In this document: positions 1-64,000 of the stretch, in pieces
Layout: every line of letters begins with the position of its first letter
How positions within the stretch are numbered: position 1 is the first letter of the stretch
Assembly: GCF_041248615.1 (NCBI RefSeq)
Contig: NZ_CP158426.1
Length of the DNA: 64,000 nucleotides
Reading direction: 5' to 3' (one strand)
DNA from: Escherichia coli
GTDB taxonomy: Bacteria; Pseudomonadota; Gammaproteobacteria; Enterobacterales; Enterobacteriaceae
Translations under genes and position numbers: made by a program
Notes under the pieces: model-generated
What the model was told of the DNA's origin: nothing
Seen by the model: the letters and a program-made list of their open reading frames with translations, nothing else
Databases searched by the model: none

Positions 1-111
1 TGAATATCGAATATGGGTGTGTACATAAAGCAATGTACATGAAAGTCATTATGTACACCTCTATGTACACGCATATTGTGCGCTTTGTTGCGTCGTTATG
101 ATAGCTCATGA

Positions 112-152
112 TAACAAAAAAGCCCGACATTTCGCGGGCTTTGTGGTTTTTT
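112..152. terminator. Bidirectional hairpin (gcccgacatttcgcgggc) flanked by A-run and T-run, just downstream of yicC
   Basis: Inverted repeat with T-tracts on both strands directly after the yicC stop at 179. Confidence 0.5.
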
Positions 153-178
153 GCTGCTTGGTGATTTTTATTGATAGC

Positions 179-1042
179 TTATTCGATATTCTGGATCTGC
201 TCGCGCATCTGCTCAATCAACACTTTCAGCTCGATGGCAGAATTCGTCACTTCGGCATTGATAGATTTCGACGCAAGAGTGTTCGACTCGCGGTTGAACT
301 CCTGCATCATAAAGTCCAGACGACGACCAACCGCTTCTTTTTTCTTCAGAATGTTGTAGGTCTCTTTGACATGCGCTTCGAGGCGGTCCAGTTCTTCGGC
401 AACGTCAATTCGTTGTGCCAGCAGAACCAACTCCTGCTCCAGACGGTTGTTTTCCAGTTGCACCTGAGCATCTTCCAGCTTCGCGACCAGACGCTCACGC
501 TGCCATTGCAGGATTTCCGGCATATGGGCGCGGACTTTGACCACTTCGGCGGTGACGCCTTCCAGACGCTGCTCGATCAATGCTTTCAGCGCCTGACCTT
601 CGGTTTCGCGCGCGACGATAAAGTCGTCCAGCGTACCATCCAACGCCGCGAGAATTTCAGCGGCAATCGCGTCGAGATCCTGCTCCTGGGCTGCCATCAC
701 GCCCGGCCAGCGTAGAATATCAACCGGGTTGATTTCCCCTTCGTCACTCTGCATTTTTACCCAGTTCGCGGCAGTTACCAGCTGTTTAGCCAGTTTTTCG
801 TTGAGGATCAGCTCACCTTGTGCGCTAACATCTGGTTCATAGCGCAGGGTACATTCCACTTTACCGCGCGTCAGGCGAGAACGAATACGCTCGCGAACGA
901 CAGGTTCAAGGCTACGGAACTGCTCCGGCAGACGAAAGTAAGTTTCCAGATAACGCTGGTTTACCGAGCGCATTTCCCAGGTTGCGCTCCCCCATTCACC
1001 CTTGATTTCACGCCGGGCGTAGGCGGTCATACTGCGGATCAT
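179..1042 (-). CDS. yicC: YicC-family stress-induced protein (UPF0701)
   Basis: 287-aa ORF; sequence and position divergent from rph match E. coli YicC. Confidence 0.9.
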   Translation of the reverse strand: MIRSMTAYARREIKGEWGSATWEMRSVNQRYLETYFRLPEQFRSLEPVVRERIRSRLTRGKVECTLRYEPDVSAQGELILNEKLAKQLVTAANWVKMQSDEGEINPVDILRWPGVMAAQEQDLDAIAAEILAALDGTLDDFIVARETEGQALKALIEQRLEGVTAEVVKVRAHMPEILQWQRERLVAKLEDAQVQLENNRLEQELVLLAQRIDVAEELDRLEAHVKETYNILKKKEAVGRRLDFMMQEFNRESNTLASKSINAEVTNSAIELKVLIEQMREQIQNIE

Positions 1043-1126
1043 AGACGTTCCTGTTTATAAAAGGAGAGGTGGAAGGATTATAGCCATCGATGCCTTGTCA
1101 GGATAGGAATAACCGCCGGAAGTCCG

Positions 1127-1132
1127 TATAAT
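1127..1132 (+). promoter_or_regulatory. Candidate -10 hexamer TATAAT for the rph-pyrE promoter
   Basis: TATAAT ~37 nt upstream of rph ATG; no good -35 seen. Confidence 0.35.
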
Positions 1133-1168
1133 GCGCAGCCACATTTGTTTCAAGCCGGAGATTTCAAT

Positions 1169-1885
1169 ATGCGTCCAGCAGGCCGTAGCAATAATCAGGT
1201 GCGTCCCGTTACCCTGACTCGTAACTATACAAAACATGCAGAAGGCTCGGTGCTGGTCGAATTTGGCGATACCAAAGTATTGTGTACCGCCTCTATTGAA
1301 GAAGGCGTGCCGCGCTTCCTGAAAGGTCAGGGCCAGGGCTGGATCACCGCAGAGTACGGCATGCTGCCACGTTCTACCCACACCCGTAACGCGCGTGAAG
1401 CGGCGAAAGGTAAGCAGGGTGGACGCACCATGGAAATCCAGCGTCTGATCGCCCGTGCTCTTCGTGCGGCAGTAGATTTGAAAGCGCTGGGTGAGTTCAC
1501 TATTACGCTGGACTGCGACGTGCTTCAGGCTGATGGTGGCACGCGTACCGCTTCGATTACGGGTGCCTGCGTGGCGCTGGCAGATGCGCTACAGAAGCTG
1601 GTGGAAAACGGCAAGCTGAAAACCAACCCGATGAAAGGGATGGTAGCCGCAGTTTCTGTCGGGATTGTGAACGGCGAAGCGGTTTGCGATCTGGAATACG
1701 TTGAAGACTCTGCCGCTGAAACGGACATGAACGTGGTGATGACTGAAGACGGGCGCATCATTGAAGTGCAGGGGACGGCAGAAGGCGAGCCGTTCACCCA
1801 TGAAGAGCTTCTCACCTTGTTGGCGCTGGCCCGAGGGGGAATCGAATCCATTGTAGCGACGCAGAAGGCGGCGCTGGCAAACTGA
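1169..1885 (+). CDS. rph: Ribonuclease PH, full length (238 codons)
   Basis: ORF-track protein from internal Met [10 protein letters not shown]...ATQKAALAN; start trimmed from 1145 to ATG at 1169. Confidence 0.95.
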
Positions 1886-1890
1886 TTTTT

Positions 1891-1918
1891 AAGGCGACTG
1901 ATGAGTCGCCTTTTTTTT
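1891..1918 (+). terminator. pyrE attenuator hairpin plus T8 tract
   Basis: aaggcgactgatgagtcgcc followed by tttttttt, 6 nt after rph stop and upstream of pyrE; matches the classical UTP-sensitive pyrE attenuator arrangement. Confidence 0.8.
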
Positions 1919-1950
1919 GTCTGTAGAAAAGTAAGATGAGGAGCGAAGGC

Positions 1951-2592
1951 ATGAAACCATATCAGCGCCAGTTTATTGAATTTGCGCTTAGCAAGCAGGT
2001 GTTAAAGTTTGGCGAGTTTACGCTGAAATCCGGGCGCAAAAGCCCCTATTTCTTCAACGCCGGGCTGTTTAATACCGGGCGCGATCTGGCACTGTTAGGC
2101 CGTTTTTACGCTGAAGCATTGGTGGATTCCGGCATTGAGTTCGATCTGCTGTTTGGCCCTGCTTACAAAGGGATCCCGATTGCCACCACAACTGCCGTGG
2201 CGCTGGCGGAGCATCATGACCTGGACCTGCCGTACTGCTTTAACCGCAAAGAAGCAAAAGACCACGGTGAAGGCGGCAATCTGGTCGGTAGCGCGTTACA
2301 AGGACGCGTAATGCTGGTGGATGATGTGATCACCGCCGGAACGGCGATCCGCGAGTCGATGGAAATTATTCAGGCCAATGGCGCGACGCTTGCTGGCGTA
2401 TTGATTTCGCTCGATCGTCAGGAACGGGGGCGCGGCGAGATTTCGGCAATTCAGGAAGTTGAGCGTGATTACAACTGCAAAGTGATCTCTATCATCACCC
2501 TGAAAGACCTGATTGCTTACCTGGAAGAGAAGCCGGAAATGGCGGAACATCTGGCGGCGGTTAAGGCCTATCGCGAAGAGTTCGGCGTTTAA
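1951..2592 (+). CDS. pyrE: Orotate phosphoribosyltransferase
   Basis: 213-aa protein [11 protein letters not shown]...; PRPP-binding motif [13 protein letters not shown]; start trimmed to ATG at 1951. Confidence 0.95.
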
Positions 2593-2600
2593 AGAAACTC

Positions 2601-2622
2601 GCCGGATGAAAAGTCATCCGGC
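2601..2622. terminator. REP-like hairpin gccggatga...tcatccggc between convergent pyrE and slmA
   Basis: Perfect 9-bp inverted repeat between two convergent stops. Confidence 0.5.
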
Positions 2623-2628
2623 GTCATA

Positions 2629-3225
2629 TTACTGCAACTGTGCGGCAATTAGCGGCCAGCGGGCGTCAAAATCATCCGTCGGGCGGTATTTAAACTCGCT
2701 GCGGACAAAGCGTGACAGCATACCTTCACAGAAGGCCAGGATCTGGCTTGCCAGCAGGGTTTCATCGGTGGTGTAACCTTCACCCTCACGCATTCTCTTT
2801 TCGCGCAATACCTGACGCAACTGCGCTTCAATACGCTCGAACAGCTGGTTGATGCGCCCTTGCAGGCGATCCTGTTCAAACATTAGTGCATGACCAGTGA
2901 GGATGCGGGTCAGGCCAGGATTACGCTCACCAAAACCGAGAAGCAGCAACACAATCAGACGCAGGCGCGCTGTGGTGTCCTTCTCATCTTTCAGAATCAG
3001 ATTGATGCGAGTAATCAGGCTATCTTCGATAAACTCAATCAGGCTATCGAACATGCGGGTCTTACTGGGGAAGTGGCGATACAGTGCCGCTTCGGAAACG
3101 CCGACAGAGGCGGCCAGTTTTGCCGTCGTGATACGTTGGCTTCCATCGCTGGATTCCAGCATCAGCGCCAGAGACTGAAGTATTTCCTCGCGACGGTTCC
3201 TTTTCGCAGTTTGTTTTTCTGCCAT
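2629..3225 (-). CDS. slmA: Nucleoid occlusion factor SlmA (TetR family)
   Basis: 198-aa protein from [17 protein letters not shown]...; start trimmed to ATG (cat at 3223-3225). Confidence 0.9.
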
Positions 3226-3331
3226 GTTACAAAATACCCCTGAAAATAAGCACTTGCCAGGCGGCACCCACGCTATGACCGCAAACGAAATGTTTGCGGC
3301 TATGTTATGACGTTATTCGGATGCGTATGTG

Positions 3332-3790
3332 TTACTGACGACCAGAGTGACCAAAGCCGCCTTCACCGCGGTCGGTGGCGTCGAAATCTTCCACCAGATT
3401 AAATTCAGCCTGTACTACCGGAACAAAAATCATCTGGGCGATGCGTTCGCCAGGTTGAATGGTGAAGCTGTCCTGACCACGGTTCCACACGGAAATCATC
3501 AACTGGCCCTGATAGTCAGAATCGATCAATCCTACCAGGTTACCAAGCACGATACCGTGCTTATGTCCCAATCCGGAGCGCGGCAGCATCATTGCCGCCA
3601 GTGAAGGATCGGCAATATGAATCGCCAGCCCGGTCGGAACCAGCGTAGTGTCACCCGGAGCCAGTTCTACGGCGTCGTCGAGACAGGCACGCAGGTCAAG
3701 TCCGGCAGAGCCAGAGGTGGCATAAGTCGGGAGCGGAAATTCCTTCCCAACGCGCGGGTCCAGAATCTTAACGTCGATTTTTTTCATCAT
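3332..3790 (-). CDS. dut: dUTP diphosphatase
   Basis: 152-aa [18 protein letters not shown]...; trimeric dUTPase motifs. Confidence 0.95.
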
Positions 3791-4988
3791 AACGGGTCAC
3801 GATCTCGTCGAGTAATAATTGGCCAAGGAGCTCTTTGCGCTCAAGCGGTAAGACTTTATCTCCGTCCTGCCAGAAAAGGTGTAATGCGTTGTTGTCGCTG
3901 TTAAATCCTTGAGTTGGCTGGGAAACATCGTTCGCGCAGATCAGATCAAGGTTTTTACGGATACGTTTTTGCCGGGCGTATTCTTCCACATTATTTGTTT
4001 CGGCGGCAAATCCAACGACGTAGGGTCGATGGTCTTTTAGTGCGGCAACGCCTGCGACGATATCGGGGTTTTTAACCATTTTTATTGTTAATTCATCACC
4101 CTGCGTGGCCTGCTTTTTGATTTTCTCTGGGGCCACGGTAGCTGCGCGATAATCCGCCACGGCGGCGCAACCGATAAAAATATTTTGCTGCTGTACAGAA
4201 GCATTCACGGCCGCTTCCATTTCCAGCGCAGTCATCACATCAACACGTTTAACAAACGGTGGCGTCGGTAGTGAAACCGGACCTGATACCAGCGTGACGT
4301 TCGCGCCACGACGGGCAGCGGCGGCGGCGATAGCAAAACCCATCTTGCCGGAGCTGTGATTAGAGATATAACGCACGGGATCGAGCGGTTCACGCGTCGG
4401 GCCGGCGGTAATCATAATGTTCAGATGTTTCAGGTCGTTGACGGGCGAAAAATGCGCCACCGCCATATCCACAATGGTTAACGGATCGAGCATTCGCCCA
4501 GGACCGATATCACCACAAGCCTGACTGCCACTGTCTGGCCCCCAGATGAGCAAACCACGGGAAGCAAGCACCTCTAAATTATGCTGCGTGGCAGCGGCAC
4601 GGTACATCTGCTGGTTCATGGCGGGGAGCACGGCTACAGGCGCAGGTGTAGCCAGACAAATCGTCGATACCAGGTCATTCGCCATTCCGGCAGCAACACG
4701 GGCAATCAAATCTGCCGTGGCAGGGGCGAGAATCACTAAATCAGCCCATTTACCCAGCTCAATATGGCCCATAGCGGCTTCGGCTGCCGGGTCCAGCAGA
4801 CTGTCGGAAACGGGATAACCAGAAACCGCCTGCAAGCTAAGTGGGGTGATAAAGGCTTTTGCCGCTTCGGTCATGGCTACGCGGACGTCGGCCCCGCGAT
4901 CGCGCAAACGACGCACCAGTTCAGGGGTTTTATAGGCAGCAATACCGCCGCTGACGCCGAGAACGATTTTTTTACCGGCCAGGCTCAT
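3768..4988 (-). CDS. coaBC: Bifunctional phosphopantothenoylcysteine decarboxylase/synthetase
   Basis: 406-aa protein from [20 protein letters not shown]; flavoprotein N-domain and CoaB C-domain; 3' end overlaps dut start. Confidence 0.95.
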
Positions 4989-5159
4989 GATGATTTTTCC
5001 TGTTGGGTGACACCAGAAGTTGGCGATTTTATCACAATACTTTTGTTGTCGTGCCTTCACCTGAGAATCACTTTGCGAGGCGCTTTCCAGGATTGAAAAC
5101 TGGCCGTCGATTTAACGGAACGGCTATGACAGGATGCGAGCACCACAAAGGAGGTGAAG

Positions 5160-5828
5160 GTGAAAAACAATGCACAGCTGTTGATGCCGCGCGAAAAAAT
5201 GCTGAAGTTTGGTATTAGCGCCTTAACGGATGTCGAGCTGCTGGCGCTATTTCTGCGTACCGGAACGCGCGGTAAAGATGTATTAACCCTGGCAAAAGAG
5301 ATGCTGGAGAATTTCGGCTCTCTTTATGGCTTGTTAACCTCTGAATATGAACAATTTAGTGGTGTTCATGGAATTGGCGTGGCGAAATTTGCCCAGTTAA
5401 AGGGGATTGCTGAACTAGCGCGGCGTTACTACAACGTGCGGATGCGTGAAGAAAGCCCTTTACTCAGCCCGGAGATGACGCGGGAATTTTTACAAAGCCA
5501 GCTCACGGGTGAGGAGCGGGAGATCTTTATGGTGATCTTTCTCGACTCACAACACCGGGTTATAACGCATAGCCGTCTTTTTTCCGGCACGCTAAACCAT
5601 GTTGAAGTCCATCCTCGGGAAATTATCCGCGAAGCGATAAAAATAAATGCCTCGGCGCTGATCCTTGCACATAATCACCCTTCGGGTTGTGCTGAACCCA
5701 GTAAAGCGGATAAACTCATTACTGAACGGATAATAAAGAGTTGTCAGTTCATGGATTTACGCGTGCTCGACCATATCGTGATTGGGCGTGGAGAGTATGT
5801 TTCTTTTGCCGAACGCGGCTGGATTTAA
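5160..5828 (+). CDS. radC: RadC/YicR-family JAB-domain protein
   Basis: HNHPSG JAMM-like motif; GTG at 5160 has aaggagg SD 5 nt upstream (ORF track begins at GTG 5154). Confidence 0.85.
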
Positions 5829-6023
5829 CCCGCTATGCGCGATCCTTCGGGATCTTTGTCTGTTCGGGACTTGAGCACATCGCTGAGTCAGCGTATACTA
5901 CGCCACCTTTGAGAATCTCGGGTTTGGCATTTGGGCCTGGCAATCGAGAGTTCACATAGAACTGCGATGACCGGGCTGTAAAGCCTGACGAGGCGCCAAT
6001 ACCCCATACGAAGCTCGAGCTAA

Positions 6024-6281
<258 letters not shown>

Positions 6282-6298
6282 GTACTTAGAGGAAATAA

Positions 6299-6469
<171 letters not shown>

Positions 6470-6494
6470 TTTTTGCTTTGATGTAACGAAAAAC

Positions 6495-6518
6495 CTCGCC
6501 CCGGCGGGGTTTTTTGTT
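6495..6518 (+). terminator. Rho-independent terminator of rpmBG
   Basis: ccccggcgggg hairpin followed by ttttttgtt. Confidence 0.8.
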
Positions 6519-6566
6519 ATCTGCCTGCCCCCATATTGACTGCATCTGTTCATTCCTGGAGATGCT

Positions 6567-7376
6567 ATGCCTGAATTACCCGAAGTTGAAACCAGCCGTC
6601 GCGGCATAGAACCGCATCTCGTTGGTGCAACCATTCTTCATGCGGTGGTGCGCAACGGACGCTTGCGCTGGCCGGTTTCAGAAGAGATCTACCGTTTAAG
6701 CGACCAACCAGTGCTTAGCGTGCAGCGGCGGGCTAAATATCTGCTGCTGGAGCTGCCTGAGGGCTGGATTATCATTCATTTGGGGATGTCTGGCAGTCTG
6801 CGCATCCTTCCAGAAGAACTTCCCCCTGAAAAGCATGACCATGTGGATTTGGTGATGAGCAACGGTAAAGTGCTGCGCTACACCGATCCGCGCCGCTTTG
6901 GTGCCTGGCTATGGACCAAAGAGCTGGAAGGGCACAACGTTCTGGCCCATCTTGGACCGGAGCCGCTTAGCGACGATTTCAACGGTGAGTACCTGCATCA
7001 GAAGTGCGAGAAGAAAAAAACGGCGATTAAACCGTGGCTGATGGATAACAAGCTGGTGGTAGGGGTAGGGAATATCTATGCCAGCGAATCACTGTTTGCG
7101 GCGGGGATCCATCCGGATCGGCTGGCGTCATCACTGTCGCTGGCAGAGTGTGAATTGTTAGCTCGGGTGATTAAAGCGGTGTTGCTGCGTTCGATTGAGC
7201 AGGGCGGTACAACGCTGAAAGATTTTCTGCAAAGTGATGGTAAACCGGGCTATTTCGCGCAGGAATTGCAGGTTTACGGGCGAAAAGGCGAGCCGTGTCG
7301 GGTGTGCGGTACGCCGATTGTGGCGACTAAACATGCGCAGCGGGCAACGTTTTATTGTCGGCAGTGCCAGAAGTAA
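6567..7376 (+). CDS. mutM: Formamidopyrimidine-DNA glycosylase
   Basis: 269-aa protein starting MPELPEVE; C-terminal zinc finger CRVCGTPI...YCRQCQ. Confidence 0.95.
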
Positions 7377-7385
7377 TTCATGCGC

Positions 7386-7407
7386 GCCGGATGGCATACC
7401 ATCCGGC
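7386..7407. terminator. REP-like hairpin gccggatgg...ccatccggc between convergent mutM and coaD
   Basis: Perfect inverted repeat in the 38-bp convergent intergenic gap. Confidence 0.5.
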
Positions 7408-7414
7408 ATAAACG

Positions 7415-9179
<1,765 letters not shown>

Positions 9180-9530
9180 AGTAAATAGCTGACTTATGGA
9201 TGTGCTGGGGATTCTATGTATTTAGCTGTGGCTTTACCATTACTTTTCCCGTTTTTGACTTAAATAGCAATTTACCCGCCAATTCTTGCTGAACATCTAT
9301 ACTTTTTTTGTATTTTTATGCGATTCATTGATTTCTGCAGTACGTGCAGGAAGGAATCGCAGAGCAACAGTAAAAGAATATAGTTGCTAATGATTTTATT
9401 TGATTGATTTCTTTATTGAAAATCAACAATGTGCTTAAAAATCATTCGGGTCGGATTGCCGCGAAAGAAGTGATACACTAGCGCGTCAATATCAGTGCGG
9501 TATCAGTATTCAGGTAGCTGTTGAGCCTGG

Positions 9531-9542
9531 GGCGGTAGCGTG
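9531..9542 (+). promoter_or_regulatory. ops element GGCGGTAGCGTG (RfaH recruitment site, part of JUMPstart) in the waaQ leader
   Basis: Exact 12-nt ops motif ~50 nt upstream of waaQ start. Confidence 0.8.
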
Positions 9543-9591
9543 CTTTTTCTGCTTCACCTTAATCGGATAATCTCAACAAAAAGAGTTACTT

Positions 9592-10650
9592 GTGGATAAG
9601 CCATTTCGAAGAATTTTGCTCATTAAGATGCGTTTTCATGGGGATATGTTATTAACTACTCCCGTCATTAGTTCGCTGAAAAAAAATTACCCTGACGCAA
9701 AAATCGATGTGCTGCTTTATCAGGACACCATCCCGATCCTGTCTGAAAATCCAGAGATTAACGCGCTCTACGGCATAAAAAATAAAAAAGCAAAAGCCTC
9801 AGAAAAAATTGCCAACTTTTTTCATCTCATCAAGGTATTACGTGCCAATAAGTATGACCTTATCGTCAATCTTACCGATCAATGGATGGTTGCTATACTG
9901 GTTCGCTTATTAAATGCCCGTGTGAAAATTTCCCAGGATTATCATCATCGGCAGTCTGCTTTTTGGCGTAATAGTTTCACTCATTTGGTGCCGTTGCAGG
10001 GTGGAAATGTGGTGGAAAGTAACTTATCCGTGCTGTCGCCATTGGGACTTGAATCGTTGGTGAAGCAGACAACCATGAGTTACCCGCCTGCAAGCTGGAA
10101 ACGTATGCGTCGCGAACTTGATCACGCTGGTGTTGGACAAAATTATGTGGTTATCCAACCTACGGCGCGGCAAATCTTCAAATGTTGGGACAACGCCAAG
10201 TTTTCCGCTGTGATTGATGCCTTACATGCTCGTGGTTATGAAGTCGTTCTGACGTCCGGCCCAGATAAAGACGATCTGGTCTGCGTCAATGAAATTGCGC
10301 AGGGATGCCAGACACCACCAGTAACGGCGCTGGCCGGAAAGGTGACCTTCCCGGAACTTGGTGCGTTAATCGATCATGCGCAGCTGTTTATTGGCGTTGA
10401 CTCCGCACCGGCGCATATTGCCGCAGCAGTTAATACGCCGCTGATATCGCTGTTTGGTGCGACAGACCATATTTTCTGGCGTCCTTGGTCAAATAACATG
10501 ATTCAATTCTGGGCGGGAGATTACCGGGAAATGCCAACGCGCGATCAGCGTGACCGAAATGAGATGTATCTTTCGGTTATTCCGGCGGCAGATGTCATTG
10601 CTGCTGTCGATAAATTACTGCCCTCCTCCACGACAGGTACGTCGTTATGA
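9592..10650 (+). CDS. waaQ: LPS heptosyltransferase III (GT9)
   Basis: Heptosyltransferase N-terminus RRILLIKMRFHGDMLLTTP; GTG at 9592 has aagag SD upstream; alternative TTG start at 9616 would give 344 aa. Confidence 0.85.
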   Translation: MDKPFRRILLIKMRFHGDMLLTTPVISSLKKNYPDAKIDVLLYQDTIPILSENPEINALYGIKNKKAKASEKIANFFHLIKVLRANKYDLIVNLTDQWMVAILVRLLNARVKISQDYHHRQSAFWRNSFTHLVPLQGGNVVESNLSVLSPLGLESLVKQTTMSYPPASWKRMRRELDHAGVGQNYVVIQPTARQIFKCWDNAKFSAVIDALHARGYEVVLTSGPDKDDLVCVNEIAQGCQTPPVTALAGKVTFPELGALIDHAQLFIGVDSAPAHIAAAVNTPLISLFGATDHIFWRPWSNNMIQFWAGDYREMPTRDQRDRNEMYLSVIPAADVIAAVDKLLPSSTTGTSL

Positions 10651-11771
10651 TCGTTGCTTTTTGTTTATATAAATATTTTCCCTTTGGCGGTTTGCAGCGC
10701 GATTTTATGCGTATTGCTCAGACAGTCGCCGCCCGAGGTCATCATGTTCGGGTTTATGCCCAGTCGTGGGAAGGCGAATGCCCTGATGTATTTGAACTGA
10801 TCAAAGTGCCGGTTAAATCGCATACCAATCACGGGCGCAATGCGGAGTATTTTGCTTGGGTGCAAAAACATTTACGTGAACATCCCGTCGATAGAGTTGT
10901 TGGATTCAACAAAATGCCGGGGCTGGACGTTTATTATGCCGCTGATGTTTGTTATGCCGAGAAAGTAGCGCAGGAGAAAGGCTTTTTCTATCGCCTTACG
11001 TCACGTTATCGCCATTATGCCGCCTTTGAGCGGGCAACCTTCGAACAGGGCAAGCCGACACAGCTGCTGATGCTGACAGATAAGCAAATCGCCGATTTCC
11101 AGAAACATTATCAGACTGAAGCGGAGCGTTTTCATATTCTACCACCGGGGATTTATCCTGATCGTAAATATAGCCAGCAGCCAGCCAATAGCCGTGAAAT
11201 CTTCCGTAAGAAGAATGGAATAACCGAACAACAATATTTATTGTTGCAGGTTGGTTCAGACTTCACGCGTAAAGGTGTCGATCGTTCCATTGAAGCACTT
11301 GCTTCGTTACCGGATTCGCTGCGCCACAACACATTGCTATATGTTGTTGGGCAGGATAAACCGCGAAAATTTGAGGCGCTGGCAGAAAAACGCGGCGTGC
11401 GCAGTAATGTTCACTTCTTCTCGGGGCGCAACGATGTCTCGGAATTAATGGCGGCGGCGGATTTATTACTGCATCCTGCCTACCAGGAAGCCGCGGGAAT
11501 TGTACTGCTGGAAGCGATAACTGCAGGATTACCGGTACTAACAACAGCCGTTTGTGGCTATGCGCATTATATTGTCGACGCCAATTGCGGCGAGGCTATT
11601 GCTGAGCCATTCCGCCAGGAAACATTGAATGAGATTTTACGCAAAGCGTTAACGCAATCTTCATTGCGCCAGGCCTGGGCGGAAAATGCGCGACATTATG
11701 CTGATACACAAGATTTATACAGTCTGCCAGAGAAAGCGGCGGACATCATAACGGGTGGTCTGGATGGTTGA
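10647..11771 (+). CDS. waaG: LPS core glucosyltransferase I (GT4)
   Basis: 374-aa protein [20 protein letters not shown]...; ATGA overlap with waaQ. Confidence 0.95.
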
Positions 11772-12561
11772 ACTTAAAGAGCCGTTTGCCACGTTATGGC
11801 GCGGTAAAGATCCTTTTGAGGAAGTTAAAACCTTGCAGGGTGAGGTATTTCGTGAACTGGAAACTCGCCGCACTCTGCGCTTTGAAATGGCGGGCAAAAG
11901 CTATTTTCTCAAATGGCATCGCGGCACGACCCTGAAAGAGATAATCAAAAATTTACTCTCATTGCGGATGCCAGTATTAGGCGCAGACCGCGAATGGAAT
12001 GCGATTCATCGACTGCGGGATGTCGGCGTTGATACTATGTATGGGGTGGCATTCGGCGAAAAAGGCATTAATCCGCTCACCAGAACCTCGTTTATTATAA
12101 CCGAAGATCTGACACCAACCATCAGTCTGGAAGATTACTGTGCTGACTGGGCGACTAACCCACCAGATGTTCGCGTAAAGCGTATGCTTATTAAGCGTGT
12201 CGCGACGATGGTGCGCGATATGCATGCTGCGGGCATTAACCACCGCGACTGTTATATCTGTCATTTCCTGCTACACTTGCCTTTTTCCGGTAAGGAAGAG
12301 GAGTTAAAAATTTCGGTAATTGACCTGCACCGGGCGCAGCTTCGCACGCGCGTTCCACGTCGTTGGCGCGATAAAGATCTTATTGGGCTTTATTTTTCTT
12401 CGATGAATATCGGCCTGACTCAGCGGGATATCTGGCGGTTTATGAAAGTGTATTTTGCCGCCCCGCTTAAAGACATTCTCAAGCAGGAACAAGGACTGCT
12501 GTCGCAAGCAGAAGAAAAAGCCACAAAAATCAGGGAAAGAACGATTCGAAAATCGTTGTAA
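11764..12561 (+). CDS. waaP: LPS core heptose(I) kinase
   Basis: 265-aa protein from [14 protein letters not shown]; kinase HRD motif ([11 protein letters not shown]); overlaps waaG by 8 nt. Confidence 0.9.
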
Positions 12562-12576
12562 TTTCCGGAGATAAAT

Positions 12577-13593
12577 ATGAGTGCCCACTATTTTAATCCA
12601 CAAGAGATGATCAATAAGACAATCATCTTCGATGAAAGGCCAGCGGCGTCAGTGGCATCATCATTCCATGTTGCTTATGGCATTGATAAAAACTTTCTTT
12701 TTGGTTGTGGTGTTTCAATCACGTCAGTTTTGTTACATAACAGCGACGTGAGTTTTGTTTTCCACGTTTTTATTGATGATATCCCTGAAGCCGATATCCA
12801 GCGTTTAGCCCAATTGGCGAAAAGCTATCGTACCTGTATCCAGATCCATCTAGTAAATTGTGAACGGCTTAAGGCATTACCGACGACCAAAAATTGGTCT
12901 ATTGCCATGTATTTCCGTTTTGTAATTGCAGATTACTTTATTGATCAACAAGATAAGATCCTTTACCTGGATGCTGATATCGCCTGTCAGGGAAACTTAA
13001 AGCCGCTGATAACAATGGATCTTGCCAATAACGTTGCTGCTGTTGTTACTGAACGCGATGCTAACTGGTGGTCGTTACGGGGTCAAAGTCTGCAGTGTAA
13101 TGAACTTGAAAAGGGTTACTTTAATTCAGGTGTCCTGTTAATTAATACACTAGCGTGGGCGCAGGAGTCCGTTTCTGCTAAAGCGATGTCGATGCTTGCT
13201 GATAAAGCCATCGTTTCCCGTTTAACCTATATGGATCAAGATATCCTTAATCTTATCCTGTTAGGGAAAGTTAAATTCATTGATGCTAAATACAATACGC
13301 AATTTAGTTTAAATTATGAATTAAAAAAATCATTTGTTTGTCCAATTAATGATGAAACCGTATTAATTCATTATGTCGGCCCGACAAAACCCTGGCATTA
13401 CTGGGCCGGTTATCCAAGTGCGCAACCTTTTATCAAAGCCAAAGAAGCATCGCCCTGGAAAAATGAACCGTTAATGCGGCCAGTTAACTCAAACTATGCT
13501 CGTTATTGCGCTAAGCATAATTTTAAACAAAATAAACCAATTAACGGGATAATGAATTATATTTATTATTTTTATTTAAAGATAATAAAATGA
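12577..13593 (+). CDS. waaO: GT8-family LPS core alpha-hexosyltransferase (WaaO/WaaI-like, outer-core HexII)
   Basis: 338 aa; GT8 signatures (YLDADI DxD motif, HYVGPTKPWHYWAGYP); first gene after waaP as in R1/R4 core types. Confidence 0.7.
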   Translation: MSAHYFNPQEMINKTIIFDERPAASVASSFHVAYGIDKNFLFGCGVSITSVLLHNSDVSFVFHVFIDDIPEADIQRLAQLAKSYRTCIQIHLVNCERLKALPTTKNWSIAMYFRFVIADYFIDQQDKILYLDADIACQGNLKPLITMDLANNVAAVVTERDANWWSLRGQSLQCNELEKGYFNSGVLLINTLAWAQESVSAKAMSMLADKAIVSRLTYMDQDILNLILLGKVKFIDAKYNTQFSLNYELKKSFVCPINDETVLIHYVGPTKPWHYWAGYPSAQPFIKAKEASPWKNEPLMRPVNSNYARYCAKHNFKQNKPINGIMNYIYYFYLKIIK

Positions 13594-13609
13594 AATTGAG
13601 AAAAGTTAA

Positions 13610-14605
13610 ATGAATGAATTTATAAAAGAACGGTTTTCGTATTTAGCCGATAATAAAAAAGAAAACGCCCCAGAGCTAAATGTTTCCTACGGTATCGATA
13701 AGAATTTTTTGTATGGTGCTGGCGTTTCAATTTCTTCCGTTTTGATTAATAATTCAGATATTAATTTTGTCTTTCATGTTTTCACTGATTATGTGGATGA
13801 TGATTATTTAAAGTCATTTAATGAAACAGCAAAACAATTTAATACCTCAATTATTGTATATTTAATTGACCCCAAATACTTTGCTGATCTGCCGACGTCA
13901 CAGTTTTGGTCGTACGCGACATACTTCAGGGTATTGTCTTTTGAATATCTGAGTGAAAGTATTTCCACACTGCTGTATCTGGATGCCGATGTTGTTTGTA
14001 AAGGAAGCCTGAAACCTCTCACAGAAATTATATTTAAAGATGAGTTTGCTGCGGTCGTTCCTGACAATGATAGTACTCAGGCGGCATGTGCAAAACGTCT
14101 TAACATTCCCGAAATGAATGGACGTTATTTCAATGCAGGCGTTATCTATGTCAATCTTAAAAAATGGCATGAAGCAAATTTGACACCGTATTTACTCACG
14201 CTTTTACGAGGTGAAACTAAATATGGCTCTCTTAAATATTTAGATCAGGATGCGTTGAATATCGCATTTAATATGAATAATATCTACCTTGCGAAGGATT
14301 TTGATACTATTTATACCCTGAAAAACGAACTTTATGATCGTAGTCATCGAAAGTATCAGCAAACCATTACCGATAAAACAGTGTTGATTCACTATACAGG
14401 GATAACTAAACCATGGCATAGCTGGGCTGGATATCCGTCTGCATCATACTTTAATATCGCGCGTGAACAATCTCCCTGGAAGAAATATCCTCTTAAAGAG
14501 GCGCGGACTGTTGCAGAAATGCAGAAACAATATAAGCATCTGTTTGCCCATGGTGAGTATATAAAAGGCATAACTTCATTAATTAAGTACAAGCTTAAGA
14601 AATAA
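13610..14605 (+). CDS. waaT: GT8-family LPS core alpha-hexosyltransferase (WaaT-like)
   Basis: 331 aa; YLDADV and HYTGITKPWHSWAGYP motifs; AT-rich. Confidence 0.65.
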   Translation: MNEFIKERFSYLADNKKENAPELNVSYGIDKNFLYGAGVSISSVLINNSDINFVFHVFTDYVDDDYLKSFNETAKQFNTSIIVYLIDPKYFADLPTSQFWSYATYFRVLSFEYLSESISTLLYLDADVVCKGSLKPLTEIIFKDEFAAVVPDNDSTQAACAKRLNIPEMNGRYFNAGVIYVNLKKWHEANLTPYLLTLLRGETKYGSLKYLDQDALNIAFNMNNIYLAKDFDTIYTLKNELYDRSHRKYQQTITDKTVLIHYTGITKPWHSWAGYPSASYFNIAREQSPWKKYPLKEARTVAEMQKQYKHLFAHGEYIKGITSLIKYKLKK

Positions 14606-14614
14606 ATTACTCTT

Positions 14615-15307
14615 ATGATTACAAGTATACGCTATCGCGGCTTCTCATTTTATTACAAAGATAACGATAATAAATATAAAGAAATCTTTGATGAAATACT
14701 GGCCTATAATTTTAAAACAGTAAAAGTATTACGTAATATTGATGATACCAAAGTATCGTTGATTGATACGAAATATGGTCGCTATGTTTTTAAAGTCTTT
14801 GCCCCGAAAACGAAAAGGAATGAACGTTTTTTAAAATCTTTTGTAAAAGGTGACTACTATCAGAATTTGATCGTTGAAACCGATCGTGTCAGAAGTGCAG
14901 GTCTTACTTTTCCTAATGATTTTTATTTTCTGGCTGAGCGTAAAATTTTCAACTATGCCAGTGTTTTTATCATGCTTATCGAGTATGTCGAGGGCGTAGA
15001 GCTCAATGATATGCCGATTATTCCAGAAGATGTTAAAGCAGAAATTAAGGCTTCAATGGAAAAATTGCATGCCTTAAATATGCTATCGGGCGACCCACAC
15101 CGGGGTAACTTTATCGTTAGTAAAGATGGTGTCAGGATAATTGACCTATCCGGTAAAAGCTGTACGGCAGAGCGGAAAGCCCGTGATCGTCTGGCCATGG
15201 AACGTCACCTGGGTATTACCAACGAAATAAAAGATTATGGCTACTATTCAGTAATCTACAGAACCAAACTACGCAAATTTATTAAAAAATTAAAAGGCAA
15301 AGCGTAA
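14615..15307 (+). CDS. waaY: LPS core heptose(II) kinase WaaY-like
   Basis: 230 aa, kinase-like, positioned between GT8 genes as in known core clusters. Confidence 0.7.
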   Translation: MITSIRYRGFSFYYKDNDNKYKEIFDEILAYNFKTVKVLRNIDDTKVSLIDTKYGRYVFKVFAPKTKRNERFLKSFVKGDYYQNLIVETDRVRSAGLTFPNDFYFLAERKIFNYASVFIMLIEYVEGVELNDMPIIPEDVKAEIKASMEKLHALNMLSGDPHRGNFIVSKDGVRIIDLSGKSCTAERKARDRLAMERHLGITNEIKDYGYYSVIYRTKLRKFIKKLKGKA

Positions 15308-15332
15308 ACCACACAGTCAAAACGGAACCAAC

Positions 15333-16361
15333 ATGGATTTATTAGCTGAGAGTATTACTGAAGTCGCTGTCTCTGGGGAAATTGCTAACACCGATCGTGT
15401 GTTAAATATCGCTTACGGTATTGACCGTAATTTTTTATTTGGTGCGGCCGTATCTATGCAATCAGTTGTTATGCATAACCCGGACCTTGCGGTTAAGTTT
15501 CATCTCTTTACCGACTACATTGATGAAGATTATCTACAACGTGTTAACGCTTTTACCAGCAAAAATGCTAACGTTGAAGTAAGAATTTATAAAGTCTCCA
15601 GTGCCTTTATTGATATTTTCCCCAGCCTGAAACAGTGGTCTTATGCAACATTCTTCCGTTTAGTTGCGTTCCAGTATCTGAGTGAAACTATTGAAAATCT
15701 GTTATATATCGATGCTGATGTCATCTGTAAAGGCTCATTAGCTGGATTGCTTGATATCAATTTTGATGGCGATAAGTTCGCAGCTGTTATTAAAGATGTG
15801 CCTTTTATGCAGGAAAAACCAGCGAAGCGTCTGGCTATAGAGGGACTTCCAGGTAATTATTTCAACGCCGGTGTAGTATATCTGCAGCTTGAAGCATGGG
15901 CGAAAAATGATTTTATGAATAAAGCCATTGCTATGCTGGCAAGTGACCCGCAGCATACGAAGTATAAATGCCTTGATCAGGATATTTTAAATATTCTGTT
16001 CTTTGGTCATTGTATTTTTATTAGCGGCGATTATGATTGCTTTTATGGCATTGACTATGAGTTAAAAAATAAAAGCGATGAAGATTATAAAAAGACCATT
16101 ACCGATGATACTAAGCTGATTCATTATGTTGGCGTAACGAAGCCCTGGAACGACTGGACGAATTATCCCTGCCAGAAGTATTTTAATGAGGCTTATCAGG
16201 CTTCTTGCTGGAATGATGTGGCGTTTATTCCAGCCACGAATGAAAAGCAGTATCAAGTGAAATCCAGACATTTGAAAAGAAATGGTAATATTGCATCTTC
16301 ATTTTACTATTTCATGCTCTATTATAGTAAGAAAATAGCGCGTAAGCATTTTTCCAAATAA
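15333..16361 (+). CDS. waaW: GT8-family LPS core alpha-hexosyltransferase (WaaW-like)
   Basis: 342 aa; YIDADV and HYVGVTKPWNDWTNYP motifs. Confidence 0.65.
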   Translation: MDLLAESITEVAVSGEIANTDRVLNIAYGIDRNFLFGAAVSMQSVVMHNPDLAVKFHLFTDYIDEDYLQRVNAFTSKNANVEVRIYKVSSAFIDIFPSLKQWSYATFFRLVAFQYLSETIENLLYIDADVICKGSLAGLLDINFDGDKFAAVIKDVPFMQEKPAKRLAIEGLPGNYFNAGVVYLQLEAWAKNDFMNKAIAMLASDPQHTKYKCLDQDILNILFFGHCIFISGDYDCFYGIDYELKNKSDEDYKKTITDDTKLIHYVGVTKPWNDWTNYPCQKYFNEAYQASCWNDVAFIPATNEKQYQVKSRHLKRNGNIASSFYYFMLYYSKKIARKHFSK

Positions 16362-16392
16362 TTATTAAGATTAATCACCCAGAGATTTTTTA

Positions 16393-17166
16393 ATGAACTT
16401 GCCCATTTATATTGTCTCACTTAAAAGAGATATTGAGCGAAGAAATAAAATAAATGATGTTTTTCATCGATTAAATATTAATTTTGATTTTTTTGATGCC
16501 ATAGATGCTAAAGACCCTCAAAATAAAGAAATTATTGATAAAATGAGATTAAGTGGTGTCGGCGCAGAAATGACTGATGGAGAAATTGCTTGTACATTAA
16601 GTCATCAGCTTATATATAAGGATATGATAGATAAAAATATAGAATGGGCAGTCATTCTCGAGGATGATGTTATCGTCAATGAGAAATTTAAAAAATTTCT
16701 GCAATATTTTAATCTTCCTGAAAAAGACAAGTTAAAACATAATAATTTGTATTTGCTTGGAGGACAGAAAGGATTACATGATTATCCGGTATTGGGGCAA
16801 AGCCTTTTTAGTAAAGTTAAGGTAAGTACTTGTACTTTTCGGCGTGTTAATTTCAATAAAAATAAAATTCGTCGTACATGTTCATATTTGATGAATAAAG
16901 ATATGGCACAAAAGTTGCTCAAATTGACAAAGGATTATGGCACCTATCGAGCTGATAGCTGGAAGTTAATGCATCAACATAATATTATAAAAGAGTTTTA
17001 TTTAGACGAAATAATATTACATCCTATTTTAAATGAGTTTAATAGTCATCTTGAAAGTGAAAGGCTATTAACATCGGAAAAAAAACAACCTAGAACAAGG
17101 CTTCAGAAAAGAATGAAGTTTATACGCTCCTGGATAAAGGTGGCTTTTTTTTCTCTTTTGAAATGA
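16393..17166 (+). CDS. GT25-family (Lic2A/LgtB-like) beta-glycosyltransferase; WaaV (R1) or WaaX (R4) equivalent
   Basis: 257 aa; N-terminus MNLPIYIVSLKRDIERRNKI typical of the GT25 LOS transferase family; directly precedes waaL. Confidence 0.65.
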   Translation: MNLPIYIVSLKRDIERRNKINDVFHRLNINFDFFDAIDAKDPQNKEIIDKMRLSGVGAEMTDGEIACTLSHQLIYKDMIDKNIEWAVILEDDVIVNEKFKKFLQYFNLPEKDKLKHNNLYLLGGQKGLHDYPVLGQSLFSKVKVSTCTFRRVNFNKNKIRRTCSYLMNKDMAQKLLKLTKDYGTYRADSWKLMHQHNIIKEFYLDEIILHPILNEFNSHLESERLLTSEKKQPRTRLQKRMKFIRSWIKVAFFSLLK

Positions 17167-17200
17167 GATTGTTAATTTCAATTTGTTGTGAGATATTAAC

Positions 17201-18454
17201 GTGGAAGTAAAAATTGAGCAATTTCGAAATAATAGCTGTAATTTTATTTTTTTATTGTATTTAATCGGTTTGTTGTTTGTGCCAATTGATCTTAATATCA
17301 CCACTAAAATAATTAATGCGACAGGTGCATTTTCTCTTTTCTTATTAATTGTAAATAAAAAGCACAATTATAATAAAAATGTCATTATATTAATTCTTGG
17401 TTTACTTCTTTTGGGTGCAATGAACCTTATATGGTATGAATTTTATAAAACAGAAGATGTAGTATATAGAAATGCTTATCGAGGCTACCTTGAGTCTGGA
17501 AAACTATTAGTATTTAGCTCGTTGACATTTTTATTACTAAGTAAAAATAAATTCAGGCAAAATGAAAAACTACATTTTATTTCAGCTATCTTAGTTCAAA
17601 TAATCATGCTATGTAGAGCATATTATCAAGGGATATATTTGCATGCAGACCGCATTCCCCTCTCCGCCATGAATGGGAATATTGGTCAGATGGGGGCAGC
17701 GACTATTGCGGCTTATGTGATTACATTTACAACTTTATATTCTTCAATTGTATTCATAAAAATGAAATCGAAATATAAATGGTTTCTATTTTATGCTAAC
17801 TTTGCTTTAAGCTTTGCAGCAGTAATGATGACAGGAACGCGTGCGGCAATTTTCACATTCCCACTTATGATTATGGTCATATTATTTCTTCAGCATCGTG
17901 ATCAAAAAGTGTTTTTATTTAAAGGATTGAGTGGTGTTTTTATATTGCTACTTGCTTGTGGTTTGATATTTAATAAGGAAATTGATAGGCGAATTAATTC
18001 ATTAAAAGCTGATGTTATTTCATATGCTACAAAAAATAACAGTCAATCCTCGGTCGGAGCACGTTTTGCAATGGTTAATGCAGGAATTAAAGGAAGTCCT
18101 GATGGTTTTAATTGGCAATCTCTTGAGCAGCGTGCTGAAAAGATAAAAGCATTAAGTGCAGAAAATAATATTTATAGTGGAGCTTTATTATTCCTTGATG
18201 TACATATGCATAACGAAATTGTGGAATCTCTTTCCACGAAAGGAAAAATTGGTCTTCTTGTTCTTATTATGTTCTATGTTGCAATGATCTATTACTGTAT
18301 ACGAGAGAAAAAATATATACTCTTGGTTTTCCCTGCTTCTATTATGTTATTTGGCATTAGTGATGTCATTACACATGCTAAACCAATACCGGCATCGTGG
18401 ATTGTGTGCCTCTTCCTGTCTATATCGTTTTTGAGTAAAAATGAACCACAATAA
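17201..18454 (+). CDS. waaL: O-antigen ligase
   Basis: 417-aa polytopic membrane protein at the end of the waaQ operon; GTG start uncertain. Confidence 0.75.
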   Translation: MEVKIEQFRNNSCNFIFLLYLIGLLFVPIDLNITTKIINATGAFSLFLLIVNKKHNYNKNVIILILGLLLLGAMNLIWYEFYKTEDVVYRNAYRGYLESGKLLVFSSLTFLLLSKNKFRQNEKLHFISAILVQIIMLCRAYYQGIYLHADRIPLSAMNGNIGQMGAATIAAYVITFTTLYSSIVFIKMKSKYKWFLFYANFALSFAAVMMTGTRAAIFTFPLMIMVILFLQHRDQKVFLFKGLSGVFILLLACGLIFNKEIDRRINSLKADVISYATKNNSQSSVGARFAMVNAGIKGSPDGFNWQSLEQRAEKIKALSAENNIYSGALLFLDVHMHNEIVESLSTKGKIGLLVLIMFYVAMIYYCIREKKYILLVFPASIMLFGISDVITHAKPIPASWIVCLFLSISFLSKNEPQ

Positions 18455-18470
18455 TAAAAGCGTTGACTAA

Positions 18471-18496
18471 GTAAGTGGGTATAATGCCCACTTACT
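18471..18496. terminator. Bidirectional hairpin between convergent waaL and waaC
   Basis: gtaagtggg tataatg cccacttac inverted repeat with flanking A/T runs. Confidence 0.6.
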
Positions 18497-18501
18497 ATTT
18501 A

Positions 18502-19461
18502 TTAAATTAATGTGATTTTTTTATAAACAGCCGCTGCTTCTAAATTATTTAAATTCATTAGCGGAGCCCTACAAACCACCTGATTCTTCCCATATCCGCC
18601 AATTAATCCCGGATCGGTTGGTCCATAAACCGTGATATTCGGTCTATCCAGTGCCGCCGTTAAATGGCTTAACCCCGTATCCACCGACACTACAAATTTA
18701 GCCCCGGCCAGTACGCGGGCAACGCCTTCCAGACTCATCTTCGGCAATACTTCAACATAAGCAAATCCTTCCGCCAGTCGTTTCGCCCGTTCTTCCTCAT
18801 GCGGCGCGCCCCACGGAAGTTTAATCCGTATTCCTGAATCAGCCAGTAAACCAATCAATTCTCGCCAGTGTTCTTCCGGCCAGTGTTTATCATCACGGGT
18901 CGTCGCATGAAGAAATACGGCATATTCGCCAGCATCTGTAGGCAGGTTCGTCAGGAAATGTTGTGCGATAGCATAATCACCTTGGGTTTGCGGTTTGCTA
19001 TAGCCCAAACTTTTGGCAAACAGTTCGCGGGTGCGTTCTACGGCGTGCTGCTGTTTTGCAATATGATGCTTACGATTGTAAAACAGGCTGGCTAACGGTT
19101 CTCGAACGGTTTGCCAGTCCATGCCATGCTTTACGCCATGCGCCAGACGCGTCACCAGCGCCGCGCTTTTTACCAGCCCCTGAGCGTCGATAACTGCGTC
19201 ATAGTTCTCTGCTTGTAGCGCTTCACGAAACGCTTTGCGTTCAGCTTTTATGGGGGCCGAGAACCAGGCTTTACGCCAGCGACGTATTGCCACAGGAATA
19301 ACTCGCTCAACGGCGGCGTGCCAGGAAGGAATCTGTGCGAACCCTTCTTCCACCACCCAGTCAAACTTAATCCCTGGGATTGCCTGCTGGGCATCAGTGA
19401 GTGCGGGCAGCGTATGGAGAACATCGCCCATCGACGATGTTTTAACGATCAAAACCCGCAT
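18502..19461 (-). CDS. waaC: LPS heptosyltransferase I
   Basis: 319-aa protein MRVLIVKTSSMGDVLHTLPAL... Confidence 0.95.
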   Translation of the reverse strand: MRVLIVKTSSMGDVLHTLPALTDAQQAIPGIKFDWVVEEGFAQIPSWHAAVERVIPVAIRRWRKAWFSAPIKAERKAFREALQAENYDAVIDAQGLVKSAALVTRLAHGVKHGMDWQTVREPLASLFYNRKHHIAKQQHAVERTRELFAKSLGYSKPQTQGDYAIAQHFLTNLPTDAGEYAVFLHATTRDDKHWPEEHWRELIGLLADSGIRIKLPWGAPHEEERAKRLAEGFAYVEVLPKMSLEGVARVLAGAKFVVSVDTGLSHLTAALDRPNITVYGPTDPGLIGGYGKNQVVCRAPLMNLNNLEAAAVYKKITLI

Positions 19462-19464
19462 CCG

Positions 19465-20511
19465 TCAGGCTTCCTCTTGTAACAATAGCGCGTTGAGTTC
19501 TTCCAGTACGCGCTGGGGAGTAATGTCGATCAAGCTCTGGTGATAACCCTCCGCAGCGTCACCTTTACGCACTTTGTGATAGCCGGTAATCAGGCGGATC
19601 ACGCGTGCTTTATGGGATAGCGGCGGTGTGAAGTCCGGGCTACTCGGACCATACAAGGCAACCAGCGGACGATTGAGCGCCGCCGCAACGTGCATCAGTC
19701 CAGAATCGTTAGTGACAATGGCTTTACAGGCTGCAATCAGGATAACCGCTTGATCAAGCTGTGTTTCCCCTGCCAGGTTCCGGCACCATGCCTGCTGCTC
19801 GGTATTTAAAGCGGCAAGAATCTCATTGCCCGCTTCATGATCTTTCGCCGAGCCAAACAGAACCACCTGATAACCTTCATCAATCAGCTGCTTTGCCAGC
19901 TCCGCATAGTGGTAGTGTGGCCAGCGTTTTGCCGGACCAAACTCCGCACCCGGGCAAAAGCCAATCATCGGACGTTCTGATGAAAGCGAAAATTGATTAC
20001 AGGTATATGATTTTTCACCTTCGCTCACCTGCAACTGCGGCCATAACAATGGCTGCGGCAGATCTTGTGCTGTACGCATAATGCCTTTGTCATAGGCCAG
20101 CGCGACATAGCGTTCCACCATTAGCGGCCAGGCTTCTTTATTGAGCACGCGTACATCGTTGAGTAAACCGTAGCGCATCTCGCCGCGCCAGCCGGTGCGA
20201 TGAGGAATACCCGCGAAGAAAGGCACTAATGCGGATTTGAAGGAGTTGGGTAAGACGTAGGCGCGGTCGTAGCGCTTTTCACGCAGACTATGACCCAGTT
20301 TGCGGCGTTCGCCGATTTCCAGCGCTCCGTGACCGAGAGGCATAGGAATAGCTTCGTTAACTTCCGGCATCCGCGATAATAATGGACGGCACCATGCCGG
20401 TGCCATCACGTCGATTATCGCCTGGGGATAGCGCGCCTGGAGCGTGCGATAGAGACTTTGCGACATCATCATGTCGCCAACCCAAGACGGGCCGATCACC
20501 AGTATTTTCAT
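19465..20511 (-). CDS. waaF: LPS heptosyltransferase II
   Basis: 348-aa protein MKILVIGPSWVGDMMMSQSLY... Confidence 0.95.
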   Translation of the reverse strand: MKILVIGPSWVGDMMMSQSLYRTLQARYPQAIIDVMAPAWCRPLLSRMPEVNEAIPMPLGHGALEIGERRKLGHSLREKRYDRAYVLPNSFKSALVPFFAGIPHRTGWRGEMRYGLLNDVRVLNKEAWPLMVERYVALAYDKGIMRTAQDLPQPLLWPQLQVSEGEKSYTCNQFSLSSERPMIGFCPGAEFGPAKRWPHYHYAELAKQLIDEGYQVVLFGSAKDHEAGNEILAALNTEQQAWCRNLAGETQLDQAVILIAACKAIVTNDSGLMHVAAALNRPLVALYGPSSPDFTPPLSHKARVIRLITGYHKVRKGDAAEGYHQSLIDITPQRVLEELNALLLQEEA

Positions 20512-20520
20512 GCAGAGCTC

Positions 20521-21453
20521 TTATGCGTCGCGATTCAGCCAGGCCATGTATTCCGTTACACCTTCAGCAACGGTTTTGAACGGTTTGTCGTAACCCGCCG
20601 CGCGCAGATTCGTCAGATCTGCCTGAGTGAACGCCTGATAGCGGCCTTTCAGTTTATCCGGGAACGGAATGTATTCGATCTGGCCTTTCTTGTGATAAGC
20701 AAGCGTTGCATCGGCTACAGCCTGGAAGGATTCCGCACGACCGGTGCCGAGGTTGAAGATGCCGGAAACGCCATTTTCCAGGAACCACAGGTTTACATCT
20801 GCCACGTCGCCCACATAGACGAAGTCACGTTTGAAGTTCTCGCTACCTTCGAACAGCTTCGGTGATTCACCGTTATTAAGCTGGGTGTTGAGATGGAAAG
20901 CGACGCTCGCCATGCTGCCTTTATGGCCTTCACGCGGTCCATAAACGTTGAAATAGCGGAAGCCAACAATCTGCGAGTTCGCTTCTGGCAGGATTTGACG
21001 AACATATTCATCAAACAGGAATTTTGAGTAACCGTAGACGTTCAACGGTTTTTCGTACTCGCGGGATTCAATAAAGTCGGAGGTGCGTCCGCCGTAAGTG
21101 GCTGCGGAAGAAGCGTACAGGAACGGGATTTCGCGCTCCAGACAGTAGTGCAGCAGCTCTTTGGAGTATTGATAGTTGTTATCCATCATATACTTGCCAT
21201 CCCACTCGGTGGTGGAAGAGCACGCGCCTTCGTGGAAAATCGCTTCGACATCGCCGAACTCTTCGCCAGCCATAATCTGGATCAGGAAGTCTTCCTTATC
21301 CATATAGTCCGCGATATCCAGATCCACCAGGTTCACAAACTTGGTGCCGTCTTTCAGGTTGTCCACCACCAGAATATCGGTGATGCCTTTATCATTCAGG
21401 GCCTTAACGATGTTGCTGCCGATAAAGCCCGCGCCGCCGGTAACGATGATCAT
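20521..21453 (-). CDS. hldD: ADP-L-glycero-D-manno-heptose 6-epimerase
   Basis: 310-aa protein [19 protein letters not shown] (Rossmann GxGxxG). Confidence 0.95.
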
Positions 21454-21666
21454 AACTGTAACCTTCGAATTATGGAGTCAGAGACAATCTCAGACACGAA
21501 TGCTTCTATCATATCACTACACGGCGTTGGCTTCAGCCATTCGCCAAAAGTGAGATTGATGGACGTTATTTATCCTGAATTTTGCAGAAGTGTTAACGCG
21601 TCATCTCGTCGCGACCTATAAGTTTGGGTAATATGTGCTGGAATTTGCCCTGTCTGGAGAATCGCA

Positions 21667-22863
21667 ATGCGTGGAGAATTTTATCAGCAGTTAACCAACG
21701 ATCTGGAAACCGCACGGGCGGAAGGGTTGTTTAAAGAAGAGCGCATTATTACGTCTGCGCAGCAAGCAGATATCACTGTGGCTGATGGAAGCCACGTCAT
21801 TAACTTTTGTGCCAATAACTATCTCGGACTGGCGAATCATCCGGATCTGATTGCGGCGGCAAAGGCGGGAATGGATTCTCACGGTTTCGGCATGGCTTCG
21901 GTGCGTTTTATTTGCGGCACTCAGGACAGCCATAAAGAGCTTGAACAAAAACTGGCGGCCTTCCTGGGGATGGAAGATGCGATTCTCTACTCTTCCTGCT
22001 TTGATGCTAACGGTGGCCTGTTCGAAACGCTGTTGGGCGCGGAAGACGCCATTATCTCCGATGCACTGAACCACGCGTCTATTATTGATGGTGTGCGTCT
22101 GTGCAAAGCTAAACGCTATCGTTATGCCAACAACGATATGCAGGAGCTGGAAGCACGTCTGAAAGAAGCGCGTGAAGCCGGTGCGCGTCATGTGCTGATT
22201 GCCACCGATGGTGTGTTCTCGATGGACGGCGTGATTGCCAACCTGAAAGGCGTTTGCGATCTCGCAGATAAATATGATGCCCTGGTGATGGTAGATGACT
22301 CCCACGCGGTAGGTTTTGTCGGTGAAAACGGTCGTGGTTCCCATGAATACTGCGATGTGATGGGCCGGGTCGATATTATCACCGGCACGCTCGGTAAAGC
22401 GCTGGGCGGGGCTTCTGGTGGTTATACCGCGGCGCGCAAAGAAGTGGTTGAGTGGCTGCGCCAGCGTTCTCGTCCGTACCTGTTCTCCAACTCGCTGGCA
22501 CCGGCCATTGTTGCCGCTTCCATCAAAGTGCTGGAGATGGTTGAAGCGGGTAGCGAGCTGCGTGACCGTCTGTGGGCGAACGCGCGTCAGTTCCGTGAGC
22601 AAATGTCGGCGGCGGGCTTTACCCTGGCGGGAGCCGATCACGCCATTATTCCGGTCATGCTTGGCGATGCAGTAGTGGCGCAGAAATTTGCCCGTGAGCT
22701 GCAAAAAGAGGGCATTTACGTCACCGGTTTCTTCTATCCGGTCGTTCCGAAAGGTCAGGCGCGTATTCGTACCCAGATGTCTGCGGCGCATACCCCTGAG
22801 CAAATTACGCGTGCAGTAGAAGCATTCACGCGTATTGGTAAACAACTGGGCGTTATCGCCTGA
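21667..22863 (+). CDS. kbl: 2-amino-3-ketobutyrate CoA ligase
   Basis: 398-aa PLP aminotransferase-family protein. Confidence 0.95.
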
Positions 22864-22872
22864 GGATGTGAG

Positions 22873-23898
22873 ATGAAAGCGTTATCCAAACTGAAAGCGG
22901 AAGAGGGCATCTGGATGACCGACGTTCCTGTACCGGAACTCGGGCATAACGATCTGCTGATTAAAATCCGTAAAACAGCCATCTGCGGGACTGACGTTCA
23001 CATCTATAACTGGGATGAGTGGTCGCAAAAAACCATCCCGGTGCCGATGGTCGTGGGCCATGAATATGTCGGTGAAGTGGTAGGTATTGGTCAGGAAGTG
23101 AAAGGCTTCAAGATTGGCGATCGCGTTTCTGGCGAAGGCCATATCACCTGCGGTCACTGTCGCAACTGTCGTGGCGGTCGTACCCATCTGTGCCGCAACA
23201 CGATCGGCGTCGGCGTTAACCGTCCGGGCTGCTTCGCCGAGTATCTGGTGATTCCGGCGTTCAACGCTTTCAAAATCCCCGACAATATCTCCGATGATCT
23301 GGCTTCCATTTTTGATCCCTTCGGTAACGCCGTGCATACCGCGCTGTCGTTCGATCTGGTGGGTGAAGATGTGCTGGTCTCTGGTGCAGGCCCGATTGGT
23401 ATTATGGCGGCGGCGGTGGCGAAACACGTTGGTGCACGTAACGTGGTGATTACTGATGTTAACGAATACCGCCTTGAGTTGGCGCGTAAAATGGGTATCA
23501 CCCGTGCGGTTAACGTCGCTAAAGAGAACCTCAATGATGTGATGGCAGAACTGGGCATGACCGAAGGCTTTGATGTCGGTCTGGAAATGTCCGGTGCGCC
23601 GCCAGCGTTTCGTACCATGCTCGACACCATGAACCACGGCGGTCGTATTGCGATGCTGGGTATTCCACCGTCTGATATGTCTATCGACTGGACCAAAGTG
23701 ATCTTTAAAGGCTTGTTCATTAAAGGTATTTACGGTCGTGAGATGTTTGAAACCTGGTACAAGATGGCGGCGCTGATTCAGTCTGGCCTCGATCTTTCGC
23801 CGATCATTACCCATCGTTTCTCTATCGATGATTTCCAGAAGGGCTTTGACGCCATGCGTTCGGGCCAGTCCGGGAAAGTTATCCTGAGCTGGGATTAA
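22873..23898 (+). CDS. tdh: L-threonine 3-dehydrogenase
   Basis: 341-aa zinc alcohol-dehydrogenase-family protein; kbl-tdh operon. Confidence 0.95.
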
Positions 23899-23907
23899 CA
23901 CAAACAA

Positions 23908-23931
23908 GGGCTGGTATTCCAGCCCTTTTTC
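23908..23931 (+). terminator. Rho-independent terminator of kbl-tdh
   Basis: gggctggtattccagccc followed by ttttt. Confidence 0.8.
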
Positions 23932-24136
23932 CTGAGGATAATCTGTTAAATATGTAAAATGCTGTCAGTAAAATAAAGAATGGGTAATTGCGCTGATCTC
24001 TTATATAGCTGTTCTCATTATCTCTCTACCCTGAAGTGACTCTCTCACCTGTAAAAATAATATCTCACAGGCTTAATAGTTTCTTAATACAAAGCCTGTA
24101 AAACGTCAGGATAACTTCAGAGGTAGTCGGTAATTT

Positions 24137-25171
24137 ATGATGAACAGCACCAATAAACTTAGTGTTATTATCCCGTTATATAATGCGGGCGATGATTTCC
24201 GCACTTGTATGGAATCTTTAATTACGCAAACCTGGACTGCTCTAGAAATCATTATTATTAACGATGGTTCAACGGATAATTCTGTTGAAATAGCAAAGCA
24301 TTACGCAGAAAACTATCCGCACGTTCGTTTGTTGCATCAGGCGAATGCTGGCGCATCGGTGGCGCGTAATCGTGGGATCGAGGTGGCGACGGGCAAATAT
24401 GTCGCTTTTGTCGATGCTGACGATGAGGTCTATCCCACCATATACGAAACGCTGATGACCATGGCGTTAGAGGACGACCTCGACGTGGCGCAGTGCAACG
24501 CTGACTGGTGTTTTCGTGAAACGGGAGAAACCTGGCAATCCATCCCCACCGATCGCCTTCGCTCAACCGGCGTATTAACCGGCCCGGATTGGTTGCGGAT
24601 GGGGCTTTCTTCCCGCCGTTGGACTCACGTTGTCTGGATGGGGGTTTATCGCCGCGATGTTATTGTTAAAAATAACATTAAATTTATTGCCGGATTACAT
24701 CATCAGGATATTGTCTGGACAACAGAATTTATGTTTAATGCGCTGCGTGCGCGATATACCGAGCAATCGTTATATAAATATTATCTGCATAATACGTCAG
24801 TGAGTCGGTTGAATAGACAAGGGAATAAAAACCTTAATTATCAACGTCACTATATTAAAATTACCCGCCTGCTAGAGAAATTAAATCGAAATTATGCCGA
24901 CAAAATTACGATTTATCCGGAATTTCATCAGCAAATAACTTACGAAGCATTGCGTGTTTGCCATGCGGTGCGCAAAGAGCCGGATATTATTACCCGCCAA
25001 CGGATGATTGCCGAGATATTTACTTCTGGTATGTATAAGCGCCTGATTACCAATGTGCGCAGCGTGAAGGTGGGTTATCAGGCGTTACTGTGGTCTTTCC
25101 GCTTATGGCAATGGCGCGACAAAACGCGGTCGCACCATCGCATTACGCGTAGCGCCTTTAATTTACGCTAG
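24137..25171 (+). CDS. waaH: GT2-family LPS glucuronic acid transferase WaaH (YibD)
   Basis: 344 aa; GT2 motifs (VIIPLYNAGDDF, DADDE). Confidence 0.9.
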   Translation: MMNSTNKLSVIIPLYNAGDDFRTCMESLITQTWTALEIIIINDGSTDNSVEIAKHYAENYPHVRLLHQANAGASVARNRGIEVATGKYVAFVDADDEVYPTIYETLMTMALEDDLDVAQCNADWCFRETGETWQSIPTDRLRSTGVLTGPDWLRMGLSSRRWTHVVWMGVYRRDVIVKNNIKFIAGLHHQDIVWTTEFMFNALRARYTEQSLYKYYLHNTSVSRLNRQGNKNLNYQRHYIKITRLLEKLNRNYADKITIYPEFHQQITYEALRVCHAVRKEPDIITRQRMIAEIFTSGMYKRLITNVRSVKVGYQALLWSFRLWQWRDKTRSHHRITRSAFNLR

Positions 25172-26117
25172 CGTTAAGCTTCGCCGCTTCAGGCTGTTTG
25201 CCCCAGCCTTGCCACTGATGCTGGAAGTAAACGATCAGCGTGCTCTGGCTGATGCTTTCGCTTAATACTTCAAAGAAGCGATTAGCATAAACAGGTTCTA
25301 TCGGTTTCTTCGGTTTGCACAGCTTCACGCCACGGAACGGATTACGCGGTGTGTCAGGCACAGTGTTTTTCGGCGGTGTAGACGTATCAACCTGCGGTTC
25401 ATTCAGCAAGCTGCTGGCTTTCACCAGCGTAATGTCTGGCGGCAGGTTATAAACCATCTGTTGTAGCACGCGTACCGTTGAAGGGTGAGGATGCCCAATG
25501 GCAATGGTTGAACCGTTGCGACGCGCCAGATCAATTGCGCGATTGAACTGCACACGGATGTCCGCTTCATTTTGCGAATCGTCGAGGAACACTTTCCGTT
25601 TGATCACCTTCACGCCAGTGCCTTGCGCTGCGCGCATCGCCTGGGTATTACCGATGGTTACGCTGTCGAGGAAGTAAAGATTGTAACGCTCCAGCGCCTG
25701 CATCACTTTCTGCATACCAAACAGGTTAGAGGTCATCTTGCTGCCCATGTGGTTGTTGATCCCCACGGCATAGGGCACGTTATTGACCGCACTACGAATA
25801 ATGCGCTCAATTTCGTCGCTGCTCATCTCCGGGCGTAGCGTATTTTTCTCCAGCGGCTGTTTACTCAGTGGTGCCATCGGTAGATGAATCAACACTTCGT
25901 GACCGCTGTTATGCGCTTTGGTCGCCATCTCTCTGGCGTGCGGTGAATCGGGTAATACAGCGACGGAGATAGCGGAAGGCATCGCCAGCACCTGGTTTTC
26001 GTTGTGCGGGCGATACCCAAAATCATCAATGACGATGGCAAGTTTGCCAGCAATTACGGGGGAGGAGAGCGCCAACAGAGCGGCAAATGCAAGAACGTTA
26101 CGACGAAATGGAAACAA
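25158..26117 (-). CDS. yibQ: Divergent polysaccharide deacetylase-family protein YibQ
   Basis: 319 aa with N-terminal signal sequence; 3' end overlaps waaH 3' end by 14 bp. Confidence 0.9.
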   Translation of the reverse strand: MFPFRRNVLAFAALLALSSPVIAGKLAIVIDDFGYRPHNENQVLAMPSAISVAVLPDSPHAREMATKAHNSGHEVLIHLPMAPLSKQPLEKNTLRPEMSSDEIERIIRSAVNNVPYAVGINNHMGSKMTSNLFGMQKVMQALERYNLYFLDSVTIGNTQAMRAAQGTGVKVIKRKVFLDDSQNEADIRVQFNRAIDLARRNGSTIAIGHPHPSTVRVLQQMVYNLPPDITLVKASSLLNEPQVDTSTPPKNTVPDTPRNPFRGVKLCKPKKPIEPVYANRFFEVLSESISQSTLIVYFQHQWQGWGKQPEAAKLNASVN

Positions 26118-26120
26118 AAC

Positions 26121-27380
26121 TTATCTTCCCAACCACGGCTGTGGATTGACGGCCTGACCCTGGCGACGAATTTCGAAATAGAGTGAAGGCCGACCCTGAC
26201 CGCCACTGCTGCCCACCAGTGCAATCGGCTGGCCCGCGCGAACCTGCGAACCAACGCTCACCAGTGCGCTCTGATTATAGCCGTAAAGACTCATGTCGCC
26301 TTTACCATGCTCAACCACCACCACCAGACCGTAGCCTTGCAGCCAGTCAGCCAGAATCACCCGACCGTCGGCAATTGCTTTAACTTCAGTACCTTCAGAG
26401 GCACCGATAACCATTCCTTTCCAGCGTAATTCGCCCTGTAGCTGCTCGCCATAGCGATGCAGCGTCGGCCCGCGAACTGGCCAGAATGCCTGACCACGCG
26501 GCGCACCCAGGCCACCAGTTCGGGACATCAGCGATTTTTCGCTTTCGGTCGGTTTGTAGGTGGTGCCTTTGCGCGTCGCTTCTTTCTGGCGGTCGCGAAC
26601 CGCCTGGGCCTCACGCGCTTCTCGTTCAGCACGCGCTTTCGCCGCGGCTTCCGCACGGGCAATGCTGTTACGCAGACGGGATTCGTTGGCGCGCAGCTCG
26701 CTCAACTGTTGCTGACCTTGCTGGATGGAAGACTCCAGCCCTGCCAGCGTCTTTTTACGCTCGTTCAGCGCCTGGGTCAGCTTCGCCTGTTGGGCGCGCT
26801 GCTCATACAACAGCGTTTGTTGCTCGCTCTGTTTCTCTTCCAGCTCGGCGCGTTGCATAGCGACTTCTTCACGCGTTTGTTTCAACTGAGCAATGGTTTC
26901 TTGTCGCGCCTGGTTGAGATAGCCGAAATAAGCCTGTAAACGCTGTCCACGCTGGCTTTCTTCACCGCTGAGAATCAGCTGAATACCGGTATGCTCGCCC
27001 TGACGGAATGCGGCATCCAGTTGTGCGGCGAGGCTGCGCTCCTGGGCGGCTTTTTGCTGCTCCAGTTTGGCAATCGACGCGTTCATCTCATCAATCTGTT
27101 TATTCAGTTGATTGAGCGTGTTTTGCGTTTCGCGCAGCTTACGGGTGGCTTCCGAGATCGCTTCTTCCTGCTTTTTCAACTGAGCAAGCAGGCTGGAGCG
27201 TTGTTGTTGCTTTTGGCGTACCGCGCGCTCTTTCGCGGCGATATCTGCCTGAATAGATTTGAGTTGGTCACGCTCATCCGCGTGGGCGGAAAAGGCGCAC
27301 AACAATACGCCAGCGCTAAGAACGCTGGCGTAGATGATGGGCCTGATTGCAAACCTGCGCGGTTTCACGGCCCGTGTCAT
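26121..27380 (-). CDS. envC: Murein hydrolase activator EnvC (LytM-domain, coiled coil)
   Basis: 419 aa from MTRAVKPRRFAIRPIIYA; long coiled coil then M23/LytM domain; extension trimmed. Confidence 0.9.
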   Translation of the reverse strand: MTRAVKPRRFAIRPIIYASVLSAGVLLCAFSAHADERDQLKSIQADIAAKERAVRQKQQQRSSLLAQLKKQEEAISEATRKLRETQNTLNQLNKQIDEMNASIAKLEQQKAAQERSLAAQLDAAFRQGEHTGIQLILSGEESQRGQRLQAYFGYLNQARQETIAQLKQTREEVAMQRAELEEKQSEQQTLLYEQRAQQAKLTQALNERKKTLAGLESSIQQGQQQLSELRANESRLRNSIARAEAAAKARAEREAREAQAVRDRQKEATRKGTTYKPTESEKSLMSRTGGLGAPRGQAFWPVRGPTLHRYGEQLQGELRWKGMVIGASEGTEVKAIADGRVILADWLQGYGLVVVVEHGKGDMSLYGYNQSALVSVGSQVRAGQPIALVGSSGGQGRPSLYFEIRRQGQAVNPQPWLGR

Positions 27381-27413
27381 GGTATTAATCGCCTTTCCCC
27401 TCATGGGGAGGGA

Positions 27414-28958
27414 TTATTCCACGATGAACAGCGGCTTACCAGTCATCTCTTGCGGGATTTCCATACCCATCAGCGACAACATGGTCGGCGCGATGTCAGA
27501 AAGTTTGCCGCCTTCAACCGCTTTCACGTTCTTATCACCAACGTAAATCAGCGGAACTGGCAGGTTGGTGTGTGCCGTGTGTGCCTGACCCGTTGCCGGA
27601 TCGCGCATCTGTTCAGCGTTACCGTGGTCAGCGGTGATCAGCAGTTGTCCACCCACGGACTCAACCGCTTTCGCGACTTCTTCCACGCAGTGATCCAGCG
27701 CTTCAACCGCTTTAACCGCCGCTTCCATCACCCCGGTGTGACCTACCATGTCGCCGTTCGGATAGTTACAGATAATGGTGTCGTATTTGCCGCTCTTGAT
27801 TGCCGCAACCAGTTTTTCGGTCAGCTCTGCGGAGCTCATTTCCGGTTGCAGATCGTAGGTAGCCACTTTCGGAGAGTTGATCAGAATGCGATCTTCGCCT
27901 TTGAACGACTCTTCTACGCCACCGTTGAAGAAGAAAGTAACGTGGGCATATTTTTCGGTTTCGGAAATACGCAACTGAGTTTTGTCGTTTTTCGCCATCC
28001 ACTCGCCGAAGGTGTTAACCAGGGACGCTGGTGGGTAAGCAACCGCAGTTTTGATGTCAGCGGCGTATTCGGTCAGCATCACGAAATCGACGTTAACCAC
28101 TTTCTTGCGCGCGAAGCCATCGAAATCAGCGTTCACGAATGCACGAGTGATTTCACGCGCGCGGTCAGCACGGAAGTTCATGAAAATCAGCGCATCGCCG
28201 TCTTCCATTGCCGCGTCTGGCTGACCTTCTGCACGGATAACGGTCGCTTTCACGAATTCGTCGTTTTCGTCGCGAGCATAAGCAGCCTGCAAACCGGCAA
28301 CGGCGGTATCGGCCTGGAACTCACCCTGCGCCAGAGTCAGCAGGTCATAAGCTTTTTCAACGCGATCCCAACGGTTATCGCGGTCCATGGCGTAGTAACG
28401 ACCAATGATGGACGCTACGCGGCCTTTACCCAGCGCGGCAAATTTCTCTTCGAATTTTTTCAGCGAGGATTCAGCACTGCGCGGCGGAGTGTCGCGACCG
28501 TCAAGGAATGCGTGCAGGTAGATTTTTTCTGCGCCGCGTTCAGCGGCCAGTTCTACCATCGCCATGATGTGATCTTCGTGGCTGTGTACGCCGCCTGCGG
28601 ACAGCAGACCCATAATGTGAACTGCTTTGCCTGCGTTTTTCGCTTTATCTACCGCGCCAGTCAGTACCGGGTTAGCGAAGAAAGCGCGATCTTTGATTTC
28701 AACGTCCAGACGAGTCAGGTCCTGATACACGATGCGGCCGGCACCCAGGTTAACGTGGCCTACTTCGGAGTTACCCATCTGACGGTCAGGCAGACCGACT
28801 TCCAGACCGGAAGCGTCGATCAGGGTATGCGGACGATTGGCCCACAGTGCATCCATTACCGGGGTTTTAGCACTAAAAATGGCGTTATCCTGCTGTTCTT
28901 CACGATAGCCATAGCCATCCAGAATCACCAGTACCATAGGTTTTTTAGAAACCGACAT
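27414..28958 (-). CDS. gpmM: 2,3-bisphosphoglycerate-independent phosphoglycerate mutase
   Basis: 514 aa from [22 protein letters not shown] (cat at 28956-28958) confirmed in sequence. Confidence 0.95.
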
Positions 28959-29202
28959 TGCGACAACCTCATACTCAAGAGTCAAAATTTGCGTAATTTT
29001 ACTACAGCTGAATCGATAAAATAGCCTCTGAAGATCAAAATATACGACCGCTCGCAGCAAGCCGATGCCAGATTTGCGCTTTTTTTTCGTCGCGCCCCGC
29101 AAAATTGCATTCCAGTTAACGCGCTGGCTGTATTTGCCGCACCGCGCAGGTATACTCCTTTCCTGGTTTTTTTAATCACTACGTCGGGAGTTGTTACCCC
29201 CC

Positions 29203-29634
29203 ATGCAAGAAATTATGCAATTTGTTGGCCGTCATCCCATACTGAGTATCGCCTGGATCGCGTTACTGGTGGCGGTTCTTGTGACTACGTTTAAGAGCCT
29301 GACCTCGAAAGTGAAGGTGATTACTCGTGGTGAAGCTACGCGTCTGATCAACAAAGAAGATGCTGTGGTTGTGGATTTACGTCAGCGTGATGACTTCCGT
29401 AAAGGCCATATCGCAGGTTCTATCAACCTGTTGCCAAGCGAAATCAAAGCCAACAATGTTGGTGAGCTTGAGAAGCACAAAGACAAACCGGTTATCGTGG
29501 TAGACGGTTCTGGCATGCAGTGCCAGGAGCCTGCAAACGCGCTGACGAAAGCTGGTTTTGCGCAAGTATTCGTGCTGAAAGAGGGCGTTGCTGGCTGGGC
29601 TGGCGAAAACTTACCTCTGGTGCGCGGCAAATAA
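29203..29634 (+). CDS. yibN: Rhodanese-domain inner membrane protein YibN
   Basis: 143 aa from [14 protein letters not shown]; start trimmed from 29191. Confidence 0.9.
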
Positions 29635-29776
29635 TTTACCTGTCGTCTTTCATGATGCAGGCCGTTAGCTGCAATTAGGCCCCCAGCGACTTATTGTTAT
29701 AAGCTTCTGGGGACACTCCATTTTGCAGCCGCCCTGTAACAAGAAATTTTCAGGGTAAAAAAACAGGAGCTAAGTT

Positions 29777-30028
29777 ATGGCCAATGTTGAAATCTATACC
29801 AAAGAAACCTGCCCGTATTGCCATCGTGCGAAAGCACTGCTGAGCAGCAAGGGCGTGAGTTTTCAGGAGTTGCCGATCGATGGCAACGCCGCTAAGCGTG
29901 AAGAGATGATCAAACGCAGCGGTCGCACCACGGTTCCCCAGATTTTTATTGACGCACAGCACATTGGCGGCTGTGATGACTTGTATGCATTGGATGCACG
30001 TGGTGGACTGGATCCCCTGCTGAAATAA
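29777..30028 (+). CDS. grxC: Glutaredoxin 3
   Basis: 83 aa with CPYC active site. Confidence 0.95.
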
Positions 30029-30090
30029 CGTGTGAACGTTGGCATTACATTGCGCAGTATTTAAGGACAACACTTAAGGGTTTTCTACAC

Positions 30091-30558
30091 ATGTCAGAAC
30101 AAAACAACACCGAAATGACTTTCCAGATCCAACGTATTTATACCAAGGATATTTCTTTCGAAGCGCCGAACGCGCCGCACGTTTTCCAGAAAGATTGGCA
30201 GCCAGAAGTTAAACTTGATCTGGATACGGCATCTTCTCAACTGGCAGATGACGTTTACGAAGTGGTACTGCGTGTTACCGTAACGGCCTCCCTGGGCGAA
30301 GAAACCGCGTTCCTGTGTGAAGTTCAGCAGGGCGGTATTTTCTCCATCGCGGGTATCGAAGGCACCCAGATGGCACATTGCCTGGGTGCATACTGCCCGA
30401 ACATTCTGTTCCCGTATGCTCGTGAGTGCATCACCAGCATGGTATCCCGCGGTACATTCCCGCAACTGAACCTTGCGCCGGTTAACTTCGATGCGCTGTT
30501 CATGAACTATTTGCAGCAGCAGGCTGGCGAAGGTACTGAAGAACATCAGGATGCCTGA
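30091..30558 (+). CDS. secB: Protein-export chaperone SecB
   Basis: 155-aa protein [29 protein letters not shown]. Confidence 0.95.
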
Positions 30559-31577
30559 TGAACCAACGTAATGCTTCAATGACTGTGATCGGTGCCGGCT
30601 CGTACGGCACCGCTCTTGCCATCACCCTGGCAAGAAATGGCCACGAGGTTGTCCTCTGGGGCCATGACCCTGAACATATCGCAACGCTTGAACGCGACCG
30701 CTGTAACGCCGCGTTTCTCCCCGATGTGCCTTTTCCCGATACGCTCCATCTTGAAAGCGATCTCGCCACTGCGCTGGCAGCCAGCCGTAATATTCTCGTC
30801 GTCGTACCCAGCCATGTCTTTGGTGAAGTGCTGCGTCAGATTAAACCGCTGATGCGTCCTGATGCGCGTCTGGTGTGGGCGACCAAAGGGCTGGAAGCGG
30901 AAACCGGGCGTCTGTTGCAGGACGTGGCGCGTGAGGCGTTAGGCGATCAAATTCCGCTGGCGGTTATCTCTGGCCCAACGTTTGCGAAAGAACTGGCGGC
31001 AGGTCTACCAACGGCTATTTCGCTGGCCTCTACCGACCAGACCTTTGCCGATGATCTCCAGCAGTTGCTGCACTGCGGCAAAAGTTTCCGCGTTTACAGC
31101 AACCCGGATTTCATTGGCGTGCAGCTTGGCGGCGCGGTGAAAAACGTCATTGCCATTGGCGCGGGGATGTCCGACGGTATCGGTTTTGGTGCGAATGCGC
31201 GTACGGCGCTGATCACTCGTGGGCTGGCTGAAATGTCGCGTCTTGGCGCGGCGCTGGGGGCCGATCCTGCCACCTTTATGGGCATGGCGGGGCTGGGCGA
31301 TTTGGTGCTTACCTGTACCGACAACCAGTCGCGTAACCGCCGTTTTGGCATGATGCTCGGTCAGGGCATGGATGTACAAAGCGCGCAGGAGAAGATTGGT
31401 CAGGTGGTGGAAGGCTACCGCAATACGAAAGAAGTCCGCGAACTGGCGCATCGCTTCGGCGTTGAAATGCCAATAACCGAGGAAATTTATCAAGTATTAT
31501 ATTGCGGAAAAAACGCGCGCGAGGCAGCATTGACGTTATTAGGTCGTGCACGCAAGGACGAGCGCAGTAGCCACTAA
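30558..31577 (+). CDS. gpsA: NAD(P)H-dependent glycerol-3-phosphate dehydrogenase
   Basis: 339-aa protein with [11 protein letters not shown]ossmann motif; start overlaps secB stop. Confidence 0.95.
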
Positions 31578-31656
31578 AACCAGGGAACCTTTGTTACCGC
31601 TATGACCCGGCCCGCGCAGAACGGGCCGGTCATTATCTCATCGTGTGGAGTAAGCA

Positions 31657-32478
31657 ATGTCGTGTGAAGAACTGGAAATTGTCTGGAACAATATTAAAGC
31701 CGAAGCCAGAACGCTGGCGGATTGTGAGCCAATGCTGGCCAGTTTTTACCACGCGACGCTACTCAAGCACGAAAACCTGGGCAGTGCACTGAGCTACATG
31801 CTGGCGAACAAGCTGTCATCGCCAATTATGCCTGCCATTGCTATCCGCGAAGTGGTGGAAGAGGCCTACGCCGCCGACCCGGAAATGATCGCTTCTGCGG
31901 CCTGTGATATTCAGGCTGTGCGTACCCGCGATCCGGCGGTGGATAAATACTCAACCCCGTTGTTATACCTGAAAGGTTTTCATGCCTTGCAGGCCTATCG
32001 TATCGGTCACTGGCTGTGGAATCAGGGCCGCCGCGCACTGGCAATATTTCTGCAAAACCAGGTTTCTGTAACGTTCCAGGTTGATATTCACCCGGCAGCA
32101 AAAATTGGCCGCGGTATCATGCTTGACCACGCCACGGGCATCGTTGTGGGTGAAACGGCGGTGATTGAAAACGACGTATCGATTCTGCAATCTGTGACGC
32201 TTGGCGGTACGGGTAAATCTGGTGGCGACCGTCATCCGAAAATTCGTGAAGGTGTGATGATTGGCGCGGGCGCGAAAATTCTCGGCAATATTGAAGTTGG
32301 GCGCGGCGCGAAGATTGGCGCAGGTTCCGTGGTGCTGCAACCGGTGCCGCCGCATACCACCGCCGCTGGCGTTCCGGCACGCATTGTCGGCAAGCCGGAT
32401 AGCGATAAACCGTCAATGGATATGGATCAGCATTTCAACGGTATTAACCATACGTTTGAATATGGGGATGGGATCTGA
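31657..32478 (+). CDS. cysE: Serine O-acetyltransferase
   Basis: 273 aa; hexapeptide-repeat C-terminus. Confidence 0.95.
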   Translation: MSCEELEIVWNNIKAEARTLADCEPMLASFYHATLLKHENLGSALSYMLANKLSSPIMPAIAIREVVEEAYAADPEMIASAACDIQAVRTRDPAVDKYSTPLLYLKGFHALQAYRIGHWLWNQGRRALAIFLQNQVSVTFQVDIHPAAKIGRGIMLDHATGIVVGETAVIENDVSILQSVTLGGTGKSGGDRHPKIREGVMIGAGAKILGNIEVGRGAKIGAGSVVLQPVPPHTTAAGVPARIVGKPDSDKPSMDMDQHFNGINHTFEYGDGI

Positions 32479-32491
32479 CGTCCTGTGATTG

Positions 32492-32522
32492 TGCCGGATG
32501 CGATGTAATCATCTATCCGGCA
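32492..32522. repeat. REP-like hairpin tgccggat...atccggca between convergent cysE and trmL
   Basis: Inverted repeat in the 52-bp intergenic gap. Confidence 0.5.
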
Positions 32523-32530
32523 TACAGTAA

Positions 32531-33004
32531 CTAATCTCTCAACACCGCTCCCGGATATCCCAGCTGCCGCCAGGCTTCATACACCACGACCGACACCGCA
32601 TTGGACAGGTTCATGCTGCGGCTGTCCGGCACCATTGGAATGCGAATTTTTTGTTCAGCGGGCAGGGCATCAAGAATGCTTGCTGGCAGGCCGCGTGTTT
32701 CCGGGCCGAACATCAGATAATCGCCATCCTGATAGCTTACGGCGCTGTGAGCAGGCGTACCTTTCGTGGTGAGGGCAAACAGGCGCTGGGGATTTTCTGC
32801 TTCGAGGAACGCGCGATAGTCATGATGACGCGTAACGGCGGTAAACTCGTGATAGTCCAGCCCCGCGCGGCGCAGGCGCTTATCGTCCCAGGCAAATCCC
32901 ATTGGTTCGATGATATGCAGACGAAAGCCGGTATTAGCGCAAAGACGGATGATGTTGCCAGTATTTGGCGGAATTTCTGGTTCGTAAAGTACGATGTTTA
33001 GCAT
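32531..33004 (-). CDS. trmL: tRNA (cytidine/uridine-2'-O)-methyltransferase TrmL (SPOUT)
   Basis: 157-aa protein [26 protein letters not shown]. Confidence 0.95.
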
Positions 33005-33051
33005 ACTGCCCCCTTAGTGCGGGGGCAGGATAGCAGATATTCGTCTAACCC

Positions 33052-34242
33052 TTAAGCTGCATTCCCTTTCGCTATCGGAGCCAGTGCCGCAGGCAACTCT
33101 TTACCCAGCCCTTGCACCAGCGAATCTTGCGTAATTTCGCTAATCGACTTCGCGCCAGTCAGCGTCATTGCCACTTTCATCTCTTTTTCGATCAGATTCA
33201 GCAGGTTAGCTACACCCGCCTGGCCCGCTGTTGCCAGCGCATACAGGAAAGCACGACCCAGCAGTACGGTGTCGGCACCGAGCGCAATCATACGCACGAC
33301 ATCAAGCCCGTTACGAATCCCGCTATCTGCCAGAATGGCAATATCACCTTTCACCGCATCCGCAATAGCGGGCAATGCACGAGCGGAAGAGAGTACACCG
33401 TCCAGCTGGCGGCCACCGTGGTTAGAAACCACAATCCCATCAGCACCAAAACGTACTGCATCGCGCGCATCTTCCGGATCGAGGATCCCTTTGATCACCA
33501 TCGGGCCATCCCAGAAATCGCGGATCCACTCAAGGTCTTTCCATGAGATGGATGGATCGAAGTTATTCCCCAACCAGCCGATGTAATCTTCCAGTCCGGT
33601 CGGTTTGCCGAGGTAAGCCGAGATATTACCTAAATCATGTGGACGACCGTTCAGGCCCACATCCCACGCCCATTGCGGATGCGTCACCGCCTGCAAGTAA
33701 CGGCGCATTGCCGCATTTGGGCCGCTCATACCCGAGTGTGCATCACGGTAACGCGCGCCCGGTGTCGGCATATCCACGGTGAAAACCAGCGTCGAGCAGC
33801 CTGCCGCTTTTGCTCGCTCCAGCGCGTTACGCATAAAGCCGCGATCGCGCAGCACATAAAGCTGGAACCACATCGGACGTTTAATGGCTGGAGCGACTTC
33901 TTCAATCGGGCAAACGGAAACCGTCGAGAGAGTAAACGGAATGCCATGCGCATCCGCCGCTTTGGCAGCCTGAACTTCGCCACGACGCGCATACATGCCA
34001 CACAAACCCACCGGAGCCAGCGCCACCGGCATCGACAATTTCTCATTAAACAGCGTCGTTTCCAGGCTTAAGTCAGACATGTTTTTCAGAATACGCTGGC
34101 GCAGCGCCACTTCTGACAAATCTTCCACGTTGCGGCGCAGCGTGTATTCAGAATATGCACCCCCATCCATATAGTGGAACAGGAACGGCGGCAGAATGCG
34201 TTGTGCTGCGGCGCGATAATCGCTGGCTGCGGAAATAATCAT
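33052..34242 (-). CDS. lldD: L-lactate dehydrogenase (FMN-dependent)
   Basis: 396-aa protein. Confidence 0.95.
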
Positions 34243-35015
34243 GCGTTTTTCTCCCTCGAATGCTCATTATGGTCACCAGGCAGGCGGGTAATGCGTGCAT
34301 GGCGAGCTTGATCTTCATCGAATCGTTTCATGGTGGTGTGAACAAAGCTAAGGTGCGCCATCATTGCTTTACGCGCCCCGTCAGCATCACCGGCAAAAAT
34401 GGCGTCAATGACTGCCTGATGTTGTTCGGTCAGCTGTGAAAAAACCGGGGGTACCAGATACATTCGCTGGCGGCTATGCTTCACAGAGGATTGCAGGACA
34501 TCGAAGAAACCGCGCATGGTTTGCAGCAGCACGATGTTATGTGAGGCTTCGGCAATCGCCAGATGAAAACGAACGTCCGCTTGTGAGGCGAGATCCGGGT
34601 CTTCACTTAGCGTTGCTTCAAAGCAAAGCTGAATTTTCTCTTTTTCGCCTGGTGTGGCGCGCATTGCCGCATGCCACGCGGTGCTGGCTTCAATGGCGTA
34701 GCGGGCTTCCAGAATATCGAAACTGTAATCCGGATCATCGGCCATCAGCGTTTTCAGCGGCTGGACGATGTTTTGCTCCGACCATGTGTCATGACGCCAG
34801 CGAATAAACGTCCCGCCGCCGCGTCGACTAAGCAGCACGCCTTCGCTCACCAGTTTTGCCAGCGCCTCGCGCAGTGAATTACGTGATACGCCGAGTTGCA
34901 TCGCCAGTTGACGTTCAGCGGGCAACTTCATGCCCGCCTCCAGGTTTTTTTCATCAATCAGCGCCCGCACACGATCGGCAACCTCGTCTGACAGGCGTCT
35001 GGGTAAAACAATCAT
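34239..35015 (-). CDS. lldR: GntR/FadR-family regulator LldR
   Basis: 258 aa from [20 protein letters not shown]; overlaps lldD start. Confidence 0.9.
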
Positions 35016-36670
35016 TAAGGAATCATCCACGTTAAAACATAAGCCTGAAGCGTGGTGATCACGCCCACCATACAGGTGAAGATCAGGCTGTGTTTGACGG
35101 TAAAGCGGAACAGATCTGACTCTTTGCCTACCAGGCCTACCGCCGCACAGGCGATAGCGATAGATTGCGGAGAGATCATCTTACCGGTGACACCACCGGT
35201 GGTGTTGGCGGCAACCAACAACAGGTCAGAAACGCCAATTTGTTGTGCTGCAGTGGCTTGCAGGGCGGCGAACAGGGCGTTAGATGAGGTATCCGATCCG
35301 GTCAGGAAGACACCAAGCCAGCCGAGGAACGGCGAGAAGAAGGTGAATGCATGGCCGGTGTGCGCCAGTGCCAGCGCCAGCGTTGATGATAGTCCGGAAT
35401 AGTTCGAGATAAAGGCGAACGCCAGCACCATACCGATGGAGTAGATAGGCAGAGCCAGTTCTTTCAGCGTGCTGCCGAAGGTGCTGATAGCGTCAGATGG
35501 TTTCATCTTCAGCCAGACAATCGAGAGCAGGGCAGCAAAAAGAATGGCGGTACCGGTGGCAGAGAACCAGTCGAACTTAAACACGGCGGCATACGCTGTC
35601 GCTTCGCTGACCACTGGCGGCATACGGGCAACCAGTTTATCGAGGTACGGCACCGGAATATTGATCACCCATTCATACAGCGCACCACCCGAAGCGAACA
35701 GGGCTTTAAACGGTGGAATACTCCACAGCGTTACGGTGGCGGTCAGGAACAGGAACGGTGTCCAGGCGCGAAGCACCTGACCTGCGGTGTAACCGGTGTG
35801 AGCCAGCGTCATATCAACCTGTGACGCCCCCAAGTCACCGAAGCGGAATACGCGCACTGGTTGCCAGCGTTTGAGGAACAGCGTCAGGCAGAGCAGTGAT
35901 ACCAGCGAAGAGATAATGTCTGGCAGTTCCGGCCCAATGAAGTTAGAGCTGAGGTATTGAGCAATGGCAAACGAACCACCTGCAACCACGACCGCAGGCC
36001 ACGTCTCTTTGATACCGCGCCAACCGTCCATAATCGCCATGATCCAGAACAGCACGATAATGGTCATAAACGGCAGCTGACGCCCCACCATCTGACCAAT
36101 CTCAAAGCTGTCGATGCCTGTTACCTGCCCGGCGACCAGAATCGGAATACCCATCGCGCCAAATGCCACTGGCGCGGTGTTAACAATCAGGCACAGTCCG
36201 GCGGCGTACAGTGGTTTAAAGCCCAGACCGACCAGCAATGCGGCGGTAATTGCTACCGGTGCGCCAAAGCCTGCGGCTCCTTCAAGGAAAGCGCCGAAAC
36301 AGAAACCGACGATCAGCATTTGCAGGCGCTGGTCAGGGGTTATCGAAAGAATAGACGAGCGGATGATGTCAAACTGCCCGGTTTTCACCGAGATCTTATA
36401 GACGAACACCGCTGCAATAATGATCCACGCGATGGGCCACAAACCGTAGAAGAAGCCATAAATCACCGAGGCCAGCGCGTTAGCGACCGGCATTTTATAG
36501 AACAGCAAAGCCACGGCAAGGGCGATTGCCACCGTCCATGAGGCGGCGACATAACCTTTGAGTTTGAGCTTAATCAGCGCAAAGAAGAAAAACAGGATGG
36601 GAAGCGATGCTATCAGGCTGGAAAGCCAGATATTCCCGGCGGGATCGTAGTTTTGTTGCCAGAGATTCAT
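35015..36670 (-). CDS. lldP: L-lactate permease
   Basis: 551 aa from [21 protein letters not shown] (cat 36668-36670) confirmed; extension trimmed. Confidence 0.9.
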
Positions 36671-36865
36671 TGCAGGTCTCCTGGAGTCCACGCACATCGT
36701 GTAATGAGTCTGATGCTCATCTCCTTGTCACACGTTGTGTAAAAGTGGCACTGCCAATTGTGTTGTGTAGGGATAATGACAATGAATGGTTAACTAAATG
36801 TTATGCATTGGCAACATTGATGTGAGTTTTAATTGGGGAATTGTGAACCAGAGGTCAGATAAGCG

Positions 36866-48086: not shown

Positions 48087-49223
48087 ATGGATCTATTGAT
48101 TGTTTTAACTTACGTGGCGCTGGCGTGGGCGGTCTTTAAAATCTTCCGCATTCCGGTGAATCAGTGGACGCTGGCGACGGCGGCGCTGGGAGGCGTGTTT
48201 CTGGTGAGTGGTTTGATTTTGTTGATGAACTACAACCACCCTTACACTTTTACCGCGCAAAAGGCAGTGATAGCGATCCCCATCACGCCACAGGTGACGG
48301 GAATTGTTACTGAAGTCACTGACAAGAATAATCAGCTTATTCAAAAGGGCGAGGTGCTTTTTAAACTCGACCCGGTTCGTTACCAGGCGCGAGTTGACAG
48401 ACTTCAGGCTGACCTGATGACGGCGACGCATAATATAAAGACGCTGCGCGCGCAGCTCTCTGAAGCGCAGGCCAACACCACCCAGGTTTCAGCGGAGCGC
48501 GACCGTCTGTTTAAAAATTATCAACGTTATCTGAAAGGCAGCCAGGCGGCGGTGAATCCGTTCTCGGAACGTGACATCGACGATGCGCGGCAAAACTTCC
48601 TCGCGCAGGACGCGCTGGTGAAAGGCTCGGTGGCGGAGCAGGCGCAGATCCAGAGCCAGCTCGACAGTATGGTTAACGGCGAGCAATCGCAGATTGTGAG
48701 CTTAAGAGCGCAACTTACTGAAGCAAAATATAACCTTGAGCAGACTGTCATTCGCGCGCCGAGCAATGGCTACGTTACTCAGGTACTGATCCGCCCAGGT
48801 ACATACGCAGCTGCCTTGCCGTTGCGTCCGGTGATGGTTTTCATCCCCGAGCAAAAACGGCAAATTGTCGCCCAATTTCGGCAAAACTCGCTGTTACGTC
48901 TGAAACCCGGCGATGATGCGGAAGTGGTGTTTAACGCGCTACCTGGGCAGGTGTTCCACGGCAAACTGACTAGCATTTTACCTGTCGTGCCAGGCGGTTC
49001 TTATCAGGCGCAGGGGGTATTGCAATCATTAACGGTCGTGCCCGGCACGGACGGTGTGCTGGGAACCATTGAACTGGACCCTAACGATGATATCGATGCC
49101 TTACCCGACGGCATCTACGCCCAGGTGGCGGTTTACTCCGACCATTTCAGCCATGTTTCGGTGATGCGGAAAGTGCTGCTAAGAATGACCAGCTGGATGC
49201 ATTATCTTTATTTGGATCATTGA
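48087..49223 (+). CDS. yibH: HlyD-family membrane fusion-like protein YibH
   Basis: 378 aa; N-terminal TM helix then coiled-coil and barrel region. Confidence 0.9.
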
Positions 49224-49680
49224 GGGGGGCGGGGGAGATTATGGAACTTTGCTCCCTGCAAGGACTAATTATTTTTGCATATTATTTCATCGGCTGTGAT
49301 GATTTTTCGTTAATATCCATTATGTTAAGAAGTTCGGGATGAGTGTGAACTCATTGGATTTTTTATCCGTCTTGATCTGCCGAAGGATCAGACTATACAT
49401 TGTCGAGATCGCAATGATGATATGAGTTGTTCCTCTGCCACGGCTCTAATCAAAAAAGAGCAGGAGTGCTTTTCCATCTATTGCGATGATGGCTTTATTA
49501 TCTGAAGGATGACAGTCACATTTAAAAATATTTAATTTATAGATCACAATGTAGGTTCATGTAATATATGTATACAACTATTTTTCTCTTCACTTTTAAT
49601 TATCGTATTCATTATAACACTAAGTTAAAAAAACTCCTGGAGAGTGAGTTATTAATATGTTTTTAAATATAATTAAGTTA

Positions 49681-50202
49681 TTATTCATCGATGCATTTTA
49701 TAGAATCATCAATGGCTACAATAGTACTATTAACTCTCCAATTTATATTTTTATTATCATTGCAAATATTAACTGAATCTATATCAATGATTTTTTTATT
49801 TTTATCTTTTATTTTGTTTACAGTTTCAATGCAATCAGCGACAAGTTGGTGTGGATTTAGATTCTTCAGATATGGTCTTATGATCTTTCCCTTGCTTAAT
49901 AAATAGCATGTATAGGATTCGGAAAGTCCAGCATCTATTTTGTACATCATTATTCTAGATAAGGATGTGAGAAATGCCTTGTTATCATTAGCAGCCATAT
50001 ATGCCAGTCCGAGTTCAGCCTCTGCGGCTTTACATGAAAAATAGCTAAGTGAACACGCTTTTCGTCCCTCTTGGGTACTGGCTGATATTAGTGCCCATAA
50101 TATTGCCTTGTCTGCCAAATCCAACTCTCTCTGAAATTGGTTTACAGTAACTGCATTCGCAGAAATAGAGAAGAAAAGCACAATTGTTAATAACCTTGTC
50201 AT
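49681..50202 (-). CDS. Hypothetical secreted Cys-rich protein (candidate periplasmic immunity protein of the orphan module)
   Basis: 173 aa; signal peptide MTRLLTIVLFFSISANA; seven Cys; AT-rich; starts 4 nt after the stop of the upstream small ORF. Confidence 0.5.
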   Translation of the reverse strand: MTRLLTIVLFFSISANAVTVNQFQRELDLADKAILWALISASTQEGRKACSLSYFSCKAAEAELGLAYMAANDNKAFLTSLSRIMMYKIDAGLSESYTCYLLSKGKIIRPYLKNLNPHQLVADCIETVNKIKDKNKKIIDIDSVNICNDNKNINWRVNSTIVAIDDSIKCIDE

Positions 50203-50206
50203 ATTT

Positions 50207-50482
50207 CTAGTCCGTCACTGTTAATGTGCTATCTGGCTCTGAAAATATTAGCTCATTTAATTTTTGCATGTCATTAGATGAACCAGTTATACAACCCTCG
50301 GAACAGAATCGAGGTCCTAAAGATGGACCAAAAGCGTTTAAACAACTATGTGTTAAAAATCCATCACGATTATACGTTTCTGTATTTGCTGACGGTACTA
50401 AACGTATACCATTAGGTTTTCTATTGGTTGCTCCAGGACTGTTAAGCAAGCCTCGTCCGGTTTGCTTCATTGAGTTCTCCAC
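50207..50482 (-). CDS. Hypothetical small protein (candidate orphan toxin tip)
   Basis: 91 aa; internal Met MKQTGRG (start at 50470) has GGAG SD 7 nt upstream; preceded by a vestigial rhs start ATGAGCGGAAAACCAGCGG...TAA. Confidence 0.4.
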   Translation of the reverse strand: MENSMKQTGRGLLNSPGATNRKPNGIRLVPSANTETYNRDGFLTHSCLNAFGPSLGPRFCSEGCITGSSNDMQKLNELIFSEPDSTLTVTD

Positions 50483-50570
50483 TTTAGACTATTGGACTAT
50501 CTTTCAACATGGCATCGCCTTAGTATACCGCTGGTTTTCCGCTCATTGTTAATTTTCTCTTTCGTTCATT

Positions 50571-50981
50571 TCACTTAATTTTCAGTTTTTTCCAAAAGTC
50601 AATATTCCCTTCTAATAAAATTTTTTCTATGGAATCTTCATTAATTTTATTATTAGAGCATATGACATTATCTTGAACGCCATATGACACCACCCCGTTT
50701 TTATCAATATAATATCTGTCTTTACCATCAATAATATAAATCCTAACATTTTTATCATCAAAATGGTAACACTCATTACTAGACCTGTTCAGTAACATTA
50801 ATAACTTCTCACGATTTATCTGTAATAATTTTTGTGCACCATCTTTTATTGCAAAATTTTCAATTTTACTTTTAGTGACAGGGGAATATGTTTGGATGCG
50901 AAAAGGCATCCTATAATGGAAAACATCAGCTATACAGCAAGATGAAAAAAATACGGAAATAAAATACAGACATACTTTCAT
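50571..50981 (-). CDS. Candidate Rhs immunity protein
   Basis: 136 aa; AGGAG SD 5 nt upstream; 57 bp downstream of the rhs stop; AT-rich; hydrophobic N-terminus MKVCLYFISVFFSSCC. Confidence 0.55.
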   Translation of the reverse strand: MKVCLYFISVFFSSCCIADVFHYRMPFRIQTYSPVTKSKIENFAIKDGAQKLLQINREKLLMLLNRSSNECYHFDDKNVRIYIIDGKDRYYIDKNGVVSYGVQDNVICSNNKINEDSIEKILLEGNIDFWKKLKIK

Positions 50982-51038
50982 ACCATCTCCTAAACTGGTG
51001 ATATATTAAAAACATACCCAAAAGCAATATAAAAATGT

Positions 51039-53124
51039 TTAATATTTCATTCTTGCTGGCAAGCCCAACTCTTTACGAAATGGGTTTTCATATTTATCAA
51101 CATTAGCCATCGAGTCAGTTCCATCGTCTTTCATTCCCTTTGCATGCCCCATTTCATGCGCAAGAACCACACTCAACAGAGTGGGTTTCATGGCACATGC
51201 TTTGTTTTTTCCTTGATATACACATGAGCTATGGTCGTTATCAATATCAATGTAAAAACTATATTCAGTATCATCGTAGCATGTTTGGTTTATGCCTTTT
51301 CTTAATCCTCTAAATATATATTCATGCTCTGATGACTCTAATTCTTCTGTTATTTTATGTCCAAACTTTGTTTCTGCTACAGCTTTATATGCTTCTTTTA
51401 AAGTTTTTTGTGTACTTTCATCTCCCTGAAAAGACACTTTTAACCCTAATGGATCGAAACCAGATACCGGATTCAACGGATACTGATAAAAATTCCATCC
51501 CCCCTTAAGCCCAATCGGATCCTGAGTGATATACCGCCCCTGCAGCGGGTCATAATAGCGGTGGCGGTTGTAATAGAGGCCGGACTCCTCATCATACTGC
51601 TGACCCGGCAGGCGGATGAGCTGCTGCAGCTGGTGCGGGTTCTCTTCATTCAGCAGGTTGCCCCATTCATCGTATTCTGCGCACCATTCTGTTGCCCCTT
51701 CCGTGCTGACAAGCGCCAGCGGCAGGCCGCGATGGTCGCAGTGGTACAGGTGGATTTTTCGCGCCGGCGTGTACACCGGGTCCATCTGGTTTTGTATCTG
51801 CTCCACCGTCAGGCCGCACGATGCCAGCCAGCGGCGGCTTTCCTCACTCACCCGGTCAGCCAGGATTTCACTTTCCAGCCGGTCGAGCATCTGCACCAGC
51901 ACCGGCGGGAACACCACACTGCCACCGTCTTCACCGCCGGACTGCTGAAGCGCATCCGCCAGGCTGCGGCGCTGCGTTTTCGCCAGCTCACCGGTGGCAG
52001 TTTCAACTCTGATGAGTGGCGTGAAGCTCCCCGGCTGATAAACCGTCTGGATGCGGGTTCTGTCGTTCTGTATTGTGGTCAGCCGGTCGCCGTCCCAGCC
52101 GTACCAGGTCACTTCCGGTTTCCGTGACAGCGACATCCAGCCCGTCAGGTCCCGTTCACGCCGCCACACCCGTTTTGCCACCCTGCGGCCCAGCGGGTCG
52201 TAAAGATAGCGACTTTCGACCAGCGGCTCTGCATATTGTGTCCGCGTGTAGTGCACCAGCCGGTGCCGGCTGTCGTAATGGTACCGGTGAGTCCGCTCAT
52301 CATCCGTGCGGATAACCCCTTCCGGGATGAGGTCGGTTTTCTCCGTCAGCCTGCCGTGACGGTCATACCGGTAAAGATAGTGCGCGTCACGGGCGATACG
52401 GTTATCCGGCCACATGCTGAGGGTGCTGTCCGGGTGCAGCTCCGGGTCGGGCAGGCGGTTACCTGCCGGGTCCGTGGCATACGGGATGCGGATATCCAGA
52501 TTCGCTGCGGTGGTGTGGACGCCGGTCAGCCTGCCGGTGTCGCTGTAGCTGTAACTCCGGGTCTGGCGCGGGCTGCTGATGCGGATGAGTTCGCCGTTGT
52601 CGTTCCAGGTGTAATCGCGGTCATACTGCAGGCTGTTCAGGTGCTGGCTCTGTAACTGCCCGGCAGAGGTGTAAGCGGTGGTGAGTTCATAACGGCCGAA
52701 GCTGCGCAGCGTTTCCCGGTGCAGGCGGTCGCGGGTGTACTCCACCAGCGGTGTGTCGCCGAGTTTCATGCCTGACAGCCAGCCGCTGCCGTAGGTCAGC
52801 CATTCCACGGCGGGCAGGCTGTCCGGTATACAGCGGTTCGCCAGTCCCTGCGCGTTGTACGCATGTCTGGTTTCATGCTGCCAGAGCAGTGCTTCCGTCT
52901 GCGGGTGATGCACCGTCTGGCGCTCACCGGTCAGGCGGCCTTTCTCATCATACCCGTAATGCACCGTCACCCGGTGGCCTTCGCTGAGATGGCTGATTTG
53001 TGTCAGCCAGCCGCGTTCGTCGTACCGCCACTGTTCTGCGGTTTCACCATTCACCGTTCGCTGTGTGATGCGGTCTGCTTCGTCATAGTGCCAGTGGGTG
53101 ACCAGCCCCTCATCCTCGCTGCGG
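51039..53124 (-). pseudogene. rhsA: rhs C-terminal fragment: YD-repeat core, DPxGL boundary, HExxH-containing C-terminal toxin domain
   Basis: YD repeats; ...[11 protein letters not shown]...[17 protein letters not shown]...; the ORF-track start [14 protein letters not shown] is encoded by the IS21 end. Confidence 0.85.
53119..53124. repeat. Target-site duplication CTGCGG (IS21-family insertion), copy 1
   Basis: Identical hexamer at 55706-55711 immediately outside the opposite IS end. Confidence 0.6.
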
Positions 53125-53209
53125 TGCGTATTACCGTGAAGGAGATCGGTGAGTAACATCGATGGAGATCGGTTCGTGTCACTTTCACAGAACCGTTTTT
53201 AAATTACCT

Positions 53210-53959
53210 TCACTGATCTCCTTCGGTCAACGGAGATTGTATTTTCCGCATTGATTCTCCTTTAAGTTCGATCTTGATACTGCCATGAACCAGTCGATCT
53301 AGGATGGCATCCGCATGTGTGGAGTCTCCGATCATTTTGTACCAGTTTTCCACCGGCAACTGGCTCACTACGATGATTGAGCCTCGTTGGTACATCAGAT
53401 CCACTATTTCCAGCAGGTCGCTACGCTGTTCTGATGAGAGAGGTTCCAGCCCCCAGTCATCCAGAAGCAGCAGATCGCTATTATTCAGCCTGGTCAAAAG
53501 TTTGCTGTATCTTCCATCAGCATGCCCCTGATAGCACTGTTCCATCAGCGCTTTAAGGCGATAATAGTAGACCTTGTATCCCTGTCGGCAGGCATTATGA
53601 CCAAGTGCACATGCCAGGAACGTTTTACCGCTGCCGGTGGCCCCGGTCAGTAAAATATTTTGTTTCAGGGTTAACCAGTTTCCCTGACTGAGTGAACGGA
53701 TGAGGGCCCTGTCCAGCCCTCTATTGTTACGATAATCCAGCTTTGATAACTCAGCATTAAGTCTGAACCGTGCATGTTTGATCAGACGCTCTGCCTTCCT
53801 GTTTTCACGGCAGGTTAGTTCTTCTGCTGTCAGTAATGACAGGCGTTCTTCGAAGCCCAGCTCCTGGTATGTGCCCGGCTGAGCAAGTTGCTTTTTAAGC
53901 GCATCACGGAAGCCGGTGAGTTTAAGTGCGGTCAGTTGTTCGTAAAGATGATTCATCAT
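53210..53959 (-). CDS. istB: IS21-family helper ATPase IstB
   Basis: 249 aa; Walker A GATGSGKT. Confidence 0.9.
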   Translation of the reverse strand: MMNHLYEQLTALKLTGFRDALKKQLAQPGTYQELGFEERLSLLTAEELTCRENRKAERLIKHARFRLNAELSKLDYRNNRGLDRALIRSLSQGNWLTLKQNILLTGATGSGKTFLACALGHNACRQGYKVYYYRLKALMEQCYQGHADGRYSKLLTRLNNSDLLLLDDWGLEPLSSEQRSDLLEIVDLMYQRGSIIVVSQLPVENWYKMIGDSTHADAILDRLVHGSIKIELKGESMRKIQSPLTEGDQ

Positions 53960-53970
53960 TGGATCCCGTA

Positions 53971-55512
53971 TCAGTGGTAATACTCACTGCCGCGTACGTT
54001 TTCGTGTTCCATCGTGGATAACAGATCTGGTTTTGGATCCTGAACAGGTTGTTTATCCAGACCTTTTTCCAGGATCGATTTAATACCTGACAGACGCCAT
54101 ACCTTTGTTTTCAGAGCTCTTGCACATGCTGCATTAAGTCTGGCTTTACTGTATTTTTTATGAAGGTTCAGGAGTCCAAGGCAGAAGCGATAGCTTTGTT
54201 CCGGATGTGGACGAGAGTTCAGTATATGAAGCACATAACTATGAGTTTCACTGCCTATGTGCCCCGCCCATTCCAGAAGACGCTCTGGCGTCCAGGTGGC
54301 ATGCTGTCGATGAGCTTCAGGCATGTGCTCGTTGCGGGTACTGTAGCCATAAGTACGCTTGCGCGGGTGCACAGCAACCTCCTGCCCCTGATTGAAGAGT
54401 CTTACCAGTTCTCCGGAGATCCATGCTTCCAGTTGCTGGCCTAACAGCGAACATGGAACCGAGTAGTAATGTTTGTCGATTTCCACGTGGTAATCGGCAT
54501 GAACTCTGACTTTCTTCACCAGGGTGTAACTGTAACTGGCTTCAGGAAGAGGCTTCAGTGCGGGTTTATCAAGCTGGATGAAGAGTTCTGCACGTGAATA
54601 ACCCAACTTCTGCATTATTTTGTTATTCAGTCTTTCCAGCAACTCCCGAATGCGCTGATTAAGCGATGCAAGGCTGTAGAAGATCTCATGCCTGATTCGG
54701 GCCATGATCCAGCGTTCAACAACCTGAACGCCAACTTCAGCTTTGGCTTTATCTTTCGGTTTACGTGGCCGCGCAGGCAAAACTGCGACATTATAATGCT
54801 CAAGCATCTGCTGGTAGGTAGGGTTAACGTCAGGATCATACTTACATGCCCTGGATGTGGCGCTTTTCAGATTGTCCGGAACAACAAGTTCAGGAACGCC
54901 ACCCAACCACTGGAAGCAGCGAACATGACTCATCACCCAGTCTTCAAGCTGCTGAGACCAGGTGGCCTCTGCCCATGTGTAACTTGATGCCCCGAGAACA
55001 GCTACGATGACCTGAGCAGTTCTTATTTCTCCGGTCTCAGGGTCGGTAACGCCAACGGTAGGTCCACAGTAATCAACGAAAAGTTTTTCGCCAGCTTTAT
55101 GTACCTGACGCATTGATGGTGAAGTGGTTTTGAGCCATTCACGGTACATCCGGCAGTAATGGTTATAGCTGTAAAAACCGCCTGGATTACGCTCACAGTA
55201 TTCTTCCCAGAGTAGCTGCAGCGTCACGCATTTATTACGCAGTTCCCGGTGTACTGTAGCCCAGTCAGGCAGAGAGTGCTTCTTCATCTTAACCTGGGTC
55301 TGAAGGAACGCATGTTTTAGTTTTGTATCATCCCATCCTGTAGGTAAGGGCCACTGCTTTATGCCAAGTTGAGCCGCCCGATTAGCATATCTGGATACAA
55401 CGGAAGGGGAGATTGCAAGACTACGACCAATTTGTCGATGGCTGAGTCCAACACCGTATTTAAGCCTAAGAATTTCTTTAAGTTTTCTCATAGAAATTGG
55501 AACTGTTGGCAT
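53971..55512 (-). CDS. istA: IS21-family transposase IstA
   Basis: 513 aa; N-terminal HTH and DDE integrase core. Confidence 0.9.
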   Translation of the reverse strand: MPTVPISMRKLKEILRLKYGVGLSHRQIGRSLAISPSVVSRYANRAAQLGIKQWPLPTGWDDTKLKHAFLQTQVKMKKHSLPDWATVHRELRNKCVTLQLLWEEYCERNPGGFYSYNHYCRMYREWLKTTSPSMRQVHKAGEKLFVDYCGPTVGVTDPETGEIRTAQVIVAVLGASSYTWAEATWSQQLEDWVMSHVRCFQWLGGVPELVVPDNLKSATSRACKYDPDVNPTYQQMLEHYNVAVLPARPRKPKDKAKAEVGVQVVERWIMARIRHEIFYSLASLNQRIRELLERLNNKIMQKLGYSRAELFIQLDKPALKPLPEASYSYTLVKKVRVHADYHVEIDKHYYSVPCSLLGQQLEAWISGELVRLFNQGQEVAVHPRKRTYGYSTRNEHMPEAHRQHATWTPERLLEWAGHIGSETHSYVLHILNSRPHPEQSYRFCLGLLNLHKKYSKARLNAACARALKTKVWRLSGIKSILEKGLDKQPVQDPKPDLLSTMEHENVRGSEYYH

Positions 55513-55705
55513 AGGTATCCTTTACCGGAATGGCAAAAGATACAGATCAACACACCTGTGAAGTTCCAATAACATTGATGGAGATCACTGAATAACAAAA
55601 TGAGTCAAAAGTGATCTCCATCGATGTTATTCAGCGATCTGTTCAAATGTTATTACCCGATCTCGATGGAAGTTATTGAGTGATCTCCTTTCATGAAAAT
55701 ACGCA

Positions 55706-55711
55706 CTGCGG
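55706..55711. repeat. Target-site duplication CTGCGG, copy 2
   Basis: See copy 1. Confidence 0.6.
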
Positions 55712-56723
55712 ATAAGTTTACCGGTCAGGTCGTGGTGATAACGCTGTGTGCGGCCGTCAAAGCCGGTTTCCTGTATCAGCCGGTCGAGTACATCGTAACG
55801 GAAGGTGGTGTGGCTGCCGTTTTCACTGGTCAGGCGGATGACCCGTCCGGCAGCATCGTATTCCATACTGCGCGTCAGACCGCCCTGTGTGGTACGGATG
55901 GCCTTTCCCCACGCATCGTACTGTGTCCCGTTTCTGCTGCCGTCCGGGGCAATGACGGCGGTCAGGTCACCGGCGGCGTTGTATTCATACCGCGTTTCAT
56001 GGCCCTGCGTGTCTTTCACCGCAATTAACTGTCCACGGCTGTCGTATGCGCGGTACTGACTCAGCCCTTCCTCGCGGTGCACCGCCGTCACCTGACCAAA
56101 ACGGTCATGGTCATAACGGGTTACATAACCGGAACAGTCAGTGACGGTCAGCAACTGACCGTAACGGCTCCATGTCATGGTTTTCCGGCTGCCGGTGGCA
56201 TCTTCCGTTGCGCAGGGTAAGTCACTGTGTGGATTATCATAACGGTAGCGGGTGATATCGCCGTTGTGTGCGGTTTCCTGAATCAGACGGCCGGATTCAT
56301 CATATTCCCGGCGCAATTCCAGCCCGTCAGGCCCGGTGGCTGACGTTAACTGGCTGTGGTGGTTATAGTAAAATGCCGATGCCCTGCCATCCGGTGTGGT
56401 GATGCGCGTGATGAGTCCCGTCACCACATCCGGGCTGTACTCAGTCGTCCGGCCTGCGGCATCCGTCTGTGCCTTAAGCCTGCCCACCGCGTCAAACTGA
56501 CTCTGCGTGACGCTGCCGTCCGCGTGTTCCTTTTTCACCACCCGCTTCAGCCCGCCTTCGCCCTGCGTGTGCAGCACTTCACGGCGGTCCAGGCTGTCGG
56601 TGATGGTGATGTGGTCTTTCTCATACTGATACGTGTAGCTTAAGCCTGCCGGGTTTAGCTGTTCTGTCACCCGCCCGTCACTGTCGTAACGGTAACGGAT
56701 TTCCGGCCGGCCCGTGTGACGGT
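55706..56723 (-). pseudogene. rhsA: rhs middle fragment (YD-repeat region) between the two IS elements
   Basis: YD-repeat protein segment ...RYDHDRFGQVTAV...YHHDLTGKLIRS; reading frame runs into the IS ends on both sides. Confidence 0.85.
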
Positions 56724-57478
<755 letters not shown>

Positions 57479-57582
57479 ATCAGCATACTTGTCCTTAGCC
57501 TTCTGCAGTGACAGCTGGTAGTACAGCGTGCTTCTGGCCAGCCCTGCAGCCTTTAACAGGTCAGACTGGCAGTGTCCGCACC

Positions 57583-58113
57583 TCAGGCTCCGGATGACTT
57601 TCGTTTTTTCTCCAGCTCCTGGCGCTTTTTTTCCAGGAGATGCTCCTGCATGGCTTTCAGATATGCATTTTCTGCGCGAAGATAACGCAGCTCATTCTTC
57701 ATCTCTTCCGGCGTCATGTTTGCCTCGTTTTCATGGGTATCATCAGAACGGGTCATGCTTTTCTCCTTCCTGCGCCTGATAAAGGCCTCATTACCAGATT
57801 TGCGGTAGCCTTTTATCCAGTTTTTAACCGTGTTGTGGCTGGGAATGTTAAACCGGGCAGCTACCCGGGGTAGAGACTCAGAATGCCCGAGAGCATAAAG
57901 AACCACGCAAAGTTTATCTTCAGGAGAATAGCTACGCTTGTGTCTGCAATCCAGTGCCCGAGGACCGTGAAGAAGAAAAAGATTAATCCAGTGTGAGAGG
58001 CTGGTGTGAGAAAGTTGAAAGAGTTTTGCCGTAGAAATGATGCCTGTATGACCAGCCAGGTAATGATTTACAGCGGCAAGTTTTACTTCAAATGAATGTT
58101 TCATAAACTGCAC
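57583..58113 (-). CDS. IS3-family transposase OrfA (HTH)
   Basis: 176 aa; N-terminus resembles IS150-group OrfA; leucine-zipper-like C-terminus. Confidence 0.85.
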   Translation of the reverse strand: MQFMKHSFEVKLAAVNHYLAGHTGIISTAKLFQLSHTSLSHWINLFLLHGPRALDCRHKRSYSPEDKLCVVLYALGHSESLPRVAARFNIPSHNTVKNWIKGYRKSGNEAFIRRRKEKSMTRSDDTHENEANMTPEEMKNELRYLRAENAYLKAMQEHLLEKKRQELEKKRKSSGA

Positions 58114-58155
58114 CTTCAGATGTCAGATTATGTCCAACATTTGGGGTGCAGTTCA

Positions 58156-59203
58156 GGTGCGCCACCATCCGGCCCCGGTATTTATCATCGTAAGTAAAGC
58201 TGCGCACCTGTGTATTGCTGCGGTCATACACCGCCGCCAGTTCGCCGCGTGGCGTCCAGCCATAGCGCACCAGCGGCGCGGCAGGTAAATTCTCCGGGTA
58301 TTCCGGGTCGTGCGTCAGCCACACGGCAGACAGACGGATGCCGTTGTCCCGGCCATATTCGGTGTAACCCGGCAGGGTATCAGGAAAAACGGACGGTTCC
58401 ATCCCGCCGGAAATGGCCTGCTGCCGGGCTTCTTCTGCCCGCTGCGCCTGCGTGGTCAGTACCAGCCGGAAGTGACGCCCGGCACCATCCGTCACGCCGG
58501 TGATTTCGCCGCTGAATTCGCCGCCAGCCTCACGGTGGAACGTCTGTGTGCGCCCGAAGCGGTCCACCAGCCCGGTCAGTACCCGGTACGGCGGCAGCGG
58601 CGCAGGCAGCACCTCATCCGCCTCCGGCACCCGCTCACACCAGCCGAGTACCCACCACGGCCCCTGCGGACTGTTCGTCGCCAGATAACGATGCGGACTC
58701 AGGCGAAGCTCTTCCGGCAGCGCCTGCCAGAGTGCGGCCAGCCGGTGACCTTCATCCAGTTTCGCCACGCCGCCGCGCACCAGCCAGAGTGACTCGCTGC
58801 GGCTGTAACCGTCCTCACCGGGAAACAGGTGCTCAAAATACAGGCTTCTGCCGCCGTTATCACTGAGTATCAGTGTGTTATCGCGCAGCTGTAAGCGGAT
58901 ATCCGCAGGCATTTTCCAGCCGGGGCCGAGGCTCCCCACCGGCGCGGGCGTTTTTGTCCGGTAACTGCTGTAGGTGCGGGAGAGGATGAACGGCAGCGGG
59001 CCGGGCAGGGCAAGGTCGGTTTCGCCGGGAAGGACCTTCGCGCCGAGCAGCGGATTGACCGGATGGCCGGACGTCACCCCGCCGGGGCACACCGAACAGG
59101 CCACGCCGGTGGGGGCACCGATGCGCACCCCGGCTGAACCCTGGACAATGCTACCGCCATACTGCGTCATGTCGCCCTGACGCGCCGCCGGTTTTCCGCT
59201 CAT
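58156..59203 (-). pseudogene. rhsA: rhs N-terminal fragment (PAAR-like N-terminal domain and first YD repeats)
   Basis: MSGKPAARQGDMTQYGGSIVQGSAGVRIGAPTGVACSVCPGG...; the frame reads into the IS3 end. Confidence 0.85.
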
Positions 59204-59431
59204 CTGCTCATCCTTGTTTTATCGGGTTATTTGTCTGCTGACAGGCGAAACCCTACAGATTTATAAGAAAGCCTTAAGTGAGATATCTGTCAAATAAGAA
59301 CAATTAGGAAAATATTTATATCACCATGATAAATATGTGATTTATTGGGAAGTAACAAACCATCAACATTTTCTGCCCTTTTTCCCATCACCAGGCCATA
59401 CTGATATTTTTCCTCGCACAAAGGACTCGGC

Positions 59432-60040
59432 ATGAAACTCGTCGGTAGCTACACCAGCCCGTTTGTACGCAAACTTTCTATTCTGTTGTTAGAAAAGGGC
59501 ATAACTTTCGAATTTATTAATGAACTGCCCTATAACGCGGACAACGGCGTGGCGCAATTTAACCCGTTAGGAAAAGTGCCGGTGCTGGTGACCGAAGAGG
59601 GCGAATGCTGGTTTGATTCGCCGATCATCGCTGAATATATTGAATTAATGAATGTCGCTCCGGCGATGTTGCCGGGCGATCCGCTGGAGTCGTTGCGGGT
59701 GCGCAAAATTGAGGCACTGGCGGATGGCATTATGGATGCCGGGCTGGTATCGGTGCGTGAACAGGCGCGTCCAGCGGCGCAGCAGTCTGAAGATGAATTG
59801 TTACGCCAGCGGGAGAAAATCAACCGCAGTCTGGATGTGCTGGAAGGATATCTGGTCGATGGCACACTCAAAACCGATACGGTCAATCTGGCGACTATCG
59901 CTATTGCCTGTGCCGTCGGATATCTCAATTTCCGCCGCGTTGCGCCAGGTTGGTGTGTCGACCGCCCACACTTAGTCAAACTGGTCGAAAACCTGTTTAG
60001 CCGCGAAAGTTTTGCTCGCACCGAACCGCCAAAGGCTTGA
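59432..60040 (+). CDS. yibF: Glutathione S-transferase-like protein YibF
   Basis: 202-aa protein [28 protein letters not shown]. Confidence 0.9.
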
Positions 60041-60137
60041 TGCGCGATATGTCCTCCTGACCCATCTCACGTTACAATCCGTGGTTATGTTAAACGCCCT
60101 TCTCCGTGTGAGAGGGCCTTGATCAGCCAGGTTTCCT

Positions 60138-61529
60138 ATGACAACCGAAACGCGTTCCCTCTATAGTCAACTTCCGGCTATTGATCGCTTATTGCGCGAT
60201 AGCTCCTTCCTTTCTTTGCGTGATACTTATGGTCACACCCGCGTGGTGGAATTGTTGCGTCAGATGCTCGACGAAGCGCGAGAAGTGATTCGTGATAGCC
60301 AGACGCTGCCCGCATGGTGTGAAAACTGGGCGCAAGAAGTCGATGCCCGACTGACGAAGGAGGCGCAGAGCGCGCTGCGTCCGGTGATCAACCTGACGGG
60401 AACCGTGCTGCATACCAATCTTGGGCGAGCTTTACAGGCAGAAGCCGCAGTGGAAGCCGTTGCGCAGGCTATGCGTTCGCCAGTGACCCTCGAGTACGAT
60501 CTGGACGACGCCGGACGCGGACATCGCGATCGTGCGCTGGCGCAGTTGCTGTGCCGTATTACGGGGGCGGAAGATGCCTGTATCGTTAATAACAATGCGG
60601 CGGCAGTGTTATTGATGTTGGCGGCCACTGCTAGCGGGAAAGAGGTGGTGGTATCTCGCGGCGAACTGGTGGAGATTGGCGGCGCGTTTCGTATTCCTGA
60701 TGTCATGCGTCAGGCAGGCTGCACCCTACACGAAGTGGGGACCACCAACCGCACGCACGCTAATGATTATCGCCAGGCGGTGAATGAAAATACCGCGCTG
60801 TTGATGAAAGTACATACCAGTAACTACAGCATTCAGGGATTCACCAAAGCGATAGATGAAGCGGAACTGGTGGCGCTCGGCAAAGAGCTGGATGTCCCCG
60901 TAGTGACTGATTTAGGCAGTGGTTCGCTGGTCGATCTTAGCCAGTTCGGTTTGCCGAAAGAGCCAATGCCGCAGGAGTTGATTGCGGCGGGTGTCAGTCT
61001 GGTGAGCTTCTCCGGCGACAAGTTGTTAGGCGGGCCGCAGGCAGGAATTATTGTTGGTAAAAAAGAGATGATCGCCCGCCTGCAAAGCCACCCGCTGAAG
61101 CGTGCATTACGCGCGGATAAAATGACCCTCGCGGCGCTGGAAGCCACGTTGCGTCTTTATTTACACCCTGAAGCTCTGAGTGAAAAATTACCGACCCTGC
61201 GCCTGCTTACCCGCAGCGCAGAGGTCATTCAAATCCAGGCACAACGTTTACAGGCTCCCCTTGCCGCACATTACGGCGCGGAGTTTGCGGTACAGGTTAT
61301 GCCATGTCTTTCGCAGATTGGCAGTGGTTCGCTGCCGGTTGATCGCCTGCCGAGCGCGGCATTAACGTTTACACCCCATGATGGACGCGGTAGCCACCTT
61401 GAGTCATTAGCCGCCCGCTGGCGTGAATTGCCAGTGCCGGTGATTGGTCGTATTTATGACGGACGATTGTGGCTGGATTTACGCTGCCTTGAAGATGAGC
61501 AACGGTTTTTGGAGATGTTGTTGAAATGA
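60138..61529 (+). CDS. selA: L-seryl-tRNA(Sec) selenium transferase
   Basis: 463-aa protein. Confidence 0.95.
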
Positions 61530-63370
61530 TTATTGCGACTGCCGGACACGTTGACCACGGCAAAACAACCTTATTGCAGGCGATTACTGGCGTAAATGCC
61601 GATCGTCTGCCGGAAGAAAAAAAGCGCGGCATGACTATCGATCTCGGTTATGCCTACTGGCCGCAGCCGGATGGCCGCGTGCCTGGTTTTATCGACGTAC
61701 CCGGTCATGAAAAGTTTCTTTCCAACATGCTGGCTGGCGTTGGTGGTATCGATCACGCGCTGTTGGTGGTGGCGTGCGATGACGGCGTGATGGCACAGAC
61801 CCGTGAGCATCTGGCGATTTTGCAGCTGACCGGTAACCCGATGCTGACAGTGGCGCTGACCAAAGCCGATCGCGTGGACGAAGCGCGTGTTAATGAGGTT
61901 GAACGCCAGGTAAAGGAGGTGCTGCGGGAATACGGTTTTGCTGAGGCAAAACTGTTTATCACCGCAGCAACCGAAGGTCGGGGAATTGATGCCCTGCGCG
62001 AGCATCTGCTTCAGTTACCAGAACGCGAACACGCCAGCCAACATAGTTTCCGCCTCGCGATCGACCGTGCATTTACCGTAAAAGGTGCCGGGCTGGTCGT
62101 CACCGGTACGGCGTTAAGCGGGGAAGTGAAGGTAGGCGATTCACTCTGGCTGACTGGTGTAAATAAACCGATGCGCGTGCGTGCGCTGCATGCACAAAAC
62201 CAGCCAACAGAAACCGCCCATGCCGGGCAGCGTATCGCGCTTAACATCGCGGGTGATGCGGAAAAAGAGCAGATTAACCGTGGCGACTGGCTGCTTGCCG
62301 ATGTGCCGCCAGAGCCGTTCACGCGGGTGATTGTCGAGCTTCAAACCCATACGCCGCTGACCCAGTGGCAGCCGCTGCATATTCACCACGCCGCCAGCCA
62401 CGTTACGGGACGCGTTTCGCTGCTGGAAGATAGCCTTGCCGAGCTGGTGTTCGACACGCCGCTGTGGCTGGCGGATAACGATCGCTTAGTGTTGCGCGAT
62501 ATCTCGGCCCGCAACACGCTGGCGGGGGCGCGTGTGGTAATGCTTAACCCGCCGCGTCGCGGTAAGCGTAAGCCGGAATATCTGCAATGGCTGGCGTCTC
62601 TTGCACGAGCGCAGAGCGATGCCGATGCGTTATCTGTTCATCTGGAACGCGGCGCGGTTAACCTTGCCGATTTCGCCTGGGCACGGCAGCTCAACGGCGA
62701 AGGGATGCGCGAACTATTGCAACAGCCTGGCTATATTCAGGCTGGTTATAGCTTGTTGAATGCGCCGGTTGCCGCCCGCTGGCAGCGGAAAATTCTCGAC
62801 ACATTAGCGACTTATCATGAGCAACATCGCGATGAACCTGGTCCTGGGCGCGAACGTCTGCGACGTATGGCGTTGCCAATGGAAGATGAAGCGCTGGTAC
62901 TGTTGCTGATTGAAAAGATGCGCGAAAGCGGCGACATCCTCAGTCATCACGGCTGGCTGCATCTGCCGGATCACAAAGCAGGCTTCAGCGAAGAGCAGCA
63001 GGCCATCTGGCAAAAAGCAGAGCCGCTGTTTGGTGACGAACCGTGGTGGGTGCGAGACCTGGCAAAAGAGACGGGAACCGACGAGCAGGCAATGCGTCTG
63101 ACGCTACGTCAGGCGGCGCAGCAGGGGATAATTACCGCGATCGTTAAAGATCGTTATTACCGTAACGATCGGATTGTCGAGTTTGCCAATATGATCCGCG
63201 ATCTCGATCAGGAATGTGGTTCAACCTGCGCGGCGGATTTCCGCGATCGCTTAGGCGTAGGCCGAAAACTGGCAATTCAAATTCTGGAATATTTTGACCG
63301 CATTGGTTTTACGCGTCGTCGGGGAAATGATCATTTACTGCGCGACGCATTATTATTTCCGGAAAAATAA
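61526..63370 (+). CDS. selB: Selenocysteine-specific elongation factor
   Basis: 614 aa; GTPase motifs [11 protein letters not shown] and [12 protein letters not shown] overlap with selA. Confidence 0.95.
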
Positions 63371-63431
63371 GGAAATGATTAATTCATAATAAATATGAAT
63401 TAATACAAAATTTCTTATTAATGTTAAGAAG

Positions 63432-63464
63432 GCACGTTATTTGATGAATGTAACGTGCTTTTTA
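63432..63464 (+). terminator. Rho-independent terminator of selAB
   Basis: gcacgttatttgatgaatgtaacgtgc hairpin followed by tttttatt. Confidence 0.75.
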
Positions 63465-63560
63465 TTAAAAATATTTTAATAAACGGTAATGTTGATCATA
63501 TTTTCAAATGAAAATCCTCAGTAAGCTGCCCGCCCTTTTTTACACTTTCAGGAGTGTGTT

Positions 63561-64000
63561 ATGGCAGCTTCAACCTTTTTTATTCCTTCCGTGAATGTTA
63601 TTGGTGCTGATTCATTGAATGATGCAATGAATATGATGGCAGATTATGGATTTACCCGTACCTTAATTGTCACTGACAATATGTTAACGAAATTAGGTAT
63701 GGCGGGTGATGTGCAAAAAGCACTGGAAGAACGCAATATTTTTAGCGTTATTTATGATGGCACCCAACCTAACCCCACCACGGAAAACGTCGCTGCAGGT
63801 TTGAAATTACTTAAAGAAAATAATTGCGATAGCGTGATTTCCTTAGGCGGTGGTTCTCCACACGACTGCGCAAAAGGTATTGCGCTGGTGGCAGCCAATG
63901 GTGGCGATATTCGCGATTACGAAGGCGTTGACCGCTCTGCAAAACCGCAGCTGCCGATGATCGCCATCAATACCACGGCGGGTACGGCCTCTGAAATGAC
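63561..64000 (+). CDS. yiaY: Fe-containing alcohol dehydrogenase YiaY, N-terminal part (truncated by window end)
   Basis: ATG at 63561 with ggag [28 protein letters not shown]...[14 protein letters not shown]; not in ORF track because no stop in window. Confidence 0.85.

Follow-up and report, generated by a model that had tools for sequence, protein, structure and literature searches.

Arm-type sites are textbook knowledge for integrases of the lambda and P4 kinds. Phage lambda Int, a heterobivalent integrase, recognises its arm sites (P1, P2 and P'1 to P'3) through its N-terminal domain; these short repeats occur in either arm of attP and do not resemble the core in sequence. The integrases of lambda and HK022 use the same arm sites but have different core specificities, and P4 Int represses its own promoter through its N-terminal part. 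In KplE1 (CPS-53), the attL arm sites of IntS overlap the autoregulated int promoter, and Int represses int (PMC2951348). Gram-negative PICIs are recognised by their gene order and by a size of about 10-20 kb (PMC6092414, PMC10111431). Our literature search turned up no account of arm-type sites in PICI or yicC integrases, nor one of an (A/G)(T/G)GTACAC site for P4-like integrases.

We analysed a 64,000-nt stretch of E. coli DNA (the window), which corresponds to 160001-224000 of the E. coli NRZ14408 record NZ_LT599825.1. Positions are those of the window, except that numbers with the prefix L001 belong to the island locus of NRZ14408 and those with other L prefixes to loci of related islands. 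Four short repeats at the left edge of the window are best read from their sequence and setting as putative arm-type binding sites for the tyrosine integrase of a PICI-like phage-satellite island in the 3' end of yicC, a reading to which we give a probability of roughly 0.85.

A cluster of repeats beside yicC

A motif search located RTGTACAY four times at the left edge of the window. The copies, the arm that contains them and the adjoining gene are as follows.

19-26, - strand: candidate arm-type site 1, GTGTACAT on the + strand, with the reverse complement ATGTACAC; it faces the opposite way to sites 3 and 4
33-40, - strand: candidate arm-type site 2, ATGTACAT, a perfect palindrome; its inverted placement comes from the comparison with relatives
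51-58, + strand: candidate arm-type site 3, ATGTACAC, in tandem with site 4 at a 12-bp spacing
63-70, + strand: candidate arm-type site 4, ATGTACAC, the other member of that tandem pair
1-178, no strand assigned: int-proximal arm of the attachment site of the PICI-like island, that is, the island DNA between the int start codon and the att core; an attL-type junction (P' arm) in lambda/KplE1 naming
179-1042, - strand: yicC, encoding a YicC/YloC family endoribonuclease, the target gene of the island

The preliminary description had reported four (A/G)TGTACA(T/C) copies, the palindrome among them, and all were found exactly where it had placed them. Outside the cluster, the rest of the 64-kb window holds just two more RTGTACAY matches. 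Over the whole window, the hexamer TGTACA by itself is about as frequent as expected (11 observed against 11.5), so that the signal lies in the local cluster. When window 1-178 (39% GC) was shuffled 20,000 times with its dinucleotides preserved, two matches occurred in nine shuffles and three or more in none, compared with the four observed; the test is conservative because the motif inflates its own dinucleotides. Chance in AT-rich DNA, one of two explanations put forward in the preliminary description, was rejected by this result, and the other, an array of binding sites, was supported in kind.

The repeats lie in island DNA

A megablast search with window 1-1100 against 5,426 complete E. 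coli genomes matched yicC in 5,424 of them. Most of these genomes, K-12 TG1 included, align only from position 179, which is the yicC stop codon. Window 1-178 is therefore missing from K-12 and most E. coli, and the arm is island DNA and no host intergenic region. The 188-nt arm was found in 454 of the 5,426 genomes, at identities from 100% down to about 74%, and not in about 92% of them; in every island locus examined, it sits between an integrase gene and yicC. In NRZ14408, the tyrosine integrase gene (int) is on the - strand, like yicC, and its ATG is about 10-11 nt to the left of window position 1.

These comparisons change the setting in which the repeats had first been placed. They are downstream of yicC in the geometrical sense (yicC being on the - strand), but the DNA differs from the yicC-dinD intergenic region of K-12. 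The proposed alignment to K-12 matches the window only from 179 rightwards, and the K-12 yicC-dinD spacer contains no TGTACA. Regulator sites in a region leading towards a neighbouring host gene were likewise not borne out, since window 1-178 is mobile-element DNA and the neighbour is the element's own int.

The island of NRZ14408 occupies L001 954-20199, about 19.2 kb from the dinD side to the yicC stop codon. According to the annotation, the block between dinD and yicC contains int, a hypothetical gene, an AlpA-like HTH gene (two genes beyond int), genes for an AntA/B antirepressor, a DUF4222 protein, an Ash-family protein and a TOPRIM/DUF927 primase, together with P22-like ejection-protein genes, an Abi protein and a PerC-family regulator. 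Like Gram-negative PICIs, the element has int, an AlpA-like gene, antirepressor and Ash genes, a P4-type primase and a PerC-family gene, with int, alpA and the primase/replication genes in one direction (annotation and Pfam). Its size, 12.15 kb as a circle and about 19.2 kb integrated, is also PICI-like (12-19 kb), and yicC is a known PICI target. It differs from them in the extra cargo of P22-like ejection-protein genes. PICIs are expected to lack phage structural and lysis genes and to depend on a helper phage for induction and packaging; the NRZ14408 copy has annotated ejection/injection genes, and the 12-kb circular copy described below has a remnant.

The stretch L001 1443-9429, to the left of the window, carries phage injection and DNA-ejection annotations (P22-like, plus DUF2824), an Abi-family protein and a PerC-family regulator. 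Ejection-protein genes of a virion are unusual satellite cargo, and the 12-kb circular copy keeps just the remnant. In strain CFIAFB20180511 (L012, NZ_CM143727.1 78687-82759), int and one small ORF are all that stand between dinD and yicC; this is an island remnant with a damaged far core. The gene dinD is annotated as frameshifted in CFIAFB20180511, and with an internal stop in the island-bearing O111:H2 strain 12A (L015 29155-29979).

Attachment core and circular copy

The att core was defined by comparing attB (K-12), attP (the circular element) and both NRZ14408 junctions.

179-199, no strand assigned: att core TTATTCGATATTCTGGATCTG, made up of the final 21 nt of yicC with its stop codon; a second copy stands at the far end of the island

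Across the compared att sequences, the core reads TTATTCGAT(A/G)TTCTG(A/G)ATCTG, and the C-terminus of YicC (...QIQNIE*) is kept after integration. Bases differ from junction to junction at core positions 10 and 16, which suggests that strand exchange takes place within TTCTG.

The core copies at the far junction (near L013 22084, L014 27190 and L015 30200) are shorter in some relatives, with TTACTCAATATTGAATCTG, TTATTCGATGTTGAATCTG and TTATTTGAATCTG. GAATCTG is the sole part common to all far-junction core copies compared. Such shorter far cores fit the 'attB drift' described for yicC PICIs (bioRxiv 10.1101/2022.07.18.500453).

The intact attP was taken from NZ_CP148430.1 (L003), a circular record of 12,152 bp deposited as a plasmid of E. 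coli Z1323CEC0013. It encodes int, an alpA-like gene, an antirepressor, Ash, a TOPRIM/DUF927 primase and PerC, and the annotation of the whole 12,152-bp record contains no plasmid functions. With the same int, alpA, primase and PerC genes, it is thus a copy of the element in excised form, and its attP is intact. This suggests that the island family is active and able to persist or replicate as a circle.

The circular element has six RTGTACAY matches, all of them within attP, where 0.53 would be expected in the element; none of 200 shuffles reached six. On the int side of attP there are four sites, the nearest end being 108 nt from the core. On the other arm, two tandem sites ATGTACACccttATGTACAC (ATGTACAC-N4-ATGTACAC) start 63 nt past the core; in NRZ14408 this distal pair is at L001 1038-1057. 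The 24-nt block ATTATGTACACCTCTATGTACACG, which contains sites 3 and 4, is repeated at 92% identity on the distal arm. GTAC is absent from the core TTATTCGATATTCTGAATCTG, so that the sequence of the arm sites is unrelated to that of the core. Repeats on both attP arms that are unrelated to the core have the classical layout of integrase arm-type sites.

Conservation in related islands

The preliminary description had named conservation in orthologous intergenic regions as the check on the motif. At the orthologous empty site the motif is absent, as is the whole element, but in the orthologous arms of related islands it is strongly conserved. We aligned 14 diverged arms, four of them from IMG/VR contigs, with a mean column identity of 73%. 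Of the 51 relatives from the IMG/VR scan, about 17 were usable, most contigs being cut at the int start codon and so lacking the arm. At site 1, GTGTAC is invariant in all 14 arms at a fixed position, and the same is true of GTACA at sites 3 and 4. Site 2 is the least conserved: NT1W22 and PSS-08-1 have ATGTACCC there, and the O111, 90-3040, vir030 and vir033 arms a degenerate version.

The distal arm has a fixed geometry as well. In four islands (L001, L013, L014 and L015), the tandem pair starts exactly 63 nt after the GAATCTG of the far core, and the 63-nt stretch in between is highly diverged among the four. Two viral contigs with attP have a tandem pair on each arm.

The relatives also give the orientation of the sites. 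Those with GGGTACAC at sites 3 and 4 have GTGTACCC, which is GGGTACAC on the - strand, at site 1 and ATGTACCC at site 2. The site is therefore asymmetric, (A/G)(T/G)GTACA(C/T), with sites 1 and 2 inverted, and the true site of the window element would be the asymmetric 5'-ATGTACA(C/T).

The integrase and its N-terminal domain

In a Pfam search, Int contained Arm-DNA-bind_3 (residues 4-90, E = 9e-20), Phage_int_M and Phage_integrase domains. Residues 1-100 gave sequence matches to the solved structures 3JU0 (arm-binding domain of HAI7 integrase) and 3JTZ ('arm-type binding domain of HPI integrase'). The AlphaFold model of residues 1-100 (pLDDT 90.4) has the order H6-15, b19-25, b28-32, b40-47, b50-58, H64-79 and H84-99, and superposes on 3JTZ, 3JU0 and 3RMP ('recognition of attP substrates by P4-like integrases') at an rmsd of 1.5-1.8 A. 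The Pfam and structural matches identify Int as a P4-like heterobivalent integrase with an arm-binding domain. Like P4 Int and the HPI and HAI7 integrases, it has this domain architecture and, as modelled, this N-domain fold; its sequence is only 27-29% identical to the HPI and HAI7 arm domains. A tblastn search of Int against phage records returned nothing above 34% identity.

A more distant clade of integrases, 63-64% identical and with the N-domain sequence ...LYLRFRKEDKTPFW..., was seen in the IMG/VR loci L040-L054. The 99 nt upstream of int in these loci contain GGGTATACC, GGGTACAT and GTGTACCC repeats in a different arrangement, so that GTAC-centred arm sites seem to reach beyond the yicC family.

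Site type and N-terminal domain switch together

The related islands fall into two types. Elements that we call A-type have ATGTACA(C/T) at 18 of 20 proximal and all examined distal sites, and their Int reads ...LY(I/L)C(Y/F)P..Y..PFWR(F/Y)RY...GKQR; an example from the ATGTACAC elements is ...CYPKNYTVPFW...GKQR. G-type elements have GGGTACAC, GTGTACAC or GGGTACAT sites, none of which starts with AT, and an Int that reads ...LYLRYR..D..PTWRFRY...GK(S/A)R, e.g. ...RYREADKTPTW...GKSR. One G-type distal site begins with AG and several with GT, so the specificity rule is not absolute. All copies in one element have the variant of that element, the distal pair included (NT1W22 has GGGTACAC and GTGTACAC on both arms), which argues for a common reader protein.

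Three pairs of elements with opposite site types differ mainly in the N-terminal domain of Int (identities).

NRZ14408 and NT1W22: Int body (residues 96-422) 98%, N-domain (residues 1-95) 81%
2013C_3964 and 90-3040: Int body (residues 96-422) 96%, N-domain (residues 1-95) 82%
WWCOL-256 and WP5-W18: Int body (residues 96-422) 98%, N-domain (residues 1-95) 83%

At the DNA level, 2013C_3964 and 90-3040 are at least 90% identical over yicC, the core and the terminator, only 46-80% identical from about -100 to +198 of the int ATG, and then again mostly at least 90% identical. The profile of WWCOL-256 against WP5-W18 is alike, and between NRZ14408 and NT1W22 the low-identity stretch is longer, extending to about +558. 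In the first two of these comparisons, the low-identity cassette of about 300 bp consists of exactly the four sites and the coding region of the N-domain; it ends in int at about codon 66, with alpA outside it. The residues that switch (32, 34, 41 and 52) fall on strands b2-b3 and b4 of the Int model, which, by analogy with the solved P4-like and lambda arm-domain complexes, would be the strands that read DNA. Part of the co-variation could be physical linkage, because in the circle the sites adjoin the stretch that encodes the N-domain, and the two could be exchanged as one block.

Other elements of the arm and the AlpA-like protein

Three further elements were recognised in the arm.

119-142, - strand: island-borne intrinsic terminator, a hairpin followed by a T-run, from a terminator scan of both strands
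98-116, no strand assigned: conserved direct repeat ATGATAgctcATGATAac, conserved in most arms and outside the TGTACA family
2-13, no strand assigned: GAATATCGAATA, beside the int ATG on its upstream side; its 12 nt repeat window 180-191, within the core, perfectly in inverted orientation

The stem of the terminator is kept by compensatory changes in diverged arms (gcccg/cgggc, acccg/cgggt and gcccc/ggggc). The native yicC terminator of K-12 is displaced by about 19 kb, to the far junction beside dinD. The island terminator replaces the native yicC terminator and would insulate int from yicC read-through. In an Rfam search for RNA elements, all matches in the arm were sub-threshold and were rejected: Trp_leader (24 bits against a gathering score of 41 bits) is the terminator hairpin, and the others are two miRNA families.

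Although none of 2,000 shuffles reached 12 nt for the inverted core copy, its identification as a conserved second core-type site was rejected because the best match in diverged relatives is 4-7 nt. It could be a pseudo-core site peculiar to this lineage, or coincidental.

The 98-116 repeat shares the 13-mer TCATGAGCTATCA with the region just upstream of the alpA-like gene, a length reached in one of 300 shuffles, and is a candidate AlpA/RDF binding motif. It bears on whether the TGTACA sites could themselves belong to the AlpA-like protein, either as a recombination directionality factor (RDF, or excisionase) or as an activator of int. RDFs bind short repeats in att arms, the AlpA-like gene is close to int, and the AlpA-like proteins of elements of different site type differ, being 75%, 57% and 37% identical to that of the window element; the co-switching cassette, however, stops inside int, short of alpA. 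The AlpA of GN-PICIs activates its own promoter and perhaps that of int as well (PMC10111431), yet neither the motif nor its GTACA part occurs in the 471 nt upstream of alpA. The sites moreover stand on both arms at fixed distances from the core, as is typical of Int arm sites, whereas RDF sites are usually on one arm. AlpA is thus an unlikely reader of the sites, and the 98-116 repeat, common to the arm and the alpA upstream region, is its better candidate.

The 98-116 repeat also has two 9-mers in common with the alpA upstream region (L001 17604-18074). In the 90-3040 island, a different 12-mer is common to these two regions.

Proposed role of the sites

We propose that the four repeats and the distal pair are bound by Int. 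The integrase would act as a heterobivalent protein, its N-terminal Arm-DNA-bind_3 domain holding the arm sites and its C-terminal domains binding and cutting the core. By bridging arm and core, Int would form an intasome for integration at the yicC 3' end, and excision would proceed through the same intasome, probably with the AlpA-like factor. Recombination would be expected to require the sites.

Int bound to the proximal sites probably also represses its own promoter. These sites are at -29 to -80 from the int ATG, between the island terminator and int, so that the int promoter is expected among them, and the two probably overlap. Like int of the KplE1 IntS/TorI system, the island int points away from the junction, with its promoter expected in the arm that has the P' arm-type sites; by analogy, this predicts negative autoregulation by Int. 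KplE1 differs in that its sites have a TAAA motif, its target is the tRNA gene argW and its promoter was mapped (PMC2951348), none being recognised in the island arm. Autoregulation is the least secure part of the proposal, since neither a sigma-70 consensus promoter nor an exact IHF site was found: the arm gave no sigma-70-like promoter at the scan threshold, and by eye only 8-of-12 matches, e.g. with TGTACA as the -35-like hexamer, and the exact IHF consensus WATCAANNNNTTR had no match in the attP arms.

The position of the proximal sites downstream of the terminator and the repression of int through attL sites in KplE1 (PMC2951348), as also in P4, would likewise fit sites that serve only as operators of the int promoter, with Int or a repressor of the island as their ligand and no part in recombination. 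We regard this as very unlikely, because two of the copies are distal, 12-19 kb from int in the integrated state and with no adjacent promoter function apparent, and because the 63-nt distance of this pair from the core is conserved; an operator role is, besides, compatible with that of arm sites. The array of short quasi-palindromes resembles operator arrays, but sites for host transcription factors of the yicC-dinD region are most improbable in DNA that K-12 and about 92% of complete E. coli genomes lack, given that the K-12 spacer is without TGTACA, that the dinD LexA box lies outside the island at the far junction, and that the motif type co-varies with a domain of an island protein. A functionless cluster, arisen by chance or as a relic of slippage or duplication, is hardly credible either: the local GC content is low and TGTACA is made of common dinucleotides, but no shuffle gave three copies, the 14 diverged arms all keep the GTAC(A) cores unchanged and in place, and matching pairs occur on the other arm.

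Comparison with known systems and significance

Read as integrase arm-type sites, the repeats are an expected part of a tyrosine-integrase element and involve no new mechanism. As in lambda, the int-proximal arm has the larger number of sites (here four, against two on the distal arm). Lambda differs in the sequence of the sites and in the family of the N-domain, which here is the P4-type Arm-DNA-bind_3; the target here is the 3' end of a protein gene, yicC. Unlike in lambda, the island int is transcribed away from att from within the arm, and an intrinsic terminator lies between the core and the proximal sites.

A mildly unusual aspect is a shared core and attB combined with differing arm specificity. 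Like lambda and HK022, the yicC islands have closely related integrases that diverged in one of two DNA specificities, but they share core and attB and appear to differ in arm specificity. That this keeps competing islands orthogonal is speculative. We tentatively suggest, as a possibility that is rather less than even, that competitors for the yicC 3' end keep their core and catalytic specificity and have repeatedly swapped the arm-specificity cassette of about 300 bp, with matching distal sites, giving orthogonal ATGTACAC and GGGTACAC systems. If this is true, the integrase of one island would be unable to excise, integrate or repress another that competes with it or lies in tandem, and the cassette swaps would be an 'immunity-type' diversification of arm recognition, the converse of lambda/HK022. 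The natural A-type and G-type variants, with near-identical catalytic bodies and swapped N-domains and sites, offer a test of how P4-like integrases read arm DNA, and could serve as orthogonal int/attP pairs in genome engineering.

An apparent regulatory motif has thereby become a junction map with a core, two arms, six predicted integrase sites and a terminator supplied by the element. The island family to which it applies is present at yicC in about 8% of complete E. coli genomes, O157- and O111-type included, and carries PerC-family regulators and defence or cargo genes.

Follow-up and report, generated by a model that had tools for sequence, protein, structure and literature searches.

The rph-pyrE junction of an Escherichia coli chromosome: a full-length rph allele and its intercistronic pyrE attenuator

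Genes and attenuator at the rph-pyrE junction

The stretch of DNA analysed here (64 kb, referred to as the window) is an exact match to positions 160001-224000 of the E. coli NRZ14408 chromosome (NZ_LT599825.1). rph and pyrE are adjacent and co-oriented, rph lying 5', and a G+C-rich hairpin and a U tract separate them; the flanking genes are yicC and slmA, the neighbours known from E. coli (Table 1). Both genes are already present in the RefSeq annotation of NZ_LT599825.1 at exactly these coordinates.

Table 1. Features of the rph-pyrE junction and their positions in the window
Feature	Position	Strand	Basis
rph, full-length RNase PH	1169..1885	+	ORF/translation, Pfam, 1R6L alignment, RefSeq WP_001247093.1
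10-bp direct repeat GCAGAAGGCG, two copies	1778..1787 and 1861-1870	+	sequence positions
G5 run, site of the K-12 rph-1 single-G loss; intact	1835..1839	+	MG1655 alignment
Out-of-frame TAG, the rph-1 stop; not read as a stop here	1854..1856	+	in-silico deletion
rph TGA stop codon	1883..1885	+	sequence
U5 spacer, stop codon to hairpin	1886..1890	+	sequence
pyrE attenuator hairpin, 9-bp stem AAGGCGACU/AGUCGCCUU, loop GAUG	1891..1912	+	RNA fold, terminator scan
Attenuator T8 tract, first two T paired in the stem	1911..1918	+	sequence, scan
GAGGAG, Shine-Dalgarno-like, 7 nt before the pyrE ATG	1938..1943	+	sequence; putative function
pyrE, orotate phosphoribosyltransferase, 213 aa	1951..2592	+	Pfam, RefSeq WP_000806177.1

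The rph open reading frame begins with ATG at 1169 and runs for 238 codons to its TGA, with the C-terminus ATQKAALAN, exactly as an earlier note made from the DNA letters had read it. The 238-aa protein matches the Pfam families RNase_PH (1.1e-30, 107.1 bits against a curated cut-off of 25.5) and RNase_PH_C (7.5e-16, 58.3 bits against a curated cut-off of 20.8), and RefSeq places the protein WP_001247093.1 at the same coordinates as the window rph product. Residues 3-238 of the solved Pseudomonas RNase PH 1R6L (239 residues) pair with residues 2-237 of the window protein (E 3.7e-104), therefore the 238 aa constitute a complete RNase PH. Membership of the RNase PH family is confirmed, and phosphorolytic 3' exoribonuclease activity is predicted from the family. 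Minus-strand open reading frames of 108, 70 and 46 aa within rph are unlikely to be genes; they lie inside a well-supported gene and RefSeq annotates no gene there.

The attenuator hairpin and T8 tract that the earlier note had described after rph were both found, and the hairpin has a predicted folding energy of -14.7 kcal/mol. The same note had put the rph stop 6 nt before the hairpin. The closeness was confirmed but the figure is approximate: the stem's first paired base lies 5 nt from the TGA, and its G+C core 7 nt. The spacer just 5' of the hairpin, UUUUU, is a candidate UTP-sensitive slowing site for the polymerase. pyrE starts 33 nt beyond the hairpin and T8 tract, and its product matches Pfam Pribosyltran (1.8e-09, 37.5 bits, cut-off 26.3).

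The attenuator hairpin was predicted when the RNA of 1860-1955 (96 nt) was folded, but the overall stability of this segment was unremarkable compared with shuffles (z = -1.27), and a scan of 1.7 kb for terminator-like patterns returned 4 sites versus 2.1 expected. By itself the hairpin and T-tract pattern is statistically unremarkable, and thermodynamics alone is no evidence for an attenuator. Both results would also suit a different reading, in which the hairpin and T8 form a constitutive terminator of a monocistronic rph, pyrE has its own promoter and the position of the rph stop is irrelevant; hairpins followed by T tracts are common past genes. Such a pyrE promoter found no support in a consensus promoter scan of 1000-2700, which returned no promoter-like site between rph and pyrE (1886-1950). 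The scan returned no rph promoter either; a perfect TATAAT at 1127-1132 lacked a well-spaced -35 element. As the rph promoter was missed by the consensus scan, co-transcription of rph and pyrE rests on the literature and the gene order.

When the whole window was searched with Rfam at gathering thresholds, no family matched over the attenuator and the sole match was a JUMPstart RNA (RF01707, 55.2 bits) at 9504-9542. This element lies about 50 nt before the start of rfaQ, the first LPS core gene, which begins at 9592 in the collinear strain CFSAN061763, the position expected for JUMPstart.

Further features were observed elsewhere in the window. The insertion sequences ISEc12 (IS21 family, ~53123-55705) and IS1397 (IS3 family, 56756-58104) split an RHS element at 51039-59203 into pieces; in the related CFSAN061763, ISEc12 occupies a different site, adjoining a YadA-like adhesin gene. 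The YadA-like trimeric autotransporter adhesin gene of the window (36968-41287) measures 4,320 nt versus 5,466 nt in CFSAN061763, and the length of this gene varies between close relatives. Positions 1-178, on the dinD-yicC side, gave no BLAST match to the CFSAN061763 region at an E-value cut-off of 1e-20, and beyond them the window is collinear with CFSAN061763 at about 99%.

The rph-1 allele of K-12 and the alleles of other E. coli

The earlier note had called the window allele intact and distinct from rph-1 of K-12. Alignment of window positions 1700-1960 with the MG1655 rph-pyrE junction agreed with this, as its single indel is a GGGGG run of the window (1835-1839) facing GGGG in MG1655, and the single-base deletion of rph-1 is absent from the window. 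The extra G aside, window and MG1655 are identical across the G run and onwards to the pyrE start codon. MG1655 rph is annotated as a 'truncated RNase PH' whose translation is 228 aa long and ends in ARGESNPL. In-silico removal of one G from the window likewise yielded 228 aa ending in ARGESNPL, with the stop at TAG 1854-1856, 34 nt 5' of the hairpin. The C-terminal segment missing from the rph-1 product is present in the window protein. The allele of the window is thus rph+ and not rph-1. The K-12 rph-1 strains (MG1655, W3110, BW25113, J53 and derivatives) share the locus and the attenuator sequence with the window, but they have G4 and an inactive 228-aa protein whose stop codon is 34 nt away from the hairpin, where the window has G5 and a gap of 5 nt.

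Upstream of the G run, the first 666 nt of rph contain 17 substitutions relative to K-12, and two residues of the protein differ (A138V and T216I). This is an ordinary level of divergence between strains. Because this strain is not K-12 (17 of 666 nt differ), the contrast with K-12 tells little about the strain itself.

The consequences of rph-1 are described in passages of several papers. Because of a 1-bp deletion in rph, MG1655 and W3110 have lost RNase PH activity and express pyrE at a reduced level (PMC2784333, PMC6941894, PMC11148124), and growth is restored by mutations that shift the rph stop towards the attenuator, for example an 82-bp deletion (PMC2784333, PMC6941894, PMC11148124, PMC3203608). 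Translation-coupled, UTP-sensitive attenuation of pyrE in K-12 is likewise described in passages that cite Jensen 1993 and Bonekamp 1984 (PMC2784333, PMC11148124). What the earlier note had said of K-12, a truncating frameshift and low pyrE expression, matches the literature quoted in passages of PMC2784333 and PMC11148124. PMC3071312 contains nothing pertinent to the rph-pyrE attenuator. These published genetics, as quoted in the papers above, stand against a constitutive terminator, as rph-1 lowers pyrE and the 82-bp deletion restores growth.

The 82-bp rph-pyrE deletion is recurrent in MG1655 and is bounded by a 10-bp repeat whose copies lie 82 bp apart, according to passages of PMC2784333 and PMC3203608. 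The copies of GCAGAAGGCG are spaced 83 bp apart in the window and 82 bp apart in MG1655, which carries the 1-bp deletion. From the equal length and spacing, we infer that GCAGAAGGCG is the published deletion-bounding repeat.

In a comparison covering 5,424 complete genomes of E. coli, the 95-nt junction (1827-1921) was unchanged in 4,336 (~80%). Only 200 genomes were at least 99% identical to the window over a 901-nt region, therefore the junction is better conserved than the surrounding gene. The G4 allele was found as an exact match in 168 of the 5,424 genomes, 167 of which have the K-12 haplotype as called from K-12-specific substitutions just upstream of the junction; MG1655, W3110, BW25113, J53 and their laboratory derivatives are among the G4 genomes listed. 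The lone exception seen was the stool isolate 2015C-3101, whose annotation records a frameshift in rph. The intact allele is the E. coli norm, and the K-12 allele is a peculiarity of a laboratory lineage.

The G5-to-G4 frameshift of 2015C-3101 was also observed outside E. coli, in Kluyvera genomosp. 3 YDC799 (CP022114.1); in both, as in K-12 rph-1, the product ends in ARGESNPL and translation would stop 34 nt short of the hairpin. YDC799 and 2015C-3101 are of unrelated backgrounds, and their G4 runs reflect either a recurrent mutation hotspot or homopolymer assembly errors.

Homopolymers of G and T are error-prone, and junction length variants exist among deposited genomes: 2015C-3101 has G4, N427 has T9, and 485 genomes lack a C of the hairpin arm. 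The intact frame of the window could accordingly mislead, either through an assembly error in the G5 run or through some other failure of rph translation, and the strain would then be rph-1-like. An assembly error in G5 was rejected because 4,336 independent complete genomes share the same 95-nt junction. In addition, the protein is the widespread RefSeq WP_001247093.1, its alignment with solved RNase PH structures extends to their final residues, and the start codon and the whole open reading frame are intact. We regard a misleading frame as extremely improbable.

Length variants of the attenuator itself were also seen. One lacks a single C of the 3' arm (GTCGC-T8 versus GTCGCC-T8, ~1909-1910) and was found as an exact match in 485 of the 5,424 genomes, including strains 5270 and SW071619. 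Its hairpin is predicted to be weaker (-12.0 versus -14.7 kcal/mol) and has fewer free U past the stem, and the variant might raise basal read-through into pyrE. Strain N427 has a T9 tract in place of T8 (equivalent to window 1911-1918). Such natural length variants (missing C, T9) may set differing pyrE levels. Insertion sequences were observed next to the attenuator in two strains: in EC556, IS200C lies directly past the T tract and 5' of the pyrE ribosome-binding site (~1917-1921), and in PEC399, ISApl1 likewise follows the T tract directly, before the pyrE ribosome-binding site, in a missing-C variant.

The rph-pyrE spacer in other gammaproteobacteria

A species-representative genome collection was scanned with a DNA pattern for the start of pyrE, which located at least 120 loci; the listed matches include Enterobacterales, Vibrionales and Aeromonadales. 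At each locus the rph stop was located and the sequence was searched for a T tract preceded by a perfect stem of 5 bp or more, with shuffled spacers as a control. This perfect-stem scan was chosen over an alignment covariation test because the lengths of stem and loop vary by clade. Among the matches listed, 104 species had a usable spacer, and a hairpin with a T tract occurred 0-11 nt past the rph stop in 93 of the 104, most commonly at a stop-to-stem distance of 4-6 nt. Shuffled spacers yielded a comparable site about 1% of the time. Conservation in these 93 of 104 listed species and in the 4,336 of 5,424 E. coli junctions is the reason for taking the attenuator as real.

In these listed species the spacer between rph and pyrE varies in length from 60 to 390 nt, and the stem sequence is clade-dependent, with 53 distinct 5' arms among the matches listed. 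The arm is GGCGAC in Enterobacterales; Vibrio has AUAGCUCC, Aeromonas ACGCGGC and Photobacterium AGCGGUUCC. T makes up 79% of the bases that separate stop and stem, versus 26% of the remaining intergenic DNA (93 species among the matches listed). The window, with 5 nt, 9 bp and T8, lies at the mode of the listed matches. The spacing between stop and hairpin and the T-rich spacer are what a ribosome-shielding, UTP-sensitive attenuator would predict; they support such a mechanism without proving it, because intrinsic terminators often lie near stop codons anyway. A constitutive terminator is harder to reconcile with a narrow stop-hairpin gap and a U-rich spacer that are kept in three orders while the remaining spacer varies freely. 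Taken with the published K-12 genetics and the promoter scan, this makes a constitutive terminator with an independently transcribed pyrE very unlikely in our judgment. The locus is very probably a wild-type E. coli rph-pyrE bicistronic operon with an intercistronic, translation-coupled attenuator.

Departures from the common arrangement were observed in some lineages. In Aliidiomarina, Zobellella, Tolumonas, Aliagarivorans and Agarivorans (9 listed loci), the spacers are 0-51 nt long and contain no terminator-like hairpin, and the attenuator appears to be absent or lost in these genera. In an Aeromonas MAG and Aeromonas popoffii, about 270 nt of additional sequence sets the usual hairpin (ACGCGGC...GCCGCGU) apart from the rph stop, whereas in the other Aeromonas among the matches listed the rph stop adjoins the hairpin.

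A stop codon, a U-rich spacer of 4-7 nt, a hairpin and a U tract are kept across three orders while the hairpin sequence is replaced. This pattern may reflect an ancient ribosome-coupled attenuation that was lost in lineages with very short spacers and that E. coli length variants may tune for pyrE expression, a proposal for which we see the chances as evenly balanced.

A model for pyrE attenuation and its meaning

Going by the published work on K-12, the operon would function as follows. At the 3' end of rph, the RNA polymerase would meet an intrinsic terminator. A ribosome close behind, at the TGA codon, would place its footprint over the 5' arm of the hairpin (1891-1899). The footprint of a ribosome extends about 12-15 nt past the A-site codon, and with this general figure the 5-nt gap puts the stop near enough for a terminating ribosome to mask the 5' arm. 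With the hairpin blocked by the ribosome, transcription would proceed into pyrE. When UTP is plentiful, the polymerase would outrun the ribosome, the hairpin would form and transcription would end. When UTP is low, the polymerase would slow at U-rich stretches such as the U5 spacer, the ribosome would catch up and pyrE would be made. In rph-1, the ribosome would come off the mRNA at a point 34 nt short of the hairpin, which would then always form, leaving pyrE under-expressed and RNase PH inactive. The window allele would escape this defect.

An E. coli rph (orfE)-pyrE operon with a UTP-modulated intercistronic attenuator was reportedly characterised by Poulsen et al. 1984, Bonekamp et al. 1984 and Jensen 1993. 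The window has the same genes in the same order as this rph+ system, with the same 238-aa RNase PH, and its regulatory region shows no differences. Attenuation should therefore be normal in this strain, as the earlier note had expected, given its identity with the characterised system. The logic is shared with the pyrBI leader attenuator of E. coli, in which the polymerase is slowed in a UTP-sensitive manner and a closely following ribosome blocks the terminator hairpin. The two differ in what the ribosome translates, as the pyrBI ribosome reads a short dedicated leader peptide and the rph-pyrE ribosome reads the last codons of rph, a gene for a full-size enzyme.

The feature described here is the textbook wild-type state, already known and annotated in RefSeq, and the window allele itself is nothing new. 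With normal rph+ and pyrE+, the strain should escape the partial pyrimidine starvation and the loss of RNase PH of strains derived from MG1655 and W3110. At rph-pyrE, K-12 is the exception, and an intact rph is the default to be used when genomes are annotated or compared. The survey across species adds modest support to the ribosome-shielding model.

Follow-up and report, generated by a model that had tools for sequence, protein, structure and literature searches.

The 412-bp region between the divergent genes waaA and waaQ, exactly positions 9180-9591 of the window (the whole 64,000-nt stretch of Escherichia coli DNA analysed here), is very probably the promoter-proximal leader of the LPS-core operon waaQ, with a canonical JUMPstart/ops element and an ortholog of the small RNA RirA, the 3' end of the short RNA being likeliest set by the ops pause. 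All features by which ops, JUMPstart and RirA can be recognised in a sequence were found in the window, and nothing counts against the identity of the element. The locus is the ortholog of one characterised before in another E. coli strain and is, as such, already known. The features are listed below.

7902-9179, minus strand: waaA (kdtA), Kdo transferase, the divergent left neighbour; ORF of 425 aa; NCBIfam NF004385, 905 bits against a cut-off of 590.
9451-9479, plus strand: putative sigma-70 promoter of waaQ/RirA; weak -35-like TCGGAT at 9451-9456, 17-bp spacer, extended -10 TGaTACACT at 9471-9479.
9486-9557, plus strand: ortholog of the K-12 sRNA RirA (b4760), 72 nt, by alignment to NC_000913.3 3808166-3808238 (minus strand).
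9494-9548, plus strand: predicted extended RNA hairpin followed by a U5 run at 9544-9548, from the minimum free energy (MFE) fold.
9504-9542, plus strand: JUMPstart element, Rfam RF01707; cmscan 55.2 bits, gathering threshold 35, model positions 1-38 of 38.
9531-9542, plus strand: ops element GGCGGTAGCGTG, the RfaH loading and RNA polymerase pause signal, read on the non-template strand; exact match.
9581-9594, plus strand: weak Shine-Dalgarno-like AAGAG (9581-9585) and the waaQ GTG start (9592), in the conserved arrangement AAGAG/6-nt spacer/GTGGAnAAG.
9592-10650, plus strand: waaQ/rfaQ, the right neighbour; ORF of 352 aa with a GTG start; NCBIfam NF007742, 710 bits.
9592-18454, plus strand: waaQ operon of nine co-oriented genes (waaQ, waaG, waaP, waaO, GT8, waaY, GT8, GT25, O-antigen ligase), from the ORF list and the annotation of NZ_LT599825.1.

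The identity of the flanking genes was established with NF004385 and NF007742, both curated NCBIfam equivalog models, and the alignment of the RfaQ model to waaQ begins at residue 1, the GTG at 9592. The window from 9180 to 22000 is 100% identical to positions 169180-182000 of NZ_LT599825.1 (E. coli NRZ14408), and the whole window would thus most probably correspond to bases 160001-224000 of that record. Beyond the nine-gene waaQ operon lie the convergent genes rfaC-rfaF-rfaD. A GT25 gene is found here where PCN033 has GT2, which we take to suggest an R4-like, not R1, core type.

AAGAG, the 6-nt spacer and GTGGAnAAG are kept in nearly all of the 15 aligned genera, and this conservation supports the GTG start of waaQ together with its weak ribosome-binding site. 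The GTG at 9592, the AAGAG and the first 12 waaQ codons are all conserved across genera, and MG1655 annotates an ATG 36 nt downstream (344 aa; corresponding to 9628); judged from this alignment, the waaQ annotated in K-12 MG1655 may be too short. The end of ops (9542) is separated from the GTG by 49 nt, or by 85 nt if the MG1655-style ATG is used.

The first-pass annotation had proposed an exact ops element about 50 nt upstream of waaQ in a 412-bp divergent intergenic region, and every part of this was borne out. GGCGGTAGCGTG at 9531-9542 is the sole match in the 64-kb window on either the exact search or with one mismatch allowed. It lies on the non-template (sense) strand in the same orientation as waaQ, in the transcribed leader ahead of the first gene of the nine-gene operon; the position that corresponds to the K-12 rirA/waaQ start is 45 nt upstream of it. 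By analogy with K-12, G10 (9540) and T11 (9541) would be the expected pause site and RNA 3' ends; the ops pause has been mapped to U11, with backtracking (PMC5995543; PMC11001881), and is among the strongest in E. coli (PMC5995543).

Could the 12-mer be a functionless chance match? When one mismatch was allowed, 20 of 100 shuffled windows contained at least one match, and the exact 12-mer is expected about 0.008 times per window by our own arithmetic. The 8-nt ops core GGCGGTAG also occurs at three further places in the window, at 44920 (plus strand), 35137 (minus) and 59151 (minus), which is near the chance count (about 2 per 128 kb, both strands), and no Rfam JUMPstart match was found at any of them. 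The 12-mer on its own is thus moderately improbable and not decisive; it is the 39-nt JUMPstart context that decides. The JUMPstart expected from the first-pass annotation was recovered over the full length of RF01707 in the sense orientation, with E = 6.4e-10 for the whole window, as the sole Rfam family above threshold. Position, orientation and spacing are orthologous across genera, and the site is identical to the experimentally characterised K-12 site. A chance match is therefore hardly conceivable; both this explanation and the idea that there is no conservation beyond ops were rejected by the K-12 and 15-genus alignments. Two Rfam matches below threshold, MIR5284 (22 bits against 93) and snoU83 (22.7 against 50), were set aside as chance, and the former only mirrors an imperfect palindrome at 9294-9386.

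The JUMPstart hairpin of 5 bp, formed by CAGGU (9511-9515) and GCCUG (9525-9529), was paired in 100% of cells in 47 distinct leaders, and one of its pairs shows AU/GU/GC variation with both sides changed. Like the other members of RF01707 in RfaH-controlled operons (rfb, cps, hly, tra and kps), the waaQ leader carries the 39-nt element within the 5' UTR, ahead of a long polysaccharide operon, and in it a 5-bp hairpin is followed by GGCGGTAGCGTG at the 3' end. What sets waaQ-type leaders apart from the K-12 rfb JUMPstart is a T-run directly after ops and a conserved 5' extension, AGUGCGnUAUC, that is complementary to ops RNA.

Across the 15 enterobacterial genera aligned, the promoter reads TGnTACACT with the TG and TACACT invariant, and TCGGAT is conserved with minor variation. 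The -10 element ends 6 nt before 9486, the position homologous to the K-12 rirA 5' end, and we infer from this homology that 9486 is the common transcription start of RirA and waaQ mRNA. The consensus promoter scan did not detect the conserved waaQ promoter, owing to its weak -35; the two AT-rich matches that it returned were set aside, as 1.7 were expected by chance.

The small RNA RirA was then compared between the window and K-12. In the MG1655 annotation, rirA (b4760) is a 73-nt ncRNA at NC_000913.3 3808166-3808238 on the minus strand. The window counterpart is identical at 67 of 73 positions, with five substitutions and one T fewer, and both JUMPstart and ops are intact. The substitutions fall at nucleotides 5, 6 and 8 near the 5' end, at nucleotide 15 (U15G) and at nucleotide 71; U15G creates a G-G mismatch that breaks a predicted stem pair, and the T-run after ops has 5 T in the window versus 6 in K-12. 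The claim that the waaQ 5' UTR gives rise to RirA in E. coli agrees with this ortholog, with the K-12 annotation and with reviews by the discovering group, which describe RirA as a 73-nt RNA in the waaQ 5' UTR containing JUMPstart and ops (PMC6358824, PMC5736990, PMC8745692). Among these, the 5' end and transcription start of RirA are given as the same as those of waaQ mRNA (PMC5736990, PMC8745692), and the binding of RirA to RfaH with RNA polymerase is reported to need ops (PMC6358824, PMC5736990). Overexpressed RirA in K-12 abolished O-antigen, truncated the core and induced rpoEP3, which is the phenotype of an rfaH deletion (PMC6358824, PMC5736990, PMC8745692). Among the RefSeq records inspected, rirA is annotated in MG1655 only.

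RirA has been grouped with 6S RNA and CsrB, among protein-titrating or 5'-UTR sRNAs (PMC5736990), and it resembles them in that it is proposed to bind protein (RfaH with RNA polymerase) rather than to base-pair. It differs from them in being a fragment of a cis leader that carries, as RNA, the signal which RfaH normally recognises in non-template DNA.

The whole intergenic region is about 80% identical to K-12 in a mosaic pattern. Positions 9180-9268, proximal to waaA, are identical, 9269-9304 are diverged, 9305-9331 form an identical conserved island, 9332-9434 have about 50% identity, 9435-9548 (about 115 bp, containing promoter, start, JUMPstart, ops and T-run) are nearly identical, and 9549-9591 are moderately diverged. 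Alignment to the K-12 leader, which had been proposed as a check, thus revealed conservation far beyond the 12-mer, with 9435-9548 nearly identical next to flanking sequence at about 50%. The two leaders have in common the orthologous waaA-waaQ locus, identical promoter hexamers, the putative start, an identical JUMPstart hairpin and ops, and the T-run after ops; the window differs by its five substitutions, shorter T-run, weaker predicted fold, diverged segments at 9269-9304 and 9332-9434, and diverged waaQ, whose product has about 72-73% amino acid identity to K-12-type WaaQ.

To examine how widely the element is kept, the 116-bp promoter and RirA segment was searched in complete E. coli genomes and found in 5424 of 5426. 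The window allele was present in 4433 of 5425 records at at least 99% identity, including O157:H7, and 954 records at 90-95% identity carry the K-12-type sequence. The window allele is the majority allele in E. coli, and K-12 carries a minority allele. One matching copy is carried by a record that is classified as a plasmid; two of the 5426 genomes gave no match. The waaA-waaQ intergenic region (9269-9304, 9332-9434 and from 9549 onward) and waaQ itself thus occur in E. coli as two deeply diverged alleles, about 80% of the window type and about 18% of the K-12 type; between them WaaQ is about 72-73% identical, and the promoter/RirA block is kept at at least 92%. This allele pattern looks as if old recombination events had had their breakpoints on either side of a core under constraint.

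Across species, one genome each was scanned with WaaQ as the anchor, which yielded 72 loci. In 46 distinct leaders of other genomes the ops core precedes the waaQ start by 49-64 nt, and the genera with an ops core ahead of waaQ include Escherichia, Citrobacter, Kluyvera, Salmonella, Silvania, Pluralibacter, Cedecea, Shimwellia, Pseudocitrobacter, Kosakonia, Buttiauxella and Leminorella. The alignment of whole intergenic regions from 15 enterobacterial genera showed a conserved promoter, JUMPstart/ops block, T-run, AAGAG and GTG; sequence identity, order, spacing, orientation and conservation were all observed for the parts in the window. In Providencia, Arsenophonus, Moellerella, Brenneria, Superficieibacter and Siccibacter (loci including L039-L062), the 600 nt ahead of waaQ contained no ops core, in agreement with the reported lack of ops in core clusters of Yersinia (PMC5589760). 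The missing ops in Providencia, Arsenophonus, Moellerella, Brenneria and others indicates that RfaH control of the core operon is not universal in Enterobacterales.

Two leaders carry unusual forms of ops. The waaQ leader of Leminorella grimontii (L032:1096-1171) has two tandem ops elements 32 nt apart, GGCGGTAGCGTT followed by GGCGGTAGCGTG, the first of which takes the place of the usual 5' arm. Citrobacter amalonaticus S646 (L051:1096-1171) has the G12A variant GGCGGTAGCGTA. The substitution G12C eliminates the U11 pause in vitro, and by analogy the natural G12A ops might pause poorly.

The waaA side of the region has features of its own. The 89 bp adjoining the waaA start (9180-9268), the same as in K-12, are almost invariant over the 15 genera, and the second island at 9305-9331, TTTTTTTGTATTTTTATGCGATTCATTG, is conserved in most of them; together these exceed typical intergenic conservation, suggesting that a leader or promoter of waaA is conserved here. 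An imperfect palindrome of about 93 nt (9294-9386) lies upstream of the waaQ promoter, with 36-nt arms that are 72% complementary, an inner CTGCAGTACGTGCAG palindrome and a left arm that overlaps the cross-genus island at 9305-9331. It folds with -27.1 kcal/mol on the plus strand (z = -3.7) and -24.4 kcal/mol on the minus strand (z = -4.3), and the K-12 allele is without a counterpart (z = -0.5). The palindrome may serve as a structure of the waaA 5' UTR or as a binding site for a protein. In E. coli E2 (NZ_CP104509.1; L004:1196-2404), the waaA-waaQ intergenic region has taken up an IS4-like ISVsa5 transposase, which lies upstream of an intact promoter/RirA block and divides the divergent control region.

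Taken with what is known from K-12, the leader would work as follows. Transcription would start at about 9486, placed by homology to the K-12 rirA 5' end, from the conserved extended -10 promoter, and 55-56 nt further on RNA polymerase would be at ops (9531-9542) and pause at U11 (9541). The non-template strand would form the ops DNA hairpin, and RfaH would bind, open and remain on the polymerase. In line with established RfaH biology, RfaH would suppress pausing and termination over the 8.9-kb, nine-gene operon and would couple transcription to translation of the first gene, with its weak ribosome-binding site and GTG start. A fraction of the transcripts would stay as a short 5'-coterminal RNA (in K-12, the annotated 73-nt RirA, with Term-seq ends at ops G10/U11), and when overexpressed this RNA, as reported for K-12 RirA, would bind RfaH with RNA polymerase in an ops-dependent manner and copy the rfaH deletion. 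Others have shown in K-12 that the polymerase pauses at U11, that RfaH loads on the ops hairpin of the non-template strand, that RirA binds RfaH and has its overexpression phenotypes, and that 3' ends fall at ops. For the window we infer, by analogy, that the promoter is used with its start at 9486, that a RirA-like RNA accumulates, and that function is equal despite the six differences.

The 3' end of the short RNA was traced with published K-12 Term-seq data (PMC7815308, Adams et al. 2021). A 3' end at 3808184 (minus strand) was recorded in LB at OD 0.4 with 62,669 reads; its Rho score was 1.04 (not significant) and its intrinsic-terminator score 6.28, where scores of at least 3.0 suggest intrinsic termination; a second leader end at 3808183 (minus strand) was recorded in another condition with 116,952 reads (PMC7815308). 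Set against the K-12 sequence, these ends are ops G10 and U11, that is, RirA nucleotides 55 and 56, and neither the annotated nucleotide 73 nor the U-run; their window counterparts are 9540 and 9541. The annotated K-12 RirA end (3808166) is 17-18 nt downstream of the Term-seq ends, so either two species may exist or the annotated 73-nt end may be approximate. The main text of Adams et al. makes no mention of waaQ, RirA or RfaH, the data standing in supplementary tables only (PMC7815308), and a literature search for other papers tying RirA to Term-seq found none. All experimental data on RirA and its 3' end were obtained in K-12; its allele and that of the window differ at six positions, one of which breaks a predicted pair.

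To test whether ops itself sets the end, the K-12 rfb leader, which has ops and no T-run, was examined. An end was expected at 2113139/8, and the table contains 2113139 (minus strand), the G10 of ops, supported by 27,479 reads; this end shows no Rho dependence, and its terminator score is 2.83 (PMC7815308). The same ops-position end in a leader without a T-run points to ops pausing and not to a waaQ-specific cleavage. The tables also have two strong orphan 3' ends between galF and rfbB, ahead of the rfb JUMPstart, at NC_000913.3 2113181 and 2113346 (both minus strand; 43,762 and 82,721 reads) (PMC7815308). By analogy with these K-12 data, the dominant leader 3' ends most likely reflect the ops pause rather than endonucleolytic processing. 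Among the candidate origins of the 3' end, the ops pause accounts for the data best, hairpin/U-run termination with trimming less well, and endonucleolytic processing least.

One alternative is an intrinsic attenuator, in which the arm upstream of JUMPstart and the ops RNA would form a long hairpin followed by the U-run, polymerase would terminate unless RfaH had loaded, and RirA would be the terminated product, possibly trimmed to the stem. Such a hairpin with U5-6 is predicted in both the window and K-12: the 5' arm AGUGCGgUAUC.GU (9494-9507), just upstream of the Rfam model, would pair with ops RNA GCGGUAGCGUGC, and in the folded RirA segment ops RNA GGUAGCGUGC is the pairing partner of AGUGCGnUAUC, with the U5-6 run following. 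Over the 47 distinct leaders the extended stem was paired in 87% of cells compared with 30-50% in slid controls, and three basal pairs showed compensatory change. The T-run after ops is conserved in most waaQ leaders and missing from the K-12 rfb JUMPstart, and the terminator score of 6.28 without Rho dependence (PMC7815308) also fits termination. However, the Term-seq ends are 2-3 nt inside the 3' arm and outside the U-run, the identical ops-G10 end occurs at rfb with no U-run and a score of only 2.83, and several genera are without the U-run. RNAalifold on the 47 leaders did not recover the extended stem, returning only the JUMPstart hairpin and a small intra-ops hairpin, and 29 of the 47 leaders, the window included, leave the central pair (column 19-57) unpaired. 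The MFE fold of the RirA segment, -19.3 kcal/mol in the window (z = -0.66) versus -22.5 in K-12 (z = -2.29), is no better than shuffles in the window. Constraints at the DNA level keep ops invariant, so the pairing evidence consists mostly of one-sided transitions opposite an invariant G or U. The consensus terminator scan found no terminator in the leader, a result explained by the predicted stem being long, interrupted and rich in G-U pairs. The extended stem is therefore treated as a purely hypothetical structure, and we regard attenuation as the source of RirA as unlikely.

The first-pass annotation had also called the leader RNA processed, and this is the part that is left unsupported. 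An endoribonuclease would then cut the full-length waaQ mRNA around 9557 to give the 72-73-nt RirA, which would fit the annotated K-12 end, 16 nt past ops and beyond both pause site and U-run; other UTR-derived sRNAs, CpxQ and GadF, do arise by processing (review PMC5736990). Against this, the three RirA reviews (PMC6358824, PMC5736990, PMC8745692) nowhere term RirA processed and speak only of a 5' end and start in common with waaQ mRNA, and the K-12 Term-seq ends are at ops G10/U11, as also at the rfb ops. In a coordinate-prefix search of the Term-seq tables (PMC7815308), the only waaQ-leader ends among the matches listed were 3808183/4, inside ops, with none at or near 3808166. Processing is, in our judgement, very unlikely. 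A more serious contender, though still a doubtful one, is that the short RNA is a nascent or abortive product of a very strong ops pause with no physiological role in trans, the effects of RirA being titration of RfaH on overexpression. Every cited RirA phenotype involves overexpression, an equivalent ops-ended RNA exists at rfb, and the strength of the ops pause (PMC5995543) would favour such a product. Yet the Term-seq read counts are high and comparable to those of genuine terminators in the same table, and in the 15-genus alignment conservation across genera extends to the part of RirA that lies 5' of JUMPstart. When rirA carries a Tn5 insertion the phenotype is mucoid, although the insertion would be polar on waaQ too.

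The reading that we prefer, a leader with canonical JUMPstart/ops whose short RNA ends at the ops pause, also allows a more specific proposal, put forward speculatively and with little expectation that it will hold in full. RirA in vivo would be a 55-56-nt RNA with its 3' end set by the ops pause, of a kind made by every ops leader, as seen at both waaQ and rfb in K-12 Term-seq; the conserved 5' arm complementary to ops RNA and the U-run, added by waaQ leaders across Enterobacteriaceae, could together make the paused complex releasing, attenuator-like, and a stable RNA that titrates RfaH would come from the waaQ leader alone. The majority allele, with its G-G mismatch and U5, would then be a weaker attenuator and RirA producer than K-12.

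For future work on RirA biogenesis, the Term-seq end at the ops pause and the annotated RirA end form a discrepancy to be reconciled, and the RirA sequence used in experiments, that of K-12, is the minority allele. Neither JUMPstart nor rirA is annotated at this locus in the non-K-12 RefSeq records inspected, though the segment is near-universal in complete E. coli genomes. As textbook RfaH/ops biology, the element controls the LPS core operon and, through it, outer-membrane integrity, serum and antibiotic resistance, and O-antigen attachment.

Follow-up and report, generated by a model that had tools for sequence, protein, structure and literature searches.

Gene content of a chromosomal waa locus in Escherichia coli points to the R4 lipopolysaccharide core type

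We conclude that a 64,000-nucleotide stretch of Escherichia coli DNA (NZ_CP158426.1; hereafter, the window) carries the chromosomal waa (rfa) locus and, judging by its genes, almost certainly specifies the R4 lipopolysaccharide (LPS) core type. Six genes on the plus strand, waaO, waaT, waaY, waaW, waaX and waaL (12577-18454; hereafter, the block), lie 3' of waaQ-waaG-waaP. The R4 gene cluster has already been described and is ordinary, and the locus adds nothing new biologically. The first-pass annotation had read the order after waaQ-waaG-waaP as two GT8 genes, a WaaY-like kinase gene, a further GT8 gene, a GT25 gene and waaL, all co-oriented with waaQ; its coordinates proved exact, and the NCBIfam and Pfam assignments agree with it. 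Its statement that the hldD-waaF-waaC operon lacks waaL is likewise borne out by the open reading frames and by annotation. The window shows 100% identity to E. coli NRZ14408 (NZ_LT599825.1), the open reading frames have the coordinates of the RefSeq annotation of that record, and every frame of the block is uninterrupted and of the annotated length. The features of the locus are as follows.

7902-9179, minus strand: waaA, Kdo transferase, divergent from waaQ (annotation).
9504-9542, plus strand: JUMPstart RNA element in the waaQ operon leader (Rfam RF01707, E=6e-10; 55.2 bits, gathering score 35).
9592-10650, plus strand: waaQ (rfaQ), heptosyltransferase III, heading the central operon (NCBIfam equivalog NF007742, 710 bits, cut-off 467; annotation).
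10647-11771, plus strand: waaG, GT4 glucosyltransferase for the first outer-core glucose (RefSeq annotation of the identical record; 99.5% amino acid identity to the R1 comparator).
11764-12561, plus strand: waaP (rfaP), heptose(I) kinase (equivalog NF011703, 482 bits, cut-off 170; annotated start 11764).
12577-13593, plus strand: waaO, GT8 alpha-1,3-hexosyltransferase for the second outer-core residue (NF011718, 611.9 bits, cut-off 461).
13610-14605, plus strand: waaT, GT8 alpha-1,2-galactosyltransferase (UniRef name of the exact sequence; 99.4% amino acid identity to R1).
14615-15307, plus strand: waaY (rfaY), heptose(II) kinase (equivalog NF007684, 401 bits, cut-off 248).
15333-16361, plus strand: waaW, GT8 alpha-1,2-galactosyltransferase (UniRef RepID Q9ZIS1_ECOLX; primer site shared by R1 and R4).
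About 16263-18575, no strand: ~2.3-kb cassette distinguishing R4 from R1 (identity windows against R1; end of the megablast match).
16393-17166, plus strand: waaX, GT25 beta-1,4-galactosyltransferase, diagnostic for R4 (PF01755; UniRef RepID Q9ZIS2_ECOLX; 380-bp in silico amplicon).
17201-18454, plus strand: waaL, R4-type O-antigen ligase, closing the waaQ operon (Pfam Wzy_C; match to 7TPG).
18470-18496, no strand: hairpin with a 12-bp stem, candidate bidirectional terminator (terminator-like scan, consensus match only).
18502-21453, minus strand: hldD(rfaD)-waaF-waaC operon, without waaL (open reading frames; annotation; 94-100% amino acid identity to the R1 comparator).

The assignment turns on the gene between waaW and waaL. 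Its protein belongs to GT25 (Pfam PF01755, E=3e-51), and the exact sequence is held in UniRef as 'Beta-1,4-galactosyltransferase' with the RepID Q9ZIS2_ECOLX, which is WaaX. The adjacent ligase has the O-antigen ligase domain Wzy_C (Pfam PF04932, E=2e-7), and its amino acid identity is 33.7% to the WaaL of R1, 28.7% to that of K-12 and 18.9% to that of R3; by sequence, this waaL is R4-type and separate from R1 waaL. NCBIfam assigned no family to either the GT25 protein or WaaL. For the shared GT8 enzymes, the WaaT and WaaW proteins match the NCBIfam model of WaaO with scores below its cut-off. The exact WaaT sequence is named 'UDP-galactose:(Glucosyl) LPS alpha1,2-galactosyltransferase WaaT' in UniRef, and the exact WaaW sequence has the representative name 'Galactosyltransferase', with WaaW as the name of cluster members. 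WaaO is 99.7% identical in amino acids to R1 WaaO and only 50% identical to the WaaO of K-12 and R3; RefSeq calls it '3-alpha-galactosyltransferase', at odds with the glucosyltransferase role assumed here.

Core typing by in silico PCR gave the same answer. Using the primers of Trofimova et al. 2025 (PMC13293308, Table 2) and allowing up to three mismatches, we found perfect matches for R1R4-R in waaW (16202-16221, plus strand) and for R4-F in waaX (16563-16581, minus strand), which together yield a product of 380 bp, the size published for R4 (PMC13293308). The other seven primers, specific for R1, R2, R3 and K-12, had no site in the window at this threshold. As a positive control, the R1 comparator NZ_CP076268.1 (strain D217-5) yielded 842 bp, the published R1 size. 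The first-pass annotation had proposed core-type PCR as a check and had named best matches to K-12, R2 or R3 beforehand as refuting its reading; the R4 product was the only one obtained, and no such best match occurred.

Much of the locus looks equally like R1, the type in which waaV occupies the position between waaW and waaL, its product adding the beta-glucose at which O antigen is attached. In the R1 comparator the genes follow the same order and are grouped into the same operons; waaL belongs to the waaQ operon, and htrL/yibB is missing, as it is here. Nucleotide identity to the comparator is 98-99.6% from waaQ through waaY, with waaO, waaT and waaY at 98.6-99.6%. However, the slot between waaW and waaL encodes a 327-amino-acid GT2 protein (WaaV) in R1 and a 257-amino-acid GT25 protein here, and a forced global alignment of the two gave 17% identity, with no meaningful similarity. 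This difference, together with the missing R1-F site and the divergent ligase, refutes the R1 reading, to which we give next to no credence. The first-pass annotation had held that the GT25 gene would decide between R1 (WaaV) and R4 (WaaX). The slot does decide, in favour of R4, but WaaV is not a GT25 protein; because the R1 slot holds a GT2 gene, the GT25 call alone already pointed to R4. In practice, the glycosyltransferase family of the intervening gene (GT25 or GT2) suffices to separate R4 from R1.

Comparison with R1 also delimits the exchanged segment. In 30-column windows, identity to R1 falls from 100% to 33-70% within the cassette (37-60% in most windows), and is 90-100% on either side over the stretch compared (15903-16262 on the left and 18575-19600 on the right). 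Megablast matches to R1 genomes stop at query positions 3687-3714, corresponding to 16263-16290 of the window, and genomes that, like the R1 comparator, match waaO-waaW only lose their match at this point. By sequence, the difference between R4 and R1 is thus confined to about 2.3 kb comprising the final ~100 nt of waaW, waaX, waaL, the intergenic hairpin and the final ~75 nt of waaC. Because the borders lie inside the coding sequences of waaW and waaC, the two encoded proteins have C-terminal tails that co-vary with WaaX or WaaV and with WaaL. That this co-variation means functional coupling, beyond the position of a recombination breakpoint, seems unlikely. Core-type-tuned protein contacts within a core-assembly complex would be one example of such coupling.

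Five core types are known in E. coli, of which R4 ranks fourth in frequency. The full-length block was present at 97.9-100% identity in 690 of 5,426 complete E. coli genomes (12.7%; block coverage of at least 80%), and waaL and waaX fell in one continuous match in all 690. Searched for by itself, waaX was likewise present in 690 of the 5,426. Around 1,838 further genomes (33.9%) matched the waaO-waaW part only. Published core-type frequencies are 12.3% for R4 and 35.4% for R1.

Two other readings keep the R4 genes but alter the outcome. One is an R1/R4 hybrid such as that described for ECOR46 (PMC13293308), carrying waaV with R1 waaL as well as waaX with R4 waaL and making a mixed core. Such a strain would be compatible with our search in so far as R1-specific genes were sought within 64 kb of the genome only. 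However, the locus is uninterrupted, with no transposase and each gene present once in the open reading frame list and in the annotation of the identical record; no R1 primer site lies in the window; and in the best-matching records the full block and the GT25 gene each match a single place (for NZ_LT599825.1, the full block only). We regard a hybrid as extremely improbable. The other is that the locus only resembles R4 and represents a novel or hybrid outer-core variant, in which WaaX or WaaL might, for instance, have changed specificity. Specificity is unreadable from sequence, and WaaL diverges strongly between core types (19-34% identity), which leaves room for such a variant; against it, the GT25 sequence is exactly the one named Q9ZIS2_ECOLX, and the block, with all frames whole, recurs at no less than 97.9% identity in the 690 genomes. 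The chance that this is such a variant appears negligible, and the R4 reading stands.

The remaining core types are dismissed: K-12 on its gene set, its waaL position and the lack of K12-F and K12-R sites; R3 on the layout of O157:H7, its WaaL and the lack of an R3 primer site; and R2, judged on gene content and primers only, on the absence of waaK and waaZ from the operon and of an R2 primer site.

The block is AT-rich relative to its flanks, as had been claimed by eye for the stretch from the GT8 genes to waaL. Its GC content is 34.7%, compared with 49.7% for the window; 1-kb windows average 51.5% outside the block (sd 5.0) and range from 28.5% to 38.5% inside it. The 5,878-base stretch of lowest GC in the entire window begins at 12682, nearly coincident with the block, and third-position GC is 25% in both the GT25 gene and waaL. 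Outer-core types are generally accepted to have arisen through horizontal acquisition and cassette exchange, and the low GC content and the sharp borders of the cassette fit this view.

Upstream, the JUMPstart element ends 50 nt 5' of the waaQ start and contains the ops motif GGCGGTAGCGTG at 9531-9542, read directly from the sequence. The presence of GGCGGTAG in the JUMPstart of the waaQ leader (RF01707 and direct reading) would place the operon among those dependent on RfaH. At the other end, the candidate terminator sits in the 47-nt gap that separates the convergent stop codons of waaL and waaC. A scan of the region returned 28 promoter-like sites (31 expected from shuffled sequence) and 10 terminator-like sites (12 expected), so that the terminator-like total is no higher than chance, and the hairpin is noteworthy among these sites because of its position.

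Published work on R1 and R4 suggests how the core would be assembled. RfaH would be recruited at ops, enabling RNA polymerase to transcribe the long, AT-rich operon to its end. WaaG would add GlcI to HepII and WaaO would add GlcII, with GalI and GalII contributed by WaaT and WaaW, respectively. WaaX would then add a beta-linked galactose side branch, the predicted hallmark of R4 relative to R1, in which the GT2 enzyme WaaV would add beta-glucose in place of beta-galactose. The heptoses would be phosphorylated by WaaP and WaaY, and HepIII would be added by WaaQ. MsbA would flip the lipid A-core to the periplasmic face, where the core-type-matched WaaL would transfer O antigen from its undecaprenyl-PP carrier to the finished core. 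The WaaX linkage is given as beta-1,4 in PMC13293308, as in the UniProt name, and as beta-1,3 in PMC3526765; the sources conflict, and linkage chemistry is not readable from sequence. LPS core type governs the recognition of a strain by core-specific antibodies and LPS-binding phages and is associated with O-antigen type; the present finding is relevant to strain description only.

Set against known systems, the locus occupies the same chromosomal site as in K-12 MG1655, between waaA/coaD and kbl/tdh. MG1655 shares waaQ, waaG and waaP (84% amino acid identity for WaaP), with waaO and waaY at about 50%. Its operon, however, runs waaQ-G-P-S-B-O-J-Y-Z-U, and waaL is part of the rfaD operon, after waaC; MG1655 has waaS, waaB, waaJ, waaZ, waaU and htrL and no GT25 gene. 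Both the gene set and the position of waaL thus uphold the earlier reading of an R1/R4 rather than a K-12 arrangement. In the R3 strain O157:H7, rfaL likewise belongs to the rfaD operon, and waaO(I)-waaY-waaJ is followed by a GlcNAc transferase gene.

Among solved structures, residues 197-366 of WaaL, in the periplasmic-loop region, align with the WaaL O-antigen ligase of Cupriavidus metallidurans (PDB 7TPG/7TPJ; E=6e-8), although the two proteins share little similarity overall and use different core acceptors. Arg214, Arg288 and His335-x-His337-Asn-Glu stand opposite identical residues in 7TPG, and the histidine motif H-x-H-N-[DE]-I-V-E is common to both ligases. Residues 6-105 of the GT25 protein align with 'Glycosyltransferase family 25 protein' (PDB 8XC8/8XLZ; E=2e-13 to 8XC8), and its N-terminal half aligns with human procollagen galactosyltransferase 1 (COLGALT1; E~1e-5). 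The alignable region is the N-terminal nucleotide-sugar-binding half; these enzymes are distant relatives with different acceptors, for which only the first ~100 residues can be aligned.

The closest known system is the locus of the R4 reference strain F2513 (Heinrichs, Yethon, Amor and Whitfield 1998, J Biol Chem 273:29497, as cited in ref. 10 of PMC13293308). We detected no difference from it, the link being made through the UniRef representative identifier and through primers designed and validated by others. The two loci share the order waaQ-G-P-O-T-Y-W-X-L, the convergent hldD-waaF-waaC operon, the Q9ZIS2_ECOLX WaaX and the 380-bp waaW-waaX amplicon.

The block spanning 12577–18454 of the window, six genes from waaO to waaL lying 3′ of waaQ-waaG-waaP, shows 100% identity along its entire length with positions 172577–178454 of the chromosome of E. 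coli isolate NRZ14408 (NZ_LT599825.1). The window thus corresponds to positions 160001–224000 of that chromosome, and its RefSeq annotation was used beside our own ORF list, which reproduced every gene coordinate of the first-pass annotation.

Genes of the waa locus in the window (ORF list)
9592–10650, + strand, waaQ
10647–11771, + strand, waaG
11764–12561, + strand, waaP
12577–13593, + strand, waaO
13610–14605, + strand, GT8 gene (waaT)
14615–15307, + strand, waaY
15333–16361, + strand, second GT8 gene (waaW)
16393–17166, + strand, GT25 gene (waaX), encoding a 257-aa protein
17201–18454, + strand, O-antigen ligase gene (waaL)
18502–19461, − strand, waaC
19465–20511, − strand, waaF
20521–21453, − strand, hldD

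RfaQ, RfaP, WaaO and RfaY exceeded the curated cut-offs of NCBIfam equivalog models; the other two GT8 proteins matched the same GT8 model as WaaO, but below its cut-off. In Pfam, the GT25 protein was assigned to PF01755 (Glyco_transf_25; E = 3e-51) and the ligase to Wzy_C (E = 2e-7). No ligase gene lies among waaC, waaF and hldD, which converge on the waaQ operon from the − strand. The ORF list, NCBIfam and Pfam together confirm the earlier observation of six co-oriented genes and an hldD-waaF-waaC group without waaL. The block is also AT-rich, as had been claimed (34.7% GC, against 49.7% for the window). GC in 1-kb windows averages 51.5% (sd 5.0) outside the block and ranges from 28.5% to 38.5% within it, and the lowest-GC stretch of block length anywhere in the window begins nearby, at 12682. 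GC declines along the operon; at third codon positions it is as low as 25% in both the GT25 gene and waaL.

RefSeq names WaaO (12577–13593) ‘lipopolysaccharide 3-alpha-galactosyltransferase’ through NCBIfam NF011718. In the R1/R4 literature, WaaO is the alpha-1,3-glucosyltransferase that adds GlcII, and K-12 WaaO, 50% identical to that of the window, carries a glucosyltransferase annotation; the galactosyltransferase name is probably inaccurate. Another LPS core-modifying gene, waaH (UDP-glucuronate:LPS(HepIII) glycosyltransferase; 24137–25171), is located just past kbl-tdh, outside all three waa operons.

The first-pass annotation had left undecided whether the GT25 gene encodes WaaV (R1) or WaaX (R4). 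A published set of nine typing primers has been validated against 4,549 genomes (Trofimova, Westerman and Jaschke, Microb Genom 2025, PMC13293308, Table 2). The shared primer R1R4-R matched perfectly at 16202–16221 (+), inside waaW, and R4-F at 16563–16581 (−), inside the GT25 gene, and the predicted amplicon of 380 bp is exactly that published for R4. No site for any of the seven remaining primers (R1, R2, R3 and K-12) occurs in the window at up to three mismatches. As an R1 control we picked D217-5 (NZ_CP076268.1), a genome in which the match to the block stops after the first 63% and whose amplicon is 842 bp, as published for R1. The gene that separates its waaW from its waaL encodes 327 aa and is annotated as glycosyltransferase family 2; the product has no meaningful similarity to the GT25 protein of the window (a forced global alignment gives 17% identity). 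The comparator's WaaL is 33.7% identical to that of the window. Because WaaV is GT2 and WaaX is GT25, the original GT25 assignment had already decided for R4.

The exact sequence of the GT25 protein bears the UniRef name ‘Beta-1,4-galactosyltransferase’ (RepID Q9ZIS2_ECOLX) and that of WaaW bears RepID Q9ZIS1_ECOLX; such adjacent TrEMBL accessions are expected from one deposited cluster, which we take to be the 1998 R4 reference. Among 5426 complete E. coli genomes, 690 (12.7%) contain the GT25 gene, and also the full block at no less than 97.9% identity, and about 1838 more (33.9%) match only the waaO–waaW part; published core-type frequencies are 12.3% for R4 and 35.4% for R1. Typing primers, R1 control, source names and population frequencies agree in pointing to R4, supporting the R1/R4-type reading and resolving its undecided point. 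An ECOR46-like R1/R4 hybrid, as described in PMC13293308, is unlikely, because the locus is intact, single-copy and without transposases, R1-specific genes having been sought within the 64-kb window. A new outer-core variant can in practice be excluded, since the diagnostic GT25 protein is the exact sequence bearing the UniRef representative's name, and the block is common to all 690 genomes. An R1 locus is excluded by the missing R1 primer sites and by the GT2 gene in the R1 slot. The locus is a textbook R4 waa locus, already known.

From waaQ through waaY, the window and the R1 comparator share 98.0–99.6% nucleotide identity. Identity remains 97–100% from 15903 up to about 16262, falls to 33–70% from 16263 (37–60% in most windows) and returns to at least 90% at about 18575; megablast matches to R1 genomes stop at the same place, 16263–16290. 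These limits define a type-specific cassette of about 2.3 kb, the lowest-GC part of the locus, which takes in waaX and waaL, the final ~100 nt of waaW and ~75 nt of waaC, and a hairpin in the intergenic gap. Its borders cut into the coding sequences of waaW (16263–16361) and waaC (18502–18575) at their 3′ ends, so that both proteins have C-terminal tails that vary with core type (WaaW, 342 aa in the window versus 341 in the R1 comparator; WaaC, 319 versus 323). The hairpin (18470–18496; perfect 12-bp stem), called on a consensus match only, lies where waaL and waaC converge, within the 47 nt separating their stop codons (18454 and 18502), and is possibly a bidirectional terminator.

The waaQ leader contains a JUMPstart element at 9504–9542 (Rfam RF01707; 55.2 bits versus a gathering score of 35), the sole gathering-level Rfam match across the 64-kb window, with the ops motif GGCGGTAGCGTG at 9531–9542, 50 nt 5′ of waaQ. 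The equivalent K-12 leader carries the annotated sRNA RirA. On the basis of established work on these protein families (Heinrichs et al. 1998, via PMC13293308; review PMC3526765), RfaH recruited at ops would suppress termination over the long AT-rich operon. WaaG, WaaO, WaaT and WaaW would build the Glc-Glc-Gal-Gal main chain, WaaX would attach the side branch of beta-galactose that sets R4 apart from R1 (where WaaV adds beta-glucose), and WaaP, WaaY and WaaQ would decorate the heptose region; a WaaL matched to the core type would then ligate O antigen in the periplasm. The WaaX linkage is beta-1,4 in PMC13293308, as in the UniProt name, in conflict with the beta-1,3 of PMC3526765. WaaL aligns with the solved ligase 7TPG over the periplasmic-loop region, with identical residues at Arg214, Arg288 and the His335-x-His337-Asn-Glu-Ile-Val-Glu motif, and the N-terminal ~100 residues of WaaX align with solved GT25 structures.

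Elsewhere in the window, a YadA-like trimeric autotransporter of 1439 aa is encoded at 36968–41287 (− strand); a DUF3251 gene (41331–42014) comes next, and an AT-rich stretch at 41.5–43 kb (37.5–41% GC) adjoins them. An Rhs element (49681–59203), three pieces of which carry pseudogene annotation, is broken up by two insertion sequences:

53210–55512, istA and istB of ISEc12 (IS21 family)
56756–58104, IS1397 (IS3 family)

The element has an AT-rich tip. Downstream, a stretch of 33–36% GC at 49–51.5 kb holds a hypothetical gene and one for an Imm57 immunity protein.

Between hldD and kbl, htrL/yibB is absent from the window, leaving a gap of only 213 bp (21454–21666), and from the R1 comparator, but present in K-12 MG1655 and O157:H7; with one locus of each type compared, lack of the gene may be associated with the R1/R4 layout. 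In MG1655, waaQ-G-P-S-B-O-J-Y-Z-U runs opposite to rfaD-waaF-waaC-waaL, exactly the K-12 arrangement described at first pass. The R3 strain O157:H7 TR01 likewise has rfaL within the rfaD operon, and its outer-core gene set is different. The WaaO and WaaY of the window share only about 50% identity with the K-12 and R3 proteins of the same names, and its WaaL shares 28.7% identity with the K-12 ligase and 18.9% with that of R3. Because the layouts differ and these identities are low, both types are rejected, and the locus is neither K-12 nor R3.

Follow-up and report, generated by a model that had tools for sequence, protein, structure and literature searches.

In Escherichia coli K-12 MG1655 the gene order tdh, kbl, htrL, rfaD (b3617-b3619 from kbl to rfaD; NC_000913 3788000-3812000, locus L001 below) places htrL, also known as yibB (b3618, 858 bp, 285 codons), between the divergent genes kbl and rfaD (hldD), whose start codons are 1,435 bp apart. 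The earlier note on the DNA studied here had placed a gene of about 285 codons at this site in K-12, which is correct, and hldD and kbl are separated in MG1655 by the whole htrL spacer instead of being direct neighbours. A genomic SELEX study (PMC3946193) includes the K-12 htrL-hldD intergenic region among the sequences associated with H-NS, as is expected of AT-rich acquired DNA, and yibB appears as a variable gene in a pan-genome study of urinary isolates (PMC8303582). Apart from these two entries, our literature search found no paper that explicitly describes a polymorphism of the hldD-kbl junction.

The window, by which we mean the whole 64-kb stretch of E. coli DNA analysed here, carries the same two flanking genes in the same divergent orientation, separated by a spacer of exactly 213 bp (21454..21666) between the start codons of hldD (ATG at 21453..21451, minus strand) and kbl (ATG at 21667..21669, plus strand), as the earlier note had stated. 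The hldD gene (rfaD/gmhD; 20521..21453, minus strand) is a 310-aa ORF for ADP-glyceromanno-heptose 6-epimerase that is 97.5% identical to K-12 rfaD at the DNA level and whose product is recognised by the NCBIfam equivalog NF008360 (677.5 bits vs a cut-off of 452, residues 1-309 of 310). Downstream of it lie waaF (19465..20511) and waaC (18502..19461), both on the minus strand and identified as ORFs with matching annotated genes in the closed genome TUM14771. On the other side, kbl (21667..22863, plus strand; 398-aa ORF) encodes glycine C-acetyltransferase (2-amino-3-ketobutyrate CoA ligase; equivalog TIGR01822, 746.7 bits vs a cut-off of 493) and is followed by the second gene of the kbl-tdh operon, the threonine dehydrogenase gene tdh (22873..23898, plus strand; 341-aa ORF), named after its annotated counterpart in TUM14771 (L002 21620..22645).

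The claim that htrL/yibB is lacking between hldD and kbl was borne out and applies to the entire window, as the best tblastn match of K-12 HtrL in all 64 kb had an E-value of 0.11, spanned 33 aa, and fell at an unrelated position. Likewise, a sensitive blastn search with the K-12 DNA inserted at this site (the cassette described below) recovered only chance 12-mers in the window. The 213-bp spacer contains no ORF of the size of HtrL (family PF09612 / NF008462 / TIGR02192); as positive control, K-12 HtrL scored 435.9 bits with PF09612 and 550.5 bits with NF008462. The junction has the properties of what we call the short allele, i.e. start codons about 202-229 bp apart, no gene between them, and conserved promoter blocks. 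The hallmarks of the long allele, namely a spacer length near 1.4 kb, an htrL gene encoded on the same strand as kbl, and the variant segment ATGTGATGGTATGATTAC, are absent from the window, where the hldD promoter segment reads GTGTAGTGATATGATAGAAG, the native Escherichia version common to E. albertii and the E. coli species representative. We consider it very probable that the divergent promoter region of hldD and kbl is present here as a short allele in its intact form, from which nothing has been lost; the absence of htrL is real but ordinary, and can already be seen in public annotation.

Alignment of the window to K-12 yielded 98.3% identity from inside kbl to position 21563 and 97.5% identity from about 21502-21516 into hldD. 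The segment in between (21503..21562, 60 bp; 46-60 bp) has no megablast-level counterpart in K-12 and marks the site where K-12 carries a cassette of 1,267 bp (L001 4657..5923). More specifically, K-12 has a version of the hldD promoter segment that aligns with 21503..21538 at roughly 60% identity, and nothing in K-12 corresponds to the remaining 24 bp or so (21539..21562). The cassette has a GC content of 36%, compared to 51-54% in the flanking genes, and holds htrL with a hairpin terminator and an AT-rich promoter region of its own, plus a diverged hldD promoter copy, with the motif order on the hldD side being GGCTGAAG…TGGTATGAT in K-12 and GGCTGAAG…TGATATGAT in the window. Besides gene content and orientation of the flanks, the two strains share 104 bp upstream of kbl (99% identical), an identical 48-nt hldD leader, and the motifs TGnTATGAT and GGCTGAAG. 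MG1655 differs in its 1,435-bp spacer with the htrL cassette and the diverged hldD promoter segment, and further in the position of waaL after waaC and a central waa operon of the K-12 type. The break in homology (21502/21503) lies approximately at the predicted transcription start of hldD, so that the leader is common to both alleles and everything upstream of it differs.

Two blocks within the short spacer (21454..21666), which is conserved family-wide and encompasses the promoter regions of both hldD and kbl, are, judged from conservation, the putative core promoters of two operons, hldD-waaFC and kbl-tdh. For hldD, the candidate extended -10 element TGATATGAT (TGnTATGAT; 21508..21516, minus strand) is located about 54 nt before the ATG and coincides with the alignment columns TATCATA.CA (21507..21516), which are invariant across 12 genera or strains in the short-spacer alignment; the K-12 allele keeps this motif as TGGTATGAT. 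A putative -35-like hexamer, CTGAAG (21531..21536, minus strand), is found 17 nt upstream of the -10 element and matches TTGACA at 3/6 positions. It is part of the family-wide motif GGCTGAAG, which is present in most short alleles, in K-12, and in other long alleles, and is replaced by GGCTGTAG or GGCTGTCG in Klebsiella pneumoniae, Phytobacter, and an E. coli strain with R2 core. For kbl-tdh, the predicted -10 hexamer TAATAT (21629..21634, plus strand; 32 nt before the kbl ATG) lies inside GGTAAtATGTGC (21627..21638), in which every column is invariant except for a single, nearly invariant one, and this segment shares 99% identity with K-12. A consensus promoter and terminator scan of 21350..21770 called no sigma-70-like site, and an Rfam scan of 20400..22900 (E <= 1) returned no match.

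Both alleles are common in E. coli. A 613-bp junction query, counted as uninterrupted when at least 80% of it was covered in one place, was found uninterrupted in 3,465 of 5,426 complete RefSeq genomes (64%), and nearly all remaining genomes matched it as two separate halves. DNA of htrL was detected in 1,958 of the 5,426 genomes, always on the chromosome and with at least 80% of the gene in 1,950 of them. Uninterrupted junctions and htrL carriers together account for 5,423 of the 5,424 genomes with any match, and therefore htrL is either situated at the hldD-kbl site or absent. The complete RefSeq set is skewed towards clinical, outbreak, and laboratory strains, meaning that the 64:36 split does not equal a population frequency. 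The junction of the window is 100% identical over the 613 bp to that of TUM14771. Two individual genomes show additional variation at this locus: one IS1 copy splits htrL in NZ_CP080085 (strain 19SZHZ869Rt), and an IS903B copy resides inside the htrL-to-waaL stretch of NZ_CP139808 (strain FLI21). The 90-95% identity band of the junction search comprised 485 genomes. The short spacer of the R2 strain ESY001 (L004 15201-15413) is only about 90% identical to 21454..21666 of the window, and its kbl-proximal half contains bases of the Salmonella/Citrobacter type (GTGATTTATGCT, TCGTATCAAC) instead of those of E. coli/E. albertii. This spacer looks like an imported tract that accompanied the Salmonella-like R2 core.

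The earlier note had also described the waa core as being of a non-K-12 type, and in-silico PCR with the published LPSTyper primer scheme (PMC13293308) identified it as R4. A 380-bp R4 product was obtained at 16202..16581, with exact sites for both primers (R4-F in waaX, 16563..16581, minus strand; R1R4-R in waaW, 16202..16221, plus strand), and K-12, R1, R2, or R3 products were lacking in the window. The K-12 core test (K12-F in waaU and K12-R in waaY, 1,442 bp) found no site in the window with one mismatch allowed, the K-12 waaL probe had no megablast match there, and the R1 test (R1-F in waaV and R1R4-R, 842 bp) found no R1-F site. Control genomes gave the 842-bp R1 product (ATCC 8739 and EC19), K-12 (MG1655 and an ST131 strain), R2 (ESY001), and R3 (O157:H7). 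An R1 core had been considered for the window based on gene order and PGAP product names, and was rejected because of the R4 product; the loci containing a GT2 gene, in ATCC 8739 and EC19, are R1. The type-specific genes are waaX (16393..17166, plus strand; GT25, Pfam Glyco_transf_25), which includes the R4-F site, and an R4-type waaL (17201..18454, plus strand; Pfam Wzy_C). Together they (16393..18454) converge on waaC in the window, whereas waaL follows waaC in K-12. The window is a typical member of the R4-core strains without any relevant difference, as the R4 genomes TUM14771 (NZ_CP128875) and KE55 (NZ_CP141061) are 100% identical to it both over the 613-bp junction and over the 2,062 bp of waaX-waaL, and share its gene order, in which waaQ-G-P-O-GT8-Y-W-X-L is followed by waaC-waaF-hldD in the reverse orientation and by kbl-tdh-waaH. 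R4 cores have been reported mainly from phylogroups D, F, and G (PMC13293308). The suggestion that the whole LPS-core neighbourhood differs in gene content holds for the waa operon and htrL but not further, since kbl, tdh, waaH, yibQ, and envC onward are arranged as in K-12. In the O157:H7 strain 2159, waaH is annotated as a frameshifted pseudogene (L005 12221-13256).

The allelic state at the hldD-kbl site is strongly linked to the waa type, whose genes lie 3 kb away, yet it is not determined by core type. The 2,062-bp R4 waaX-waaL block was present in 690 of the 5,426 genomes, and a 3,779-nt chimeric query found htrL in just three of these, all pig isolates, the other 687 being devoid of it. 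These are ETEC1738, HCP5S3_I2, and LCP30S3_I5, the first of which has an internal stop in its GT8 core glycosyltransferase gene at the waaT position (L081 10885-11880). R4 waaX was also encountered on a few very small “plasmid” records, e.g. NZ_CP059911 (3,245 bp, strain 181.1) and 3-4 others, which are probably unplaced chromosomal fragments in assemblies labelled complete. K-12-type waaL-waaU occurred in 1,032 genomes, 451 with htrL and about 581 without. Chimeric queries were composed of an htrL piece, short hldD, waaF, and waaC linkers, and type-specific waaL/waaX pieces, and 60 evenly spaced rows of the resulting ranking were taken as a sample. All 15 R3 rows carried htrL and none of the six R2 rows did; the gene was present in four K-12 rows (six without) and in one R4 row (eight without), the latter being the top-ranked row, so that this class can be rare. 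Rows matched by no probe, which are R1-like, were divided into one with and 18 without htrL, and all three of their members that were opened turned out to be R1, namely ATCC 8739 and EC19 by in-silico PCR and the htrL-positive LR-71-1 by gene content. Hence, htrL is nearly fixed as absent in R4 and nearly fixed as present in R3. The 1,435-bp htrL spacer is 98.5-99.9% identical next to K-12, R1, R3, and R4 cores. Conversely, the ST131 strain 4993 combines a 213-bp short spacer about 99% identical to that of the window with a K-12 core (waaS-B-O-J-Y-Z-U, waaL after waaC) instead of R4. The connection drawn in the earlier note between the missing htrL and the non-K-12 core is therefore half right: it fits the 687 of 690 R4 genomes, but not the K-12-core genomes, less than half of which possess the gene, and a “non-K-12 core” does not explain the absence of htrL.

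The short spacer is widespread in other Enterobacteriaceae. Species-representative genomes were scanned with a degenerate pattern for the first 23 hldD codons (exact 23-residue HldD N-terminus), resulting in 73 loci; E. fergusonii, Salmonella enterica subsp. enterica, and Citrobacter freundii are among the species outside this set. Both hldD and kbl were visible in 66 loci, nearly all of them from other Enterobacteriaceae species, plus two E. coli-derived sequences, and in 61 of the 66 they were divergent neighbours 202-229 bp apart (mostly 212-217 bp) without HtrL. This arrangement was seen in Enterobacter, Citrobacter, Klebsiella, Raoultella, Kluyvera, Kosakonia, Pluralibacter, and Atlantibacter, as well as in S. 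enterica subsp. arizonae and diarizonae, E. albertii (213 bp), and the E. coli representative (213 bp). Three loci from Mangrovibacter spp. had spacers of 280-281 bp with about 65 bp extra, and HtrL was encoded in only two, those of Escherichia sp. MOD1-EC7003 and of an E. coli-derived contig in a “Bacillota” MAG. This MAG (“Bacillota bacterium OH_SDB_141”; JAEWTL010000015 and JAEWTL010000099) contains E. coli DNA with HldD and Kbl 99-100% identical, one contig with the short and the other with the htrL allele, which implies contamination by two different E. coli haplotypes. The short spacer of the window and 11 others align end to end with a mean column identity of 83%. Moreover, the 60 bp absent from K-12 are near-identical in E. 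albertii and recognisable in Citrobacter, Salmonella, Enterobacter, and Klebsiella. The motifs TATCATA.CA, CAGCC.TTC, TCATCTCGT, and GGTAA.ATGTGC are common to the window, E. albertii NBRC 107761, and these four genera, with differences limited to species-level substitutions and a 12-bp deletion in mid-spacer in Salmonella.

The polymorphism for presence or absence of htrL extends beyond Escherichia. The cassette of Escherichia sp. MOD1-EC7003 has the same junctions as that of K-12 and is 91% identical to it. A protein search further revealed HtrL relatives in genomes labelled Cedecea davisae (82% identity), Citrobacter amalonaticus (80%), and “Atlantibacter hermannii” (76%), and in all three loci (L083, L084, and L085, respectively) htrL is located between hldD and kbl in K-12 orientation and accompanied by an hldD promoter segment of the K-12 variant. 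The representative genomes of Atlantibacter and two further Citrobacter species carry the short spacer. HtrL proteins of 76-82% identity at the same site in three other genera imply that the long allele is old. The variant hldD segment is closer to the native sequences of Kosakonia, some Enterobacter, and Atlantibacter than to native Escherichia sequence, which hints that the cassette might have come into Escherichia from a different genus and brought a foreign hldD promoter copy with it. An additional argument for inter-genus transfer, built on an E. coli-like hldD leader in L085 that is unlike the A. hermannii representative (L040), was dropped, as the two are not conspecific (88% identity in kbl-tdh and 79% in hldD-waaF). 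More distant members of the HtrL family (53-60% identity) were noticed as lone genes within unrelated islands, one in Citrobacter sp. FP75 next to primase/DUF927 genes (L086 6001-6858) and one in S. enterica near mig-14 (L087 6001-6855).

The product of htrL offers some clues to a potential function. K-12 HtrL (L001 4827-5684, minus strand) belongs to PF09612, which Pfam annotates as bacterial and of unknown function, and its relatives are named “WlaTC/HtrL family glycosyltransferase” by NCBI. A PDB sequence search with HtrL gave nothing significant. The AlphaFold model (m3c4e020750b1; alignment of 28 sequences) reached a pLDDT of 90.1 and a pTM of 0.89, and its best PDB matches in a fold search have a GT-A fold, led by a GT8 xyloside xylosyltransferase (E-value 7e-6) and including GT6 blood-group transferases, α3GalT, a galactofuranosyltransferase, GT31 enzymes, and structurally related RmlA nucleotidyltransferases, with TM-scores of 0.42-0.46 at about 10% identity. 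The conserved DDDQG motif includes an invariant pair, D231-D232, as a candidate DxD motif of HtrL. Judged from this predicted structure, HtrL may plausibly act as a GT-A-type glycosyltransferase. Relatives of HtrL occur in LOS loci of Acinetobacter (PMC4172580).

In our favoured reading, the hldD-waaFC and kbl-tdh operons are set apart by some 213 bp, like those of almost all Enterobacteriaceae, and this spacer harbours two conserved putative promoter cores, TGnTATGAT with the upstream GGCTGAAG for hldD and GGTAATATGTGC for kbl. In K-12, most strains with R3 core (e.g. O157:H7), and a minority of others, about 24-60 bp of this spacer are replaced by the 1.27-kb, 36% GC cassette with htrL/yibB, its terminator and promoter region, and the diverged hldD promoter copy. 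Both alleles segregate in E. coli and are probably exchanged by homologous recombination, for which the conserved genes on either side would serve as substrate; this would explain why the state of htrL correlates with the adjacent waa core without being determined by it. The conservation of the 60 bp across genera bears on the direction of change: a deletion of htrL could not have recreated them, and we infer that the window represents the ancestral and majority spacer, with K-12 carrying an insertion.

The opposite direction, i.e. that htrL was ancestral in this lineage or in E. coli as a whole and was removed by deletion or by replacement with a short allele, is very unlikely in our opinion. 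It draws on the antiquity of the long allele, found at the same site in another Escherichia and in three further genera, and on long alleles in an R4 background (three genomes) and an R1 background (at least one), which indicate that alleles move between backgrounds. Nevertheless, the window shows no scar, and its spacer is collinear from end to end with those of E. albertii, Citrobacter, Salmonella, and others. This collinearity extends to the 60 bp, which a simple deletion could not have restored, so that loss would require replacement by a pre-existing short allele. The predominance of the short form among the 66 informative loci and the compositionally foreign nature of the cassette likewise point to insertion. 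Similarly improbable, if not quite to the same degree, is that htrL belongs to a core-specific gene set needed for K-12 or R3 cores and dispensable or incompatible with R4. The near-complete lack of htrL in R4, the uniform R3 and R2 rows in our sample, the predicted GT-A fold, and the Acinetobacter relatives would all agree with such a functional coupling. However, the roughly 581 K-12-type genomes without htrL, ST131 included, and the occurrence of the same cassette with R1, R3, R4, and K-12 cores argue against it, and linkage disequilibrium is to be expected even if the genes are functionally independent, htrL being only some 3 kb distant from those that define the core type. A misassembly or collapsed region hiding htrL has a negligible probability, given a junction 100% identical to that of TUM14771, thousands of independent complete genomes that match at 98% or more, and the same spacing throughout the Enterobacteriaceae.

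An intact short allele thus being the favoured reading of the window, K-12 is an atypical reference at this locus, and what is “missing” in comparison with it should not be taken for a loss. As the majority of genomes with K-12-type core do not contain htrL, the gene is unusable as a proxy for core type. Further, the region upstream of hldD differs between the alleles, and hence promoter data from K-12 may not transfer to the approximately 64% of sequenced strains with the short allele. A more far-reaching view would be that the hldD-kbl spacer is a long-lived two-allele site in several enterobacterial genera, where the long allele brings a GT-A-fold HtrL along with a diverged, AT-rich, H-NS-associated hldD promoter; we regard this as speculative and rather unlikely. 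If true, strains with the short allele would differ from long-allele strains such as K-12 and O157 in an unrecognised LPS modification, the regulation of the heptose/inner-core operon hldD-waaFC would differ between the alleles, and phages or hosts might exert the pressure that maintains the polymorphism. In any case, the natural presence/absence polymorphism of htrL provides ready-made, isogenic-like comparisons for the study of HtrL, which is probably a glycosyltransferase of the GT-A type according to its modelled fold.

Follow-up and report, generated by a model that had tools for sequence, protein, structure and literature searches.

The lipopolysaccharide (LPS)-modification promoters under PmrA/BasR control, among them arnB/pbgP, eptA/pmrC, and ugd, carry a direct repeat of the CTTAAT-N5-CTTAAT type in place of a –35 element; in Escherichia coli K-12, arnB reads CTTAAG-GTTAA-GTTAAT-N10-TAAAAT. 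Pho-box promoters (pstS, phoA, phoE, and ugpB) likewise have an OmpR-family site of 11-bp repeats, a 10-bp distance to the –10 element and no –35. As a canonical Pho box we took two direct repeats of the CTGTCAT / TGTCA type with an 11-bp period (7 bp plus a 4-bp A/T spacer). The waaH gene (yibD) bears likenesses to both groups. Similar to arnB, eptA, and ugd, its product modifies the LPS core, and both PmrA binding and Fe3+ induction have been published; similar to the Pho-box genes, it is up upon phosphate starvation and down in a ΔphoB mutant. Control of yibD/waaH by BasR/PmrA/QseB and its dependence on PhoB are both already published, and the waaH promoter is in industrial use as a phosphate-depletion switch.

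We analyzed the waaH upstream region within a 64-kb stretch of E. coli DNA (hereafter, the window). Here, a spacer of 238 bp separates tdh from an open reading frame (ORF) of 344 amino acids:

22873-23898, + strand: tdh coding sequence (L-threonine 3-dehydrogenase), the upstream neighbor; from the ORF and RefSeq annotation of the identical locus
23903-23930, + strand: intrinsic-terminator hairpin of tdh, AACAAGGGCTGG / CCAGCCCTTTTT, followed by a T run; from the inverted repeat and a terminator scan
24137-25171, + strand: waaH (yibD) coding sequence, UDP-glucuronate:LPS(HepIII) glycosyltransferase; from the ORF and RefSeq annotation

RefSeq annotation of the downstream ORF agrees with the gene call waaH made in an earlier note on this DNA, and the stretch which that note had singled out is the regulatory spacer of this already-studied promoter. 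The terminator hairpin, which the scan scored on the – strand, recurs in other genera. Over the waaH promoter region, the window is 100% identical to E. coli 2012C-4221 and 95.4% identical to K-12, with 13 substitutions relative to the latter between 23880 and 24160. Twelve of these fall upstream of 24013 (two of them in the coding end of tdh) and one at 24125, leaving 24013-24124 identical in the window and K-12. At the population level, 4140 of the 5410 genomes that match 24040-24110 do so with at least 99% identity, while just 277 of 5426 genomes have a 28-base word in common with the window's allele of 23935-24005, a minority form of what we refer to below as the distal block. A search of 23850-24200 against Rfam returned sub-threshold chance matches only. 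In the cattle isolate E. coli strain 133, waaH is annotated as a frameshifted pseudogene with its promoter intact.

From these and the following data, we consider it likely that the spacer is built of three parts, namely the tdh terminator, a distal block that is not a Pho element, and an activator-dependent core promoter with a BasR box (24049-24104). The features of this core promoter are:

24072-24088, + strand: PmrA/BasR (and QseB) box CTTAAT-AGTTT-CTTAAT, in the –35 region of the waaH promoter
24099-24104, + strand: –10-like hexamer TAAAAC (TAnAAn in the conserved columns), following the BasR box after 10 bp
24067-24074 and 24092-24099, no strand assigned: perfect 8-bp inverted repeat ACAGGCTT / AAGCCTGT, bracketing the BasR box

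The box is the sole exact match to CTTAAT-N5-CTTAAT on either strand of the 64 kb (by our own arithmetic, ~0.008 matches are expected by chance for 12 specified bases). To follow it across relatives, we retrieved 50 loci coding for WaaH relatives; the scan covered the regions upstream of 38 of them. Both hexamers were perfect in 11 of these 38, at –65 to –71 from the ATG, in loci from seven genera (Escherichia, Citrobacter, Salmonella, Leclercia, Cedecea, Enterobacter, and Kosakonia). The 11 boxes have seven different 5-bp spacers between invariant hexamers—a phylogenetic footprint. C. sedlakii has a box with one mismatch and two further taxa have CTTAAG variants; in the same scan, the box was absent from more distant, paralog-like loci of Citrobacter, Pantoea, and Rahnella. 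The stretch 24072-24088 is the one strong conserved signal of the region, a perfect PmrA/BasR box that the earlier note had missed.

Published work on this gene points the same way. The PmrA consensus CTTAA-N5-CTTAA was derived in part from yibD (PMC1525208), which is PmrA-activated in Salmonella (PMC2653508; PMC1525208). Phosphorylated PmrA shifts a 105-bp fragment of the uropathogenic E. coli (UPEC) yibD promoter and phosphorylated QseB does so more weakly, and the Fe3+ surge of yibD is abolished in ΔpmrA and cut fivefold in ΔqseB (PMC5677524). The geometry of the box, 10 bp and –10 hexamer is that of arnB; both waaH hexamers are perfect relative to the consensus, whereas arnB and eptA each deviate. 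At the sequence level, the waaH promoter has every feature expected of a PmrA/BasR-box promoter. Transcription would start near 24110-24111, with both this start and the –10 assignment deduced from the arrangement of the motifs. A promoter scan of 23800-24300 found no pair of sigma-70 –35 and –10 elements, a result that is to be expected of an activator-dependent promoter and hence uninformative.

On the geometry and the published work, phosphorylated BasR, helped by QseB, would bind the two hexamers as a head-to-tail dimer. The CTTAAT-N5-CTTAAT repeat would replace the –35 element 10 bp upstream of the TAAAAC –10, and bound BasR would recruit sigma-70 RNA polymerase as at arnB.

The inverted repeat around the box varies in sequence elsewhere while its arms stay complementary (CAGCCTT/AAGGCTG in two Citrobacter, GTGGCT/AGCCAC in Salmonella). 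Its covariation score of 0.30 compares with 0.09-0.15 for slid controls and was reached in none of 500 shuffles; across genera, only 62.5% of cells pair. RNAalifold returned no consensus structure for 13 orthologous proximal regions, and 24040-24136, folded as a single sequence, showed no unusual stability (z = –0.67). The repeat may serve as a structural element or be bound by a second protein; relatedness of the sequences could also explain it.

The earlier note had proposed Pho-box-like half sites upstream of waaH. We therefore scanned the 238-bp spacer with two PhoB matrices, one from 59 ChIP-seq-derived sites (Fitzgerald et al. 2023; PMC10294691 Table 1) and one from 12 classic Pho boxes (Chekabab et al. 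2014; PMC3978041 Table S4). The p ≤ 1e-4 thresholds were 9.8 bits (ChIP-seq matrix) and 9.5 bits (classic matrix) on a uniform background, and 11.7 and 12.1 bits, respectively, on the spacer's own composition. No 18-mer of the spacer reached p ≤ 1e-4 with either matrix. The best matches were:

24072: best match, ChIP-seq matrix; 6.8 bits, with 97% of real sites scoring higher (leave-one-out)
24050: second match, ChIP-seq matrix; 6.2 bits, with 97% of real sites scoring higher (leave-one-out)
23943, at the start of CTGTTAA: best match, classic matrix; 8.3 bits, with 83% of real sites scoring higher (leave-one-out)

The match at 23943 has p = 1.8e-4 on a uniform background. Given the A+T-rich composition of the spacer, 0.3-0.6 such matches are expected by chance (0.34 for the classic-matrix one). 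An 18-mer starting from CTGTCAG scored –3.1 bits with the ChIP-seq matrix and 2.2 bits with the classic matrix. Nor did 20 related upstream regions contain a canonical Pho box, the best score being 11.9 bits in one Citrobacter. With best scores of 6.8 against 9.8 and 8.3 against 9.5 bits, a canonical Pho box is refuted by the criterion that the earlier note had set.

Spacing and position tell the same story. The TGTNA cores in the proposed upstream half sites lie at 23944, 23953, and 23963, that is, in steps of 9 and 10 bp instead of 11, and ~130-155 bp separate these half sites from the –10-like hexamer downstream (24099-24104, the only conserved one), which places them away from a –35 position; we found no usable –10 at the right distance after them. 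The proximal repeats at 24050, 24061, 24072, and 24083 are in 11-bp phase, with poor cores. The only element with Pho-box-like –35 geometry is 24071-24088, and this is the PmrA/BasR box. The waaH core is TTAA and not GTCA, and no 18-mer has the score of a validated site. As far as can be read from the DNA, the waaH promoter lacks every testable sequence-level hallmark of a canonical Pho box. We also considered an upstream Pho-dependent promoter at a conserved TATATA-like hexamer (24002-24007) and rejected it by eye, because no Pho-like 18-mer ends 10 bp ahead of this hexamer and a –35 at 16-18 bp is likewise missing.

Elsewhere in the window, three of the five strongest PhoB-matrix matches (17369-17386, 17521-17538 on the – strand, and 17752-17769; 15.8, 14.8, and 13.7 bits) are grouped within 400 bp of an ORF of 417 amino acids (17201-18454) that is very rich in A+T and lies ~3.2 kb upstream of kbl. 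Base composition may account for this cluster; alternatively, the matches may be akin to the PhoB sites within genes that Fitzgerald et al. described as transcriptionally inert (PMC10294691). The K-12 PhoB ChIP-seq site between yibT and yibL reads TGTAATAGTTCTGTAACG and its counterpart in the window (43014-43031) reads TGCAATAGTTCTATAACG, with two substitutions relative to K-12, both in TGT cores; by its sequence, the yibT-yibL site of this strain is probably weakened.

The four strings named in the earlier note are all found where it had put them, within the tdh-waaH spacer:

23941-24010, + strand: distal block with CTGTTAA (23943-23949) and CTGTCAG (23962-23968); from a cross-genus alignment
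24048-24056, + strand: CCTGTAAAA copy 1, of which only GTAAAAATAATATCTCA is invariant in eight aligned E. coli sequences
24095-24103, + strand: CCTGTAAAA copy 2, overlapping the –10-like hexamer

They do resemble Pho half sites, and the note was right to call their spacing non-canonical (19, 87, and 47 bp, versus 11 bp in a Pho box). We rejected the CCTGTAAAA repeat as a meaningful element, given that an exact 9-mer direct repeat also arose in 553 of 5000 shuffles (11%) that kept the composition of the spacer, and that copy 1 is polymorphic: it reads CCGGTAAAA in NC101, 1517k, and DFK.1, and CTCGTAAAA in SCPM-O-B-8794. A Pho-like TGTAA half site lies within copy 1 (24050-54). Copy 2 is conserved because of its overlap with the –10, and the match of copy 1 to it, present in some strains only, is coincidental. 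Separately, an imperfect direct repeat CTCTCTACCCTG / CTCTCTCACCTG (24022-24051; 18 bp apart), identical in the window and K-12, sits in a pyrimidine-rich tract directly upstream of the core promoter.

Could PhoB nonetheless induce waaH by way of CTGTTAA and CTGTCAG (23943-23968), as a Pho box with non-canonical spacing? TGTCA is the core PhoB half site and is conserved across several genera as TGTCA[GT], and CTGTTAA coincides with the best classic-matrix match of the spacer. Moreover, the spacer has four CTGT[ACT]A sites, all of them on the + strand, where 0.34 would be expected in 238 bp with both strands counted (window density), an enrichment for a pattern defined post hoc, after the sites had been seen. 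However, the spacings are 9, 10, and 19 bp, and the match is below threshold with both matrices, with 0.34 such matches expected by chance on the spacer's own composition. In addition, five of eight aligned E. coli sequences have CCGTTAA in place of CTGTTAA, turning the T of the TGT core into C, and the strings are ~140-170 bp upstream of the likely start and not at –35. No PhoB ChIP signal was seen here, and a reporter from which the strings had been removed kept its phosphate induction (see below). We regard this explanation as highly improbable, and the truncated reporter already largely refutes it.

The distal block itself has a recognizable cross-genus outline, TGTAAA-N4-TGTCA-N1-TGTCAT-AAAnnnTn-CGTAATTG...TCTTATnnTGCTG, which is kept (23952-24010) in Escherichia, Citrobacter, Salmonella, Kosakonia, Leclercia, Siccibacter, and Silvania; this conservation across genera argues that the block does something. 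Despite this outline, it is highly polymorphic within E. coli, and the allele in the window has lost two GTAA cores of K-12. Its PhoB scores do not exceed 1.4 bits (ChIP-seq matrix) or 8.3 bits (classic matrix). Compared by eye with the consensus sequences of CpxR (GTAAA-N5-GTAAA), ArcA, PhoP, Fur, CRP, and NsrR, the block gave only partial half-site matches. Drawing on EcoCyc, Moreb et al. placed an NsrR site in it (bioRxiv 10.1101/2020.01.26.920280).

The same study supplies the reporter data. Its yibDp, a two-stage autoinduction promoter, is the very same DNA in the K-12 allele, differing from the window's minority allele in the distal block and matching it over the core (24013-24124). The 'full-length' yibDp starts at ~23926 and the 'modified yibDp' at GTGCGTAATTG (~23980), so that the latter is without ~23926-23979; both end at ~24118 (bioRxiv 10.1101/2020.01.26.920280 and its supplement), coordinates that are approximate since the supplement sequences were machine-read with a few letters dropped. 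Among phosphate-depletion promoters, modified yibDp ranked with the tightest and most robust, and the full-length version gave >50% less expression than the modified one in minimal medium, for which the authors blamed the NsrR site or other uncharacterized regulation in the removed segment (bioRxiv 10.1101/2020.01.26.920280). These data come from plasmids in engineered K-12 hosts and not from the chromosome of this strain. As modified yibDp is phosphate-inducible without either upstream half site, the two strings are dispensable for the phosphate response. If anything, the distal block is mildly repressive by these published data. The response to phosphate must then map to ~23980-24118, the proximal ~140 bp, where PhoB dependence would be exerted by weak direct binding or indirectly. 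Bases protected by PhoB could include part of the distal block.

That waaH responds to phosphate limitation through PhoB, as the earlier note had said, is well supported. In EDL933, expression was 81-fold Pi-dependent and 15-fold PhoB-dependent (PMC3978041), and published data have waaH 46-fold up in a pst mutant of APEC. In K-12, ΔphoB lowered waaH 4.3-fold, with substantial residual expression (PMC10294691 Table S1), compared with effects of ~770-fold on pstS and 200-fold on phoA (PMC10294691); the PhoB effect on waaH in K-12 is thus tens to hundreds of times below that on pstS or phoA. Whether PhoB acts directly or indirectly on waaH is contested in the literature.

One explanation for this phosphate response, a serious possibility if somewhat short of an even chance, is that control is indirect only: PhoB would alter another factor or the state of the cell, which acts on the proximal promoter, with no PhoB on this DNA in vivo. 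ChIP-seq and earlier ChIP-chip in K-12 detected no PhoB upstream of waaH, in contrast to the Pho-box promoters, and the ChIP-seq authors concluded that the effect is indirect (PMC10294691). The modest K-12 effect with its high residual expression fits this, as does the lack of a canonical Pho box here and in every scanned ortholog. Iron-uptake genes (entC, fhuA) changed in ΔphoB (PMC10294691), which argues that metal status differs between the strains. Against indirect control, its obvious intermediary finds no support: eptA, basR, pmrD, and qseB were unchanged in ΔphoB (PMC10294691), and we accordingly rejected a route via general BasR activation. The ChIP evidence also has its limits, as its authors conceded that the tagged PhoB was ~8-fold impaired so that weak sites could be missed, and ytfK, with reported footprinted Pho boxes, was likewise ChIP-negative (PMC10294691). 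Finally, in EDL933 PhoB shifts waaH promoter probes in electrophoretic mobility shift assays (EMSA), that is, it binds this promoter in vitro (bioRxiv 10.1101/536201).

The other explanation, which we hold to be possible though not probable, is weak direct control. Phosphorylated PhoB would bind four 11-bp repeats, TGTAAAAATAA / TATCTCACAGG / CTTAATAGTTT / CTTAATACAAA (24050-24093), which end 10 bp upstream of the –10 in the manner of pstS and overlap the BasR box, with an occupancy too low for ChIP-seq to see. Three OmpR-family regulators would then share one composite site. A footprinting study by Yoshida from 2011 reportedly, going by its title, located PhoB sites in the yibD promoter, and the EMSA shift likewise favors contact with the DNA, as does the impairment of the tagged PhoB. 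The site comprises the BasR box and one further feature:

24050-24067, + strand: weak Pho-like 18-mer TGTAAAAATAATATCTCA, 6.2 bits, set 22 bp ahead of the BasR box and in the same phase

These two 18-mers are the two best ChIP-matrix matches of the spacer (6.2 and 6.8 bits), set 22 bp apart and in phase with the –10. Nowhere else in the 64 kb, on either strand, are two matches with 6 bits or more found at a 22-bp distance, nor does the tandem sum reach 13.0 at any other position, and only three of 2000 spacer shuffles reproduced the arrangement. The segment is kept in the phosphate-inducible truncated promoter. The BasR boxes of other LPS-modification genes differ in this respect: compared with the 6.8 bits of the waaH box on the PhoB matrix, arnB has 1.8 and eptA –1.9, and 22 bp upstream, where waaH alone has a second Pho-like 18-mer, they score –21 and –23, respectively. 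Among the BasR promoters compared, only waaH was PhoB-dependent in RNA-seq, eptA being PhoB-independent. However, each 18-mer alone is below threshold, and TGTAAAAATAATATCTCA is without the A at motif position 16 that is invariant in 59 of 59 ChIP sites (–5.9 bits). The tandem test was devised post hoc, and any PmrA box has an 11-bp periodicity anyway. Besides, the upstream 18-mer is conserved in close relatives only, and two independent in vivo studies had no PhoB signal here. On balance, we judge weak direct binding and indirect control to be about equally likely. The more specific proposition that waaH is a direct, low-affinity PhoB target by way of the BasR/QseB composite site at 24050-24093 strikes us as rather unlikely.

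Were this proposition true, one short promoter would integrate phosphate, iron/zinc, and QseBC signals via three paralogous response regulators, and the conflict of EMSA and footprint with ChIP would reflect weak occupancy and not indirect control. The BasR-box core promoter that we favor is nothing new in kind. The analysis does narrow the question, in that the Pho-like half sites further upstream need no longer be considered and the contested PhoB input is confined to ~140 bp that also carry the BasR/QseB box. This BasR box bears a closer likeness to a Pho site than do the boxes of arnB and eptA, and it lies upstream of a gene whose product puts glucuronic acid onto the LPS inner core.

Follow-up and report, generated by a model that had tools for sequence, protein, structure and literature searches.

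Short open reading frames downstream of Escherichia coli yibH are very probably accidental antisense frames in a transposase relic at the RhsA island border

We report that the short open reading frames (ORFs) that directly follow yibH in the window, i.e. the whole 64,000-nucleotide stretch of E. coli DNA analysed here, are very probably non-coding and the product of accident, lying antisense to a transposase relic that forms the edge of the RhsA island. The DNA beneath the ORFs is, by its similarities, a heavily decayed and internally deleted element of the ISAs1 family (ISEc1, H-repeat) lying on the minus strand. The relic as such is already known: K-12 annotations list it as the pseudogene yibU. 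The ancestral transposase frame is better preserved in the window allele than in K-12; together with a longer version of the relic in Escherichia sp. MOD1-EC7003, this allows the steps of decay to be ordered. The gap between yibH and the Imm57-family immunity gene is accounted for as the margin of the RhsA island, derived from an H-repeat and since decayed, and a false small-protein candidate is removed, which in itself matters little.

Methods

ORFs starting with ATG were counted on the plus strand of 49224-49680 and in 2000 shuffles of the same stretch that preserve its dinucleotide composition. The numbers of genomes assigned to each allele are based on identity bands of short queries, while nine E. 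coli alleles were read base by base. P276M was left out as an allele witness because its assembly contains numerous frameshifts throughout the locus. Species-representative genomes were scanned with a 21-mer from ORF2. Nucleotide and protein similarities were searched for with blastn and tblastn, peptides were compared with Pfam and NCBIfam, and local alignments to ISEc1 were compared with those of 300 shuffles.

Results and discussion

The ORFs and their number relative to chance

The features of the region are listed in Table 1. The yibH stop codon (TGA, 49221-49223) is directly followed by the G-rich run GGGGGGCGGGGGAG (49224-49237), the ATG of ORF1 starts at the 18th base past the stop, and a GGAG motif is located 3 nt 5' of this ATG. 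The preliminary description of this DNA had noted a 33-codon ORF that starts 18 nt after the yibH stop with a G-rich Shine-Dalgarno sequence and, in an ATGA overlap at its stop codon, the start of a second ORF of 28 codons. Both statements agree with the sequence, where the ORF1/ORF2 as well as the ORF2/ORF3 junctions read as ATGA overlaps.

Table 1 Features of the yibH-Imm57 gap and its neighbours (positions in the window)
Feature	Position	Strand	Details and basis
yibH, HlyD-family protein, 378 aa	48087-49223	+	ORF list; RefSeq annotation of a near-identical genome
G-run of 5 between yibH stop and IS terminus	49224-49228		sequence; IS end inferred from the ISEc1 divergence point
3' end of ISEc1/H-repeat relic: last ~9 codons, TAA stop, ~12 nt right terminus	49266-49229	-	local alignment
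ORF1	49241-49342	+	33 aa; ATG 49241, TGA 49340-49342; antisense to relic
Internal-deletion junction, transposase residues ~180-368 missing	49267-49287 (21 nt)		without similarity to ISEc1
Internal transposase fragment, YdcC residues 96-172	49288-49519	-	blastn, tblastn, Pfam/NCBIfam; yibU (b4652) counterpart
ORF2	49339-49425	+	28 aa; ATG 49339; wholly antisense inside the yibU counterpart
ORF3	49422-49505	+	27 aa; codon-aligned antisense frame of the relic; absent from the preliminary description
AT-rich spacer, relic to Imm57 stop	49520-49680 (161 nt)		without detectable IS similarity
Fourth ORF of at least 27 aa	49568-49666	+	ORF count compared with shuffles
Imm57-family immunity gene, intact, last gene of the RhsA island	49681-50202	-	Pfam Imm57 E 1.4e-44; RefSeq
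136-aa ORF	50571-50981	-	minus-strand block
Rhs core gene	from 51039	-	minus-strand block

The stretch 49224-49680 is AT-rich (34% G+C), and a plus-strand ORF of at least 33 aa was present in 52% of the shuffles, the mean longest ORF being 33.4 aa. At least three ORFs of at least 27 aa were found in 5.5% of the shuffles (P = 0.055); four such ORFs are present in the actual sequence, which represents a mild excess on one strand. This excess is expected from the antisense strand of a former coding sequence, given that the 1137 nt of the intact ISEc1 transposase gene (ydcC) are equally rich when read in antisense, where 17 stretches of 25 codons or more are free of stops. The open antisense frames are an inherited property of the transposase sequence.

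A transposase relic on the opposite strand

In blastn searches of E. coli genomes, 49224-49680 matched the orthologous locus and further places, with a median of five places per genome in all. Among the secondary matches listed, all are in genes annotated as ISAs1-like ISEc1 transposase, e.g. ydcC (~79% over 49288-49519). The alignment to ydcC extends over 232-234 nt with 79% nucleotide identity (E 4e-46 to 2e-52) and puts the transposase gene on the minus strand of the window. At the protein level (tblastn), YdcC residues 96-160 align in one frame with 49517-49323 (-), at 57% identity (E 3e-20) and with a single in-frame TAG at 49448-49446 (-). Residues 156-179 run on in two other frames, since the relic has lost 1 nt after 49307 and another after 49335. 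The stitched relic peptide of 78 residues scores 25 bits against Pfam DDE_Tnp_1 (cut-off 23) and 64.6 bits (E 8e-18) against the NCBIfam ISAs1 transposase, where only 78 residues being left accounts for a score under the whole-protein cut-off of 70.

The second piece of the relic, at 49266-49229, is colinear with the main fragment and on the same strand. It encodes VLAGSKVP*, compared with SVLAGSGLS* at the C-terminus of YdcC, followed by TCTCCCCCG. Its local alignment to ISEc1 scores 18, a value reached by none of the 300 shuffles, the best of which scored 17. Two intact ISEc1 copies (L007 and L017) are identical to each other up to TAATCTTGCCCTG and divergent beyond; on the basis of this divergence point the right terminus of the IS was placed at TAATCTTGCCCTG, and the relic matches 10 of its 13 terminal bases. 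Hence, nucleotide similarity, a protein and profile match in a consistent frame, and terminal sequence at the expected place were all found for an ISAs1-family relic.

Compared with ISEc1, ~290 of ~1290 nt survive, and residues 1-95 and about 180-368 are absent. Judged from what is left, the relic cannot encode a transposase. An active insertion sequence was considered and rejected: only residues 96-172 and ~370-378 are left, with one in-frame stop, two frameshifts and no left end. Local alignment to ISEc1 did not find the left end of the IS next to the relic, and the spacer at 49520-49680 was rejected as a candidate for it, the score of its alignment being reached by 93 of 300 shuffles (not significant). 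Similarity to Rhs core ends, toxins or immunity genes was not found in 49224-49680, which matched ISAs1 transposase genes only, and PGAP has nothing Rhs-related annotated under this stretch.

Relation to yibU and to other H-repeats

The K-12 pseudogene yibU (b4652, MG1655 3769948-3770146) occupies this position too: it is separated from the yibH stop by 97 nt and shares the strand of the Rhs genes. It maps to ~49320-49517 (-) of the window with 93% identity, and its translation is transposase-like and broken by stops. The window allele differs in being without the K-12-type 1-nt insertion, which is why residues 96-160 stay in one frame, broken by only one stop. The MG1655 record of yibU gives no product; EcoGene calls yibU an H-repeat-associated pseudogene, and nothing on yibU as an E. 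coli pseudogene was found in the literature searched. The suggestion in the preliminary description that the ORFs might be decayed remnants of K-12 orphan genes at this position is accordingly correct for the DNA, which corresponds to a pseudogene, and incorrect for the ORFs, which run antisense to yibU and do not follow its reading frame.

Like the ISEc1/H-repeat of the ISAs1 family that carries ydcC in RhsE, the relic is located at the distal end of an Rhs element and on the rhs strand, and H-repeats are associated with regions downstream of rhs genes (PMC3032704).

Origin of the ORFs

When the ORFs are read against ISEc1, their signals coincide with parts of the element. The GGGGGAG that resembles a Shine-Dalgarno sequence for ORF1 is the IS terminus read on the other strand (CTCCCCC, from CTTGCCC). 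The transposase stop codon, likewise read in complement, overlaps with the ORF1 ATG (TTATG here; ISEc1 has TTACG). The ATG of ORF2 is ATA in intact ISEc1 (GGGATAGGTG, compared with GGGATGAGTG here).

A decayed ISAs1-family H-repeat makes up most of 49229-49519, at the distal edge of the RhsA island, and we propose that the plus-strand ORFs arose by accident on the antisense strand of the dead transposase gene, the ORF2 ATG being born by mutation of ATA. The ORFs would then be without coding function and subject to neutral drift. Read-through from yibIH may carry transcription passively into them as a 3' tail, there being no convincing terminator before them. Some translation of ORF1 in strains with the window-type allele is also possible, in view of the GGAG and of there being no strong terminator after yibH.

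Alleles in E. coli

The stretch with the ORFs is present in 3688 of 5426 complete E. coli genomes, and ~1640 have the yibH end only. Two main alleles, ~7% apart, and mosaics of them were observed; over the yibH-proximal 77 nt the sequence is K-12-type in 3450 genomes and window-type in 321, such that ~91% of the carriers are K-12-type. In window-type alleles (the window, ECONIH1 and EM03-18-08) ORF1 is intact, ORF2 is open and ORF3 is in the frame seen in the window. The K-12-type alleles (MG1655, NEB5-alpha, strain C, O157 86-24, 98193 and CP61) have a TAA at codon 7 of ORF1, an open ORF2 and a frameshifted ORF3, and the mosaics (DSM 103246 and ETEC L7) share the ORF1 stop and the ORF3 frameshift with ORF2 open in its window-type sequence. 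ORF1 is reduced to MELCSL* (six codons) in 8/8 sampled non-window-type alleles and also in MOD1-EC7003. The frameshift in ORF3, after codon 5, is a 1-nt insertion that is the same in K-12-type and mosaic alleles. Set against ISEc1, the window allele retains the older state at the sites that distinguish ORF1 and ORF3, and the changes in the K-12 type are derived.

The preliminary description had named a lack of conservation of the reading frames in related genomes as grounds for refutation. This applies to ORF1 and ORF3, whose frames are not conserved, while ORF2 is open in E. coli.

Both mosaics have window-type sequence in the middle of the gap, flanked on either side by K-12-type sequence. 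Recombination has therefore broken the sequence within the relic, at the Rhs island edge, as would fit an exchange of modules at the ends of such islands.

A longer relic in Escherichia sp. MOD1-EC7003

The scan with the ORF2 21-mer gave a single locus, in the cryptic-clade Escherichia sp. MOD1-EC7003. Here the relic adjoins yibH, is 90% identical to the window over 49224-49520, and runs on past 49520, where the IS similarity in E. coli stops, with transposase residues 95 to 14 (76% identity to YdcC, one stop, one frameshift). The longer relic confirms that a fuller H-repeat copy was the ancestor of this stretch and that its N-terminal part has since been lost in the E. coli lineage. In MOD1-EC7003 a 2-nt deletion removes the stop of ORF2 and fuses it to the ORF3 frame, with the first 26 codons readable.

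The same locus shows two further features. The end of a second ISEc1 copy, 99% intact, is present beside the longer H-repeat relic (L017 1-1490), and an ORF with an N-acetylmuramidase domain (231 aa, E 2e-46) and an unassigned 149-aa ORF are found where E. coli has the Imm57 module.

Possible coding function

The main alternative to accidental frames is that ORF2, alone or with ORF1 in window-type strains, is a recently born small protein made from a yibIH read-through mRNA. ORF2 is the only frame that is open in every sampled E. coli allele, its ATG being kept in 9/9; the ATGA overlaps have the geometry of translational coupling, and no convincing terminator separates yibH from the ORFs. Against this, ORF2 has no conserved Shine-Dalgarno sequence (upstream is AAGAAGTTCGGG in the window and AATAAGTTCTGG in K-12), and ORF1, the partner needed for coupling, has only six codons in ~91% of the carriers. 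Moreover, the ORF2 stop is lost in MOD1-EC7003, as described above.

The changes in ORF2 point the same way. The K-12-type and window peptides differ at 3 of 28 residues (N4L, I13F and I17M) and by two synonymous changes, corresponding to 6 of 87 nt (four in the three non-synonymous codons and two synonymous), which is too few for a formal test. The divergence of ORF2, ~7%, is the same as that of the surrounding pseudogene; the identity between window and K-12-type alleles is 93.5% for the relic, compared with 98.8% for yibH and 92.5% for Imm57. The change in ORF2 thus looks neutral, with no sign of constraint. Its persistence is uninformative, since with six substitutions staying open is a likely neutral outcome.

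Searches for relatives were negative as well. The ORF1-ORF3 peptides have no match in Pfam or NCBIfam, none of seven exact peptides from both strands occurs in a collection of 15 billion proteins, and PGAP has nothing annotated in the yibH-Imm57 gap of any sampled genome. The supplement of the Stringer et al. preprint, a searchable list of K-12 small ORFs from ribosome profiling, has no entry for K-12 37700xx-37702xx, yibH or yibU. The validated E. coli small proteins YibX and YibX-S resemble the present ORFs in being short, in some cases antisense or overlapping, and in being named 'yib'; they differ in having start-codon ribosome peaks and tagged products and in lying antisense to waaL, whereas ORF1-ORF3 are located elsewhere and their frames are not conserved. 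The mention of 'yibH' in the smORFer paper likewise concerns ORFs antisense to waaL and not the yibH-Imm57 gap.

Taken together, we consider a small protein from ORF2, with or without ORF1, highly unlikely, and the narrower proposal that ORF2 (MSV[N/L]SLDFLSVL[I/F]CRR[I/M]..., 28 aa) was born de novo as a small protein antisense to the dead transposase fragment and is expressed from the yibIH 3' tail most improbable. The small hydrophobic protein put forward in the preliminary description is not borne out, with ORF1 cut to six codons in most carriers, ORF2 neutral-looking and family matches absent.

Possible RNA function

The region could also act as RNA, i.e. as terminator or 3'UTR of yibIH or as a small RNA, with the ORFs being irrelevant. 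In a pattern scan, 49247-49263 was reported as a hairpin of terminator type with a T-rich run after it, and the G-run at 49224-49234 can pair with 49247-49257. The hairpin, however, has only six pairs, including one G-T, and its tail ACTAATTATT is interrupted; the z-score of the fold relative to shuffles is -0.82 for the window and -0.13 for K-12, and the terminator scan gave two sites where 0.9 are expected. An intrinsic terminator of yibIH at this position was therefore rejected, the stem being weak and the fold no better than shuffles in either allele. An Rfam scan of 47000-52000 with E up to 1 gave no family here, the only match being a chance one to a trypanosome snoRNA elsewhere. Furthermore, the sequence is an IS terminus by descent, and Rhs-less strains are entirely without the region. 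An RNA role is, in our judgement, barely credible.

That ORF1-ORF3 are pieces of one frameshifted plus-strand gene of ~88 codons, as their head-to-tail arrangement through ATGA overlaps (49241-49505) might suggest if the junctions were frameshift sites, is extremely unlikely: the only homology is to the minus-strand transposase, the peptides lack Pfam and NCBIfam matches, no intact plus-strand homologue of ~88 aa was found, and, as intact ISEc1, read in antisense, already has the ORF2/ORF3 ATGA and is one mutation away (ATAG) from the ORF1/ORF2 junction, the junctions are IS features and not frameshift scars.

The edge of the RhsA island and its neighbours

The gene order around the relic is mtlA(-), yibI(+), yibH(+), a minus-strand block, yibF(+), selA and selB. 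In the Rhs-less strain SF-088, yibH and yibF are separated by 70 nt; its similarity to the window ends one base past the yibH stop and resumes 37 nt before the yibF start. This boundary places the ORFs at the very edge of the RhsA island, and the yibH stop marks the last conserved chromosomal base before it.

SF-088 has ~33 nt, GACTTGTATCACCTGTGTTTTGCGCGAGCCTGA (L005 5075-5107), between yibH and the conserved yibF leader that are absent from the window (49224/59396). The island of ~10.2 kb thus replaces these nucleotides and is not a simple insertion.

Imm57 is frameshifted in K-12 (yibV region), strain C, O157:H7 86-24 and others and intact in window-type strains; its intact form is linked to the rarer allele of the relic beside it. 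Between the 136-aa ORF and Imm57, a 91-aa ORF (50207-50482, -) has a weak match to the Tlde1 domain (E 1e-3, below cut-off) and is probably a decayed orphan toxin tip paired with Imm57. The counterpart region in K-12 is only 74% identical, and its annotation is that of an Rhs fragment interrupted by a stop.

Several other insertion sequences were observed in and near the island. Relative to the otherwise 99.5%-identical strain CFSAN061763, the window carries an IS21-family element of ~2.58 kb (53125-55705) inside the Rhs core gene, such that its main rhs gene is disrupted. The element encodes IstA (53971-55512, -), with rve and Mu-transposase C-terminal domains, and IstB (53210-53959, -; E 2e-67). 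Two further, independent insertions are found at the island edge in other strains: in CP61_Sichuan, IS1A is inserted 270 nt into the relic and the Imm57 side is lost, and in O78 strain 3 the IS5-like ISKpn26 truncates the 3' end of yibH.

Follow-up and report, generated by a model that had tools for sequence, protein, structure and literature searches.

A displaced Tlde1-type toxin-tip remnant and an intact Imm57-family immunity gene at the distal end of the Escherichia coli rhsA locus

The window analysed here, a 64,000-nt stretch of Escherichia coli DNA (contig NZ_CP158426.1), covers the rhsA locus on its minus strand, with the gene order selB-selA-yibF-rhs...yibH-yibI-mtlA. Read along that strand, yibF is followed by rhsA, a 136-aa gene, a closely spaced pair of 87-aa and 173-aa open reading frames (ORFs), and yibH. 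The features of this interval are:

49288..49519, minus strand: decayed piece of an ISAs1 (H-repeat) transposase gene on the downstream side of Imm57, corresponding to the K-12 pseudogene yibU
49681..50202, minus strand: intact Imm57-family immunity gene, 173 aa, starting 4 nt past the stop of the toxin remnant
50207..50445, minus strand: 3' remnant of a Tlde1/DUF2778-type toxin tip, comprising the last ~78 codons of a ~145-aa domain and the stop
50207..50470, minus strand: 87-aa ORF in which junction filler is fused to the toxin remnant; GGAG lies 6 nt before its ATG, and a GTG start at 50482 would give 91 aa
50446..50476, minus strand: junction filler, from which the ATG (50470) and first ~9-11 codons of the 87-aa ORF derive
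50477..50567, minus strand: vestigial rhs 5' end of RhsD/ylbI type, with a ~21 nt leader, an ATG at 50546 and ~23 decayed codons (MSGKPAVY*GDAMLKDSPIV*SG)
50571..50981, minus strand: 136-aa ORF with a signal-like N-terminus, adjoining the vestigial start; presumed immunity gene of the current rhsA tip
51039..51440, minus strand: C-terminal tip of the current rhsA, after a DPLGL motif; HExxH metallopeptidase-like (HEMGH)

In the lineage of the window, rhsA now carries a different tip, the metallopeptidase-like domain with a weak match to Pfam Peptidase_M91 (E = 1.2e-3), together with its own 136-aa partner, and homology of the core to other rhs genes ends near 51441. Homologues of the 136-aa ORF were found in E. 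coli and E. albertii only, and the E. albertii loci are homologous to the window as far as 50565, immediately beyond the stop of the ORF. On the far side of the pair, the ISAs1 fragment is 77-79% identical to the ISAs1 transposase genes that flank the module in loci L007 and L008.

The 87-aa/173-aa region is the distal, displaced module of the rhsA polymorphic-toxin locus. Within the rhs locus, both the main rhs gene and the immunity gene that belongs to it lie upstream of the pair; the homology of the toxin piece is to the C-terminal tips of full-length Rhs proteins, past the DPxGL motif; and the Imm57 gene follows this piece directly, an adjacency of tip and Imm57 gene that also occurs in L003-L008, L017, L021 and L022. 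The window has kept just two pieces of the old module, 239 nt from the 3' end of the toxin tip and the entire Imm57 gene. In K-12 (yibS), L007, L008 and L018 an rhs core 3' fragment lies ahead of the orphan tip, whereas in the window this is missing and the vestigial rhs 5' fragment stands in its place.

The 87-aa ORF, which the sequence-only reading had described as an 87- or 91-aa frame with a GGAG motif, is present as claimed (ATG at 50470 or GTG at 50482, end at 50207). It carries no RefSeq annotation in the identical locus L001 and corresponds to the 87-aa cluster P0001 in public data. Its residues 12-87 agree at all 76 positions with the C-terminal 76 residues of RhsA (1392 aa) from strain PE164, which is encoded at the same locus; the sequence does therefore occur as the C-terminus of a larger toxin, a check that the earlier reading had proposed. 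The direct match of the ORF to the Pfam Tlde1_dom model is weak and partial (E = 1.1e-3, positions 66-107 of 120 only), and its family assignment rests on the intact relatives, by comparison with which it represents the C-terminal ~53% of a Tlde1/DUF2778 domain. The possibility that it is an independent small toxin was rejected, as it holds only that part of the toxin domain. The remnant starts at domain residue ~69 (residues 1-68 are missing), the DPxGL/core junction and delivery domain are gone, and six of the ten beta-strands in the predicted structure of the intact domain are lost. Retained are a histidine and the cysteine of an SxGC motif, matching the catalytic motif of L,D-transpeptidases. 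Lacking the first half of its fold as well as the DPxGL/core junction and all Rhs/PAAR delivery sequence, the remnant is presumably dead, and would be unable to fold, to be delivered or to be reactivated by core recombination. NCBIfam holds no family for the 87-aa ORF, the 173-aa ORF, the 136-aa protein or the intact tip.

The character of the lost toxin can be read from strains in which RhsA ends in a complete ~145-aa Tlde1/DUF2778 domain, with the gene for a predicted periplasmic Imm57 protein within 5 nt. The intact tip matches Tlde1_dom at E = 3e-7 over positions 10-106 of 120, seven of ten relatives match it at E ≤ 1e-3, and on these profile matches we assign the parent domain to the Tlde1/DUF2778 family (PF10908). 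In a Foldseek search of the PDB with an AlphaFold model of the intact tip (pLDDT 76), the top nine matches were all L,D-transpeptidases or L,D-carboxypeptidases (TM 0.37-0.55; probability 0.92-1.0 for the top eight and 0.47 for the ninth), and the tip is thus predicted to adopt an L,D-transpeptidase (YkuD-type) fold. Tlde1a was absent among these top fold matches, and searching the PDB with the toxin tip, by single sequence and by profile, returned nothing related, including no solved Tlde1a, but only alphavirus capsids at E about 1. The tip motif reads H-X15-S-E-G-C-I, in which H, S, G and C are invariant across ten relatives; compared with the H-X(14-17)-(S/T)-H-G-C-h pattern, the second histidine is replaced by E (or K/A/Q), while the His-Cys spacing is YkuD-like and not the shorter spacing described for Tlde1a. 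Relatives of the tip at 50-53% identity form the C-termini of Rhs/YD proteins of 1385-1570 aa. A short PAAR-Tlde1 fusion was considered as the ancestor and rejected, as all inspected relatives of ~220-530 aa consist of an Rhs core 3' fragment plus tip.

The best-characterised point of comparison is Tlde1a/Tldi1a of Salmonella Typhimurium, a type VI secretion system (T6SS) effector with L,D-carboxypeptidase and transpeptidase activity and its immunity protein. Tlde1a acts on peptidoglycan stem peptides in the periplasm of the target cell (PMC9638812), and by analogy an intact Rhs-Tlde1 toxin may act there in the same way. Both toxins share PF10908, an L,D-transpeptidase-type fold and a His and Cys motif, and the immunity partners of both have Sec signal peptides, a putative one in the case of Imm57. 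However, Tlde1a is a stand-alone 173-aa cargo effector, whereas here the toxin domain is an Rhs tip; the motif is SEGC in the Rhs tip versus (S/T)HGC in Tlde1a, with no direct sequence match between the toxins; and Tldi1a belongs to DUF2195, which is unrelated to Imm57. Rhs-DUF2778 fusions have been published in Shigella and Escherichia, for example Shigella sonnei WP_052983304.1 (bioRxiv 10.1101/2020.02.18.954545).

The second gene of the pair is preserved whole. The 173-aa ORF, expected 4 nt after the TAG of the 87-aa ORF, is found there (50202-49681) with the N-terminus MTRLLTIVLFFSISANA. It matches Pfam PF15596 (Imm57) at E = 2e-44 over positions 2-100 of 100, and RefSeq names its product 'Imm57 family immunity protein'. 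The N-terminus is of canonical Sec type (MTR, an 11-residue hydrophobic core and A-N-A), with cleavage expected after ANA17. The protein has six cysteines, one fewer than the seven counted previously; in Imm57 homologues encoded beside full-length Rhs proteins (26-32% identity), which also bear N-terminal hydrophobic leaders, five cysteines are invariant. The predicted structure is all-alpha (pLDDT 70), in agreement with the published description of the family, which also recorded the association of Tox-LD-peptidase with Imm57 (PMC3482391); the pairing of an Rhs L,D-peptidase with Imm57 is thus already published. A Foldseek search with the Imm57 model gave no significant match, and the literature searched contained no experimental neutralisation of a toxin by any Imm57 protein. 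Toxin tip and Imm57 were found to co-occur in the rhsA and rhsB loci of E. coli and beside distant full-length Rhs proteins, two of which (P0034 and P0037) each have an Imm57 gene directly after them; the second condition set by the earlier reading, that the two genes occur together across genomes, thus holds as well. Compared with an intact rhsB-locus allele (6.5% nucleotide divergence), the window gene has a dN/dS of ~0.32; much of the divergence between these alleles may predate the orphan state.

Upstream of the pair, the decayed rhs 5' end is genuine. The 19-mer ATGAGCGGAAAACCAGCGG at 50546-50528 has a single mismatch in 19 nt to the true start of rhsA (59203-59185) and is identical (19/19 nt) to the K-12 rhsD start, and no match with ≤2 mismatches arose in 100 shuffles; the sequence-only reading had recognised it but placed it at ~50563-50537, ~17 nt too far upstream. 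The frame reads MSGKPAVY and then stops. In-register similarity to an rhs start continues weakly to about nt 70, with 23 of 51 positions identical over nt 20-70 (null 12.8 +/- 3.0; ~0.1% of random offsets equal this), and is then lost (3/31). Beyond nt 19 the fragment is ~45% identical to any rhs start, and it contains two in-frame stops. Its closest known counterpart is the pseudogene ylbI (b4632) of K-12, a vestige of an rhs start that is 96 nt long and placed at the distal end of the rhsD locus: leader and start together are identical at 35 of 40 positions, and of the 30 nt upstream of the start, 19 agree with ylbI and only 9 with the rhsA leader. Both are short rhs 5' pieces of 'GPIV' type with their own leaders, stranded downstream of orphan modules. 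They differ in that ylbI remains 78% identical to an rhs start over nt 20-70, against ~45% and two stops for the window fragment, and in that ylbI adjoins an IS3-like remnant (ylbG) and not a toxin tip. Because the decay of the vestigial start goes much further than that of the toxin piece, and its leader is ylbI-like, this start had probably become a relic before the two were joined.

Searches for the donor of this start did not find it. A blastn search of E. coli genomes returned only the window allele, in 180 genomes; a pattern scan of 100,044 species genomes yielded no more than two rhs starts, both ordinary and GC-rich, in Citrobacter amalonaticus; and in the E. albertii loci that carry a homologue of the 136-aa gene, homology is lost right past the stop of that gene. 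In a plasmid collection, four matching records provided the lead to ylbI, and the two that were examined proved to be rhsD-locus chromosomal DNA. The rhsD locus is the home of ylbI in K-12. Between the vestigial start and the remnant, the filler resembles neither rhs starts (3/31 in register) nor intact toxin alleles, whose homology begins only at 50445. Homology in the window starts at 50445 against the intact alleles L003-L008 and at 50437 against K-12 yibW, and the breakpoint at 50445 falls in the middle of the tip.

The module is present in 3683 of 5426 complete E. coli genomes, and the junction allele in 180, all of them ≥99% identical, which indicates that the allele is young. An Imm57 copy ≥99% identical to that of the window is kept in 275 genomes, and 99 genomes have the tip fused to ≥460 nt of rhs core. 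Orphan versions that are intact and retain a core fragment exist in both the rhsA and rhsB loci. The most frequent class is the K-12-type allele (3367/5426 genomes, 90-95% identity), whose examined representative, K-12, has a frameshifted immunity gene, which speaks for weak selection on the orphan immunity. In K-12, yibS/yibW/yibV (b4650, b4651 and b4615) form the last orphan module of the rhsA locus, just before yibH as in the window, with the same tip and the same Imm57 gene at ~93% nucleotide identity from 50437 to beyond the Imm57 stop; the earlier statement that K-12 carries different orphan genes here is thus wrong for the terminal module, where these genes are present in decayed form. 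In K-12 a 3' fragment of the rhs core (yibS) and an entire tip (yibW) remain, though with stops and frameshifts, while in the window the core fragment and front half of the tip are gone and a vestigial rhs start lies in their place. Conversely, the K-12 Imm57 gene is frameshifted in the signal peptide and near its 3' end, with one of the two frameshifts at a T7/T8 run, whereas that of the window is intact. YibV is listed in EcoCyc and RefSeq as 'PF15596 family protein', and the one published paper found to mention both yibV and ylbI only lists nearby in-vitro RpoD binding sites. At the other extreme, PE164 RhsA-Tlde1 (WP_096220420.1), which occupies the same locus with Imm57 directly after and whose last 76 residues are those of the window ORF, is a complete 1392-aa delivery protein with a whole toxin domain, both lacking in the window; its Imm57 gene carries the T7 frameshift despite the intact toxin.

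Displaced tips and immunity genes kept downstream of the current tip are also a feature of the C-terminal displacement model, reportedly due to Jackson et al. in 2009, and of Salmonella orphan Rhs toxin-immunity modules, which Koskiniemi et al. in 2014 are said to have found reactivated by recombination with the main rhs gene. The Salmonella modules can be reactivated in this way, whereas the window copy, having no core homology and only half a tip, cannot be by homologous recombination.

Taken as a whole, the pair is very probably a leftover of toxin-tip swapping, consisting of the dead back half of a Tlde1-type toxin and an intact gene for a predicted periplasmic Imm57 protein. The core of the sequence-only reading, in which recombination left an orphan pair of Rhs toxin/immunity type, one partner putatively periplasmic, behind a decayed rhs 5' end, is thereby supported. 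We propose that the replacement DNA recombined on its left side within the conserved rhs core, that an rhs 5' fragment of ylbI-like type, decayed beforehand, stood at its right end, and that this end may have been joined illegitimately within the resident Tlde1 tip at 50445/50446. The Imm57 protein would be exported by Sec, would probably form disulfide bonds and would block the toxin by binding, and the orphan may still protect against Rhs-Tlde1 neighbours; for the window copy, we regard the prospect that it is exported, blocks the toxin and remains protective as evenly balanced. Translation of Imm57 may occur through coupling to that of the remnant ORF, a short frame with a good Shine-Dalgarno sequence that ends 4 nt ahead. 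A promoter and terminator scan of the region gave nothing above chance, and expression of Imm57 is uncertain since the upstream rhsA is interrupted by two IS elements.

The deletion half of the 'deletion or recombination' origin suggested earlier fares less well. Under such a scenario, a former tandem rhs gene with this start and a Tlde1 tip would have lost ~4 kb in a single internal deletion, from ~codon 25-33 to mid-tip. Tandem rhs genes split only by an immunity gene are known in E. coli (L026), and the start fragment and the toxin remnant do share a strand, with the former ~100 nt upstream; the two joined pieces should then show equal decay, yet the start has two stops and ~45% identity while the remnant has 0 amino-acid changes in 76 compared with a live tip. 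Moreover, ~31 nt at the junction match neither partner, and the Tlde1 tip is seen at this locus on the main rhsA (with an rhsA-type start) or behind core 3' fragments, never with its own start. A single recent deletion is for these reasons quite unlikely. Far harder still to credit is a working two-gene toxin-immunity or small-protein system, in which the 87-aa cytoplasmic protein is active alongside a secreted Cys-rich partner: the open frame with its good Shine-Dalgarno sequence, the catalytic-motif His and Cys and the tight juxtaposition with the next gene fit it, but the ORF covers only Tlde1_dom positions 66-107 of 120, begins at residue ~69 of 145 behind six of the ten modelled strands, takes its first ~9-11 residues from junction filler and is not called as a gene by RefSeq. 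It also has neither a signal peptide nor a delivery domain, although its substrate would be periplasmic.

A more serious contender, plausible if somewhat short of probable, is that the module is a neutral relic in which both ORFs are now inactive and Imm57 is intact only through recent displacement, being unexpressed or unneeded. The youth of the junction allele, the disruption of the upstream rhsA by two IS elements and a promoter signal not above chance all suit such a relic, as do the two Imm57 frameshifts in K-12, representing the commonest allele class (3367 genomes), and the T7 frameshift in PE164 even beside an intact toxin. What it accommodates less easily is that the window Imm57 ORF is intact with a complete signal peptide, that 275 genomes keep a ≥99% identical copy, that a Shine-Dalgarno-bearing short ORF ends 4 nt ahead of its start, and that live Rhs-Tlde1 strains exist in E. 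coli; the dN/dS of ~0.32 against another intact allele points the same way, with the proviso that this divergence may largely predate the orphan state. As an extension of tip swapping, and a rather unlikely one, the leader-bearing rhs 5' fragments of the window and of ylbI might be systematic scars at the right ends of tip-replacement cassettes from tandem rhs arrays, with the next rhs start serving as a second recombination anchor or boundary and the chimeric ORF kept for coupled translation of a still-protective orphan Imm57.

Beyond annotation, the importance of these findings is small. They give an identity to an unannotated 87-aa ORF, and identify yibW of K-12 as the decayed form of a Tlde1-type Rhs tip, and yibV as its Imm57 partner. 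The rhsA locus of a single species thereby offers a full displacement series, from live RhsA-Tlde1 through intact orphans with a core fragment to the decayed K-12 module and the 5'-truncated allele of the window. The window Imm57 allele and the PE164 tip would together make a convenient candidate toxin/immunity pair, and the resemblance of the vestigial start to ylbI offers a hint of how Rhs cassettes may acquire their right-hand borders.

The E. coli rhsA locus lies in the window on the minus strand, in the order yibF, an rhs gene start at 59203, further genes, yibH, yibI and mtlA. The main rhsA gene is broken by two insertions, neither of which is present in L001, a locus that is nearly identical in other respects. 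The following features are referred to below.

56724-58155, minus strand: 1432-nt IS3-family element in rhsA
53137-55705, minus strand: IS21-family element of ~2.57 kb in rhsA (istA/istB, ISEc12-like)
51039-51440, minus strand: current rhsA tip, HExxH metallopeptidase-like (HEMGH), weak Peptidase_M91 match (E=1.2e-3)
50571-50981, minus strand: 136-aa partner of the current tip; N-terminus signal-like, assigned to no family
50470-50207, minus strand: 87-aa ORF from ATG 50470, GGAG six bases upstream (91 aa if begun at GTG 50482)
50202-49681, minus strand: 173-aa ORF beginning MTRLLTIVLFFSISANA, four bases past the end of the 87-aa ORF
49288-49519, minus strand: decayed ISAs1 piece, counterpart of K-12 yibU
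48087-49223, plus strand: yibH

The 87-91-aa ORF with its GGAG and the 173-aa ORF 4 nt on are present as the sequence-only reading had described them, and its view of an orphan toxin/immunity-type pair is supported with refinements: the toxin is a remnant, K-12 also has the module, and a single recent internal deletion is disfavoured. The 87-aa ORF matches Pfam Tlde1_dom (PF10908) marginally (model positions 66-107 of 120, E=1.1e-3). In P0002, a related database protein with an intact toxin tip, '...DPLGL' leads into a domain of ~145 aa; the last 76 residues of this domain match window residues 12-87 in all but one position. This intact domain scores E=3e-7 against Tlde1_dom, with E<=1e-3 in 7 of 10 relatives, and the top nine PDB matches to its predicted structure (pLDDT 76) are all L,D-transpeptidases or L,D-carboxypeptidases. 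Across the ten-relative alignment H-S-C...C-S-x-G-C is invariant; in the L,D-transpeptidase motif that it resembles, H-X(14-17)-(S/T)-H-G-C, a second His stands where these relatives have E, K, A or Q. The window ORF starts at about residue 69 of the domain, a point preceded by six of the ten predicted strands, and its first 11 residues are unrelated junction sequence. As the front of the domain, the DPxGL junction, the Rhs core and the PAAR domain are all missing, its anatomy argues for an inactive remnant.

The suggestion that the 87-aa sequence might end a larger toxin was borne out by the 1392-aa RhsA of PE164, in which 76 residues are identical; this is the main rhsA of the same yibF-yibH locus, starting MSGKPAARQGD and carrying the tip at its end. 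In 99 complete genomes, 460 nt or more of core are attached to the tip, and distant tips (50-53% identity) form the C-termini of 1385-1570-aa Rhs/YD proteins. The co-occurrence of the two genes likewise held: in all E. coli loci examined, whether rhsA or rhsB, Imm57 comes behind the tip, and it does so too behind both distant full-length Rhs proteins whose contigs were checked. The pairing is previously published, as Tox-LD-peptidase with Imm57, often on Rhs proteins (PMC3482391), and Rhs-DUF2778 fusions are known from Shigella/Escherichia (bioRxiv 10.1101/2020.02.18.954545).

The 173-aa protein covers the whole Pfam Imm57 model (PF15596, E=2e-44), and the identical gene is named 'Imm57 family immunity protein' in RefSeq. 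At its N-terminus the protein is built like a Sec signal peptide, with a positive residue ahead of a hydrophobic core of 11 residues and A-N-A after it. Comparable leaders occur in homologues with no more than 26-32% identity, and five cysteines are invariant; this pattern fits a disulfide-bonded periplasmic protein. A Cys-rich secreted protein had been proposed; the leader stands, while the cysteines number six and not seven. AlphaFold predicts an all-alpha protein (pLDDT 70), in agreement with the original family description, and the model had no significant match to a solved structure. K-12-type Imm57 is inactivated by a frameshift at a homopolymer in the signal-peptide codons, T7 versus T8 in the intact rhsB-locus allele:

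L002 9263-9300: tract in K-12 yibV
L017 7905-7940: tract in PE164
L003 468-500: tract in a further comparison locus
L008 8468-8505: rhsB-locus allele, for comparison
Window 50202-50160: tract interrupted (CTTTTCTTC), reading frame kept

PE164 has an intact full-length RhsA-Tlde1 toxin, yet its immunity gene is T7 and hence frameshifted; slippage-based switching could explain this, as could a silent toxin or an error in sequencing.

K-12 had been thought to carry different genes here, which is wrong for the terminal module. Its counterpart sits between yibG and yibH, with homology to the window from 50437 on through yibH, and two further modules lie upstream:

yibS: decayed end of an rhs core
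yibW: entire tip, with stops and a frameshift
yibV: Imm57, with frameshifts in the signal peptide and close to the 3' end

The window module is a known kind of object from known families, with an already annotated K-12 counterpart. It occurs in 3683 of 5426 complete genomes, 3367 of them in the K-12-like class (90-95% identity) and 275 matching the window Imm57 at >=99% identity. One E. coli locus therefore presents the whole series: live RhsA-Tlde1, orphans that are intact and preceded by a core fragment (L007, L018), the decayed version in K-12 and the 5'-truncated one of the window. ISAs1 (H-repeat) transposase genes or remnants repeatedly flank the module, for example upstream in L007 (6773-7909) and downstream in L008 (9164-10300), which suggests that these elements helped shift it between the rhsA and rhsB loci.

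Ahead of the remnant, the 19-mer ATGAGCGGAAAACCAGCGG at 50546-50528 is one base off the true start at 59203-59185, and 100 shuffles gave no chance match with <=2 mismatches. It translates as MSGKPAVY, then stop. The decayed rhs 5' end with 18/19 nt and an early stop was thus correctly recognised, at coordinates ~17 nt too high. Weak similarity to the rhs start continues in register to about nt 70 (23/51, null 12.8 +/- 3.0) and ends there. The leader is unlike that of rhsA (upstream 30 nt, 9/30), whereas K-12 ylbI is 35/40 identical over leader plus start (upstream 30 nt, 19/30). Given the 19/19 match of its first 19 nt to the K-12 rhsD start, the retained spacing of GD and PIV residues and the ylbI-like leader, the fragment is a genuine rhs 5' end. 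The K-12 pseudogene ylbI (b4632; L025 7498-7593) is itself a stranded rhs start, 96 nt long, at the distal end of the rhsD locus; about half of the complete E. coli genomes carry it with >=99% identity. An rhs start right behind an immunity gene is a natural arrangement, since in some E. coli strains (L026 930-11250) one vgrG is followed by two complete tandem rhs genes, with nothing but an immunity gene between them and a ylbI-like leader on the second.

Two records filed as plasmids, L023 (NZ_CP069916.1, labelled Klebsiella oxytoca) and L024 (NZ_CP137697.1), consist in the examined stretches of rhsD-locus DNA (the K-12 chromosomal rhsD-mnmH-allS region), and the K. oxytoca record, a linear contig of 19 kb, appears to be misassigned or a contaminant. 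One Citrobacter amalonaticus chromosome (JARDVN010000001.1) carries two rhs genes with near-identical leaders and starts (L019 1923, L020 1248), one apparently frameshifted soon past the PAAR region (GGGGGGCATGACTTCC versus GGTGGCAGAACCTCC).

Homology to intact alleles begins at 50445, and homology to E. albertii counterparts of the 136-aa gene upstream ends at 50565. The 119 nt between them consist of the start fragment (50567-50477) plus ~31 nt of filler. The junction, with its vestigial start, is present in 180 of the 5426 genomes, all >=99% identical. The search for relatives of the 136-aa partner gave E. coli and E. albertii only; in E. albertii the gene follows a different Rhs, linked to vgrG, and a 149-aa protein, as a second gene that is apparently an orphan. 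One recent internal deletion could be proposed for the junction, but it would not leave the halves so unequally decayed: the start fragment carries two stops and past nt 19 is only ~45% identical to any rhs start, while the adjoining toxin remnant is unchanged at the protein level from the live tip. The better reading is that the start had decayed before joining. Replacement DNA comprising the 3' part of the core, the metallopeptidase-like tip and the 136-aa gene, with the decayed start at its right end, would have joined illegitimately within a resident Tlde1 tip. As a donor of the start fragment was not found in E. coli genomes, E. albertii loci or a species-genome scan that yielded Citrobacter, the joining step is one that we infer.

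Tlde1a acts as an L,D-carboxypeptidase and exchange transpeptidase on peptidoglycan stem peptides in the target periplasm, causing swelling and lysis (PMC9638812), and by homology the live tip may act likewise, where Imm57 would block it. The chance that the orphan Imm57 of the window still does so is about even. In favour are its intact ORF and leader, dN/dS of ~0.32 against another intact allele, live Rhs-Tlde1 strains within the species, and the short ORF with a Shine-Dalgarno site ending 4 nt ahead, which could sustain coupled translation. Against it, the commonest allele class is represented by K-12, whose immunity gene is broken, a promoter scan of the region gave no signal over chance, and the IS3-family and IS21-family elements split the upstream rhsA. 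Identifying yibW and yibV as a Tlde1-type tip and its Imm57 partner is of modest value, and so is the ylbI-like start fragment, which offers a clue to the formation of right-hand Rhs cassette borders.
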